Origin: Eledone cirrhosa
Taxonomy: Eukaryota
Direction of reading: 5' to 3'
NCBI GenBank assembly: GCA_964016885.1
Contig: OZ024740.1
Coordinates: 113,832,001-113,896,000, forward strand
Length of the DNA: 64,000 bases
Positions within the stretch are counted from its first letter, which is position 1. The number at the start of each line of letters is the position of its first letter. Under the pieces are notes generated by a model, which saw only the letters and a program-made list of their open reading frames with translations, was not told the origin of the DNA and did no database searches. Made by a program: the position numbers and the translations under genes. Below are positions 1-64,000 of the stretch, piece after piece.

Positions 1-101
1 TTATGCTGTTCTTTGGTTTTGGTTAAATCAAAATAGCATTCAAGCTGCAAAAACCATAACTTGATGTCGCCTGCGAAGGACGGCAAATGATGTTGATTCA
101 T
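1..101 (-). CDS. gag: Gypsy gag N-terminus, partial
   Basis: Manual translation gives MNQHHLPSFAGDIKLWFLQLECYFDLTKTKEQH. This resembles the LPxF...LWFxQxExxF motif that starts many Gypsy gag proteins. It is absent from the ORF track because it runs off the window. Confidence 0.6.
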   Translation of the reverse strand, partial: MNQHHLPSFAGDIKLWFLQLECYFDLTKTKEQH

Positions 102-348
102 GATGCCGAAAGATTTGATGAATTTTTAAGGCCAAATTTTTTATTCGAAGCAGCTATGCGAACAAAAAATGACACTGTAATCCAAAACCTTATTTTGCTA
201 ATTCAACTGAAATTCTTTTTGAAAATTCTCGCCGGCCAAAATATAATTTGCATAATAAAAAAAATTATTTTCCACGAAAATTATTTGGTAAGAAAATCCC
301 AAGATGGCTGATTGAAAAATGTGTTTGTGATTTATATCCAGAGAAATC

Positions 349-383
<35 letters not shown>

Positions 384-644
384 AGAAGTTGATGCAGAAG
401 GAAAAATATTGTTCACACAAAGACAATATACCAAACAACAACGGGCCTGAATTCCATATATATATGTGCAGTGTCGCACACTTTGTACATAAAATAAATA
501 TCATTGTTGATAAAACGCTGGATGAGTTGTGATAATTTTTTTTTTGTTTTTATCTAACTATGCTTGCAAGGCAGGTCAGAAGGGGATACAATTCAGCAAT
601 ACAGAAGAATTTTAAACACAGAAGAATTTTAAAAATTGTTCTTA

Positions 645-657
645 GTCGGCGTCACCA
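645..657 (-). promoter_or_regulatory. Primer-binding site, tRNA-Trp-like
   Basis: Minus strand reads TGGTGACGCCGAC, one mismatch from the TGGTGACCCCGAC PBS complementary to the tRNA-Trp 3' end. Confidence 0.7.
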
Positions 658-658
658 A

Positions 659-1137
659 TTTACAAAAATGATATATCGTCTATGTGTGTGAACGACATCT
701 CATCTCTCTAAGATTATTAATTAAAACAGAAGGGCTTTAACGATAACAAGGCTAATCTTTTATTAAATGATTTATTTAATAAAACACAACATAATAATTA
801 CATTCATAGGACATACCCTGCAAGCTAAACGGCAATGGCTTAATTCTTACATTCAAGAAGAGATATGAAAATCTCTTGGTCAAAAAGAGGCGTTTTTACA
901 AAGTACGCCCACGTGGCAGGACAAAGGCGACTGGAATTGAAAACCAAATCTCTTGAGTTTTACATTGGCGTCTCTTCTTTTAGAGAACGCCGAGATAAGG
1001 GAAGTAATCCGCTATTTTTTTGTGTTACCCACAGGTGGCGACACTGCGTTGCTATAGTCAACACACTGTCGCCATAGTTACTACACGTCTAATTGGCATT
1101 GTCGGTAACTATGCTGGGGATCGGTTCTTCCTCTATA
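659..1137 (-). repeat. Putative 5' LTR; boundaries approximate
   Basis: Lies directly upstream of the PBS, with minus-strand AATAAA motifs near 759-777. Termini are degenerate (TATAGAG instead of TGTAGAG). The partner LTR is not in the window. Confidence 0.5.
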
Positions 1138-1562
1138 TCTCTTCGTCAGTTCTCTCTATTTCTCACTCTCATTCTTTCTATGGAGGAACACAGAGGGACA
1201 CACAGGGGTATAGACATGCCCGGGTTGAATACATACATGCACAAATTAAACAGAAATAAATTAGTAAACGACACAATGACGAAATACTATAATTTAACGC
1301 TTGAGTTGTAGTCTTTCATCAGAAATTAGAATGAGACTAAAAATATGAAATAGAGAGACAAATAGTACGAAGAGGAAGAAACGGAAAGAAATATTTGAAA
1401 AGAAACACACGTGCCATCTGGAGTGAAATGCACACACACACACAACATATATATGTGTATGTGTGTTTTATTAGTAGACTATCAGTGAAAGAGGTGGATA
1501 AAGTGGATATCAGATTACAAGGGATGGCAAAAATGGAATGGCGATGTTAAGAGCGAATAAAC

Positions 1563-1565
<3 letters not shown>

Positions 1566-1652
<87 letters not shown>

Positions 1653-1771
1653 TGAGAGAGAGAGAGAGAGAGAGAAATGGAAAAATGCGGAATTATATTT
1701 TCTTTCATAATATAGTTTCAAAATTCTTTGGATTATTTGACATTCATGGCGCAGAAATTCAATAACACGTT

Positions 1772-1831
<60 letters not shown>

Positions 1832-1841
1832 AAGAAGAAGA
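1566..1841. repeat. (GA)n, (TAG)n and (GAA)n microsatellites
   Basis: Directly visible simple repeats. Confidence 0.95.
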
Positions 1842-2004
1842 ATATAGAGTTTGATTTAGTTTTAAATTATGTGGCAAAATCTAAACACACACATACACAG
1901 ATACACACTGACACATACGCACACAAACACATATAAAACACATATAAACACACACATATATTTATATATGTCTGTGTGTCTGTGATCTGTGTCAGTGTGT
2001 ATCA

Positions 2005-2043
<39 letters not shown>

Positions 2044-2053
2044 GATACACACT

Positions 2054-2093
<40 letters not shown>

Positions 2094-2335
2094 TATGTGT
2101 GTGTGTGTATGTGTGTGTAATAGAAAGAAATGTGAATATGAAATATATATCAATATCAGTTTTGACATATCTGAATATATTTTCAATTAGTATTTTGTTA
2201 TCGAAATATCAACACCGGAATTTTTGTGGGGGCTTCCACCATCATACTATTGAAATGTAACGTGTATTAGCAGCGTAATAAATGTTATATTAAATTATAG
2301 TGCAGTTCCTTTTTTTTCTAACTAAGATGCATCTA

Positions 2336-2409
<74 letters not shown>

Positions 2410-2460
2410 TAATACAACCCTCTTTTTCTCTCTCTCTCTCCCTCTCTCTCGCGCTCGCTT

Positions 2461-2509
<49 letters not shown>

Positions 2510-2835
2510 GTTGATGTATGTAAATGAAATACACAATGTATACAAACAAAAATCAGATGTAACAAATAGAAATGAAAATAATAAATAAAGAAGAATTATT
2601 TCTTCCAACGACCTCATCTTAAAAGCTTTACTTTTTACTGTTTATTTAGAAAAAAGAAAAAAAATCTATTTTTCTCGGTTGTTTCTTCCGTTATTTTATG
2701 AAGGTAACAGGCATGGAGAAAAATTTACATTTAGAATCTTGTCACACCGCTGAATCAAAAGCAATTTGATTCGTTTCTTCACATTTTCTCCCATCAGATT
2801 TGTCGACTCAGCTTTGTGGTTAGAGTGAAACAGAT

Positions 2836-3427
<592 letters not shown>

Positions 3428-4587
3428 TTCAAGCAAATGATGTTGGCGATAAGCATTACTCATGTCAATACAATGTCGTATATTTCTTACTTGACTTAAT
3501 TATGATCTATGGTTTTAAATTGATGTTTTAGGCTTTTAAAAAGAAAGAATTTTAGCATTTTTAACATTTATTTCTATATATCTTTCCCCTTTCATACTAG
3601 CAAAGTGTTATCTGTCTATACTTTGTTTTATGCATCAAGAATTTAATCATTTTTTTATATTGTGCCTTCATTTTTTATTTTTTTTTTGTGATTTGTTGGT
3701 ATTTTTCATCGCCGCTCTTTTTTCTTAAATCCTATAAATATGTATACGCTGCTTAACTTTGAAAATTATATATCAATTGACCACTATTTTCTTTTACTTT
3801 ATACAGTTATATTCTTTGAGTTTGTTTATAATTTGGTAGCTCAAAATATATTTGGAACACTTTAATCCAGTGAAAAAAGAAAGTAAAATAGAAGAGGAAA
3901 TGGAGATGATAAGCTAAAATGTAGAAATGCAAGGAACAACATTAGAGTAAACAAGAATTTTAAACAAAGAGATACGAAGAAAAAAAATACATTCTTCTGG
4001 AATGAATTTTTAGTAGGAATTTCGTGTAATGGTTTATCAACCGATAATTAACAGCAATCTCTTCAAGAACGTGAAACTTAACTTTAAGGTGAATGTGTTT
4101 TATTCCATTAGGCGTTGAGACAACATTGAATTGTATATTCTGATTATCACACATAGTGATAAACATCCCGGCCTTATACACACACGGACACAGATACACA
4201 GGTAAATATAACAAATACATACATATATATATATACATATATATATGTGTTATATATATATATGTATATATATATGTGTGTATGTATGTAAAAGGTAAAC
4301 AGTAATAACAACACAATATGTGTGTGTAGGCGTTACAATTAATGGTAGCATAGCATGCTGGCAATCATGAAGGGCTGGGTTCGAGCCCAAACACGTGCTA
4401 GCAGCTGAAGTGTATGATAAAGTATATCAACATAAATACAGTGTGTAACCGAGATTGCACCAACATGTATAAATATATACACAAATTTAATATGTAAGTC
4501 TGTAAACACGTCAGATAGTACGAATGTCCCTGTAAACTGAAAAGATGAAACGAATATCTTATTTTCTTGCATATTTAGACGCCTACG

Positions 4588-4645
<58 letters not shown>

Positions 4646-4732
4646 CGAAGGAAATGTGGTAAGGAACCAGGTGGACCATAACGCACCAAAGTACTCAATA
4701 CTTAGGGTAGTAGAGTGGGTAATAGGAACTAC

Positions 4733-4832
4733 TAGGACCCCGACGGCTGAGCTCAAGCCGTTTCGACGGCTAATTCTGGACTAGTCCAGAATTAGCCGTC
4801 GAAACGGCTTGAGCTCAGCCGTCGGGGTCCTA
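4733..4832. repeat. Perfect 100-bp palindrome containing the 3' half of a hammerhead-like motif
   Basis: Two 50-bp arms centred on ACT|AGT at 4782/4783. Each arm reads GAAA-CGGCT-TGAGCTC-AGCCG-TC, i.e. GAAA, stem III, UC. Confidence 0.85.
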
Positions 4833-4838
4833 CTCGTT

Positions 4839-4919
<81 letters not shown>

Positions 4920-4926
4920 CATATAT

Positions 4927-4961
<35 letters not shown>

Positions 4962-4999
4962 GTATATATTATATATATGTATATATATATATGTATATA

Positions 5000-5067
<68 letters not shown>

Positions 5068-5090
5068 TATATATAAACACATATATACAT

Positions 5091-5154
<64 letters not shown>

Positions 5155-5299
5155 CCAAAGATTAATATGCTTCGTTGATTACTCTATGAATACAATTTTA
5201 CAATAGATTAAAAGCACTCAACAGTTCGTTTTCCGGGAGTTTTTTAATATTATTCAAAATATTAACAAATGAAACATATACACATAATACAATATATGC

Positions 5300-5360
5300 T
5301 TTATTATATATATTTCAAAGACACTGTATTGTATTTTTCAGTACGTCTTCATCAGATAAA
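5300..5360 (-). ncRNA. Minimal type I hammerhead ribozyme (inverted copy)
   Basis: Minus strand: TTTAT-CTGATGA-AGAC..ACTG..CAGT-GTCT-TT-GAAA-TATATA-TA^-ATAAA. Confidence 0.7.
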
Positions 5361-5447
5361 ACAAATGATTTGATATATGACATACCGCTACGGTCTGGAA
5401 TTGCATAACCAAGACCGTAGCGGTATGTCATATATCAAATTATATAT

Positions 5448-5507
5448 TTTATCTGATGAAGACGTACTGAAAAAACAACACAGTACCTTTGAAATATATA
5501 TAATAAA
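5448..5507 (+). ncRNA. Minimal type I hammerhead ribozyme
   Basis: TTTAT-CTGATGA-[stem II containing GTACTG/CAGTAC]-GAAA-TATATA-TA^-ATAAA. Stem I is TTTAT/ATAAA and stem III is palindromic. Confidence 0.7.
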
Positions 5508-5553
5508 TCATATATTTTGATTATGTGATTATCTTTCATTTGTTAATATTTTG

Positions 5554-5607
<54 letters not shown>

Positions 5608-5632
5608 CTATATATATATATAAATATATATA

Positions 5633-5703
<71 letters not shown>

Positions 5704-5705
5704 CT

Positions 5706-5813
<108 letters not shown>

Positions 5814-6032
5814 ATACACATTGGTTGAGTCCCGGTTACAAACACTGTATTCATACAGATATAACCTCATATATATATATATATGTATACAAGCAAAAAG
5901 GATATTCAATTTGTTGGTAATTCAACAAATATAAATGCTTATAACTGTTTCAAAGCACTCAACATGTTTTCTGGAGTATAATATTCATTGATATTAAATA
6001 ATTGGAAACTATATTTATAAAACAATATTTAT

Positions 6033-6088
6033 TCTATTATATATATTTCAAGGGTACCAAAACTTTTGTACGCACTCATCAGATAAAA
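6033..6088 (-). ncRNA. Minimal hammerhead motif, diverged relative of the 5.3-5.5 kb pair
   Basis: Minus strand: TTTTAT-CTGATGA-GTGCGTAC..GTACCCTT-GAAA-TATATA-TA^-ATAGA. The neighbouring AAAGCACTCAACA (~5952) also matches ~5211. Confidence 0.55.
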
Positions 6089-6166
6089 TACAAAGTTTGT
6101 TTTATAAATATTGACATAACCAGGAGGTAGAACTTAACGGTTCAAGCTTTTCATATATATATATAT

Positions 6167-6804
6167 ATAAATTAAGAAAAGCAGAACAAACAAACATTAA
6201 ACAATTCTTTAAAACATTTAAAAAATCATTTAAATATTTACCCGTCCATAATGCGGCGGTTTCGCTTTACAAACGGTTAGAGATTCGGAGAATTTCTAAC
6301 GGAAAAGTAAAGTTCATCAGATAGCTATTTCCATACAGTAGGAACTAGTCCCACAGTCTGCAAATGTATTGCCAGCTACCAGCTAGGCCGTTAAAATGAC
6401 CCACACATGAACTGGTCACTAGAAAAAGCGGGAATATTACAGATTCGTTGATGGCTATACTGCTAAAAAAAATAGCAGTAAGCAGCAACGAATTTTTTTC
6501 TCGACATAGATAGGAGAATTCATAAAATGAGGTAAATATCTCTCTGAGTACTAAGTACCCATAGAGATATATAGTGTGTCTATAATATAATTGGTGTTCA
6601 ATGGTACTAATTCGAGATACTAGAACTATAAAAATTAAGAAGAGCAGAACAAACAAACATTAAACAATTCTTTAAAAAAATTTAAAACATGATTTAAATA
6701 TTTACCCGTTCATAATGGTATTACCGGCTGTTTCGCTTTACAAATGGTTAGAGATTAGGAGAATTTTTAACGGAAAAGTAAAGTTCATCAGATATATATA
6801 TATC

Positions 6805-6848
<44 letters not shown>

Positions 6849-6897
6849 TGTATGGAAATAACTATCTGATGAACTTTACTTTTCCGTTAGAAATTCT
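6167..6897 (-). mobile_element. Small non-coding element with two ~160-bp direct repeats, each with a hammerhead core, plus an inverted fragment (PLE/retrozyme-like)
   Basis: Repeats at ~6167-6323 and ~6629-6793. Minus strand reads TAT-CTGATGA-(A)CTTTAC...GTAAAG(C)-GAAA-CAGCCGG-TA^-ATA. An inverted partial copy lies at 6847-6897 and (TA)n flanks both sides. Confidence 0.6.
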
Positions 6898-7381
6898 ATA
6901 TAATATATATATATATATGTATGTAAAAGGTACAAGAAGGAGGTAAATATTTATTACATTATATTATCTATCACTTGTTTTACCACTGTTACACAATCAT
7001 CTACAAGAGAGTAAATAACGAAAAAAAAATACTCTTATTTAGCTCTCGTAGATGATTGCATAACAGTGAAGAAACAATGTAATAAATATATCTTCAAATC
7101 CCTCCTACTTTCTTGCCTGTTTTCTTCTTTAAATACTCTTTTCATACTAAATTATTTCATGAATTATTAGAGATTGTACCATACTTGAAGATTCAACACC
7201 CGGATACTTGTGTTACATAACCCCATCAACACCGCCGAGAACAACTATTTGGTAGGCCCTTTATTTCACATTTTGTCTACATATTCAATCGACACATAGC
7301 CGAAGTAATCAACATAAATTGAAACTTATTTATCTTTCTTCACACACACACACACACACGCACACACACACACACACACAA

Positions 7382-7507
<126 letters not shown>

Positions 7508-7598
7508 TATGTAAAAGGTAAAGAAAAATAACAACACAATCGGTACAGTATATGGAAGGAATATATTAGGTTAACGCTTGAAATAGCAAGAAGAGGGT

Positions 7599-7632
7599 CT
7601 TAACGTTTCGGACGCTAGGCCTTCATCGGAAG
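7599..7632 (-). ncRNA. Variant minimal hammerhead motif
   Basis: Minus strand: CTT-CCGATGA-AGGCCTAGCGTCC-GAAA-CG-TT-AAG. The core has CCGA instead of CUGA. Confidence 0.4.
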
Positions 7633-7679
7633 AAAGAATGAGAATTCAGAGAGATTAAGAGGACGGACGGGTTGGAATG

Positions 7680-8335
7680 GGAAAAAATGTCTTTAGATAA
7701 AAATAACAGGTCCATTCATGTTGACATCTCTAACCAGCAAATTGCTCAATTACGGAGTTTGAATACTCGGTCACAAATATCATCAAACAACAATGGAATG
7801 GTTGCTGCGCCATATCGAATCACTCTAGGTTGGGCAGTTTTCAACAAGAACAAAAAAGTACTAACATTAAAATGACTTTCCTACCATTTGAAGGCTAAGA
7901 TCTTTGATACTTACATCCTACCAGTTGTGTTATATGGTATTGACTGTGTTAATTGGACTACAAGGTCACTTCGGAAGCTCTCTACATTCCAGAACCACAT
8001 CATGAGACTTATGACTGATAAGCGGCTCAGTGACCGTATCTGTATCAAGTCGCTGCTCAACATTACCAGACTAAGACCAATTACATCAATTGTAAAGTCA
8101 AGAGTACTAAAACTATACAGCCATATGAAGAGATCAACACGTAGTGTGTGTAGGTTATGCCTGTAAGGAAGGTTGGCTGAGAAGCCGAGTCCGGCAGTCA
8201 AAACGATGGCTTGACAACGTCAATTCATGGACTGGATTTGATATTTGCTCTTTGAACCCTGTTGCTGGTGATCGAACTTTGTGGAGAGAGATATCACATG
8301 TTAAAGCGCAGTCTGCAACTGGCGGAGTTTAGCGT
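7680..8335 (+). mobile_element. RTE-type LINE 3' fragment, degenerate RT C-terminus
   Basis: RITLGWAVF...KAKIFDTYILPVVLYG..NWT...FQNHIMR and ...KRWLDNV..WTG...DRTLWR, with stops and frameshifts. Confidence 0.75.
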
Positions 8336-8339
8336 CATA

Positions 8340-9229
8340 TACGAAGTGTGTCAGAAAAGTTCCAGGACTGATGTCACAACAGATTTATTTCAAACCCAAA
8401 CTTTACTCTAAGAGTTTTCTCCTTCAAAGTAATCCCCCTGGAGTCTAATGCACTTTTCCATCTTTTTCTGCCACGCTTGCATGCACTCCTGGAAGGATTC
8501 TTCCGGGATCCTCCGCAGTTCCGTCGTCACGGCCTTTTTGATGTCGTCCACGTATTCAAAACGGGTCCCCTCCGGGTCGTACTCGAAGATCCATGACTCA
8601 TCACACGTGATGACTGTCCCTAGCAAGTCTGTTTCTGTTTCAAGACGCTCGAGGGTGTCCAGGCACAATTGCATGCGTCGACCCTTCTGGTCAGCGTTCA
8701 GCAGTTTTGACATCATCCTCGCGCAGACTTTCCGCATGTCCAAATCTTCAGTGAGAATCTTCCAGACGCTGTCCCGATTCATGCCCAGCTCATTTGCCAT
8801 CAGTCGAACAGTCAGCCGACGATCGTTACGCACCATCTGCCTGACGCGCTCAACGTTGACCTCAGTCCTCGTTGTTGAGGGCCTTCCGCTCCAGGGGGCA
8901 TCTTGCACCACTCAAAAACACGTGAGCGTGACATCGTCTCATCTCCATACACTTGCTGCAGCAATCACAGTGCTACTGACGGAGTTTTCCCCAACCGTAC
9001 CAGAAACTTCAAGTTTGTTCGTTGCTCTGTGCTCATTGCTTGTTGACCTGAAATAGAGGACATGTATATAAAATTATGAAGAAAAAGATTTGATCGCTGC
9101 AGAGACCTAATATTACAGTTACATACTCCAGGGGGATTACTTTGAAGGAGAAAACTCTTAGTGTGAAGTTTGGGTTTGAAATAAATCTTTTGTGACATCA
9201 GTCCTGGAACATTTCTGACACACCTCGCA
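8340..9229 (-). mobile_element. Internally deleted Tc1/mariner transposon with ~105-bp inverted repeats and TA flanks
   Basis: Inverted repeats at 8340-8444 and 9125-9229, with TA on both sides. Confidence 0.9.
8408..9036 (-). pseudogene. Mariner transposase remnant
   Basis: MSTEQRTNLKFLVRLGKT, DAPWSGRPST, DRRLTVR, ITCDESWIFEYDPE joined directly to GTRF...GDYFEG. Most of the catalytic domain is deleted. Confidence 0.9.
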
Positions 9230-9247
9230 TATATATATGTGTGTGCG

Positions 9248-9290
<43 letters not shown>

Positions 9291-9924
9291 ACAAAGACAT
9301 TCTGTGCTCAAATCCCCCACCCCCATCCCCCTTGTATAGTCTGGGAGAAATTAGACCAAGAATTGTGAACGGCAGAAAATTTCGTCAATGGAAGAACCAA
9401 TGGAAACTTTGTCTCCTTTATTCAATCCCCATACGTTTCTCCTTTTTTATTTCATGAATACGACAAAAAAAAAAAAAATTATGGCCTGTCATGCAAATGT
9501 CTCAGGGTTGAACAAAAAGGCTAGTGCTTCACTCCGGCAGTTGATGAAAGAGAGGACCTGAAGTAACGATCATCCGGATGCCATTTATATCACAAATGCA
9601 GTGTGTATGGATTTAGTTTAAGGGCTAATGACACCAGATGTCACCACCCCTGATGATTCGACAAATAGCTCTGAGAGAGCAGCCTATATTTTGTATGTTT
9701 GTAAACGTCAATATGTCAGGCGACGAAGACTACGTCTTTCACTGATTTACTTTCGTACATAATATCGATTCCAGTCTCATGTTCAGGATCAGCTGCGGTG
9801 GAACTCTTGCGGACTCTACTTTTAAAAACACTGTTGATTGAATAAGTCCTTTATTTATATTTTTATCATCTGATACTTTATATTTCCCGTGAACAATATT
9901 ATATATATTCTCTAGTCGATCGAC

Positions 9925-10128
9925 TTTCGTCAAATCGGACCGAGGAAACTATGTTTCCGTTGGTCTTTCCAATTGCTAATACTATCTATCGGTCGCAACT
10001 CCAGGTAGAAGGAGCAACGTGAAATAAAGTGTCTTGCTCAAGGACATAACGCATCGCCTGGTTCAGGAATCGAACTCACAACCTCACGATTGTGAATCCA
10101 ATACTCTAACCACTCAGCCACACGCCTT
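9925..10128 (-). mobile_element. tRNA-derived SINE with a CORE-like segment
   Basis: Minus strand has an A box (TGGCTGAGTGG), a B box (GTTCGATTCC), then TCCTTGAGCAAGACACTT. The 3' boundary is approximate. Confidence 0.75.
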
Positions 10129-10156
10129 CATATATATAATATATATAATATATATA

Positions 10157-10270
10157 ATATAGAAATGGCTTCTACAGGAGTAGAACTGTTTCATTCGGGA
10201 GAAATCCTCAGTTTCCTGATGATTTCTCCCGAAAGAAACATTTCTAGTCCTGTAGAAGCCATTTCTATAT
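10157..10270. repeat. Fold-back element with overlapping divergent hammerhead motifs
   Basis: Near-perfect inverted repeat. The plus arm has a complete minimal hammerhead, and the minus arm reads CTGAGGA-TTTCTCCCGAAT-GAAA-CAG..CTG-TA-GAA. Confidence 0.75.
10213..10257 (+). ncRNA. Minimal type I hammerhead ribozyme
   Basis: TTC-CTGATGA-TTTC(TCCC)GAAA-GAAA-CA(TTTCTAGTCC)TG-TA^-GAA. All three stems can close. Confidence 0.7.
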
Positions 10271-10350
10271 CAAAATATTTATATGCTGCGATGTATTGAG
10301 TACCTTACCTACTATGGTTACCCCCCCCCTCCCCTCCCATTCAATATGGG

Positions 10351-10388
<38 letters not shown>

Positions 10389-11142
10389 TTATACATATAT
10401 ACATATACACATATATATATGTGTGTGTGTATGTGTGTGTGTGCGTGTGTTCACATATATATATATATATATATATATCTGTGTGTGTGTGTGTGAGAGT
10501 ATTTATGTACATGCGTTGGCGAAATGCAGCGACCCAGTGATTTAATTGTATCGTTGCATCGGAAACCTATAATTAACTATGTTATTATGCACAAAATCAT
10601 CATATACAAAAAATAGATACGTCAATAGACATGACTGCATTGTTAAGGAGTTCGCCTCACGATCATGTGGTTCTTTGTTCAGTCCAGCAATGTGGTTACT
10701 TGGCCAAGTGTCTTCTACAATATATAATCTCCAATACATTGGTAGTGGAATTCGAGACTCCCCCCTCTCTCTCTCTCCCTCTACATACATACATGATGGC
10801 TGCCCCTCGTTATCGAGTATGGCCATTGATATTTTTTTTAAGTTAGGAAAGACTGTGCACTGAGCCAATCCCACTCTCTGAGCGACAGTAGCTATAATCC
10901 GAAAAGAAGAAAAGTTCAACATCATCGGTAAATACTGAGCCGCAGGTTTTATATTGGAGTTATCCCTGTTTCCTGAGTTGCTATCTCCTAGAAGAATGCC
11001 CTGAGAAAGGCTGGGGGTCCTTCACTCCCAGTGGTTTAACCGCGCTATCGGGTGTCCAGCCCGACTATTTCATTGTCCCCGCGCATATACATACACATGC
11101 ACACATATACATATACATACACATGTACATATTTACACACTT

Positions 11143-11402
11143 TGGGATGGCCGTTGACTCTTATGAGTTCTCCCGCCCTTTGTCAGGTTTTGTTTTTTGT
11201 CCTGCACGGTGCCCAAAATTCCCCTCCTCACCAAGTAAACTAAATGGGGATGCCGGTTTAGTCGCCGACGACCCGACCATGCGGCAGGTTGTACTCGGTT
11301 AAATGTTACCAGTCGCACTCAAGAGTGACCCAACATGCATACATACATACATACATACATACATACATACATACATACATACATACATACATACATACAT
11401 AC
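11143..11402 (+). mobile_element. Probable retroposon 3' end with (ACAT)n tail
   Basis: A GC-richer ~190-bp block ending abruptly in a long (ACAT)n tract. Family not recognised. Confidence 0.35.
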
Positions 11403-11404
11403 AC

Positions 11405-11463
<59 letters not shown>

Positions 11464-12502
11464 TCTTATGCAAACGAAACGTAGTCATATAATTTGTGCA
11501 CAGATGGAAGGCGAAACGTCATATAAAAGTTGCATTCCTCGAATAACTGTATTAAAGAGTGGATATATCCAGACTATTACTCTCACACACAACAAAATAA
11601 ACACACCTCATCTTAAGAACACTTTGTGTGAGTAAACACTTCAATATAGAGGGGCTCTCTAATTACGTCCACTTGCTACTCTCCCAACCACACTTTTATA
11701 GTTCTCTATTTTATTCGATCTATCATTTTTCTAATTTCCTACAAACAGGAAATAATTGAGGTGTCATTCTAAAAAATATGTTTTGCTTCCTCATTTTACT
11801 CTTCCTACACATTTAATTATTATTGTCTATTTCTTGGGAATTCTTTCATAAAAGGGGATTTGTCTAAATGCAATCATTCTAAGATGGCGAAACCGAACAC
11901 CTGAGAGGGTCTATTAGGCTTACTCCACGAAATCGTTTATTCGGAAAAAAGATGTATATATATATATATATATATATCAATGGTGGTGAATGAACATAGC
12001 CTCAGCCTGTCGGCTGGAAGTCGTAATATACACATATACACACACACACATATATATATTTATATGTGTGTGTGCATGTGTGTGTGTGTGTGTGTGTATG
12101 TGTGTGTGTCCATATCTCTGTGTTTATGTCCCTAATTTAGTGGTTTGGCAAAAAAGAGCTTGATGTAATTTAAAATTATGTACTAGGATCGACTAAATCA
12201 AGTGAATGACTTCCTACTATGACCACAGTCTAATGCCAAACAAAGCTGCAAAACGAAATAAAAGAATAAATGAATTAATGTTTCAAGCATCCTGTTCTCT
12301 TTTAGGTAAATACGGATGGAACTAGATGAAACACATAAAAGAGGAAAATATCCGGAATATTTTCGTCGAATAAAATATATCTAAAATAAAATACAATTAA
12401 ATTTGTGTGATTCTTTATACAGGACAGAAGAAAATAAGACGAGGCATACAAATAAAAGGGAAATTATCGACGTAAATTGAAAAACGACTGCTAAAATTGT
12501 TA

Positions 12503-12545
<43 letters not shown>

Positions 12546-12564
12546 TTTTCTAATATTGATAATG

Positions 12565-12622
<58 letters not shown>
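12503..12622. repeat. (AAT)n microsatellite, unoccupied
   Basis: Two AAT runs split by a short AT-rich spacer, with no adjacent element end. Confidence 0.95.
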
Positions 12623-12623
<1 letters not shown>

Positions 12624-12951
12624 CAACCAATCGATAAAGAAATCAAAAATTGAAGCTGTAAACATAGCAAATCTGTCAGAGAAGATTAATTTTATGATTA
12701 CAAATGGTTTAATTGTGAATGTGATAGTGAATGTAGAACATGACAATAAAAATACTAGCAGCTATTGAATATAACAATTGGGAGAAAAGAGAGAGAGAGA
12801 TATGAGGGTATGTGTGGCAGAAAATGTGAGGGAGACATTTTGGAAGAAAAAGATTAATGATTTAACGTGTTTGACTGATAGACTGAGAAAATCGCAGCAA
12901 TAAAGAGAAGGGCTAGAGGGTAAGAGAGAAGTAAAATGGTAGAGAAATATA

Positions 12952-13130
12952 ATTGTTTCTACTTTAGGCACAAGGCCAGCAATTACCCAGAGTGCATTAC
13001 TGGTACTTTATTTTATCGACCCCGTAAGGATGAAAGGCAAAGTCAACCTCGGATTTGAACTCAGATCGTAAAGGGACGTAACTATGCTAGAAAGCATGCC
13101 GTCCGACCCTCTACCGATACTGCCAATCCA
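12952..13130 (-). mobile_element. tRNA-derived SINE with a Nin/Deu-like central domain
   Basis: Minus strand has a B box (GAGTTCAAATCC), the domain GCCTTTCATCCTTACGGGGTCGATAAAATAAAGTACCAG, and a 3' GGCCTTGTGCCTAAAGTAGAAAC. Relatives occur at ~13750-13792, 13941-13970, 32150 and 32696. Confidence 0.8.
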
Positions 13131-14348
13131 CAAATGGCAGAGAAATATAATGAATATAAAAGATATCGGATATTGAAAAGAAGGTGACATACAGGAGAGG
13201 TATAAAATGGACTCGTGCTGTCAAATACTTTGGCAATAATGAAAGAGAGAAAAGGGTGAGAGGACATACGGTAAACTCGACAACAGTTTGCTAGATACAT
13301 AAAGACACAGACACATTCATATAAAGAAAAAAAATGAGAGAGAAGGAGAGAGAGAGTGAGAGAGGAATCAGACAGAAACGGACGGACAAAGATAAAGGTA
13401 CACATCTATGTGTGTATAATTATCTAGAGTGAGAAAGGGAGAGGGGAGAGAAAGTGAGAGTGAGTGAGGTAGCTAAAAATAAAGGGAAGTAATTGCTATG
13501 AAAATGTGTTATTACTATACATGAGTGTCTAGCATGAGCAGGTATTTAAAATTACATATGGCATAGGATCATGAAAAACAATATAGCAAATGGTAATCAT
13601 TTGAGACTGGGTCACGTGCCTTAAATTAACTAATAAAACATGCGAATCTGGTGATTGCAGGGTGGGTGGTTGGCAGGATCATTACAGCGTAGGAATATAA
13701 TGTTTTGCGGTATCTGTACTTGCTCTTTCGTGGAAATCCTGCCAATATGAACTTTGCTTTTATCCTTCCGAGATGGATAAAATAAAGTACCATTTAGAAT
13801 AGCTATAAAAAATGTTACTAGCTTCTCAATCTTTTTCTTGTTTAGAAAAAGAGGCGCCATTTCTTGTCCACTGATGACATTTATCAATGCAACTCAGTCG
13901 ATTCTAGTAGTATTAGTAGTAGTAGTAGTAGTAGTAGTAGTTTCTAATTTAGGCACAAGGTCAGCAATTTACATGGTGAGGAAAATCGTTTAATCTAATG
14001 TCCCAAAGACTATGATAATTTGCAAAATTTTTTTGAAATATATACCAGTAATATACATAATTTAACATAGTTTAAGCGACCGACGCCTCTTTAAATGTTG
14101 GCTTTTTATCAATATGAAATAATATTTATTAAAGATGACCTTTAAATAACTTTATAATTTCCTGTAAAACGTGATTAATGTCCGTTTTATTTCAAATTTA
14201 TTTAATTTTCCTTATTTGGTCAGTGATAAATAGGATTATGTATTTTATTCGTAAATTATCGATATATTTGACCTCTTTCTTTCACATAATATTAATAGAT
14301 TGAGTTTGGTTTAGTGATACGTAAAGAAGAAGCAGAAAGAGAGTGAAA

Positions 14349-14390
<42 letters not shown>

Positions 14391-14902
14391 TTTGGGAGAG
14401 TCCCGTTGAAATATCTTAAGTTTAATGTTTTAAATTACATCTAATACATTTTGCCGGAGAGAAAGAAGAAACAGAAGGAAAGATAAATTAGATTTCTTGA
14501 AATTATTAGTCAATTGAGAATTTTATTCATACGTGTCAGATTGTATGTATACTCATATGTATAGCCCATTTAGAGATGGGAAATATGGATGATGTCTGAG
14601 ATAGGGAATATGGAGTATGCCTTAGTTCTAATATAGACAGTTAGTTCATTATTAGCTTTGTTTTTACGAATATTTTTTGTTACGTGTTTCAATGATCTTA
14701 ACACTAGAGGTTTTAGTTATTGTTGGCTTTGCTTTCAGAGTGTATTATTTACGTATAGGGTATTCAATAATTACATTACGTTTGATCTAGGTATATATAT
14801 ATACGTTTATATTTATGTATTTGACGGTCCTATCTGCTTATTTGCATATATACGTATGCACGTATGCATACATATATATATATATATATACATATATCGA
14901 TG

Positions 14903-15264
14903 GAGTGTAACATGAAGTTATTGTAGGTTCATCCAGGGTGAGCAATCGATGTTTAGGTTCACGTCAGTGGCAAGGTATAGAGCAAGACAGAGTGTAATAT
15001 AATAATACAAGGACGATTTGTTAAGCCTTCATTACGTTTATTGATTGGTCATGTATATGTCATCCGAAGGTATGGGTATGTTCTTTAGGGAGGAAGTGTT
15101 ATGGAACTTTTCCTTGGTGTTTCAGGTAAGCCTTCGACTAAGGAAGGAGCTAGATAACCGGGGAGTGTTACGTGAAGTTACTGTAGGTTCACCCAGGTGA
15201 GCACTCGATGTTTATGTGCACGTCAAGGGTGAGGTATAGAGCTAGAGAGAGTGTAATATAATAA
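14903..15264. repeat. Pair of diverged ~100-bp direct repeats, ~260 bp apart
   Basis: GAGTGT(A/T)AC(A/G)TGAAGTTA...GAGTGTAATATAATAA at 14903-15005 and 15162-15264. Confidence 0.8.
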
Positions 15265-15914
15265 GTTACCTTACTTCGGCTTGTGCGTCGGAGGAGAACT
15301 TTCTAGTTGCAAAAAACACGATCCCTTCAACGTTTCGAGCCCTTACGCTTCAAAGATATTTCCTAATTTGCCTATTGATCGAATAAAATTAAGGAATATT
15401 CATGTTATTTATACAAATTACTATAGAACATTTTTGGTTCAGGAATACGCCTAGTTGGCCTAATGGGAGCACCGACCCTGACTGTACTGAAATTAACTTA
15501 ACCCTAAATTCGGTGGATGTAGACTGATGAGAAGGGTGTTATAATGCTGACTATAAAATTGCTACAAGAGCATGTAATTGTAGAACATGGCGATTGATAT
15601 TTCCGTTTAAAAAAGTAAAATAATCCGTGCTTTTAATTTACTTTCGGTTCAGAACTAATTTTAATATCTCTCATCACAATTTTATAAGAGATTTGATTTA
15701 ATTTGTCATTACAAAGTTAAATGAAACCCTATAACGATATACTGAAACGAATAAAACAAGTAAAGTGTGGCAATCTGAAGAGATTATTGGAAAATGATTG
15801 TAAAAACAAATAAAGGAATATATGCATAAATAAACAAATTAATGCATAAATAAAATACACCCACACACCCTACACCCACACACACGTGTACACAAACACA
15901 CACACAACCCCCCT

Positions 15915-15949
<35 letters not shown>

Positions 15950-15950
15950 T

Positions 15951-16015
15951 TATAAATACACACATATACACACAAACCCACAAATACACATACACACACA
16001 TATATATATACATTG

Positions 16016-16089
<74 letters not shown>

Positions 16090-16158
16090 ATATCAATGTA
16101 TATATATATGTGTGTGTATGTGTATTTGTGGGTTTGTGTGTATATGTGTGTATTTATA
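15951..16158. repeat. ~200-bp palindrome centred on a (TA)n tract
   Basis: TATAAATACACACATATACACACAAACCCACAAATAC...CATTGA is mirrored by TCAATG...GTATTTGTGGGTTTGTGTGTATATGTGTGTATTTATA. Confidence 0.85.
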
Positions 16159-16787
16159 TATCATTCGTTGTAATCTGGCTCGTTTAATTTTCTCGTAAAC
16201 TATTTTTTGCCCATTCATGCCACTATTCATTTAAAATCATAATTACATTTAATCGAAATGTAATACCTATTAGAAGATATTAAGTGCATAAAATGGAATA
16301 GAGAGAAAAAAAAGCGAAAGATTTGATGAAGTGTAAGGTCGGGAATGAACTCAATTTCACTTAAATGTCTTGAGACAGGCTGCCGCAGCATTAATTAACA
16401 GCGTTGACAAAATATTTGTCTGGACTGGCAATGTTGGCTCCACCAGTCTTGTCTGAAAAATGTCAATAATAATCTATTCACTTATTTGTCACACGAGATC
16501 TTTTATAATATTCATTACAACACCATGTTACAAAGGTGTTACAAGAGGTGTGGGGAATGTAACATCGAGTTATATATAAACGCAGAGGGAAAAGATATAT
16601 CATACAATTATACATTAAAACATATTAAGCATTAGAATGCTCTCAGCAAAGAAGAGTTGAATTGTACATAGAAAATATATCGCCATAACATTTACACACA
16701 AACACACACACATACACATATACACATACATACACACACATACCCCCACCCCCATACACATACACACACACATACACACACACGCAC

Positions 16788-16911
<124 letters not shown>

Positions 16912-16929
16912 ATGTATGTATATACTTAC

Positions 16930-17600
16930 ACAACTGATGAATCAATGTTTGTCGGGTAGACGAGGTATCACCATTGAAACCAGGGTAAAAGTGTACTTGA
17001 CTTTTGTCTCTCCCCTTTGCTTTATGCTTGAGAAATGTTGGTCACATACAGAAAGCACCTCAAGGAACTGGAGAGGTTTCACCAACAATCTCTCCGTAAA
17101 TATCTGGGGTGCGATGGAAAATGTTCGTCAGCGATTTAGAAGATCTCAAACGCAGTAGGTGCATGAATATAGATAGCATGATCTTTCGCAATGGGTTGAA
17201 GTGGTGCGGTCACGTGGTCTGGATGTCTGATGTTCGGATTCCAAAGCAACTTCTCTACGGTGAACTGTGCGAAGGAAGGCGACCACCACACAAACCAAAA
17301 ATGCGGTAGCGGGACTGCATCAGGGGCACGTTGGCTTGCGCTGGAATTTCATTTGACGAATGGAAGAAAATGGCTGTGGAGCGTGTGAAGTGGGGACGTT
17401 TGATCAAGTAACAAAGTGGTCACTTTGAAACTCGTCGAAGGGATACTAAACACTGAAAAGGAAGGTGAGGAAAAAAGAGAATTCTGAACTGCCTGCTGTT
17501 GAGTAACATCTGGTTTGCCAGCACTGTGGTAGAGTCTGCCTGAGCAAAGCTGGTCTGGTGAGACATGAACAATGTCAAATTAGTAGCCCTCATGTAGATT
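16930..17600 (+). mobile_element. RTE LINE 3' fragment
   Basis: [48 protein letters not shown], and a terminal zinc finger CQHCGRVCLSKAGLVRH. Disrupted. Confidence 0.85.
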
Positions 17601-18181
17601 ATGAACAGCATGATCTGAAAAGTGGTAGGGAATGTGGCAATAAATGAGATGTCTTAAAAGGTATATGAGAACGCACAAATGCCAAGAAGCGTTTTGATCG
17701 ACGTTCTAACTATTCTGCCAATCCACTACTCGTTACGTTCGGAACAATAAAACAAATTTATTCCATTTATTTTTCGATCTTTTCTCCAACTATTCTATTT
17801 AGTATAGTTGTACAATTTTTATGTGGACTAAACAGCATTGCGAAGCTGAAACACATCCCGGTAACGTTACTCAGGTGCTTGCTATAGGAGTCTCTAAGGA
17901 GATTGCATGTACGCATTATTAAGCTATAAGCGAAATAATAGTTAGTAGATAGAAAGTTGTCACTTGTGTGGCGGCATGTTTCATTATTACATAGCAGGCA
18001 CCTACTTGAAATGAAATTACAAGACACTGGGGACTTGGAGTGAGTGAGAAAGAAAATTGAGTACGTTCTTCATGAATAATGTTATCTACACCGCTGTATG
18101 TACATATACATTTGATATACACACATTCTGACACGGTCACACTAGTATACACACACATGCACACACGTATGCATACACACG

Positions 18182-18332
<151 letters not shown>

Positions 18333-18376
18333 GTGCGTGTGTGTGTTCGTGGTGTGTAGGGGTATATATATATATA

Positions 18377-18462
<86 letters not shown>

Positions 18463-19519
18463 AGAGAGAGAGAGAGACAGACAGAGAGAGAGAGAAATAT
18501 AAACATTTATGTGTGTATGTGGGTGTGTAGTTATTCACGCATTCACGAATGCAAAACCTTGGACATATCAACTTAAGTCTTTCCATGTGATATAAATACT
18601 ACTGACCCCATTAGTCACTACTCTTCAACCGTATCCATTGGGTTGACTATTTATTGTTTTTATGTTGTATGTGGTGGCTCACTTTCATGCTCCCTTAATG
18701 TTCAGTTTTCTGTATGCTTTGCTAAATAAAAGAGATGCCACCCTCGGTTATCAACCACCAACGGCAAGCACTAAGTACTGTATCCTTTTCTACGACAGCC
18801 CTCTACCTATTTCTGTTATTTTGCACTCCTCTTCTACTGTACTTGCTCCAAAACCTCCACCCACGCATCAGATATCTCCACTAGAAAGAAATGTTTCTGA
18901 CCTCAGAAACCCATACGATTTCTTGGCTGAGTGATGTGAGATGGAATTTTCAATCGCCAATCGAAATCAACTGTCATTACTCCTTCTCGTGTAAGAAAGT
19001 TAGTTGAGTAATTTTTAAGTATTCTCTACGGTCTCTTACCGGCCCTGACAAATCTAACCTTCCTGGCTGTAGCATGAGCGGGCCTGTTGTCTCTGATCCC
19101 CTTGCTGATTGCTTCGGCGTATCTCTCACAGTAATGTGGAGCACTGAACACTAACTTCTCAAGGGCTCCGTCCGAGGTAATGAAAGAGCAAGTTGATATT
19201 TGCATTTTGCCCATAGAAACAGGTTGGGTGCACGGGACAGGATAATATATATTCGCCTTACTCAAGAACTTGATCTTTGTGGGATTACACGTGCAGTTCG
19301 CTTGCCAGGCGATATTTCGAATTGCCACTTATCACGTTGCTTGCCTCTCCACTACCATACATCTACCCGCAGAAGCCTTTAATTGGGTTGATATTGAGTT
19401 ACCATGTCGTCATGTTCTTTGCCATACTCGCAAAAACGGATTTGTGCTTCAGCCATACCTCACCTGCCTTTCAATTATTTCTCCACCTCGCACCAATTAA
19501 AAAAAAAATATATATATGC

Positions 19520-19646
<127 letters not shown>

Positions 19647-19829
19647 TGTGTGTGTGAGCGTGTGTGAGTGTGAGTATTAATATGTTATTTATTCACACAT
19701 ATATTCATAAATCAATGCATACATATATATATGCATGAAAGGTATTATTTATCCGTGTGCTCAAATGCTTGAGTAATGCTGTTGGGTTTATGCATATATC
19801 AAGGCGTTTATATTATATAATATATCTAT

Positions 19830-20270
19830 ACCCTGAGCGCTACTTTATCTGCATGATGTGGAAAATATTCCATCAGCATTGCCCAAATGATATTGGCATC
19901 ACCTTTAAGGTACACCCAAGCCTTGAGCCCCATGCTATCCGCCTACGACAAAAATCTCACTCGCATCTGATAACAACAATACGGCACAATTATTTCACCT
20001 CAATTGACACCGCTCTCTTTAACATTACACCAAGACACATTAAACCCGCAACAGACCCAATAAACTTCAAGAAGTCTTTGGACAAATTCCGTCAACAAAT
20101 TCCGGATAAACCTCCTACACCCGGATATGTCTCCGTAAACAATATCTCTCTACTTCAGTGGGGCATGGTGTCCAAACCCTGATTTGAAAGACTTCGCCAG
20201 GTGGTACTATTAAGTTAGACATGGCCTGGGCCAATACTGGCCGAAATCTATCAAAGTTTTCAAAGTTATA
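19830..20270 (+). mobile_element. CR1-group LINE 3' fragment
   Basis: ERYFICMMWKI...LFNITPRHIK...FKKSLDKF..QIPDKP..PGY...SLLQW C-terminal motifs, then a short 3' UTR with a TCAAAGTT repeat tail. Confidence 0.75.
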
Positions 20271-20595
20271 TCTATGACACTCCTAGTGTAACATATTTAT
20301 GATTGGTATAACGAAATAATAAGTCTGTGAACAAGTGAAAAAATTACAATTTATTATACCAATCACCAAATTTTATGTGCAGAATTCTGAAACGTGTCCG
20401 TTATTCGAATTCTGTTTTCATAGAGTTCTCTGTTTTTCTGGAAATTCCATATTACATTAAGCAGGAATCGAAACACTGTAGTAATGGTAAATCGAAGAGA
20501 GATTATTTTAATATTAATATCTAATACTACCATTAACATAAGAAGAAAGTTTACTATAACTATGTCATCCCCTCTGCATATATATATTATATACC

Positions 20596-20710
<115 letters not shown>

Positions 20711-20738
20711 AAATATATATATATATATACATTTATAC

Positions 20739-20776
<38 letters not shown>

Positions 20777-22829
20777 GTATATATGTATATACACATACAT
20801 AAATATACATTCATACATGTGTCTGTATCTCTGTTTATATATACACACACAAACACACATAAATACATACCCCCTACACACATATGTACCTCGATTTTCA
20901 TATATTTATGAAGACACATCGATGATGATTACCTTCATTAAAGCTATTGTTAAAATTTGGCTTGTAATTATTATATACAAACGAACTTTGAATTAGATAC
21001 GTACGAATATGTATATGGCACACACTGCCATGAATGGGAATGTGCGCCTACTTATCTCAACGTGATGTCCATCGATCCGTTGTAATGTCTTTGAATAGAA
21101 TACAAAGTGAGACTGATTATAGTAATAATCATCGAATTGATTCCTTTTTGACTTGCTCACATTTCATATTCATATATATTGTTTAATGGTTCCTTATTGT
21201 TGGTGTTGTTGTTGGCGGTGATTTTGTTTGGCCTGAAGTCAGATCTCATGAAGTATACCTATGATCAAAAGCATTTCCGCCGCAACCGTTTACAAAAATA
21301 AAATATTCATAATATAATAATGCTTTGATTTGGGAAGCAGCATTTAACTTCTGTTCCAAGCATATCAAGCAAATCCCTAATAGGCTTAACCACTAGATCA
21401 CAGCTTGATCATCATGTTGTGTAATTTGAGCATATTCTATCTAAAATTATACTTATTTTAATTTTCTCCTCCCATCAACCCCCTCCCGCCACGCATTAAC
21501 TAAACCCCGTCCATTCCACTCAACCCTGGGCTTTTCTCTACTTATAATGTCTGTCACTGAACATTTAGCTTTGTCTGATGATCTTGTGAGTATACAGGTG
21601 AAACTCCAGAGTAACAAAGCTCCTTATCGAGCCATAATAAAAACGATACATATATTTATATTGATTCTTTTAAGAGTGGTTGAAATTCTCACTGTAGCAT
21701 GTAAAACAATTCATAAAGGAAACCTTAAGACTGGTCTGACAGAAGACAGGAAGGGGATGATATTTTTGATATTTTTGATGGGGACCTGAGATGGATGATT
21801 GTAACGAGAGTGGTCGTCTCTAAACATACCAAACGGTATTAAACCTGACAAAAATTCAACACATATTGTTTTTTTACATCGCTTCCTTCTATAAAATTAC
21901 AAATAAAAATCATTGACCAACTCGAGACTCTTCTACGATGTACTTGCTCAGGATGTTCAAACCCCGTACCATACAATTTTGAAAATATCTTCATATTTAT
22001 GTCAAATGAATGCTAATGTAGCATCACATCTATCTTAGTATTTAATCGGTAATTGTTAAACGAAGGAAATTCCACGAACTCCATTGAATTGTTAGATATT
22101 GGAATTATATAACAATGTGATGACACATTTATTTCTTATGGAAGAAAGTACATATAAAGTAATATACTGCTGGACTTAATATGTCTGAAGAAAACATTAT
22201 CAATTAGAGGTACATTAGATCATTCATTCATAACCTCAAACAGAACTATTACTGTAAGAGCCATCCATATATTCCACAACATCAGTAATAAAATAAGCAA
22301 CAAGAACTAGAACTTCAACTTTCACAACAATAACATCATAATCACTAGCAAATAGAATTAAACACTATTTTGTCATAATTCCGAATACCTACACATACAC
22401 TCACACGTTCCACCGTCATACTTATCACAATCATCATTTTCATCATCATCATACATATCATCATCCTCATCATCATCATCAACATCATCATTAACATCCT
22501 CATTATTTTTATACTTTCATACTCATCAATATCAAAATCACCACGATCGATAACATCATAATCAACATTATATTCACAGTCACCACATCACAGTCTACAA
22601 TATCATATGCTGCCAAACGTAGAGCTAGTGGTAATATGAATACAAATCAATAAGCAAAGTACATGTATTGAAATAAACCGATCAACCCATCGAGATATTG
22701 ATCAGAACATACGATAACGATGTATGTATTCAAAATTATCTATATGTAATATGTCTAACATTTTTTTCAATTATCATCATTTTACATCTTCAATCTATTT
22801 ATCATTAAAATAAATCAATTTTAACTTCG

Positions 22830-22901
<72 letters not shown>

Positions 22902-23139
22902 TGTATATGTATATACATATATATATACACACACATATATATGTTTTACTTCTTTCTACCCCATTCCTTTTCATACTCTTTCCTGTCTTCATTGCTTTTC
23001 CCGCTTACATTTTTCGATCATAAATGTTCACACTAGTGTTAAGCCTATTAAGAATTTTTGTTTGCTATTTTCTATGTAAGTATATTTGTTTAATTTCTCC
23101 AACTTTACAACATTATAACTTTACATTTGGACTACATAC

Positions 23140-23191
<52 letters not shown>

Positions 23192-23345
23192 TCATCATCA
23201 CCGTTTTACGTCCGTTCTTCCAAGCTAGCATGGGTTAGACGGATATATATATATATATGTGTGTGTGTGTTAATATATCGATAAACATATACATTCACAC
23301 ACACACTCACTAATTTATATGTATATATATATACTTATGAATATA

Positions 23346-23391
<46 letters not shown>

Positions 23392-23392
<1 letters not shown>

Positions 23393-26046
23393 TTTTCTTT
23401 ATTAACCACAAGGGTTTACATAAAGTAGACATTAAGGACAGTACAGGACAATACAGGACGGTACAAATGGGCATTTCTGCGTGTAAAAAACAGAGGAGGA
23501 AATAAAATAACAAAGAAAAATTCCCCAATGGGGGGAGACTTCCGACGGACATTTGTGGAGAAAGCCCATTAAAAGACCACAGTGACCCTGACCACCAGGG
23601 CAAGTGCCCTCACCCAGTTTTCCACCCTTAATTTACAGACACATATTCATTCGGGCCATACTTGCTTCTCTCACCCATCTTTCAACAAAATGCTGGGAAG
23701 AGAGCATTTTCCTCTCTACCCTGATTTTCCTTTTCAAATGAAATTTGAAAAAGTTAATCAGGGCATCACCGAAGAGGTAAGTGCTCGTCTTCAGCCCTTT
23801 CAAACGTGTCCACCATACTATCTCTTTCGCCATGGCCACCAGACAGATAAAAACTGCCTGCCCTTCCCGGCTAAAGGAAGGGGGCGGGGCAATCCTCACG
23901 ATGGACTCAGCTGATAGCTGGATCCGTCCTACACGTGACAGCAGGTGTTCGACATAAACCCACAAGTCAGCAATGCTCGGACACTGGACGAGTGTGTGCA
24001 AGACGGTTTCGTCGCCCTGTGCGCATCTCGGACATGCCCGGCTGACGGCACCTCCATGCCTGTAGAGTTTATCCCGAATTGAGATTCTGTACGATTTCTG
24101 AGTGATGCGAGTGATTTGTATGTGTGGAGGGGGTGTGAACTTTTGGGTTGTTGTGTAGTCTTTTTCTGTGATGCTGGTCTTGTGTTGGATGTAGTGTAAT
24201 AATTGCTTGTTGTTCAAATTTAATGCTGTGTAGTGTGTATCGTTTTGGTTGTTTTGTTTTGTTTGCGTTTGTTGTGGGTTAGTTTGTTTCGCATTTTGGT
24301 GACTTTTGTGGTGTAGGTGATGGTGGTGTTGGGGTTAATTTATTTGTTTCCCTCTGTATTTTGTTTTTGGAGGGGGAAGGAAGAGAATTTTTTCTTTTTT
24401 GGTTTCTTTTTTTTTCCTGATACCGTTTCCCACTCCTCATCGTCACAATCTGTCTCCAGTTGTGATAGGCCGGGGAGTGGAAAATCCTCCACAGGCGTTA
24501 GTTTTGGTTGTGGTGTGGTGGATGGTGTAGGCGCTGGTGCTAGTTCTGAAGCGTTGGGTGGTGGTGGTGTTGGTTTTGCTGGTGGTGGTGGTGTTGGTTT
24601 TGCTACTGTTGCTGGGGTTGTTCCTGTTATGGTTGCTTATGTTGTTGCTGCTACAGTTGTTGCTACCATATCTGCTACTGGTGGTGTTGATGGTTGTGTC
24701 AATGGGGTGGGTAGGAGAGGTGGCCTCAACCTTTTAGCCTGAGGGCAGAAAGCCCTTAGGTGGGTTCCTTCACCACAAACGACACACCTAGGCCTTCTGC
24801 CCTCGACAATTACGGTGAGGTGGCTGCCGTCAGTGAGGTCTATTACCTCTGGGATGTCCTCAATGCTTTTTTGGTCCGCTTGGATCAGGAGCTCCATCCC
24901 AGATCCGGACCAGTTCTCCTGCTTTTCTTTTGCTATTGCCATTATCTTTGTGTTGGCTTCGATGCCGGCGAGGACGGCCGTTATTAGCCAGGGAATTTCG
25001 ATGGCCCGTGGAACATGGGTCACCCTGATCTTTACGAGTCTCTGGCCACAATAGCTTGGGACGAGCGTGAAGTCGTCACTTCTTAATGGGGCCATGGAGT
25101 GTTCTCTAGCCTCCTCTGGTGTTTCAAAGAACACGTCCACGGTTCCATACTTTTTCCCTCGTCTGATGTGGGGTTTTCTTGCCCACACATGTCCCAAAGC
25201 ATTTTGGATTTGGGACTCGGATGCCCGTTCCACTCGGCGTGATTTTACATTTATTGTTCGATACGACACGGTGCATAGGCGCCGATGCTCCATTTTATTA
25301 GGTGGGGGAGGCTGACCCTGTACCCATCTTTCTTTACCATTTGTTTGGCATTTTCTAAATCCTCCTGAGTTACCGTAAATGCTTCGAACTGTTTTGCTAC
25401 TATGGCAAAACTCAGGGTGCTTTTTTTATGTCATTGTTGTTGTTGTTGCTATCGTTATTTTTGTTATTACTAATTTTAGTTTCAGTTGTGGTGGTGGTGA
25501 CGTCAGTGGTTTTCGGTGTGGAAGTGGAAGAGTCCATTTTGGTTGAAATTATTTCGACATCACGAGTTGATTTATTTTTTCCTTTTGTTTCTGTTATCGC
25601 GGTGGTGGTGGGGGTGGTGGTTGTCACGGTGGTGGTGGTGGTGGCGGCTTTAACACCTGCAATCATTGGTAATGGCGGGAAATGAATGTCTGCCTGAGAC
25701 AAATTTAAAATATTGCTACTGCTTACATTTTTTTTAGTGTTGGCAAACGGAGTAACATTTACAATGGTGGTGTCGGTGTGAGGTGTTAATTTGTGAGGAA
25801 GGCTTTCAGCTGCTTGGTGCAGAGGTGAATTAGCCATTTTTTTTCAAAGAAATTTTTTGATAATCATAAAAGTTTAAATTTTGGGCACAAGGCCCCAATC
25901 TTTTTGGGTGTCCTTTTCGGAAAACAATGTATGTGCGCTTATATATAGTTAACAATAAAAATTTTCCATAAATGGCAATGTTTAACAAACGGAAATAACA
26001 AACCTTTGCGGAGCTCACGATGATACGATTTACTACGTAGGTCGCC
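23392..26046 (-). mobile_element. Tx1/L1-clade element 'C': 5' UTR and ORF1 joined to the extreme 3' end of ORF2; APE and RT missing
   Basis: Bounded by (AAT)n on both sides. ORF1 knuckle is CVVCGEGTHLRAFC. At ~24078 it switches into RDKLYRHGGAVSRACPRC. The 3' UTR closely matches family A and ends in AATAAA plus an (ATT)n tail. Confidence 0.9.
23633..25837 (-). pseudogene. Disrupted ORF1 fused in frame to the ORF2 C-terminal CCHC domain
   Basis: ORF-track pieces 25412-25837, 24637-25293 and 23633-24217 are homologous to family A ORF1 and ORF2. Breaks fall at homopolymers and stops. Confidence 0.8.
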
Positions 26047-26081
<35 letters not shown>

Positions 26082-26358
26082 TTTCATTTATTAGCCACCA
26101 GGGCCGACATGTAGGGGACAATACAAAGACAGGGACAGTGGGGTTTACAATTAGGTGGAGTAAAAGTGAAACAATGGCAAGACTAATTTAACAATGAAAA
26201 TATAAAAGTATAAAATAAACTATGCATAAATATATCAAAATAAATTCCCCGATAGGGGGTGTACGACCCTGGGGTGCTTCAGGTACCCCACCAATCCTGA
26301 ACCACCCTGCGCTTCTAGGGCACCCAGGGAGAGCACCCCTCTCCTCAAGTTAGCCAGC

Positions 26359-29300
26359 CTATAGGCGCATGGTCAGAGTAGGCCCATTCACACGAGCCAT
26401 TCTCGCCACATTCACCCACCTTTTAGCAAATGTACTGGGGGCAGCACTTCTCTCTCCACCCTCACCTTCCTTTCCAGGAGAAACTTGAAGAAGTTGATGA
26501 GGGATTGGCCGAAGAGAAAGGTGTTTGTCTTTAGTCCTTTCAACCTGGTCCACCATATAATCTCTTTCGCAACTGCCACCAGACAGAGGAAAATGTCATG
26601 CTCTTCCTGACCTAAGGAAGGCGGTGGATCGATCTTCAGTATGGACTCGGCCGATAGGCGGATTCGTCCACACGCGACAGTAGCTGTTCGACATAACTCC
26701 ACAAGTCAGTATTGCACGGACATCGGACAAGTGCGTGCAGAACGGTTTCGTCGTTCTGTGCGCATCTTGGGCAGGTCCGTCTGACAGCACTTCCGTGCCT
26801 GTAGAGTTTATCCTGAACCGGCTGTGCCCCCCGGTAGCACTGCCAAGCGAGGGATTTCTGGAAATTGTCCATCGTCCCCGGCTCAAAAGTCCTCCGGTAC
26901 AGACTGGTCAGTTCGACTTCGTCGAGGCCCAAAGCTTCTCCGAGTGCGTCATCGCACTTGCCCACCACTAATCCTCTATAGAACTCGAGAGTGGAAGTTC
27001 CACTGATCGCATTGCCCGCTTGGTAGAGGGCAATGAGTGCCTGGCAACATTCCAGGTGCTAGTCACCCAGTCTCAGTCTCTTCTTGACCAAGGACTGCAG
27101 CTCAGTCAAAGAAATGAGCTGCGGAAAGGCCCGTCTGATAAATGGCGACCACACCTGTTCACCGTTGAGGCAGAATATCTGGAGATGTCGCAGCCTCAAC
27201 GCATGTCTGCGCATCATTAGCCACGGCATGCCCAGCCCTCCGCGTAGAGGGTGCCGGCAGCAGATGGACCGCCTCACCAACGGAACTTGTCCCCTCCACA
27301 AGAATTTGAAGAGGAGACGTTCCAGCTTGACGAGGCGCGGACGGGGGCAAGGCACGACGGTCAGGCGGTAGTAGATGACGGACGCGATGTACGCATTCGC
27401 CATCTCCGTGCGACCTTTCAGTGATAGCTTCCTCCCAGCCCATTTTTGGGTGAGACTGGCTACTCTGCTCGTTACCTCGTCCCAATTCTTTTCCACCTGG
27501 AGGTCTGGTCCGAACCAAACCCCGAGCAACCTTACTGGTCCGTCCGTCCAGTGCCCCACGACGCTGTTGGACGGCATGGGCTTGCCTCTCCAGGTTCCGA
27601 GCTGCAAGCCCACTGACTTTTCCGGGTTAAGTTTGGCTCCTGTCAACCTTTTATATTCCTTCAATAAGGTGCCGACCACCTCGATTTCTGAAGTGTTCGA
27701 CACCATCACCTTGATGTCGTCCGCATAAGCCGACACCGCCTTTCCACGTCCCGGTTCGAGCGGGATGCCCTGCAACAGCTCCAGCTTCCGCAGTAAAGGC
27801 TCGAGAGTCAATACGTACAGAAGGGAAGAGAGAGGGCACCCTTGACGGACCGATCGGGAGAGCCGAAATGGTTCTGAGAGGTGGCCATTAACCTTGACCA
27901 CCGAGCATGTGTCGCTGTGCATTGCAACGATCCAGCTTCTAAAGACAGTGCCGAAGCCAGCTGCTTTGAGGACAAACTCCAGATACCGATGGTCGACCCT
28001 ATCGAATGCTTTCGATTGATCTAAATTGATCAGTGCCCCACCGAGCCAGGTTTACACCTTACCCTCTCTATGATGTATCGCATGAGGTGGAGATTGTCGT
28101 GTATGGACCTGGCTGGGATTGCGCAAGTTTGTGCCTCCCCAACCAAATCCTCGACGACAAGCCCCCATCTCTTTGCTAACACCTTGGCCAAAATCTTAAA
28201 CTCTGTGTTGAGCAGAGTTATGGGCCTGAAGTTGTCTAATGTATCCCTCTTGTTCTCGTCTTTCCTTATCAGTGTCACCACTCCCCTGCTCACAGAACTG
28301 GGAATACTCCCATTCTGCTGCCAGTTGCAGTAGAGTGCTTCGAGGAGTTCGGAGAACAAGTCTGGCATATTTACGTAAAGCTCGTAGGGCAGGCCATCCA
28401 AACCGTGTGACTTGCGCCTCATGCAGACGACAAGGGCGTCCTGAATTTCGGCTGAAGTAATCGGCCTTTCGCAGCGCTCAGCGTCGACCGTCGAGATGCG
28501 CGGCAAGCCGTGAAGGTAGGGACTGAAATCCGCTACTCTCTCTGACTCAACACTCTCTCTGAACAACCGAACAAAGTGCTGGCGAAAGGCCTCACACATC
28601 CGCTTGGAATCGCTTATCTCGTGTCCGTCTCGGTCCGCCAACGACCGAATTGTGGTTTTATTACCACGCTGCGCCTCCGCCACGCGGGCCCATCGAACAG
28701 CTTTAGTTCCCTCGTTTCTCAGCGCACGCGCCTTAGCTCTGACAATACAACCTTCGTGTTTGGCATTGAAGAAATGGTCTAATGCTAGCACGTCAGTTGC
28801 GATGCCACTACAAATAGCTTCGTCTAACTTATCTACCAGCTCCCCCTTCTTTCTATATTTCTCTAACGCTAGTACTTTGCTGAACTCTATCGAAGTTACT
28901 CTAATCTCTCTTTTGAGAGCCACCCACCATCTGTTGTTGATGATCCCCCCTGTCAACTTTTGCTTAACTAAATTGTTGACTCGGTTGCTGTAAGCCTTAC
29001 GTGCCGGAAATGACATGTTCAGCTTCCAGTAACCCGGTCCTAACCTACGCGTTTTATTTAGGTCGACCGTACAGATCACAAATTTGTGATCTGAATAGGC
29101 GACCGTTTTAAAAAGTGGACAGCCCACACTATTTATATCTATTTTCCTAATGAAGATCCTGTCTATATACGATCTAGATGACCCCATTCGGTTGGTCCAT
29201 GTCCATACTGGTACATTGGGGAAATCTAGTCGATACCTGCCAGACAGTTGGAACTGGCTGAGTAGGTGCTTGAGGCTTTTGCACCCCCCGCTCCTATCGG

Positions 29301-29767
29301 CTACTCCCACACAATCTCAGCGTGCGTCTAAGATGCCATTCCAGTCCCCCGCTAACAGTAAAGGGCGAGACGTACCCAGAAAGGTCTCCAGGCGTCTAAA
29401 GAAGTCAGGTCGTCCGGCCCCTGTAGGGGCGTAGACGGCCAGCAGTCTAAAGGCACCACCTTCGCTACTGCTCACATCCAAGACCACCAATTTACCGTCC
29501 GGGTCCCGGAAAGATCGACCTTACCTCGAGATCCAGTCCTTTCCTAAACAGCACTGCCACCCCACCCCTCATTCCCGGGCTGCTAACAGATGCGAAGATC
29601 TGATAGTCGTCGAAAATGGGGGCTAGTGCGCGCGTGTCCGAAATTCTGCTCTCGCTTACGGCAATCACATCCATTTCCAGCGCCCGGAGGTCGTTGAGTA
29701 GGCGACCCTGCTTCCAGGGTGACCCCATGCCACGAACATTTAAACTTCCTACTCTTAATATGGCCAT
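26359..29767 (-). pseudogene. ORF2 (APE endonuclease, RT, CCHC), frameshifted
   Basis: VGSLNVRG, SDHKFV, FRPITLLNTEFKILAK, VRQGCPLS, AYADD and CPRC..H..C occur across several ORF pieces. Confidence 0.93.
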
Positions 29768-29776
29768 ATTGGTAAG

Positions 29777-31690
29777 CTAAGAGAGAGAGAGGGAAGGTTT
29801 ACTTACCTCCCGGGTCTTGTGAAGGTCGGGTGGTTCGACCTCCATGGTTGGTGGGATTTCTTTTGGGAACCTCTTTAAAAGTCTTGATGTGGGTTTCACA
29901 TTCGGGGTTCCCACGTCTTCAGGAAAGCTCTCTCGAATTTCTTTGAAGGAATTGAGTGACATTCGGACCAGAAGCAAATCTTCTGGCACGCAAAATGTGC
30001 TCATTTCAAAAATCTCCCCTCTGTTTGAATGTCCTCGCTTCGCGCTAAGAGGGCCATCAGTTTATCGTTGGCCCTTCTGACAAGCACGACATTTTTAACA
30101 TTTTTTTGGTGTGGTTTTATTTGTTTTCGTCTTGGTGAAGGTGGTGGTGATGGTTTTGGTGGTGTTGTTTCAGGTATGCCTATGTTTGTTGTAGGTGTGG
30201 TGTCTGAAATTTTAGGTATTTGTGTGTTTGTTTGTACTTGTGTTTGTTTAGGTGGTTTGCTTTTCGGGGATTGTGGAGGTTGTGTCGATGTTGCTGTTGG
30301 TGATGATGTTATTGGGGAAGTATTTGCGTTAGTGGTGTCTGTATTTTTTGTTGTGTGTGTTTTTCTGGTTTGTTGGGGCTTTTTTCTTTTAGTTTTCTCT
30401 GTTTTTTGGCACTTTTGGGTTTTCCTTCATCTTCGCTGCTGGAAGACAAAGGGTCTGTGTCTGTGAGTGTCTCTGTGTCTGTGTGTGCGTTTATTGTTTT
30501 GTCTATGTGTATAATTGGGGGGGGGGGGGAGTGGGAGAGCTTTCCTCGTTTTGGTGTTGGTGGCGATCCAGCTGGTTTTGATGTTGGTGTCCGTGTTTTT
30601 GTTGATGTTGTTTTTGGTGGTGGTGGTGGTGGTGGTGCAGCTTTCCGTGCTGACACTGACGTTGGCAACAAAGGAGGTTTGCGACCCCCTGCATGTTTGC
30701 GCTGAGGGCAGAAGTCTTGAAGATGCGTTGCTTCCCCGCAGACGAAGCAGCGTGGCCTTCTTCCGTCAATCATTAGTTGGATTGTTGTCCCGTCCTGCAG
30801 GCGGGCAAAATCCGGGATGTTATTCATATCCTCCGTTTTCATTTGGAGAAGAATCTCCAAATCCATGTCCAGGAGGGTAGTGTCTGTCCCCTCCTCGATT
30901 ACGCATCCCAGCAGCCACCATATGTTCATTCCTGGCTGGGAATGCGTACCTTCACTGTCCTTTTACCCATATAGGATGGATGCATGATAATGCGTTCCGT
31001 TCTGCAGGGGGTCACCGAGTGCTTAATATCGAGGGCCTCGGTTTTGAACAGTACCGAGATGGTACCGAACTGTTTGCCTCTTGCTTTGTACTCTATGTTA
31101 CTTCCGATGTACTCCAAAGCAGCCGCTACCTCTGCTTGGCTCGCAAGTTCCACTTTTCGTGTCTGCACCGAAATACATCGAAAGAACACCGTCCTCCTTT
31201 GCATGGCCGCTATTGCCTCGTCCGGGATGGTCAGGTTTGCCCAGGACTTCTCCCGTTTAATTAGCCTCCACGCTTTGGCCCACTGTTAGTCTTTATCGCT
31301 AATATCAATATCAATATTCAATAAGCGCTTTGTTTTTACTGTTGCTGCAGCAAATGTGGTGTTTCTGATGCTCTTATTGTTGTTGTTGTCATTCTTGCTA
31401 TTGTTATTGGTGTTGCCACCGCCATCCTTGTTTACATTGAAGCTGTCGGTGTTATTGTCGTTATTGCTCTGAGTTGTTGTTGTGGTGGTGGTGGTGGTGA
31501 TGTCGTTTTCAGAAGATACTGCTGCTATCGCAGAAGGTTGTGATGGTAGCTTTTGAGTTTTGCCTTCACATTCAGTAGAGTGGATGACAGGCATGACTGT
31601 AGCCATCGTAGTCGTGGTGAAATCTACAGTGGCTGCCTTTAAACTTTTGACATGAACGTTGTTTACCGTTTCAAGGTCGAAAATTTCCAT
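29777..31690 (-). pseudogene. ORF1 (gag-like, zinc knuckle), frameshifted
   Basis: Thr/Asn-rich N-terminus, PSYMGKRTVKVRI, the knuckle CFVCGEATHLQDFC, and a Pro-rich linker. Confidence 0.85.
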
Positions 31691-32149
31691 AATTTTCTTT
31701 TGGTGGGGAAGTGATTTTTTTCGATGTTTTTAAAAATAAATCTGAATATTCGGGCTTAAAGCCCGAATATTGAGAGGTATCCCTCTCTTTAAATCAAGAT
31801 GTGTACCTTAAGTTTCGTTAACGACAAGAAAATACAAAAAAATGACACTTTAAAACAGCTTAACGTTACGAACCTTTCCCCCCGCAGATTTGTAATAATA
31901 ATAATAATAATATTAATAATAAAAATAATAGTTGGTATAATTGAAGTTGCAGTCGCGATTATCAGTTTCGAAATCGATTTTCTGAGGCTGGCATGAAGCA
32001 CCCAATGAGACGATATTAATAAATCGATAAATTTTTGCGCAGCGTAATAAAAATAATTTAGATATGTGACACAGTGCAGATTTCGACCGGAGGCGAGCTG
32101 CCATCTTAATACTACAAGTACGAAAATACAAACAGGTTAAACACGAAGC

Positions 32150-32313
32150 TGGACCTGATCGATGCCATGCTTTGCAGCATAGAGTTATGACCCTTTATGG
32201 CCTGAGTTCAAATCCCACCGAGGTTAAATTTGCCTTTCATCCTTACGGATTCGATAAAATAAGGTACCAGTAATGTAGTTGGTAATTGGTGGCCTTGTGC
32301 CAAAAGTAGAAAC

Positions 32314-32318
<5 letters not shown>
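32150..32318 (+). mobile_element. SINE, same family as 12952-13130
   Basis: GAGTTCAAATCCC, GCCTTTCATCCTTACGG.TCGATAAAATAAGGTACCAG and GGCCTTGTGCCAAAAGTAGAAAC, followed by (TA)n. Confidence 0.8.
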
Positions 32319-32397
<79 letters not shown>

Positions 32398-32419
32398 ATA
32401 TATCTATCTATCTATCTAT

Positions 32420-32632
32420 CTAGGGCGGGTAAAATTCCCGAGAGCCATGGACGAGTTCTCTCCAGCGGTCTCTGTCCGTCATTATCGCTGCCATGTCCTG
32501 CGTCTCCAACAGACCAGTGTCTGTCCTTAGGGCATCAACATGCGTTAACCTTGGTCTTCCTCTTCCAGTGTGTCCATGTAGGGGCTCCTACAGGAGCACT
32601 GAGTGCAATGTCAACTCTGGATGTCGGTGTAG

Positions 32633-32633
<1 letters not shown>
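32420..32633 (-). mobile_element. RTE-type LINE 3' fragment
   Basis: Minus-strand translation is HRHPEL..VLL*EPLHGHTGRGRPRLTHVDALRTDTGL...MTDRDRWRELV. It sits between (TA)n/(TATC)n tracts. Confidence 0.75.
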
Positions 32634-32695
<62 letters not shown>

Positions 32696-32698
<3 letters not shown>

Positions 32699-32888
32699 CG
32701 GTGGATTAGAAGCATAGGCAGAGAGTCGGACGCCATGCTTTGCAGCAAAGAGCTACGGCCCTTTATGGTCTGTGTTCAAATCCACCTGAGGTTAACTTTG
32801 CCTTTCATCCTTACGAGGTCGATAAAATAAAGTACCAGAAATACACTGGTTAATTTCTGTTATTGTGCCAACAGTAGAACCAATTATA
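32696..32888 (+). mobile_element. SINE, same family
   Basis: GTTCAAATCC and TTTGCCTTTCATCCTTACGAGGTCGATAAAATAAAGTACCAG. Confidence 0.8.
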
Positions 32889-33271
32889 TAAATATATTCG
32901 ATTGGTTTCTGGGAAATCCGTAAGCAACACTCCAAGTTGCGTGCATGCATGTCTGTAATGTACCCTAACATGGAACGAGGATATCTCGTTCTCAACAGGT
33001 ATTTCGTTCCGTTATCCACAAAGCACGGCTTATTACGTCCACTGCCAATGATTGTAGCAGTAACTTTGGCAGTGGAATTACGTGTTCTTTCTCAAGAAAA
33101 GAGGAAATTCACATCCTGGCTTCCGTGGGTATATTCAAAAGTGTGAGTGAACAAATGAATTTATTCACAGTCTCGAAGTAAGCTCTCACCTAGGTTATGA
33201 AACAAATAATAAATAATCAATCAATCAAGTAATCAATGAACTAATTAATTAAAAAGGCTAGGAGAAAATAA

Positions 33272-33320
<49 letters not shown>

Positions 33321-33322
<2 letters not shown>

Positions 33323-33470
33323 GCTTTTTGGAACGCTTCAAAAGGCATGCTTGCTTGGAACAGCAAGAACCCTCCGATACGTCCTGAATATCTGAGGCTG
33401 CAGGTAGTGGCTTGATATACAATCCAACGGACTTTCCAGTTAACCAACATCAATGACTGAGATTCAAGGA
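33321..33470 (+). mobile_element. 5'-truncated R4/Dong family A copy (150 bp)
   Basis: Nearly identical to 38541-38690, with (AAT)n on both sides. Confidence 0.95.
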
Positions 33471-33478
33471 ATAACAAC

Positions 33479-33518
<40 letters not shown>

Positions 33519-33794
33519 GACTTAAAGTGGGAGGTAAAAAGGATTTGGAACTGCCATGAAGTCAAAGTGATCCCGATTGTCATAGGCGCACTGAGGACTA
33601 TCTCCAAAAGTTTCCAGGGATGGTTAAAGAAAATCGGCCCCTTCACGCTTTTTGGAACGCTTCAAAAGGCATGCTTGCTGGGAACAGCAAGAACCCTCCG
33701 ATACGTCCTGAATATCTGAGGCTGCAGGTAATGGCTTGATATTCATTCCAACGGACTTTCCAGTTAACTAACATCAATGACTGAGATTCAAGGA
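33519..33794 (+). mobile_element. 5'-truncated R4/Dong family A copy (~275 bp)
   Basis: DLKWEVKRIW...RYVLNI* plus the 3' UTR, with (AAT)n on both sides. Confidence 0.95.
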
Positions 33795-33846
<52 letters not shown>

Positions 33847-34006
33847 GGGAAGAAGACGCACGAGGTGACGGAGGTCATGAAATCGCTCCCGTAAGTTTTG
33901 AATTTTTAACATATTTAAATCATTTGTGAAATAACAACTCTTAGTACAAATGCTACGTAAAGCACCCGGCTTGAGCCCCAAAAAAATTCGGACCCAAAAT
34001 ATATAA

Positions 34007-34652
34007 GGCTCAAATATTCAAATATTCAACTTTGTATTGTACACTGTATATCCAAAAAAAAAATGGCTATAAATGGAAGAAGAAGACCCCCCCCCCCTCC
34101 TCTCCTCTGGCTACACTATATAGGACAGCTAAACTCACCAACACCAGAAACTAGATACACCACCCACCCCATCATCTGTGTACACTAAACACAACAGCAT
34201 TTTCACCTTCACCGCCACCGCTCACTACGGCCATCATTACCACCACTATCCCATCACCGCCGCCACCACCCCTTGACTCCTTCACTGCTGCTGCCACCGC
34301 TACAGCACCACCACTACAGTAATACGGCTCAAATATTCAAATATTCAACTTTGTATTGTACACTGTATATCCCCCCAAAAAAAAATAAAATGGCTATAAA
34401 TGGAAGAAGAAGAACCCCCCCCCCTCCTCTCCTCTGGCTACACTATATAGGCCAGCGAAACTCACCAACACCAGAAACTAGATACACCACCCACCCCATC
34501 ATCTGTGTACACTAAACACAACAGCATTTTCACCTTCACCGCCACCGCTCACTACGGCCATCATTACCAACACTATCCCATCACCGCCGCCACCCCCCCC
34601 TGACTCCTTCACTGCTGCTGCCACCGCTACAGCACCATCACTACAGTAATAC
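34007..34652 (+). repeat. Tandem duplication of a ~320-bp unit in the A1 leader
   Basis: 34007-34325 and 34326-34652 both run GGCTCAAATATTCAAATATTC...CTACAGTAATAC. Confidence 0.92.
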
Positions 34653-35223
34653 GGTCGCATCACCGCCACCACTGCCTCGGTATCGACATCACCACCACCA
34701 CTGTCTCAGTATCGCCAACGCCGCCAGTCTCTGCTGGCTACCACTTCCACATTATAGAATTCCTACTACTAACAAAGAGGAAGGCATCAAAATATATAGA
34801 TAGACTCAAAAGAAAAAAGAAAAAACAAACAACAAAAGCAGCACAGCAACAACAGTAAAAAACGAGAAAAACAGAGAAAAACAAAAACAAAAAAAGAAAC
34901 CCCAAAAACGTAAAGAAAATAAGAATGAAGAGAGAAGCAGGCGGACGGACAGAGAAGAGGGGGGAAAAAGTAAAACTTAAAAAACAAAAACTAAGTCAGA
35001 CATTCGAATACTACATTACAATGAAACTTATGCTTATTCATTTTTGGGGCCCTTTCTGCCCGTGTGTTTGTTTGTTTATGTGTGTCCGTATACAGCGTGG
35101 TGATAATGCCACACAAGGGCCAAGTGGGATGGCGGATCCACAGATGGCTATGTAAACATACATTCGCCAATCCTCGATAAGAGTGTTTAAATATCGAACA
35201 TAAACAGTTCGAATAACGGTGAA

Positions 35224-38200
35224 ATGGAGACTAGAACGTCATGTGACAGACTCTCACCCAACAGGTGCCCCCTGGCTCAGCAGCAGGAACCTGACTGTCA
35301 ACCAAATACTGCTGATGTTGGAGGAAGAAGAAGAAGGAAAGGGGCCAGAACCAACTGGACGAAAGAATTGAATAGAACTGTTATGCAATGCTACCTGAAA
35401 AGTAACCCCAATGAGAGGGGCTACAGGAGACGGATGCATAACATCTGGAACGAGATTGGTTTATTTAAATTAGATGAACAAAAATTGGCCGGGCAGGCTC
35501 GGGTAATAAGAACAAATGGGTGGATAAGCGAGCTGGAACTGGAGGAACTGAGCAGAGAGAATGGCTTGGAGATGGCGGGTGTAGTATGCCAGACAAGCGA
35601 GCCGGCGGGAAAAGAAGGTGAGGAGGTCCTGAGAACGGAGGAACCACCCGAAGCAGACAATGATCTGAATACTGAGATAAATAATACCTGGAACAGAGAT
35701 ACGGCCACTGAGGAGATGAATGCTGACGGGCTAGGACAAGATTCGGTTGACATCCTAAATTTAGTGGTAGATGAGTTGAACAATGATAGTGGGAGACCTA
35801 TGAACCTAAGATTTGTAGACAGGAAAAAGTTAAAAGAAACAACAGCTAAGGTAAACAAAGTCATCCCATACCTTGAGGCGAGGAGTCTTCACCAGTGCAA
35901 CAATATCCTGAAAGCAACAGCAAATACGGTGAGGAAACTACTTGGTATAAAAGCGAGAGGAAACAACAGACAAGAAAGAGCAGAGCCGTGGTGGAAGAAG
36001 CGACTGAGTGGGCAAATCGGGGAAATGAGAAATGACATAGGAAAGCTTGAGTCACTACTGAATGGGACACTAAAAAACATAGGCACTAAAAATAGACTGG
36101 AAATAAAATACAAAACTAGGAGTAAAAAGCTAAATATTATCATAGAGGAATTGAAGCAACGCATTGTAGCAAAGAGTGCAAAAATCAGGCGATACGAGAA
36201 CAGAGTCAGTCAGTATAAACAGAACCGCATGTTCGACAACAACCAGAAGATGCTGTTTGGACAGCTTGAGGGCAAAGAAAGAGGCAACGACTTGATCCCT
36301 GGGGCGGAACAAGCTAAAACATTCTGGAGAGGAATATGGGAGCAGGATGTTAGACACAATGCCCAGGCAGGGTGGATTGAGACAGTACAGAGGGAGATCG
36401 GTGAGCAGGCACAGCAACAGACTGATTTGAGTATCACAGTTGAAACTCTTAAGGGGCAAGCCAAAAGACTAACCAACTGGAAATCACCAGGCCCAGATGG
36501 TGTGCAGGGGTATTGGATTAAACATTTAACATCCCTCCACCCGAAGCTGACGGCCATGTTCAATGACTGCTTGGTGTCGGGTGAGGTGCCAGAGTGGTTG
36601 ACAAAAGGTACCACAGTTCTGATAATGAAAGACCGAATCAAGGGTAATGATGTTACCAACTATAGACCTATCACATGTCTGCCCGTAATGTGGAAACTGT
36701 TGACGAGCATTGTGTCTGAGGAAATCTACCATCACCTCCACACAAACAACTTGTTGCCGGACGAACAGAAAGGATGCCGAAAGAAGTCACGTGGTACAAA
36801 GGACCAGTTGCTTATTGATAAGATGGTAATGGGGAATTGCAGGAGGAGACACACTGATCTTGCCATGGGATGGATAGACTACAGAAAGGCATTTGACATG
36901 GTGCCTCATTCCTGGATCACCAAAAGCCTGGAGATCTTCAGGGTGGCAGATAACATCAGACAGTTGCTGGGCAGGAGTATGGGGTCCTGGGAGACAGAGT
37001 TGACATCAACTGGAGTATCCTTGGGAAGCGTGAAGATCAAGAGAGGTATCTTCCAGGGAGATAGCCTGTCCCCTCTGTTGTTTGTCCTTGCCCTGATGCC
37101 CTTGACCATTATGCTGCGAAAAGTGAGAGCAGGATACAAGTTGGGAAGGGGAGAGCTTACCATCAATCACCTCCTCTTCATGGACGATCTTAAGCTCTTC
37201 GGGAAAAGTTAGAAGGAGTTGGATGTGCTTGTTGACACTGTCCGTATTTTCAGCAGTGATATATGTATGCAGTTTGGTATTGGTAAATGTGGAGTCATTG
37301 TGATGAGGAGGGGTAGGTTGAGCAGAAGTAACGGGATCCAGATACCAACAGGTGAGATGATAAAGGAAATTGACTCTGAGGAAGGATACAAGTATTTGGG
37401 CGTTCTGGAGGCTGATGGCATAAAGAACAAAAAAATGAAGGAATTGTTAAGAACTGAATACATTCGGAGAGTAAGGAGCGTATTGAAGTCACATCTGAAC
37501 AGCAGAAATGCTATAAGCGCAGTAAATCCCGAGCTGTGTCTATTATTAGGTACAGTGCGGGAATTCTGAGATGGAATGTTGCTGAACAAAAAGAAATGGA
37601 TAGGAAGACTAGGAAGCTATTGACTATCTACAACATGTTCCACAAGAGGAGTGATGTCGATAGACTCTACCTAAGGAGATCTGAGGCTGGAAGAGGTCTT
37701 ATCAGCATAGAGGACTGTGTTCAGATGGAGAAAAACAACCTATACAAATACGTGACCTATAGTAAGGAGCCAATGCTCAGAGCTGTACTGAAGGAGGGGA
37801 CAGTGGGCCAGGGGATACCCAAGTAGGAAATAACATCAAGGAGGAAGAGCAGCCTTAAGGGAAAATCCCTTCATAGTACCTTCTTTGAGAAAACTGAATT
37901 TAGAGATCCACAGACATGGAACTGGTTGAGAAGAGGAGACCTCAAAAAGGCTACAGAAGGAATGCTAATGGCTGCGCAGGAGCAGGCCCTCAAAACGAAG
38001 TGGTTGAAGCACCATATCTACAAGGAGGAGGCTAGCCCACTGTGCAGGATCTGTGGAGAGAGAGAGGAGACTGTGGCTCACATTGTGTCCGAGTGTAAAC
38101 ACCTAGCCCAGACCCACTATAAGGGCTGGAGACACGATGTGATGGGCAGGGTGATCCACTGGCACCTGTGCAAAGTAAACAATCTACCACATTCTGAGAA

Positions 38201-38615
38201 ATGGTATGAGCATAGGCCAGAGGCGGTGATGGAGAACAGTCAGGTGAAGGTGCTGTGGGATTTTAGGATACAGACGGACAAAAAACTGGAACACAATAGA
38301 CCTGACCTGGTGGTTGTGGACAAAGAAAAAAGATCGTGCCTGATTGTGGATGTGGCCTGCCCGTTCGACACGAGAGTGCAAGAGAAGGAGAGGGAGAAAA
38401 TTAACCGATACCAGGACCTAAAGTGGGAGGTGAAAAGGATTTGGAACTGCCATGAAGTCAAAGTGATCCCGATTGTCATAGGCGCACTGGGGACTATCTC
38501 CAAAGGTTTCCAGGGATGGTTAAAGAAAATCGGCCCCTTCACGCTTTTTGGAACGCTTCAAAAGGCATGCTTGCTTGGAACGGCAAGAACCCTCCGATAC
38601 GTCCTGAATATCTGA
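35224..38615 (+). pseudogene. RT-RLE polyprotein with three lesions
   Basis: Compared with copy A2: GAG>TAG at 37210-37212, a 1-nt deletion at ~37526, and a stop at 37824-37826. Confidence 0.92.
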
Positions 38616-38688
38616 GGCTGCAGGTAGTGGCTTGATATTCAATCCAACGGACTTTCCAGTTAACCAACATCAATGACTGAGATTCAAG

Positions 38689-38742
<54 letters not shown>

Positions 38743-39002
38743 TTTCTTTATTAACCACAAGGGTTTACATAAAGTAGACATTAAGGACAGTGCAGGACAA
38801 TGCAGGACGGTACAAATGGGCATTTCTGCGTGTAAAAAACAAAAGCAGAGGATGTAACAAAAATAACAATGAAAATAACAATGAAAAATTCCCCAATAGG
38901 GGGGGACACTTCGGAGGGACATTTGTGGAGAAAGCCCAGTAAAAAGCCACAATGACCCTGACCACCAAGGCAAGTGCCCTCTCCCAGTTTTCCACCTTTA
39001 GT

Positions 39003-42000
39003 TTACAGATATATACTCAGAGTCGGCCCATTCACTCGGGCCATTCTTGCTTCTCTCACCCATCTTTCAACAAAATGCTGGGAAGAGAGCACTTCCCTCT
39101 CTACTCTGATTTTCCTTTTCAAATGAAATTTGAAAAAGTCAATCAGAGCATCACCGAAGAGGTAAGTGCTCGTCTTCAGCCCTTTCAAACGTGTCCACCA
39201 TACTATCTCTTTCGCCATGGCCACCAGACAGATAAAAACTGCCTGCCCTTCCCGGCTAAAGGAGGAGGGCGGGGCAATCCTCACGATGGCCTCAGATGAT
39301 AGCTGGATCCGTCCTAAACGCGACAGAAGGTGTTCGACATAAACCCACAAGTCAGCAATTTTCGGACACTGGACGAGTGCGTGCAGGACGGTTTCGTCGC
39401 CCTGCGCGCATCTCGGACATGCCCGACTGACGGCACTTCCATGCCTGTAGAGTTTATCCCGAACTGGCAAGGCTCCTCGGTAGCACTGCCAGGCCAGAGA
39501 TTTCTGGAAGTTGTCCATAGGCCCTGGCCCGAAAGTTCTTCCGAAGAGATTGGCTAGTTGATTTTCGTCGACGCCTAGAGTTTCCCCAAGTACGTCGTCG
39601 CTCTTCCCCTCCACTAATCCTCTATAGAACGCCGAGGTGGAGTTTCCACCGATCACATTGCCCGATTGGTCGAGGGCTATGAGCGCCTGAAGACATTCCA
39701 GTCTCCAGGCGCTCCCTCTCGGTCTTCGCTTGACCCAGGACTGCAGCTCCGTCAAGGAAACGAGCTGGGGAAAAACGCGTCTAGTAAACGGCGACCACAC
39801 CTGATCACCGTCGAGGAAGAGGTGGAGATGTCGTAGCCTGAGCGCGTGCCTGCGCATCATCAGCCACGGCATGCCCAGCCCTCCACGTAGCGGGTGTTGA
39901 CAACAGATGGACCGCCTGACCATCGGAGCGCGTCCCTTCCACAAAAAGCGAAAGAGCAAACGCTCCAGCGCAGTCAGGTGAGGCTTAGGACAAGGTACGA
40001 CGGTCAGGCGGTAGCAGATGACGGACGCGATGTACGCGTTAGCCACCTCCGCTCGACCTTTCAGGGATAGCTTCCTCTCCACCCATTTCTGGGTGAAAGA
40101 AGCCACCCTGCTCGTCACCTCGTCCCAGTTTTTGTCCGTCTGGAGGTCCGGACCGAACCAGACCCCTAGCAATTTAACCGGTCCGTCCGTCCAGCGTCCG
40201 ACGACGCTGTTGGACGGCATGGACCTGCCTCTCCAGGTGCCGAGCTGCAGGCCCACTGACTTTTCCTGGTTGATCATTGCTCCTGTCACCGCTTCGTATT
40301 CTCTTAGTGTAGTGCCGATCGCCTCGATGTGTTTGGCGTTCGACACCACTACGGTGACATCGTCCGCATATGCTGACACGGATCTTCCGCATCCTAGTTC
40401 GCGCGGGACTCCCCTCAACGTCTCCAGTTTGTGCAGTAATGGCTCGAGAGTCAATACGTACAAGAGGGACGAGAGGGGACATCCTTGGCGGACCGAGCGC
40501 ATGATGTTGAACGGTTCCGACAGGTGACCGTTCACTCTCACCACAGAGCAGATGTCGCTGTGCATGGCAGCGATCCAGCCTCTGAAGACGGGCCCAAAGC
40601 CAGCCGCCCTCAGGACTGCCGCTAGGTAACGATGGTCGACCCTATCGAAAGCTTTCGACTGATCTAAATTGATCAAGGACCCACCCGTGCCAGGTTCCCT
40701 AGCTACCCTCTCTACGATGTATCGCATGAGGTGGAGGTTGTCGTGGATGGATCTGTCGGGAATGGCGCATGTCTGCGCCTCTCCCACCAGACCACCAACG
40801 ACAAGCGCCAACCTCTTTGCTAGCACCTTGGCCAAAATCTTAAACTCTGTGTTTAGCAGAGTTATGGGCCGGAAATTGTCTATGTTATCCCCCTTGTTCG
40901 GATCCTTTCTCAGCAGTGCCACCGCTCCTCGGCTCACAGAACTGGGAATTCTCCCGTTCTGTTGCCAGTTGCAGTAGACGTCCGCCAAGAGGCCTCCGAA
41001 CAAGTCTGGCATCTGTACGTAAAGTTCATAGGGCAGACCATCCAAACCAGGCGATTTACCCCTTGTGCAGCCAGTCATTGCCTCCCGTACTTCAGCGGCT
41101 GTTATCGGCTTTTCGCAACACCTCGCCTCAGTGGCCGAGAGCCGCGGCAGCCCGTCGAGGTAGACACTAAAGTCCATCCCTCTACCCGGCCCCCCGCTGC
41201 CCCCGAACAGCTGAGCGAAGTGTCGCTGAAAAGCTTCACACATTTGCCCGGGATCGAGTAGCATGCGCCCGTCGTGGTCCACCAAAGACCGGATCGTGGC
41301 TTTGTTGCCACGACGCGCCTCCGCCACTCGGGCCCATTGAACGGCTTTCGTCCCCTCGTGTGTGAGAGCACGCACCCTAGCTCTGACAACGCAGCCTTCG
41401 TGCTTTGCATTGAAGAATTGGTCAAGGGCCAATTTCGCCGCAAGCACGTCGGTCGCAATGCCTTTGCTAAGCGCCTCGTCTAATTTTCTAACTAGTTCTC
41501 CCTCTGCTCTATTTTTCTCTATTGCTAAAGCCTTACTAAACCTAATCGATTCTATTCTAATCGCTCTTTTCAGAGCAAACCACCACTTGTTGTTGACGAT
41601 GGCCCCCGTCAACGCCCGCTTAACTAGTTTGCTAATCCGGTCTCTGTAGGCCTTGCGCGCTGGTAAGGACGCGTTTAGCTTCCAGTAGCCGGGTCCTCGT
41701 CTATGAAGCCTATCTAAGTCAAGCACACAGGTCACGAATTTGTGGTCCGTGTAGCTGACTATCTTGAATTGTGGACAGCCTATGCTAGACCTATCTATTT
41801 CCCTACAAAATACTCTATCTAGATATGATCTGGATGACCCTATGCGGTTTGTCCAAGTCCACATTGGCACATTCGGGAAATCCAATCGGTACCTGTCAGA
41901 CAGTTCAAAACGCCTGAGCAGGTTGGTGAGGCTCTTGCACCCTCCACCCCTATCCGCTAATCCCACACAGTCCCAGCGTGCATCTAAGATCCCGTTCCAG

Positions 42001-42422
42001 TCGCCCACTAACACTAAAGAGCGGGACGTTCCAAGAAAGGTCTCCAGACGCCGGAAGAAATCAGGCCGCCCTGCTCCTGTCGGGGCATAGACGGCCACTA
42101 GCCTGAAAGCTTGCCCGTCTCCGCTGGTCACGTCCAGCACCACCAGCTTACCCTCTGGGTCCAGGAAGATGGCCCGTATGGCGAGATCCAAACCTCTCCG
42201 AAAAAGTACAGCAACTCCTCCACCGGATCCAGGACGGCTGGGAGATGCGTACACATCGTAGCCGCCGAAGATCGGTGCGAAGGCCCGTGCTTCGGAGATT
42301 CTGGTCTCGCTGATGGCCACTACATCTATGTTTAGTGACCTGAGGTCGTTGAGCAGGTGACCCTGCTTCCATGACGACCCCAAGCCACGCGCATTTATGC
42401 TGCCTATTCTGAGTGAGGTCAT
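39003..42422 (-). CDS. ORF2: APE endonuclease, reverse transcriptase, CCHC (1139 aa)
   Basis: GSINARGL, SETR, VYAP, GDWN, LDR, TDH (APE); KSPGLDG, FRPITLLN, DQSKAFD, QGCPLS, YADD (RT); CPRC...H...C. Confidence 0.97.
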   Translation of the reverse strand: MTSLRIGSINARGLGSSWKQGHLLNDLRSLNIDVVAISETRISEARAFAPIFGGYDVYASPSRPGSGGGVAVLFRRGLDLAIRAIFLDPEGKLVVLDVTSGDGQAFRLVAVYAPTGAGRPDFFRRLETFLGTSRSLVLVGDWNGILDARWDCVGLADRGGGCKSLTNLLRRFELSDRYRLDFPNVPMWTWTNRIGSSRSYLDRVFCREIDRSSIGCPQFKIVSYTDHKFVTCVLDLDRLHRRGPGYWKLNASLPARKAYRDRISKLVKRALTGAIVNNKWWFALKRAIRIESIRFSKALAIEKNRAEGELVRKLDEALSKGIATDVLAAKLALDQFFNAKHEGCVVRARVRALTHEGTKAVQWARVAEARRGNKATIRSLVDHDGRMLLDPGQMCEAFQRHFAQLFGGSGGPGRGMDFSVYLDGLPRLSATEARCCEKPITAAEVREAMTGCTRGKSPGLDGLPYELYVQMPDLFGGLLADVYCNWQQNGRIPSSVSRGAVALLRKDPNKGDNIDNFRPITLLNTEFKILAKVLAKRLALVVGGLVGEAQTCAIPDRSIHDNLHLMRYIVERVAREPGTGGSLINLDQSKAFDRVDHRYLAAVLRAAGFGPVFRGWIAAMHSDICSVVRVNGHLSEPFNIMRSVRQGCPLSSLLYVLTLEPLLHKLETLRGVPRELGCGRSVSAYADDVTVVVSNAKHIEAIGTTLREYEAVTGAMINQEKSVGLQLGTWRGRSMPSNSVVGRWTDGPVKLLGVWFGPDLQTDKNWDEVTSRVASFTQKWVERKLSLKGRAEVANAYIASVICYRLTVVPCPKPHLTALERLLFRFLWKGRAPMVRRSICCQHPLRGGLGMPWLMMRRHALRLRHLHLFLDGDQVWSPFTRRVFPQLVSLTELQSWVKRRPRGSAWRLECLQALIALDQSGNVIGGNSTSAFYRGLVEGKSDDVLGETLGVDENQLANLFGRTFGPGPMDNFQKSLAWQCYRGALPVRDKLYRHGSAVSRACPRCAQGDETVLHALVQCPKIADLWVYVEHLLSRLGRIQLSSEAIVRIAPPSSFSREGQAVFICLVAMAKEIVWWTRLKGLKTSTYLFGDALIDFFKFHLKRKIRVEREVLSSQHFVERWVREARMARVNGPTLSIYL

Positions 42423-42457
42423 GTTTAAAATAGAGTGGAAAAGATGGGAAAGACCAC

Positions 42458-44557
42458 TTACCGTATTTTTGGTAGAGGAGGGATGGTTTTTACATCCCTT
42501 TTCACTTGATCGTCTGGTGAAGGGACCGTTGAATCGTCCCTTCGGCTGGTCGTCGGCTCTTCTAAGAGAATGTCTGAATATACTCTTCGATTAATGGTTC
42601 CTCCTAGGTCCCTGAAATCACCAACTGCGTTGGGGAATTTCGTTTTAATGTTTGTGTATTGTTTCTGTGCTATTTTTAGCAGTCTTATGTTAGTTGGCGT
42701 TTTGATTGGTGCTGGTATTATGTAGTCCTGTTGTGAAATGTCTGTGTGTTCAATTATGTAAGTCATTAGTTTCTTGTTGTGTGTGTTTATTGCCGTGCAT
42801 TTGTTTTTCTGGGGGTGGGGTGTGGTTCTGCTATTTTCTTGTCGTTGTTGCTGGGTGTGTGTGTTTTGTTGTTGTGTTTGCGATGTTGGTGCTTGTGGTG
42901 GTGGTGTTGAAGGTGTTGTTGGCGGTGGGGTTGTCGCCGGTGGTGATGGTGGCGCTAGTGTGGGTGGTGATGGTGTTGGTGTTGTTGCTGCTGTGGGTCT
43001 CTTTGCAGTAGACTTTACCCTTTTCTCATTTCTTTCCTCACTTTTCAAAGGCGACGATGCGCTGCTTCTGCGTTTGTGCCTTCTTACGACCTTTTGCCAT
43101 CTCTCTCCCACCTCACACTCCATGTCTGATTCTGTGAGGTCGGGGAGGGGTACCAACTCCACTCTTTCACTTGTTGTTGTTGGTGATGTTTGCACTGGAG
43201 TCTCTGTTGCAGCTGCATTTGGTATTGCTGTTGTTGTTGTTAGTATTTCCACTGCTGCTGCTGTTTTTGATTTCCGTGGAGTGGGTATGGGTGCCACGGG
43301 CCTATCGTTCCTGGTTGCCGCTTGTCCTGTTGCTGGTAGCCGTGGAGCCGGATTCGGAAGGAGGGGGGTTTTCTCCTTTCTCAGGGTCTTCTCGTTGCAG
43401 AAGGCCCTGAGGTGAGTCTTCGATCCACAGCGAAAGCATTTCGGGCGTTTGCCCTCAACACTTATGGGCAGTTGAGTGCCGTTATCGAAGTCTATCACAT
43501 CCGGGATAGCTTCGATGCACTCCTGGTTGGTTTGGATTAGCATCTCAATGGAGGAGCCGACCCAATCTTCTCTTACTTTTTTCTGTACTTGCAGTACAGT
43601 TGTTTTGTCCTCGATTCCGACGAGGACAGACGCGGCCAGCCAAGAAGGGGTCATTCCGGGGGGGACGTGGGTCAGTTTGACCCTCACAATTTTTTGCCCA
43701 CAGTAGGAGGGCACCAACACCATTTCCTCGCTCCTTAGGGTCACTACTGATTGGGCCTTTGCCTCCTGGGGTGTGGCACAAAGTACGTCTACGGTGGCAT
43801 ATTTTTTGCCTCGGGTGATGTGCGTTTTCCGCTGCCACACAGACCCCAAGGCTTTTTGTATTTGGGCCTCTGTGGCTCTTTCCACCCTACGGGATTTTGT
43901 ACTTACTGTACGGTACGTGACCGTACAGTGCTCTTGGGTTTCGAAAAAATTTTTCGCTGCCTTGCAGATTGCTCGGTGTCCGTTCTTTGTCACCATCTTC
44001 TTCGCTTCCTCTAATTCCTCATTTGTTATGAGGATTGTTTCCAAATTTTTCGCAATACCTGCAAATGAGATTGGTTTTTCTCTGCTGTTGTTGTTGTCGT
44101 CAGAGCTGCTGGTACTTTTGTTGTTGCTGCAGGTACTACGACTACTGCCTCCGCCGCTGTTGCTGTGGTTGTTGTTGGTGTTGCTGCTGCTAATGCTGTT
44201 GTTGTTTATGCTGCTGGTGATGCTGTTGCGGCTGCTACTGTTGTTTTCATTGTCACTGTTGCTGTTGTTATTACGGCTGCTACTGCTATTATTCCTGACG
44301 TCAGACGAGTGAACTGGGTTTTCGTATTTCCCGCACACCTGTTTCGTCGCTGTCGTCGTCGTGGTCGTGGAGAAACCTTGCACGCTTTGCACGAGACTTT
44401 TCTTTTCTTTCGTCGCTTGCGAAAGAGAAGGGAGGGAGAGAGACACATTTAAAGAAGGGAGGGAGAGAGACAATCTTCTCTCTGCTGTAGTGATGATTGA
44501 GGAAGAAGAAGACGGAATGAGTGGGAGTGACGTATGAAATTTCTTTTTGGTAGCCAT
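42458..44557 (-). CDS. ORF1: gag-like nucleic-acid-binding protein (699 aa from ATG)
   Basis: First ATG lies in the context AAAAAAAC-ATG-GCT; the ORF track starts 11 codons earlier at TTG. Has a CX2CX4HX4C knuckle (CFRCGSKTHLRAFC) and Ser/Asn- and Pro/Thr-rich tracts. Confidence 0.92.
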   Translation of the reverse strand: MATKKKFHTSLPLIPSSSSSIITTAERRLSLSLPSLNVSLSLPSLSQATKEKKSLVQSVQGFSTTTTTTATKQVCGKYENPVHSSDVRNNSSSSRNNNSNSDNENNSSSRNSITSSINNNSISSSNTNNNHSNSGGGSSRSTCSNNKSTSSSDDNNNSREKPISFAGIAKNLETILITNEELEEAKKMVTKNGHRAICKAAKNFFETQEHCTVTYRTVSTKSRRVERATEAQIQKALGSVWQRKTHITRGKKYATVDVLCATPQEAKAQSVVTLRSEEMVLVPSYCGQKIVRVKLTHVPPGMTPSWLAASVLVGIEDKTTVLQVQKKVREDWVGSSIEMLIQTNQECIEAIPDVIDFDNGTQLPISVEGKRPKCFRCGSKTHLRAFCNEKTLRKEKTPLLPNPAPRLPATGQAATRNDRPVAPIPTPRKSKTAAAVEILTTTTAIPNAAATETPVQTSPTTTSERVELVPLPDLTESDMECEVGERWQKVVRRHKRRSSASSPLKSEERNEKRVKSTAKRPTAATTPTPSPPTLAPPSPPATTPPPTTPSTPPPQAPTSQTQQQNTHTQQQRQENSRTTPHPQKNKCTAINTHNKKLMTYIIEHTDISQQDYIIPAPIKTPTNIRLLKIAQKQYTNIKTKFPNAVGDFRDLGGTINRRVYSDILLEEPTTSRRDDSTVPSPDDQVKRDVKTIPPLPKIR

Positions 44558-45056
44558 GTTTTTTTGTTTAAAATGAAATTTTGGGTACAAAACCCCAATA
44601 ACTGGTTATTTAACCCCGAAGGGCCAAATAACGGACAGAAAGACCCCTCTCACGAGGAGGAGGGTGTCTTTATCAACAATTTGGTTCAAGTTTTAAACAA
44701 TTTACAATTGTTTTAACGGTTAAAAATTACTATACCTTACAGAGCCGAGCCTCCGTCAACCATGGCATTCAATAATAATAATAATAATAATAATGATTTC
44801 TTTATTAACCACAAGGGTTTACATAAAGTAGACATTAAGGACAGTGCAGGACAATGCAGGACGGTACAAATGGGCATTTCTGCGTGTAAAAAAACAAAAA
44901 CAGAGGATGTAACAAAAATAACAATGAAAATAACAATGAAAAATTCCCCAATAGGGGGGAGACTTCGGAGGGACATTTGTGGAGAAAGCCCAGTAAAAAG
45001 CCACAATGACCCTGACCACCAAGGCAAGTGCCCTCTCCCAGTTTTCCACCTTTAGT

Positions 45057-48000
45057 TTACAGATATATACTCAGAGTCGGCCCATTCACTCGGGCCATTC
45101 TTGCTTCTCTCACCCATCTTTCAACAAAATGCTGGGAAGAGAGCACTTCCTTCTCTACTCTGATTTTCCTTTTCAAATGAAATTTGAAAAAGTCAATTAG
45201 AGCATCACCGAAGAGGTAAGTGCTCGTCTTCAGCCCTTTCAAACGTGTCCACCATACTATCTCTTTCGCCATGGCCACCAGACAGATAAAAACTGCCTGC
45301 CCTTCCCGGCTAAAGGAGGAGGGCGGGGCAATCCTCACGATAGACTCAGATGATAGCTGGATCCGTCCTAAACGCGACAGCAGGTGTTCGACATAAACCC
45401 ACAAGTCAGCAATTTTCGGACACTGGACGAGTGCGTGCAGGACGGTTTCGTCGCCCTGCGCGCATCTCGGACATGCCCGGCTGACGGCACCTCCATGCCT
45501 GTAGAGTTTATCCCGAACTGGCAAGGCTCCTCGGTAGCACTGCCAGGCCAGAGATTTCTGGAAGTTGTCCATAGGCCCCGGCCCGAAAGTTCTTCCGAAG
45601 AGATTGGCTAGTTGATTTTCGTCGACGCCTAGAGTTTCCCCAAGTACGTCGTCGCTCTTCCCCTCCACTAATCCTCTATAGAACGCCGAGGTGGAGTTTC
45701 CACCGATCACATTGCCCGATTGGTCGAGGGCTGTGAGCGCCTGAAGACATTCCAGTCTCCAGGCGCTCCCTCTCGGTCTTCGCTTGACCCAGGACTGCAG
45801 CTCCGTCAAGGAAACGAGCTGGGGAAAAACGCGTCTAGCAAACGGCGACCACACCTGATCACCGTCGAGGAAGAGGTGGAGATGTCGTAGCCTGAGCGCG
45901 TGCCTGCGCATCATCAGCCACGGCATGCCCAGCCCTCCACGTAGCGGGTGTTGACAACAGATGGACCGCCTGACCATCGGAGCACGTCCCTTCCACAAAA
46001 AGCGAAAGAGCAAACGCTCCAGCGCAGTCAGGCGAGGCTTAGGACAAGGTACGACGGTTAGGCGGTAGCAGATGACAGACGCGATGTACGCGTTAGCCAC
46101 CTCCGCTCGACCTTTCAGGGATAGCTTCCTCTCCGCCCATTTCTGGGTGAGAGAAGCCACCCTGCTCGTCACCTCGTCCCAGTTTTTGTCCGTCTGGAGG
46201 TCCGGACCGAACCAGACCCCTAGCAATTTAACCGGTCCGTCCGTCCAGCGCCCGACGACGCTGTTGGACGGCATGGACCTGCCTCTCCAGGTGCCGAGCT
46301 GCAGGCCCACTGACTTTTCCTGGTTGATCATTGCTCCTGTCACCGCTTCGTATTCTCTTAGTGTAGTGCCGATCGCCTCGATGTGTTTGGCGTTCGACAC
46401 CACTACGGTGACATCGTCCGCATATGCTGACACGGATCTTCCGCATCCTAGTTCGCGCGGGACTCCCCTCAACGTCTCCAGTTTGTGCAGTAATGGCTCG
46501 AGAGTCAATACGTACAAGAGGGACGAGAGGGGACATCCTTGGCGGACCGAGCGCATGATGTTGAACGGTTCCGACAGGTGACCGTTCACTCTCACCACAG
46601 AGCAGATGTCGCTGTGCATGGCAGCGATCCAGCCTCTGAAGACGGGCCCAAAGCCAGCCGCCCTCAGGACTGCCGCTAGGTAACGATGGTCGACCCTATC
46701 GAAAGCTTTCGACTGATCTAAATTGATCAAGGACCCACCCGTGCCAGGTTCCCTAGCTACCCTCTCTACGATGTATCGCATGAGGTGGAGGTTGTCGTGG
46801 ATGGATCTGTCGGGAATGGCGCATGTCTGCGCCTCTCCCACCAGACCACCAACGACAAGCGCCAACCTCTTTGCTAGCACCTTGGCCAAAATCTTAAACT
46901 CTGTGTTTAGCAGAGTTATGGGCCGGAAATTGTCTATGTTATCCCCCTTGTTCGGATCCTTTCTCAGCAGTGCCACCGCTCCTCGGCTCACAGAACTGGG
47001 AATTCTCCCGTTCTGTTGCCAGTTGCAGTAGACGTCCGCCAAGAGGCCTCCGAACAAGTCTGGCATCTGTACGTAAAGTTCATAGGGCAGACCATCCAAA
47101 CCAGGCGATTTACCCCTTGTGCAGCCAGTCATTGCCTCCCGTACTTCAGCGGCTGTTATCGGCTTTTCGCAACACTTCGCCTCAGTGGCCGAGAGCCGCG
47201 GCAGTCCGTCGAGGTAGACACTAAAGTCCATCCCTCTACTCGCCCCCCCGCTGCCCCCGAACAGCTGAGCGAAGTGTCGCTGAAAAGCTTCACACATTTG
47301 CCCGGGATCGAGTAGCATGCGCCCGTCGTGGTCCACCAAAGACCGGATCGTGGCTTTGTTGCCACGACGCGCCTCCGCCACTCGGGCCCATTGAACGGCT
47401 TTCGTCCCCTCGTGTCTGAGAGCACGCACCCTAGCTCTGACAACGCAGCCTTCGTGCTTTGCATTGAAGAATTGGTCAAGGGCCAATTTCGCCGCAAGCA
47501 CGTCGGTCGCAATGCCTTTGCTAAGCGCCTCGTCTAATTTTCTAACTAGTTCTCCCTCTGCTCTATTTTTCTCTATTGCTAAAGCCTTACTAAACCTAAT
47601 CGATTCTATTCTAATCGCTCTTTTCAGAGCAAACCACCACTTGTTGTTGACGATGGCCCCCGTCAACGCCCGCTTAACTAGTTCGCTAATCCGGTCTCTG
47701 TAGGCCTTGCGCGCTGGTAAGGACGCGTTTAGCTTCCAGTAGCCGGGTCCTCGTCTATGAAGCCTATCTAAGTCAAGCACACAGGTCACGAATTTGTGGT
47801 CCGTGTAGCTGACTATCTTGAATTGTGGACAGCCTATGCTAGACCTATCTATTTCCCTACAAAATACTCTATCTAGATATGATCTGGATGACCCTATGCG
47901 GTTTGTCCAAGTCCACATTGGCACATTCGGGAAATCCAATCGGTACCTGTCAGACAGTTCAAAACGCCTGAGCAGGTTGGTGAGGCTCTTGCACCCTCCA

Positions 48001-48476
48001 CCCCTATCCGCTAATCCCACACAGTCCCAGCGTGCATCTAAGATCCCGTTCCAGTCGCCCACTAACACTAAAGAGCGGGACGTTCCAAGAAAGGTCTCCA
48101 GACGCCGGAAGAAATCAGGCCGCCCTGCTCCTGTCGGGGCATAGACGGCCACTAGCCTGAAAGCTTGCCCGTCTCCGCTGGTCACGTCCAGCACCACCAG
48201 CTTACCCTCTGGGTCCAGGAAGATGGCCCGTATGGCGAGATCCAAACCTCTCCGAAAAAGCACAGCAACTCCTCCACCCGATCCAGGACGGCTGGGAGAT
48301 GCGTACACATCGTAGCCGCCGAAGATCGGTGCGAAGGCCCGTGCTTCGGAGATTCTGGTCTCGCTGATGGCCACTACATCTATGTTTAGTGACCTGAGGT
48401 CGTTGAGCAGGTGACCCTGCTTCCATGACGACCCCAAGCCACGCGCATTTATGCTGCCTATTCTGAGTGAGGTCAT
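45057..48476 (-). CDS. ORF2: APE, RT, CCHC (1139 aa)
   Basis: Same motifs as A1, with about a dozen amino-acid differences. Confidence 0.97.
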   Translation of the reverse strand: MTSLRIGSINARGLGSSWKQGHLLNDLRSLNIDVVAISETRISEARAFAPIFGGYDVYASPSRPGSGGGVAVLFRRGLDLAIRAIFLDPEGKLVVLDVTSGDGQAFRLVAVYAPTGAGRPDFFRRLETFLGTSRSLVLVGDWNGILDARWDCVGLADRGGGCKSLTNLLRRFELSDRYRLDFPNVPMWTWTNRIGSSRSYLDRVFCREIDRSSIGCPQFKIVSYTDHKFVTCVLDLDRLHRRGPGYWKLNASLPARKAYRDRISELVKRALTGAIVNNKWWFALKRAIRIESIRFSKALAIEKNRAEGELVRKLDEALSKGIATDVLAAKLALDQFFNAKHEGCVVRARVRALRHEGTKAVQWARVAEARRGNKATIRSLVDHDGRMLLDPGQMCEAFQRHFAQLFGGSGGASRGMDFSVYLDGLPRLSATEAKCCEKPITAAEVREAMTGCTRGKSPGLDGLPYELYVQMPDLFGGLLADVYCNWQQNGRIPSSVSRGAVALLRKDPNKGDNIDNFRPITLLNTEFKILAKVLAKRLALVVGGLVGEAQTCAIPDRSIHDNLHLMRYIVERVAREPGTGGSLINLDQSKAFDRVDHRYLAAVLRAAGFGPVFRGWIAAMHSDICSVVRVNGHLSEPFNIMRSVRQGCPLSSLLYVLTLEPLLHKLETLRGVPRELGCGRSVSAYADDVTVVVSNAKHIEAIGTTLREYEAVTGAMINQEKSVGLQLGTWRGRSMPSNSVVGRWTDGPVKLLGVWFGPDLQTDKNWDEVTSRVASLTQKWAERKLSLKGRAEVANAYIASVICYRLTVVPCPKPRLTALERLLFRFLWKGRAPMVRRSICCQHPLRGGLGMPWLMMRRHALRLRHLHLFLDGDQVWSPFARRVFPQLVSLTELQSWVKRRPRGSAWRLECLQALTALDQSGNVIGGNSTSAFYRGLVEGKSDDVLGETLGVDENQLANLFGRTFGPGPMDNFQKSLAWQCYRGALPVRDKLYRHGGAVSRACPRCAQGDETVLHALVQCPKIADLWVYVEHLLSRLGRIQLSSESIVRIAPPSSFSREGQAVFICLVAMAKEIVWWTRLKGLKTSTYLFGDALIDFFKFHLKRKIRVEKEVLSSQHFVERWVREARMARVNGPTLSIYL

Positions 48477-48510
48477 GTTTAAATAGAGTGGAAAAGATGG
48501 GAAAGACCAC

Positions 48511-50604
48511 TTACCGTACTTTTGGTAGAGGAGGGATGGTTTTTACATCCCTTTTCACTTGATCGTCTGGTGAAGGGACCGTTGAATCGTCCCTTCGGCT
48601 GGTCGTCGGCTCTTCTAAGAGAATGTCTGAATATACTCTTCGATTAATGGTTCCTCCTAGGTCCCTGAAATCACCAACTGCGTTGGGGAATTTCGTTTTA
48701 ATGTTTGTGTATTGTTTCTGTGCTATTTTTAGCAGTCTTATGTTAGTTGGCGTTTTGATTGGTGCTGGTATTATGTAGTCCTGTTGTGAAATGTCTGTGT
48801 GTTCAATTATGTAAGTCATTAGTTTCTTGTGTGTGTTTATTGCCGTGCATTTGTTTTTCTGGGGGTGGGGTGCGGTTCTGCTATTTTCTTGTCGTTGTTG
48901 CTGGGTGTGTGTGTTTTGTTGTTGTGTTTGCGATGTTGGTGCTTGTGGTGGTGGTGTTGAAGGTGTTGTTGGCGGTGGGGTTGTCGCCCGTGGTGATGGT
49001 GGTGCTGGTGTGGGTGGTGATGGTGTTGGTGGTGTTGCTGCTGTGGGTCTCTTTGCAGTAGACTTTACCCTTTTCTCATTTCTTTCCTCCCTTTTCAAAG
49101 GCGACGATGCGCTGCTTCTGCGTTTGTGCCTTCTTGCGACCTTTTGCCATCCCTCTCCCACCTCACACTCCATGTCTGATTCTGTAAGGTCGGGGAGGGG
49201 TACCAGCTCCACTCTTTCACTTGTTATTGTTGGTGATGTTTGCACTGGAGTCTCTGTTGCAGCTGCATTTGGTATTGCTGTTGTTGTTGTTAATATTTCC
49301 ACTGCTGCTGCTGTCTTTGATTTCCGTGGAGTGGGTATGGGTGCCACGGACCTATCGTTCCTGGTTGCCGCTTGTCCTGTTGCTGGTAGCCGTGGAGCCG
49401 GATTCGGAAGGAGGGGGGTTTTCTCCTTTCTCAGGGTCTTCTCGTTGCAGAAGGCCCTGAGGTGAGTCTTCGATCCACAGCGAAAGCATTTCGGGCGTTT
49501 GCCCTCAACACTTATGGGCAGTTGAGTGCCGTTATCGAAGTCTATCACATCCGGGATAGCTTCGATGCACTCCTGGTTGGTTTGGATTAGCATCTCAATG
49601 GAGGAGCCGACCCAATCTTCTCTTACTTTTTTCTGTACTTGCAGTACAGTTGTTTTGTCCTCGATTCCGACGAGGACAGACGCGGCCAGCCAAGAAGGGG
49701 TCATTCCGGGGGGGACGTGGGTCAGTTTGACCCTCACAATTTTTTGCCCACAGTAGGAGGGCACCAACACCATTTCCTCGCTCCTTAGGGTCACTACTGA
49801 TTGGGCCTTTGCCTCCTGGGGTGTGGCAAAAAGTACGTCTACGGTGGCATATTTTTTGCCTCGGGTGATGTGCGTTTTCCGCTGCCACACAGACCCCAAG
49901 GCTTTTTGTATTTGGGCCTCTGTGGCTCTTTCCACCCTACGGGATTTTGTACTTACTGTACGGTACGTGACCGTACAGTGCTCTTGGGTTTCGAAAAAAT
50001 TTTTCGCTGCCTTGCAGATTGCTCGGTGTCCGTTCTTTGTCACCATCTTCTTCGCTTCCTCTAATTCCTCATTTGTTATGAGGATTGTTTCCAAGTTTTT
50101 CGCAATACCTGCAAATGAGATTGGTTTTTCTCTGCTGTTGTTGTTGTCGTCAGAGCTGCTGGTACTTTTGTTGTTGCTGCAGGTACTACGACTACTGCCT
50201 CCGCCGCTGTTGCTGTGGTTGTTGTTGGTGTTGCTGCTGCTAATGCTGTTGTTGTTTATGCTGCTGGTGATGCTGTTGCGGCTGCTACTGTTGTTTTCAT
50301 TGTCACTGTTGCTGTTGTTATTACGGCTGCTACTGCTATTATTCCTGACGTCAGACGAATGAACTGGGTTTTCGTATTTCCCGCACACCTGTTTCGTCGC
50401 TGTCGTCGTCGTCGTGGAGAAACCTTGCACGCTTTGCACGAGACTTTTCTTTTCTTTCGTCACTTGCGAAAGAGAAGGGAGGGCGAGAGACACATTTAAA
50501 GAAGGGACGGAGAGAGACAATCTTCTCTCTGCTGTAGTGATGATTGAGGAAGAAGAAGACGGAATGAGTGGGAGTGACGTATGAAATTTCTTTTTCGTAG
50601 CCAT
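48511..50604 (-). CDS. ORF1 gag-like protein
   Basis: As A1, with two single-codon deletions. Confidence 0.92.
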   Translation of the reverse strand: MATKKKFHTSLPLIPSSSSSIITTAERRLSLSVPSLNVSLALPSLSQVTKEKKSLVQSVQGFSTTTTTATKQVCGKYENPVHSSDVRNNSSSSRNNNSNSDNENNSSSRNSITSSINNNSISSSNTNNNHSNSGGGSSRSTCSNNKSTSSSDDNNNSREKPISFAGIAKNLETILITNEELEEAKKMVTKNGHRAICKAAKNFFETQEHCTVTYRTVSTKSRRVERATEAQIQKALGSVWQRKTHITRGKKYATVDVLFATPQEAKAQSVVTLRSEEMVLVPSYCGQKIVRVKLTHVPPGMTPSWLAASVLVGIEDKTTVLQVQKKVREDWVGSSIEMLIQTNQECIEAIPDVIDFDNGTQLPISVEGKRPKCFRCGSKTHLRAFCNEKTLRKEKTPLLPNPAPRLPATGQAATRNDRSVAPIPTPRKSKTAAAVEILTTTTAIPNAAATETPVQTSPTITSERVELVPLPDLTESDMECEVGEGWQKVARRHKRRSSASSPLKREERNEKRVKSTAKRPTAATPPTPSPPTPAPPSPRATTPPPTTPSTPPPQAPTSQTQQQNTHTQQQRQENSRTAPHPQKNKCTAINTHKKLMTYIIEHTDISQQDYIIPAPIKTPTNIRLLKIAQKQYTNIKTKFPNAVGDFRDLGGTINRRVYSDILLEEPTTSRRDDSTVPSPDDQVKRDVKTIPPLPKVR

Positions 50605-50817
50605 GTTTTTTTGTTTAAAATGAAATTTTGGGTACAAAACCCCAATAACTGGTTATTTAACCCCGAAGGGCCAAATAACGGACAGAAAGACCCCTCTCAC
50701 GAGGAGGAGGGTGTCTTTATCAACAATTTGGTTCAAGTTTTGAACAATTTACAATTGTTTTAACGGTTAAAAATTACTATACCTTACAGAGCCGAGCCTC
50801 CGTCAACCATGGCATTC

Positions 50818-50868
<51 letters not shown>

Positions 50869-50872
<4 letters not shown>

Positions 50873-53800
50873 GAAAATAAGAATGAAGAGAGAAGCAGGC
50901 AGACGGACAGAGAAGAGGGGGGGAAAAGTAAAACTTAAAAAACTAAAACTAAGTCAGACATTCGAACACTACATTACAATGAAACTTATGCTTATTCATT
51001 TTTGGGGCCCTTTCTGCCTGTGTGTTTGTTTGTTTATGTGTGTTCGTATACAGCGTGGTGATAATGCCACACAAGGGCCAAGTGGGATGGCGGATCCACA
51101 GATGGCTATGTAAACATACATTCGCCAATCCTCGATAAGAGTGTTTAAATATCGAACATAAACAGTTCGAATAACGGTGAAATGGAGACTAGAACGTCAT
51201 GTGACAGACTCTCACCCAACAGGTGCCCCCTGGCTCAGCAGCAGGAACCTGACTGTCAACCAAATACTGCTGATGTTGGAGGAAGGAGAAGAAGGAAAGG
51301 GGCCAGAACCAACTGGACGAAAGAATTGAATAGAACTGTTATGCAATGCTACCTGAAAAGTAACCCCAAGGAGAGGGGCTACAGGAGACGGATGCATAAC
51401 ATCTGGAACGAGATTGGTTTATTTAAATTAGATGAACAAAAATTGGCCGGGCAGGCTCGGGTAATAAGAACTAATGGGTGGATAAGCGAGCTGGAACTGG
51501 AGGAACTGAGCAGAGAGAATGGCTTGGAGATGGCGGGTGTAGTATGCCAGACAAGCGAGCCGGTGGGAAATGAAGGTGAGGAGGTCCTGAGAACGGAGGA
51601 ACCACCCGAAGCAGACAATGATCTGAGTACTGAGATAAATAATACCTGGAACAGAGATACGGCCACTGAGGAGATGAATGCTGACGGGCTAGGACAAGAT
51701 TCGGTTGACATCCTAAATTTAGTGGTAGATGAATTGAACAATGATAGTGGGAGACCTATGAACCTAAGATTTGTAGACAGGAAAAAGTTAAAAGAAACAA
51801 CAGCTAAGGTAAACAAAGTCATCCCATACCTTGAGGCGAGGAGCCTTCACCAGTACAACAATATCCTCAGAGCAACAGCAAATACGGTGAGGAAACTACT
51901 TGGTATAAAAGCGAGAGGAAACAACAGACAAGAAAGAGCAGAGCCGTGGTGGAAGAAGCGACTGAGTGGGCAAATCGGGGAAATGAGAAATGACATAGGA
52001 AAGCTTGAGTCACTACTGAATGGGACACTAAAAAACATAGGCACTAAAAATAGACTGGAAATAAAATACAAAACTAGGAGTAAAAAGCTAAATATTATCA
52101 TAGAGGAATTGAAGCAACGCATTGTAGCAAAGAGTGCAAAAATCAGGCGATACGAGAACAGAGTCAGTCAGTATAAACAGAACCGCATGTTCGACAACAA
52201 CCAGAAGATGCTGTTTGGACAGCTTGAGGGCAAAGAAAGAGGCAACGACTTGATCCCTGGGGCGGAGCAAACTAAAACATTCTGGAGAGGAATATGGGAG
52301 CAGGATGTTAGACACAATGCCCAGGCAGGGTGGATTGAGACAGTACAGAGGGAGATCGGTGAGCAGGCACAGCAACAGACTGATTTGAGTATCACAGTTG
52401 AAACTCTTAAGGGGCAAGCCAAAAAACTAACCAACTGGAAATCACCAGGCCCAGTTGGTGTGCAGGGGTATTGGATTAAACATCTAACATCCCTCCACCC
52501 GAAGCTGACGGCCATGTTCAATGACTGCTTGGTGTCGGGTGAGGTGCCAGAGTGGTTGACAAAAGGTACCACAGTTCTGATAATGAAAGACCGAATCAAG
52601 GGTAATGATGCTACCAACTATAGACCTATCACATGTCTGCCCGTAATGTGGAAACTGTTGACGAGCATTGTGTCTGAGGAAATCTACCATCACCTCCACA
52701 CAAACAACTTGTTACCGGACGAACAGAAAGGATGCCGAAAGAAGTCACGTGGTACAAAGGACCAGTTGCTTATTGATAAGATGGTAATGGGGAATTGCAG
52801 GAGGAGACACACTGATCTTGCCATGGGATGGATAGACTACAGAAAGGCATTTGACATGGTGCCTCATTCCTGGATCACCAAAAGCCTGGAGATCTTCAGG
52901 GTGGCAGATAACATCAGACAGTTGCTAGGCAGGAGTATGGGGTCCTGGGAGACAGAGTTGACATCAACTGGAGTATCCTTGGGAAGCGTGAAGATCAAGA
53001 GAGGTATCTTCCAGGGAGATAGCCTGTCCCCTCTGTTGTTTGTCCTTGCCCTGATGCCCTTGACCATTATGCTGCGAAAAGTGAGAGCAGGATACAAGTT
53101 GGGAAGGGGAGAGCTTACCATCAATCACCTCCTCTTCATGGACGATCTTAAGCTCTTCGGGAAAAGTGAGAAGGAGTTGGATGTGCTTGTTGACACTGTC
53201 CGTATTTTCAGCAGTGATATATGTATGCAGTTTGGTATTGGTAAATGTGGAGTCATTGTGATGAAGAGGGGTAGGTTGAGCAGAAGTAACGGGATCCAGA
53301 TACCAACAGGTGAGATGATAAAAGAAATTGACTCTGAGGAAGGATACAAGTATTTGGGCGTTCTGGAGGCTGATGGCATAAAGAACAAAAAAATGAAGGA
53401 ATTGTTAAGAACTGAATACATTCGGAGAGTAAGGAGCGTATTGAAATCACATCTGAAGAGCAGAAATGCCATAAGTGCAGTAAATTCCCGAGCTGTGTCT
53501 ATTATTAGGTACAGTGCGGGAATTCTGAGATGGAATGTTGCTGAACAGAAAGAAATGGATAGGAAGACTAGGAAGCTATTGACTATCTACAACATGTTCC
53601 ACAAGAGGAGTGATGTCGATAGACTCTACCTAAGGAGATCTGAGGGTGGAAGAGGTCTTATCAGCATAGAGGACAGTGTTCAGATGGAGAAAAACGACCT
53701 ATACAAATACGTGACCTATAGTAAGGAGCCAATGCTCAGAACTGTACTGAAGGAGGGGACAGTAGGCCAGGGGATGTCCAGGGAGGAAATAACATCAAGG

Positions 53801-54649
53801 AGGAAGAGCAGCCTTAAGGGAAAACCCCTTCATAGTACCTTCTTTGAGAAAACTGAATTTAGAGATCCACAGACATGGAACTGGTTGAGAAGAGGAGACC
53901 TCAAAAAGGCTACAGAAGGAATGCTAATGGCTGCGCAGGAGCAGGCCCTCAAAACGAAGTGGTTGAAGCACCATATCTACAAGGAGGAGGCTAGCCCACT
54001 GTGCAGGATCTGTGGAGAGAGAGAGGAGACTGTGGCTCACATTGTGTCCGAGTGTAAACACCTAGCCCAGACCCACTATAAGGGCTGGAGACACGATGTG
54101 ATGGGCAGGGTGATCCACTGGCAGCTATGCAAAGTAAACAATCTACCACATTCTGAGAAATGGTATGAGCATAGGCCAGAGGCGGTGATGGAGAACAATC
54201 ACGTGAAGGTGCTGTGGGATTTTAGGATACAGACGGACAAAAAACTGGAACACAATAGACCTGACCTGGTGGTTGTGGACAAAGAAAAAAGATCGTGCCT
54301 GATTGTGGATGTGGCCTGCCCGTTCGACACGAGAGTGCAAGAGAAGGAGAGGGAGAAAATTAACCGATACCAGGACCTAAAGTGGGAGGTGAAAAGGATT
54401 TGGAACTGCCATGAAGTCAAAGTGATCCCGATTGTCATAGGCGCACTGGGGACTATCTCCAAAAGTTTCCAGGGATGGCTAAAGAAAATCGGCCCCTTCA
54501 CGCTTTTTGGAACGCTTCAAAAGGCATGCTTGCTTGGAACAGCAAGGACCCTCCGATACGTCCTGAATATCTGAGGCTGCAGGTAGTGGCTTGATATTCA
54601 ATCCAACGGACTTTCCAGTTAACCAACATCAATGACTGAGATTCAAGGA
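50869..54649 (+). mobile_element. R4/Dong-type element A2, truncated within the leader, ORF uninterrupted
   Basis: Begins at the position equivalent to A1 ~34912, with (AAT)n on both sides. Confidence 0.95.
51182..54574 (+). CDS. RT, CCHC and restriction-like (PD-(D/E)xK) endonuclease polyprotein (1130 aa)
   Basis: YRPITCL, WIDYRKAFD, GIFQGDSLSP, FMDD, CRIC...H...C, RHD, RPDLVVVD...IVDVACP...EKINRY. Confidence 0.96.
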   Translation: METRTSCDRLSPNRCPLAQQQEPDCQPNTADVGGRRRRKGARTNWTKELNRTVMQCYLKSNPKERGYRRRMHNIWNEIGLFKLDEQKLAGQARVIRTNGWISELELEELSRENGLEMAGVVCQTSEPVGNEGEEVLRTEEPPEADNDLSTEINNTWNRDTATEEMNADGLGQDSVDILNLVVDELNNDSGRPMNLRFVDRKKLKETTAKVNKVIPYLEARSLHQYNNILRATANTVRKLLGIKARGNNRQERAEPWWKKRLSGQIGEMRNDIGKLESLLNGTLKNIGTKNRLEIKYKTRSKKLNIIIEELKQRIVAKSAKIRRYENRVSQYKQNRMFDNNQKMLFGQLEGKERGNDLIPGAEQTKTFWRGIWEQDVRHNAQAGWIETVQREIGEQAQQQTDLSITVETLKGQAKKLTNWKSPGPVGVQGYWIKHLTSLHPKLTAMFNDCLVSGEVPEWLTKGTTVLIMKDRIKGNDATNYRPITCLPVMWKLLTSIVSEEIYHHLHTNNLLPDEQKGCRKKSRGTKDQLLIDKMVMGNCRRRHTDLAMGWIDYRKAFDMVPHSWITKSLEIFRVADNIRQLLGRSMGSWETELTSTGVSLGSVKIKRGIFQGDSLSPLLFVLALMPLTIMLRKVRAGYKLGRGELTINHLLFMDDLKLFGKSEKELDVLVDTVRIFSSDICMQFGIGKCGVIVMKRGRLSRSNGIQIPTGEMIKEIDSEEGYKYLGVLEADGIKNKKMKELLRTEYIRRVRSVLKSHLKSRNAISAVNSRAVSIIRYSAGILRWNVAEQKEMDRKTRKLLTIYNMFHKRSDVDRLYLRRSEGGRGLISIEDSVQMEKNDLYKYVTYSKEPMLRTVLKEGTVGQGMSREEITSRRKSSLKGKPLHSTFFEKTEFRDPQTWNWLRRGDLKKATEGMLMAAQEQALKTKWLKHHIYKEEASPLCRICGEREETVAHIVSECKHLAQTHYKGWRHDVMGRVIHWQLCKVNNLPHSEKWYEHRPEAVMENNHVKVLWDFRIQTDKKLEHNRPDLVVVDKEKRSCLIVDVACPFDTRVQEKEREKINRYQDLKWEVKRIWNCHEVKVIPIVIGALGTISKSFQGWLKKIGPFTLFGTLQKACLLGTARTLRYVLNI

Positions 54650-54660
54650 ATAACAATAAC

Positions 54661-54770
<110 letters not shown>

Positions 54771-55031
54771 TTTCTTTATTAACCACAAGGGTTTACATAA
54801 AGTAGACATTAAGGACAGTGCAGGACAATGCAGGACGGTACAAATGGGCATTTCTGCGTGTAAAAAAAACAAAAATAGAGGATGTAACAAAAATAACAAT
54901 GAAAATAACAATGAAAAATTCCCCAATAGGGGGGAGACTTCGGAGGGACATTTGTGGAGAAAGCCCAGTAAAAAGCCACAATGACCCTGACCACCAAGGC
55001 AAGTGCCCTCTCCCAGTTTTCCACCTTTAGT

Positions 55032-58000
55032 TTACAGATATATACTCAGAGTCGGCCCATTCACTCGGGCCATTCTTGCTTCTCTCACCCATCTTTCAAC
55101 GAAATGCTGGGAAGAGAGCACTTCCTTCTCTACTCTGATTTTCCTTTTCAAATGAAATTTGAAAAAGTCAATCAGAGCATCACCGAAGAGGTAAGTGCTC
55201 GTCTTCAGCCCTTTCAAACGTGTCCACCATACTATCTCTTTCGCCATGGCCACCAGACAGATAAAAACTGCCTGCCCTTCCCGGCTAAAGGAGGAGGGCG
55301 GGGCAATCCTCACGATAGACTCAGATGATAGCTGGATCCGTCCTAAACGCGACAGCAGGTGTTCGACATAAACCCACAAGTCAGCAATTTTCGGACACTG
55401 GACGAGTGCGTGCAGGACGGTTTCGTCGCCCTGCGCGCATCTCGGACATGCCCGGCTGACGGCACCTCCATGCCTGTAGAGTTTATCCCGAACTGGCAAG
55501 GCTCCTCGGTAGCACTGCCAGGCCAGAGATTTCTGGAAGTTGTCCATAGGCCCTGGCCCGAAGGTTCTTCCGAAGAGATTGGCTAGTTGATTTTCGTCGA
55601 CGCCTAGAGTTTCCCCAAGTACGTCGTCGCTCTTCCCCTCCACTAATCCTCTATAGAACGCCGAGGTGGAGTTTCCACCGATCACATTGCCCGATTGGTC
55701 GAGGGCTGTGAGCGCCTGAAGACATTCCAGTCTCCAGGCGCTCCCTCTCGGTCTTCGCTTGACCCAGGACTGCAGCTCCGTCAAGGAAACGAGCTGGGGA
55801 AAAACGCGTCTAGCAAACGGCGACCACACCTGATCACCGTCGAGGAAGAGGTGGAGATGTCGTAGCCTGAGCGCGTGCCTGCGCATCATCAGCCACGGCA
55901 TGCCCAGCCCTCCACGTAGCGGGTGTTGACAACAGATGGACCGCCTGACCATCGGAGCACGTCCCTTCCACAAAAAGCGAAAGAGCAAACGCTCCAGCGC
56001 AGTCAGGCGAGGCTTAGGACAAGGTACGACGGTTAGGCGGTAGCAGATGACAGACGCGATGTACGCGTTAGCCACCTCCGCTCGACCTTTCAGGGATAGC
56101 TTCCTCTCCGCCCATTTCTGGGTGAGAGAAGCCACCCTGCTCGTCACCTCGTCCCAGTTTTTGTCCGTCTGGAGGTCCGGACCGAACCAGACCCCTAGCA
56201 ATTTAACCGGTCCGTCCGTCCAGCGCCCGACGACGCTGTTGGACGGCATGGACCTGCCTCTCCAGGTGCCGAGCTGCAGGCCCACTGACTTTTCCTGGTT
56301 GATCATTGCTCCTGTCACCGCTTCGTATTCTCTTAGTGTAGTGCCGATCGCCTCGATGTGTTTGGCGTTCGACACCACTACGGTGACATCGTCCGCATAT
56401 GCTGACACGGATCTTCCGCATCCTAGTTCGCGCGGGACTCCCCTCAACGTCTCCAGTTTGTGCAGTAATGGCTCGAGAGTCAATACGTACAAGAGGGACG
56501 AGAGGGGACATCCTTGGCGGACCGAGCGCATGATGTTGAACGGTTCCGACAGGTGACCGTTCACTCTCACCACAGAGCAGATGTCGCTGTGCATGGCAGC
56601 GATCCAGCCTCTGAAGACGGGCCCAAAGCCAGCCGCCCTCAGGACTGCCGCTAGGTAACGATGGTCGACCCTATCGAAAGCTTTCGACTGATCTAAATTG
56701 ATCAAGGACCCACCCGTGCCAGGTTCCCTAGCTACCCTCTCTACGATGTATCGCATGAGGTGGAGGTTGTCGTGGATGGATCTGTCGGGAATGGCGCATG
56801 TCTGCGCCTCTCCCACCAGACCACCAACGACAAGCGCCAACCTCTTTGCTAGCACCTTGGCCAAAATCTTAAACTCTGTGTTTAGCAGAGTTATGGGCCG
56901 GAAATTGTCTATGTTATCCCCCTTGTTCGGATCCTTTCTCAGCAGTGCCACCGCTCCTCGGCTCACAGAACTGGGAATTCTCCCGTTCTGTTGCCAGTTG
57001 CAGTAGACGTCCGCCAAGAGGCCTCCGAACAAGTCTGGCATCTGTACGTAAAGTTCATAGGGCAGACCATCCAAACCAGGCGATTTACCCCTTGTGCAGC
57101 CAGTCATTGCCTCCCTTACTTCAGCGGCTGTTATCGGCTTTTCGCAACACTTCGCCTCAGTGGCCGAGAGCCGCGGCAGTCCGTCGAGGTAGACACTAAA
57201 GTCCATCCCTCTACCCGGCCCCCCGCTGCCCCCGAACAGCTGAGCGAAGTGTCGCTGAAAAGCTTCACACATTTGCCCGGGATCGAGTAGCATGCGCCCG
57301 TCGTGGTCCACCAAAGACCGGATCGTGGCTTTGTTGCCACGACGCGCCTCCGCCACTCGGGCCCATTGAACGGCTTTCGTCCCCTCGTGTCTGAGAGCAC
57401 GCACCCTAGCTCTGACAACGCAGCCTTCGTGCTTTGCATTGAAGAATTGGTCAAGGGCCAATTTCGCCGCAAGCACGTCGGTCGCAATGCCTTTGCTAAG
57501 CGCCTCGTCTAATTTTCTAACTAGTTCTCCCTCTGCTCTATTTTTCTCTATTGCTAAAGCCTTACTAAACCTAATCGATTCTATTCTAATCGCTCTTTTC
57601 AGAGCAAACCACCACTTGTTGTTGACGATGGCCCCCGTCAACGCCCGCTTAACTAGTTCGCTAATCCGGTCTCTGTAGGCCTTGCGCGCTGGTAAGGACG
57701 CGTTTAGCTTCCAGTAGCCGGGTCCTCGTCTATGAAGCCTATCTAAGTCAAGCACACAGATCACGAATTTGTGGTCCGTGTAGCTGACTATCTTGAATTG
57801 TGGACAGCCTATGCTAGACCTATCTATTTCCCTACAAAATACTCTATCTAGATATGATCTGGATGACCCTATGCGGTTTGTCCAAGTCCACATTGGCACA
57901 TTCGGGAAATCCAATCGGTACCTGTCAGACAGTTCAAAACGCCTGAGCAGGTTGGTGAGGCTCTTGCACCCTCCACCCCTATCCGCTAATCCCACACAGT

Positions 58001-58451
58001 CCCAGCGTGCATCTAAGATCCCGTTCCAGTCGCCCACTAACACTAAAGAGCGCGACGTTCCAAGAAAGGTCTCCAGACGCCGGAAGAAATCAGGCCGCCC
58101 TGCTCCTGTCGGGGCATAGACGGCCACTAGCCTGAAAGCTTGCCCGTCTCCGCTGGTCACGTCCAGCACCACCAGCTTACCCTCTGGGTCCAGGAAGATG
58201 GCCCGTATGGCGAGATCCAAACCTCTCCGAAAAAGCACAGCAACTCCTCCACCCGATCCAGGACGGCTGGGAGATGCGTACACATCGTAGCCGCCGAAGA
58301 TCGGTGCGAAGGCCCGTGCTTCGGAGATTCTGGTCTCGCTGATGGCCACTACATCTATGTTTAGTGACCTGAGGTCGTTGAGCAGGTGACCCTGCTTCCA
58401 TGACGACCCCAAGCCACGCGCATTTATGCTGCCTATTCTGAGTGAGGTCAT
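55032..58451 (-). CDS. ORF2: APE, RT, CCHC (1139 aa)
   Basis: Same motifs as A1. Confidence 0.97.
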   Translation of the reverse strand: MTSLRIGSINARGLGSSWKQGHLLNDLRSLNIDVVAISETRISEARAFAPIFGGYDVYASPSRPGSGGGVAVLFRRGLDLAIRAIFLDPEGKLVVLDVTSGDGQAFRLVAVYAPTGAGRPDFFRRLETFLGTSRSLVLVGDWNGILDARWDCVGLADRGGGCKSLTNLLRRFELSDRYRLDFPNVPMWTWTNRIGSSRSYLDRVFCREIDRSSIGCPQFKIVSYTDHKFVICVLDLDRLHRRGPGYWKLNASLPARKAYRDRISELVKRALTGAIVNNKWWFALKRAIRIESIRFSKALAIEKNRAEGELVRKLDEALSKGIATDVLAAKLALDQFFNAKHEGCVVRARVRALRHEGTKAVQWARVAEARRGNKATIRSLVDHDGRMLLDPGQMCEAFQRHFAQLFGGSGGPGRGMDFSVYLDGLPRLSATEAKCCEKPITAAEVREAMTGCTRGKSPGLDGLPYELYVQMPDLFGGLLADVYCNWQQNGRIPSSVSRGAVALLRKDPNKGDNIDNFRPITLLNTEFKILAKVLAKRLALVVGGLVGEAQTCAIPDRSIHDNLHLMRYIVERVAREPGTGGSLINLDQSKAFDRVDHRYLAAVLRAAGFGPVFRGWIAAMHSDICSVVRVNGHLSEPFNIMRSVRQGCPLSSLLYVLTLEPLLHKLETLRGVPRELGCGRSVSAYADDVTVVVSNAKHIEAIGTTLREYEAVTGAMINQEKSVGLQLGTWRGRSMPSNSVVGRWTDGPVKLLGVWFGPDLQTDKNWDEVTSRVASLTQKWAERKLSLKGRAEVANAYIASVICYRLTVVPCPKPRLTALERLLFRFLWKGRAPMVRRSICCQHPLRGGLGMPWLMMRRHALRLRHLHLFLDGDQVWSPFARRVFPQLVSLTELQSWVKRRPRGSAWRLECLQALTALDQSGNVIGGNSTSAFYRGLVEGKSDDVLGETLGVDENQLANLFGRTFGPGPMDNFQKSLAWQCYRGALPVRDKLYRHGGAVSRACPRCAQGDETVLHALVQCPKIADLWVYVEHLLSRLGRIQLSSESIVRIAPPSSFSREGQAVFICLVAMAKEIVWWTRLKGLKTSTYLFGDALIDFFKFHLKRKIRVEKEVLSSQHFVERWVREARMARVNGPTLSIYL

Positions 58452-58486
58452 GTTTAAAATAGAGTGGAAAAGATGGGAAAGACCAC

Positions 58487-60586
58487 TTACCGTATTTTTG
58501 GTAGAGGAGGGATGGTTTTTACATCCCTTTTCACTTGATCGTCTGGTGAAGGGACCGTTGAATCGTCCCTTCGGCTGGTCGTCGGCTCTTCTAAGAGAAT
58601 GTCTGAATATACTCTTCGATTAATGGTTCCTCCTAGGTCCCTGAAATCACCAACTGCGTTGGGGAATTTCGTTTTAATGTTTGTGTATTGTTTCTGTGCT
58701 ATTTTTAGCAGTCTTATGTTAGTTGGCGTTTTGATTGGTGCTGGTATTATGTAGTCCTGTTGTGAAATGTCTGTGTGTTCAATTATGTAAGTCATTAGTT
58801 TCTTGTTGTGTGTGTTTATTGCCGTGCATTTGTTTTTCTGGGGGTGGGGTGTGGTTCTGCTATTTTCTTGTCGTTGTTGCTGGGTGTGTGTGTTTTGTTG
58901 TTGTGTTTGCGATGTTGGTGCTTGTGGTGGTGGTGTTGAAGGTGTTGTTGGCGGTGGGGTTGTCGCCGGTGGTGATGGTGGTGCTGGTGTGGGTGGTGAT
59001 GGTGTTGGTGGTGTTGCTGCTGTGGGTCTCTTTGCAGTAGACTTTACCCTTTTCTCATTTCTTTCCTCCCTTTTCAAAGGCGACGATGCGCTGCTTCTGC
59101 GTTTGTGCCTTCTTGAGACCTTTTGCCATCCCTCTCCCACCTCACACTCCATGTCTGATTCTGTAAGGTCGGGGAGGGGTACCAGCTCCACTCTTTCACT
59201 TGTTGTTGTTGGTGATGTTTGCACTGGAGTCTCTGTTGCAGCTGCATTTGGTATTGCTGTTGTTGTTGTTAATATTTCCACTGCTGCTGCTGTCTTTGAT
59301 TTCCGTGGAGTGGGTATGGGTGCCACGGACCTATCGTTCCTGGTTGCCGCTTGTCCTGTTGCTGGTAGCCGTGGAACCGGATTCGGGAGGAGGGGGGTTT
59401 TCTCCTTTCTCAGGGTCTTCTCGTTGCAGAAGGCCCTGAGGTGAGTCTTCGATCCACAGCGAAAGCATTTCGGGCGTTTGCCCTCAACACTTATGGGCAG
59501 TTGAGTGCCGTTATCGAAGTCTATCACATCCGGGATAGCTTCGATGCACTCCTGGTTGGTTTGTATTAGCATCTCAATGGAGGAGCCGACCCAATCTTCT
59601 CTTACTTTTTTCTGTACTTGCAGTACAGTTGTTTTGTCCTCGATTCCGACGAGGACAGACGCGGCCAGCCAAGAAGGGGTCATTCCGGGGGGGACGTGGG
59701 TCAGTTTGACCCTCACAATTTTTTGCCCGCAGTAGGAGGGCACCAACACCATTTCCTCGCTCCTTAGGGTCACTACTGATTGGGCCTTTGCCTCCTGGGG
59801 TGTGGCAAAAAGTACGTCTACGGTGGCGTATTTTTTGCCTCGGGTGATGTGCGTTTTCCTCTGCCACACAGACCCCAAGGCTTTTTGTATTTGGGCCTCT
59901 GTGGCTCTTTCCACCCTACGGGATTTTGTACTTACTGTACGGTACGTGACCGTACAGTGCTCTTGGGTTTCGAAAAAATTTTTCGCTGCCTTGCAGATTG
60001 CTCGGTGTCCGTTCTTTGTCACCATCTTCTTCGCTTCCTCTAATTCCTCATTTGTTATGAGGATTGTTTCCAGGTTTTTCGCAATACCTGCAAATGAGAT
60101 TGGTTTTTCTCTGCTGTTGTTGTTGTCGTCAGAGCTGCTGGTACTTTTGTTGTTGCTGCAGGTACTACGACTACTGCCTCCGCCGCTGTTGCTGTGGTTG
60201 TTGTTGGTGTTGCTGCTGCTAATGGTGTTGTTGTTTATGCTGCTGGTGATGCTGTTGCGGCTGCTACTGTTGTTTTCATTGTCACTGTTGCTGTTGTTAT
60301 TACGGCTGCTACTGCTATTATTCCTGACGTCAGACGAATGAACTGGGTTTTCGTATTTCCCGCACACCTGTTTCGTCGCTGTCGTCGTCGTCGTGGAGAA
60401 ACCTTGCACGCTTTGCACGAGACTTTTCTTTTCTTTCGTCGCTTGCGAAAGAGAAGGTAGGGAGAGAGACACATTTAAAGAAGGGAGGGAGAGAGACAAT
60501 CTTCTCTCTCCTGTAGTGATGATTGAGGAAGAAGAAGACGGAATGAGTGGGAGTGACGTATGAAATTTTTTTTTTTTGGTAGCCAT
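58487..60586 (-). CDS. ORF1 gag-like protein
   Basis: As A1. Confidence 0.92.
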   Translation of the reverse strand: MATKKKKFHTSLPLIPSSSSSIITTGERRLSLSLPSLNVSLSLPSLSQATKEKKSLVQSVQGFSTTTTTATKQVCGKYENPVHSSDVRNNSSSSRNNNSNSDNENNSSSRNSITSSINNNTISSSNTNNNHSNSGGGSSRSTCSNNKSTSSSDDNNNSREKPISFAGIAKNLETILITNEELEEAKKMVTKNGHRAICKAAKNFFETQEHCTVTYRTVSTKSRRVERATEAQIQKALGSVWQRKTHITRGKKYATVDVLFATPQEAKAQSVVTLRSEEMVLVPSYCGQKIVRVKLTHVPPGMTPSWLAASVLVGIEDKTTVLQVQKKVREDWVGSSIEMLIQTNQECIEAIPDVIDFDNGTQLPISVEGKRPKCFRCGSKTHLRAFCNEKTLRKEKTPLLPNPVPRLPATGQAATRNDRSVAPIPTPRKSKTAAAVEILTTTTAIPNAAATETPVQTSPTTTSERVELVPLPDLTESDMECEVGEGWQKVSRRHKRRSSASSPLKREERNEKRVKSTAKRPTAATPPTPSPPTPAPPSPPATTPPPTTPSTPPPQAPTSQTQQQNTHTQQQRQENSRTTPHPQKNKCTAINTHNKKLMTYIIEHTDISQQDYIIPAPIKTPTNIRLLKIAQKQYTNIKTKFPNAVGDFRDLGGTINRRVYSDILLEEPTTSRRDDSTVPSPDDQVKRDVKTIPPLPKIR

Positions 60587-60799
60587 GTTTTTTTGTTTAA
60601 AATGAAATTTTGGGTACAAAACCCCAATAACTGGCTATTTAACCCCGAAGGGCCAAATAACGGACAGAAAGACCCCTCTCACGAGGAGGAGGGTGTCTTT
60701 ATCAACAATTTGGTTCAAGTTTTAAACAATTTACAATTGTTTTAACGGTTAAAAATTACTATACCTTACAGAGCCGAGCCTCCGTCAACCATGGCATTC

Positions 60800-60825
60800 A
60801 ATAATAATAATAATAATAATAATAA

Positions 60826-60856
<31 letters not shown>

Positions 60857-60878
60857 AAGAAGAAGAAGAAGAAGAAGA
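60800..60878. repeat. (AAT)n to (GAA)n spacer. Other array spacers: 23344-23391, 26047-26079, 31893-31930, 33268-33320, 33470-33518, 33796-33846, 38690-38740, 44771-44794, 50818-50870, 54649-54768
   Basis: Directly visible. All read AAT on the plus strand. Confidence 0.97.
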
Positions 60879-63800
60879 CGCACGTGGTGGATAGAATGTT
60901 AAGAAATCGCTCCCGTAAGTTTTTGATTTTTAACATATTTAAAACAATTGTGATATAACAATTCTTAGTACAAATGAGACATAAAATACCAGACTCAGCT
61001 CTCAGAAAATTCGGATCCATAATATCCTGTTATATCGCTCAAATATTCAATGTTGTATTATAAATTTTATATTCAAAAAAGAAAATGGTTTATAAATGGA
61101 AGAAAACACCCTCTTTCTACACTATATAGAAAAGCCAAATAACAGCAAATTCACCAACACCACAAACTAGATACACCATCTACCCCATCACCCCTCTGTG
61201 TACACTAAATACAACAGCCAGATAACGGCAATTTCACTACCACCACCACCAATCTCAGCATAATAATAATAATTACTATTATTGTATCTCAAGTTTTCTC
61301 AAAATATTTAATTCAAATATTAAGAAAATATGTCAACACATATATTAAACATATGCGACAAACCGCATAGATACACAGATCAAACAAACGCATACCACTA
61401 CAGTCTATTCAACAACACTCAGTAACGACAACACCATCACTATAGTCACCGCCGCCACCACTCCATCATTGCTACCACTATCCCATCACCGCGACCACCA
61501 CTCCTTCATTGCTACCACCACTATTCCCCCACTACCCTCTGTTAACTTAAGAAAGGAGAAGGTGGCGGTATCACAAGACAAGGAAGAGACTAGCAAAAGA
61601 TATAAATAGACTGACTTAGTGACTCGGGCAAACGTCAACGACTATGGCACTGCTGGCTCCACCCCTTCCCCACCAACAATAGAAAAAGCCTCAGCACCAC
61701 CACCGACATAGCCAATAACAATAACAGGCAAGTTCAGCAAAAAGTATATTATATTATTAATAATAATTTCATTCTTAAGCCACGCAATGCTCACATTAAG
61801 GAACCACTCATGATAATAACAATTTAAAAAACAACAAAATAGAAAACCCCGTGACAATGAAAAACCGGGATGGCGGCCAGCGGGGAATAGCCGTGTCTCT
61901 AGGGGAGGACGACCCCTCTAGTCTTGGTTGACACTCGTCCTAGAAGTGGTAACACGAAATGATTACTCCTTGGCGGTTAATGATAAAACGCGACAAAATA
62001 AAATAAATGTCAAATGATACAATCTCATACCGGATCGGCCGTCACCCGGGTCAAAAAGGGCCGCGTCCCTCAGGGAGGAACGAGACTGGGGTCTAAAAAT
62101 CAGCTAATTGTTCAAACCTTCCCATCACTTCGGAGCTGGAGACCTCCCATAACCGGAATACTCCTACTATTGGACTCCATGCTCACCACCATGAAATCCA
62201 AAGAAAAAGAGAGAGAAATGGTCAAGGGAATACAATAAAGAAGTCCTTGGGGCTTTCTACACTGCCATATACTACCCATCAAATAGATCGAATACAGATC
62301 GAATACAGATCGAATACAGAACTGGAAAAAGAAACATCCCGAAAACAGAGGCTATATTGACAGTAACAAACTAGCCAATATACGAAGAAATATTGTTAAA
62401 CAAATTTACTAACTGATATAGAAATTGATCAGATCAAGCTATTAGCACAAAGTCAGCGAAAGTAAAATGAAACATGTGTCAGTGAAAACGAGGTAAATTG
62501 TAACACTTCGAATCCCAGGCTTGGGGCGGAATCACTGACAACAGAACAAATTAAAGAAAGGATCGAAAAAGTGGAGGGTGTGCATGCTCAAGATGAAACT
62601 CAAAATGAAAACAATCAGATCGTAAATGATAAAGAAATGAATGAGAATGAACTTGCCAACTTGAAGGATGAAATTATGATCGAATGGATGAAAATGAAAG
62701 AATCTGACATGGGGGAACAAGACACTCTCCCTAAGATCCAGAACTCCAAACAGAACCAAAAGATAATACACAAGACTTACATAATTCTCAAAAACATTAT
62801 CATCACAAACAAACTAAACATTACTGATTTAAAGCATATCTATTATGCATCGGCTAAAGTCACCACTCACTTATGTGGAGTGAAAATGAAAAAAACAAAG
62901 GAATTCCCACAAGAAATCTACTTGACAAAAGAATATCAATCGCCAAATTAACCTTCTCCGATCTGACATAGAAATTTTAACAAACTACAAAGTTAAACAA
63001 ACATGTTAAACAAACTAAACTTAGAAAATTGAAAAGAAAATACAGTATAAAATCAACAAGTGACATAGACATGCTGATAGAAATAATCAAGCAAAAAGTG
63101 TCGGCCGAAGTTGCTCGTATAAGGCGCTTTGAAAAACGATCTAGATTCTATAAGGACAATAATATGTTCAAAAACAACCAAAGAAACTTCTACAGAAAAT
63201 TTGGCAAGTCAACAATAACTGCTAAATCAATACCACCCAAGGAGGAAGTGCAAGGATTCTGGGAAAAGATCTGGGCCGAAGAAAAAGTTCATAATATACA
63301 TGCCCCATGGATAGACAGACAAATGAAAGATACAGCTCATTTTGAGTAACAAATATGTGAAAATATAACAGTTGAACAGTTGCGTTTGGCTCTTAGGAAA
63401 ACCAGCAAATGGAAATCCCCAGGAAAAGACAAAATACCAATTTTTTTGATAAATGCCTTCACAGACTCTCATGAGCTGTTAGCCCAACTTTACAATGAAA
63501 TAGTTAAGAAGCCAGAAAATATACCATCATGGCTAGTTAACGGCATTACATTCCTGCTTCCGAAGAATGATGAGACAAACAATCCCAAATATTACAGACC
63601 GATAACTTGCTTGACCACAATGTAAACAATTTTAACATCAGTCCTAACTCAATATACATATGACCACCTGATAACAAATGACCTATTTCCCAATGAGCAT
63701 AAAGGGTGTAAACGAGGCTCATATGACTGTAAGGATCAACTTTTGTTAACAAAATAATACTGGAAGATTGTCATAATGGACACACAAATCTATCAATTGC

Positions 63801-64000
63801 TTGGATAGATTATAAAAAAGCATTCCATAGTTTGCCACACCGTTGGATTGAAAAAATGTTTAGAGATTTTCAAAATATCTCCCGTTGTCAGGAGGTTCCT
63901 GTCATTCAGTATGAAGACATGGAAAACAACATTCCTTTTGAATTTTTCAGGGTGACTCTTTATCACCGCTTTTATTCTGCATCGCACTTATACCATTAAG
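60872..64000 (+). mobile_element. R4/Dong-type element B, a second, degenerate family; runs off the right edge
   Basis: Leader is homologous to A1 from 33850 onward. ORF remnants include KWSREYNKEV, ARIRRFEKR, WKSPGKDKIP, YRPITCL, KDQLL and WIDYKKAF, with many stops and frameshifts. Confidence 0.88.

Follow-up and report, generated by a model that had tools for sequence, protein, structure and literature searches.

A 5' leader shared by Tx1-type and R4/Dong-type retrotransposons of Eledone cirrhosa, and its probable capture as a promoter

Young R4/Dong-type retrotransposons of Eledone cirrhosa begin with a leader of about 220 nucleotides, and profile comparisons indicate that it is homologous to the leader that opens Tx1-type elements inserted in the same microsatellites. 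The copy beginning at position 33847 of the 64,000-nucleotide stretch of DNA analysed here (the window) marks the true 5' end of its family. We consider it probable that Dong elements captured this leader from a Tx1 element and use it as a promoter. In addition, we identified a second, probably later, swap between two R4 lineages, which was not part of an earlier note on this DNA and is new here.

From about 23.3 kb onward the window, which comes from a genome of 3.0 Gb, is an array of non-LTR retrotransposons spaced by (AAT)n runs. The minus-strand elements have two ORFs, the second of which encodes an APE endonuclease, a reverse transcriptase (RT) and a zf-RVT zinc finger (matches to Exo_endo_phos, RVT_1 and zf-RVT). 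In the plus-strand elements a single ORF combines an RT with a CCHC finger and, towards the C terminus, an RPD..D motif. In a domain search this Dong-type ORF matched RVT_1 (E 4.6e-23) and gave no Exo_endo_phos (APE) match; its CCHC and RPD..D stretches are assigned by motif form. We label the plus-strand elements putative R4/Dong-type RLE elements from their domain make-up and (TAA)n target, the proteins in the tree being unnamed or uncharacterised. The minus-strand elements are provisionally called Tx1 from an earlier label, their structure and their targeting of microsatellites. The structure expected of a Tx1/L1-group element is present, namely an open 699-aa ORF1 and an ORF2 with an N-terminal APE domain, RT and zinc finger. 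The features discussed below are as follows.

25835..26046, minus strand: Tx1-X leader, of the same architecture
31688..31893, minus strand: Tx1-C leader, without a recognisable GTAAG box; the hairpin persists and includes a compensatory pair
33796..33846, plus strand: (TAA)17 target microsatellite upstream of Dong-A1
33847..34094, plus strand: Tx1-type leader at the Dong-A1 5' end, through both ATGs (profile match 33882-34094)
33885..33896, plus strand: GCTCCC-GTAAGT box in Dong-A1, common to Tx1-type families; the G of GTAAGT is at +45
33993..34031, plus strand: what is left of the Tx1 hairpin that precedes the ATG, in decayed form; outer pairs present, inner pairs broken
34003..34654, plus strand: 327-bp tandem duplication in the Dong-A 5' UTR, with only short uORFs
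35191..38612, plus strand: Dong-A1 ORF; ATG at 35224, stop at 37212, frame break near 37527
39003..44557, minus strand: Tx1-A1 ORF1 (699 aa from the ATG) and ORF2 (APE endonuclease, RT, zf-RVT)
44555..44770, minus strand: Tx1-A1 leader; GTAAGG at 44740-44735, UUCG-loop hairpin at about 44632-44605, ATG at 44557
51149..54574, plus strand: intact Dong-A ORF, 1141 aa stop to stop, in a 5'-truncated copy that starts near 50871; RT, CCHC at aa 952-969, RPD..D RLE motif at aa 1037-1058
60867..61580, plus strand: Dong-B leader and UTR segment
61581..64000, plus strand: Dong-B body, degenerate, of a deeply separate R4 lineage

The Dong-type leader is linked to Dong bodies at its best-scoring loci. Forty of 1384 candidate Dong-A leader loci were scored, and in the best 30, which include the window copy, the leader runs colinearly into a Dong-A body (30/30) and is preceded by (AAT)n or (AAG)n. 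Among the best 30 of 2273 Dong-B candidates, 27 lead into a Dong-B body and three into a Dong-A-type body, and all 5'-complete Dong copies observed carry the leader. At loci chosen as Dong or Tx1, a Dong protein lies downstream of 47 of the 54 Dong-type leader matches and a Tx1 protein downstream of none, while a Tx1 protein follows 114 of 149 Tx1-type matches. Runs of (AAT)n, at times with (AAG)n, stand upstream of 47 of the 54 Dong-type matches. Dong and Tx1 elements insert into the same (AAT)n/(ATT)n repeats, each on its own strand and opposite to the other, in agreement with the earlier note, which had them sharing a target. That note also proposed looking for the module as a stand-alone element; the top loci of both types (30/30 and 30/30) run into Dong bodies with no unlinked copy found, and a SINE-like small element was rejected on these best-scoring copies, outside of which rare solos are possible.

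At many Dong 5' junctions, (AAG)n runs lie between the (AAT)n target and the leader and extend the element's own GAAGAAG start (for example at 60827-60878 in the window and at L025, L029, L035, L056 and L057), possibly because the RT slips or adds repeats when it reaches the end of its template. The 327-bp UTR unit, each copy of which contains the ATG region, varies from one to three among young Dong-A copies, with one in L019, L021 and L029 and three in L022 and L024. At least six Dong-B-type copies stand in tandem with a spacing of ~4.9 kb (G000:C2:353616446-353641375). Young Tx1-A copies (~99% identical) form head-to-tail runs with a spacing of ~6.05 kb in many arrays, including 38741-50817 and 54769-60799 of the window, where leaders near-identical to that of Tx1-A1 begin at 50817 and 60799.

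The leader motifs quoted in the earlier note and its five ATG positions (44557, 25837, 31690, 34063 and 61085) were all found as given, the ATGs lying 203-218 nucleotides from the 5' ends used here. Compared pairwise under permissive scoring, Tx1-A reaches z=5.2 with Dong-A and z=7.2 with Dong-B, and none of 2000 dinucleotide shuffles attains either score. Because 77/2000 and 8/2000 shuffles, respectively, match the scores under stringent BLAST-like scoring, the two-sequence evidence for homology is modest, being suggestive and not decisive when taken alone. An exact 9-mer, TGACGGAGG, is common to Tx1-A and Dong-A. It is absent from the B-type Dong leader and is therefore not the ancestral signal.

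Most Tx1 leaders were recovered with a motif derived from this finding, Tx1-C being one without that box, and homology was therefore tested with the GTAAG motif cut away, using a profile of Tx1 leaders only over the part that follows it (199 positions). Six B-type Dong leaders score 25-36 bits and align with few gaps over positions 3-193, and three A-type leaders score 8-11 bits. Null distributions were run on two Dong copies; neither shuffles nor 10-nt block shuffles reach the score of the B-type copy L174 (0/500), and 0-1/500 reach that of the A-type copy L180. Reverse complements fall below zero bits. Of 458 genomic tiles, the highest-scoring one attains 8.4 bits, level with the weakest A-type copy (8.2). 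With Tx1-A and F8 left out of the profile, B-type leaders reach 17-27 bits and A-type leaders 7-10 bits. A whole-leader Tx1-only profile run on the window matches Dong-A with an E of 2.9e-5 (33882-34094) and Dong-B with an E of 1.1e-8 (60907-61061); its best match outside any leader in the 64 kb has 1.4 bits. Thus the leader that the earlier note held to be shared by Tx1 and Dong, and for which it called for comparison with shuffled sequence, is borne out by the profile. We regard the homology evidence as strong for B-type leaders. For A-type leaders it is weak when taken alone, but these are 77-78% identical to B-type leaders over 350 nt.

The leader module itself is, from the sequences compared, a feature of many Tx1-type families. 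The pattern (ATT)n..GCTCC(N)GTAAG has 373 matches, counting overlapping starts, versus 1 for a reversed control. An alignment of 34 leaders, from which most F8 copies were omitted along with L203 and L204, whose motif did not parse, includes 19 Tx1-type leader types, 15 of which are linked to Tx1 ORF1/ORF2 matches. The parts of the leader come in a set order: a variable start of 25-45 nt that often contains GACG, the GCTCC-GTAAGT box, a stretch rich in T, a palindrome and, at about +200-220, an A-rich ATG. A pattern for the Tx1-A leader matches 1402 sites, of which the first 100 comprise 94 of Tx1-A type and 6 of Dong-B type, although a DNA search with the Tx1-A leader as query returned nothing. 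Leader and ORF1 affinities are discordant among Tx1 families (for example F2/F14 versus F1), which suggests that leaders may have been swapped among these families also. At L168 and L169 versus L170, and with the window element at 25837, F1-like leaders are seen joined to an ORF1 closer to that of Tx1-A (45-55%) than to F1's own (~30%). Many old Tx1-type copies (L151-L170, L187-L216) consist of the leader and the 3' part with large internal deletions, and are possibly non-autonomous derivatives.

Given homology, transfer from Tx1 to Dong is likely the correct direction. It is favoured because the hairpin and ORF1 are intact in Tx1 and broken in Dong, and because Dong leaders form a clade among Tx1 leaders. 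In 16 of the 19 Tx1 types, 8-11 of the 11 hairpin pairs are kept, with double changes such as TA>CG and GC>CG, and the loop is C-UUCG-G in Tx1-A and F3; three types (F5, F10b and F11) have no hairpin. Dong leaders preserve the outer pairs of this hairpin, with its inner pairs broken. The leader ATG opens the 699-aa ORF1 in Tx1-A. In Dong, both leader ATGs open uORFs of 10-56 aa in 53/53 scorable copies, a further 7 of the 60 loci not being scorable. The first ATG of the Dong-A1 leader is at 34063, and the second, ATGGAAG, matches the Tx1 ORF1 start; over some ten codons it resembles this start as found in types F8, F12 and F6b. The suggestion that the start of ORF1 was captured with the leader therefore holds for these ~10 codons and goes no further. 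Extended ORF1 similarity has z values of 0.5-3.1 for four candidate families and -1.5 to 0.7 for two window Tx1s, which are no better than the low-complexity control (2.0), and longer ORF1 homology between Dong and Tx1 was rejected as unproven.

In the leader tree (unrooted, 262 columns, 28 of 43 rows used) the Dong rows form one clade (100/100) inside a larger Tx1 group and apart from Tx1-A (97/96); the Dong stem branch is 0.44, and sister support is 86/84, a weak assignment. Because Dong leaders group away from Tx1-A, the donor was likely another Tx1 family. Tx1-A, the partner chosen in the earlier note, is thus a homologue of the Dong leader without being its closest relative. No close donor family was found among the 28 rows of this unrooted tree, and a metagenome scan for outgroup 5' ends returned two weak, uninformative loci. 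A second, independent capture in Dong orientation was searched for with the box GCTCCGTAAG only and was rejected, since the single locus found is a Dong variant.

Within Dong, leader history and RT history are discordant. Dong-A and Dong-B are 49% identical in the RT and ~35-40% elsewhere. An older Dong-A subfamily, Dong-AB, is 88% identical to Dong-A in the RT; in the tree, the two fall together with proteins of shrimp and sea urchin and apart from Dong-B (FastTree support 0.998). Across this divide, the first 710 nt of Dong-AB and Dong-B, compared in copies other than that of the window, are 96.5% identical. Noncoding identity at this level cannot date from the RT split, and we therefore infer a recent move of the front end between R4 lineages, in which ~700 nt likely passed between Dong-AB and Dong-B, in either direction. 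Among nine further loci with an A-type body, three carry the B-type leader to the 5' end or to within ~30 nt; the rest comprise two with part of the B-type UTR, three truncated copies and one rearranged young copy. In contigs of run X6 (organism C) the B-type leader and the A-type body occur separately and unbridged, which is a hint only, and a near-identical contig of low depth from run X5 was kept out of the evidence.

The leader is likely the internal Pol II promoter of Dong, a reading based on where it lies, on its being conserved among Tx1 families and on the part that L1 5' UTRs are known to play, as described in parts of PMC5381506. Between Dong-A and Dong-AB, identity is 92% (68/74) over +37-110 and 79% over +111-220, with 88-93% at four-fold sites, and no excess of conservation over four-fold degenerate sites was found in the first 110 nt of the Dong leader. 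The GTAAGT of the Dong-A1 box matches the full consensus of a 5' splice site. Because no spliced integrated copies were found, we read it as a likely transcription signal that would act by factor binding or by U1 recruitment; splice-donor sequences have a role in transcription through recruitment of U1. The search for spliced genomic Dong copies covered the acceptor at 35096, the best candidate in Dong-A, and part of the others, and its junction patterns gave 0, 4 and 5 matches. These 4 and 5 matches are point or short-indel variants except for one odd junction, a nested insertion, and a spliced retrocopy was rejected. Contigs of four runs, whose kind is unrecorded, contain no joint at the GTAAG box and are silent on expression. 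In human L1, mutation of a splice donor in the 5' UTR left RNA at ~18%, an effect ascribed in the relevant part of PMC5860796 to an overlapping RUNX3 site.

Several other features of the Dong UTRs were seen. GGGATGGCGG is present in the UTRs of both Dong-A and Dong-B. In the Dong-B UTR (~61870-61960), just 5' of the ORF, inspection by eye showed a hairpin whose loop AGGACGA could pair with a downstream TCGTCCT, a possible pseudoknot and a candidate for internal translation initiation. A self-cleaving ribozyme in the leader was rejected. Rfam gave no ribozyme match up to E=5 in 23000-64000, folding z-scores are -0.3 to 1.4, and an HDV descriptor of our own, run without a positive control, matched none of three Dong UTRs and gave a single loose hit within the leader of Tx1-A.

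Two alternatives accept much of this evidence and differ in function or source. The same capture might have supplied a GTAAGT donor that splices out a UTR rich in upstream ATGs, or an RNA-processing element. Fourteen ATGs precede the Dong-A ORF, a pyrimidine/TG-rich tract that ends in TACAG and resembles a splice acceptor lies at ~35060-35096, ~130 nt 5' of the Dong-A ATG, and an AG recurs, as judged by eye, ~70-80 nt 3' of the GTAAG box in many Tx1 leaders. However, no spliced genomic copy was found for the part of the possible acceptors covered, and neither the Rfam search nor the folding scores point to a processing element; we think this function unlikely. Translation of the Dong ORF behind its 14 upstream ATGs might proceed by internal initiation, which is a guess. 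Alternatively, Tx1 and Dong could each have taken the leader from a host gene promoter or some other element. In keeping with such a donor, none of the Tx1 leaders stands much nearer to Dong than the families of Tx1 stand to one another, and gain of outside regulatory sequence by L1 is reported in part of 10.1101/2025.02.02.635956. Yet Dong retains parts specific to Tx1, namely the ATGGA..CCCCTCT start of ORF1 and the outer hairpin arms, and the profile matches lie on elements of these two groups, at loci chosen as such. A third-party donor is accordingly improbable in our estimation.

Convergence would have unrelated AT-rich leaders evolve core-promoter and splice-site motifs at like spacing. 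The contexts of GTAAGT and of the A-rich ATG are generic, stringent pairwise scores are weak, and the TGACGGAGG match with Tx1-A occurs in Dong-A only, all of which suit this explanation. It is difficult to reconcile with a motif-free profile that aligns Dong over 3-193 of its 199 positions at 25-36 bits, beats block shuffles and still gives 17-27 bits without Tx1-A and F8; for B-type leaders convergence is largely refuted by these comparisons, and we give it very little credence overall. Nor do we see much prospect for the reverse direction, in which a leader native to R4/Dong spread into Tx1, even though both sampled R4 lineages and all 5'-complete Dong copies observed carry the leader. Dong leaders, at 77-96% identity, are far less diverse than those of Tx1, only Tx1 has the hairpin and the start of ORF1 in intact form, and similar boxes are known from frog L1 5' UTRs, where GACGC and GAGCTCCG lie at ~+30/+40 according to a section of PMC5381506. 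We judge this direction to be hardly credible.

Capture of a Tx1 leader by Dong, with the leader acting as a promoter, is the account that we favour as fairly probable, and the capture likely happened once, from an (ATT)n-targeting Tx1 family. Tx1 and Dong groups would crowd into the same microsatellite arrays, where a Dong copy on the same strand and downstream of a Tx1 5' fragment could be transcribed by read-through from the Tx1 start and reverse-transcribed to the cap. Alternatively, the RT might jump from Dong RNA to a Tx1 5' fragment; template jumping has reportedly been observed for the R2 RT. Either event would leave an RLE element with a promoter of its own, away from any target that is transcribed. 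Its likely transcription signals would be the GACG/GCTCC boxes together with GTAAGT, which appears to go unspliced, and the hairpin and ORF1, needed by Tx1 alone, would then decay in Dong. The ~700-nt front would later have moved between Dong-AB and Dong-B via template switching. At L201:1490-3262, an old Tx1 leader is followed by an inverted 5' fragment of another Tx1, (AAT)n, and finally a young Dong-B, truncated and sharing the strand of the first Tx1 leader, an arrangement that could seed such a capture. More tentatively, and as speculation that we think more likely wrong than right, microsatellite arrays may be hubs where non-LTR clades separate since early eukaryotes trade a portable promoter cassette, and an L1/Tx1 core promoter with an unspliced U1 site may have freed two promoter-less RLE lineages from host read-through and driven their expansion to thousands of copies.

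R2 and RLE elements like it obtain their RNA by release from host transcripts, and we know of no established mode of transcription for microsatellite-targeting Dong/R4 elements. A promoter taken from an L1-group neighbour would be a concrete and testable answer for Dong/R4, and would implicate shared target sites in recombination between clades. The 220-nt leader, of which both clades have young intact copies, could serve directly as a reporter of transcription in this animal. In addition, these families will be mislabelled by repeat libraries whose classification relies on 5' ends.

R2 reportedly carries an HDV-like ribozyme at its 5' end, by which it is cut from a host co-transcript. Like that ribozyme, the Dong leader would be a module at the 5' end of an RLE element that sets where its RNA begins; in contrast to R2, the Dong UTRs yielded no such ribozyme in our searches. 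Known Dong elements resemble the present ones in their (TAA)n target and in a single ORF with RT, CCHC and C-terminal PD..D, as far as the relevant part of PMC3812793 describes them. That review places Dong among APE types, whereas the present elements have CCHC and the RLE motif and no APE match. They also differ in a 5' UTR of 1.0-1.4 kb with a Tx1-type leader that is common to two lineages 49% identical in RT. The Tx1 families Kibi and Koshi, which target (TC)n and (TTC)n, are like the present Tx1 elements two-ORF APE elements inserted in microsatellites (PMC4494074); the (ATT)n target seen here, shared with Dong on the opposite strand, is not among the targets given in the part of that source on which we draw. 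Recently active Dong-R4 and L1-Tx1 families are noted for Octopus vulgaris in a portion of PMC13282606.

The splice donor and SpIREs of human L1 5' UTRs offer a parallel in that a donor near the 5' end is tied to promoter output, in the relevant part of PMC5860796. Unlike the SpIREs, spliced integrated copies were not found in our search, and the full GTAAGT consensus extends across many families. Chimeras of L1 with other RNAs are documented in a part of 10.1101/2025.02.02.635956. No report of leader transfer from Tx1 to R4, that is, across the APE/RLE divide, was found in the literature covered, which did not extend to repeat-database reports; a repeat-library note is possible. Among the closest known systems is replacement of the 5' UTR or promoter in mammalian and lizard L1, as treated in sections of PMC5381506. 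There, as in Dong, ORFs are kept while the 5' regulatory region is swapped, and leader and RT histories disagree. In those sections, replacement occurs within L1 and the donor is usually of unknown origin. In the present case an RLE element with one ORF is the recipient, the likely donor is an APE-clade element whose RT is 27% identical to the recipient's, and the module then moved, probably, between two R4 lineages across a 49%-identity RT gap. The present case would thus be a known kind of promoter capture that newly extends from swaps within L1 to the APE/RLE divide.
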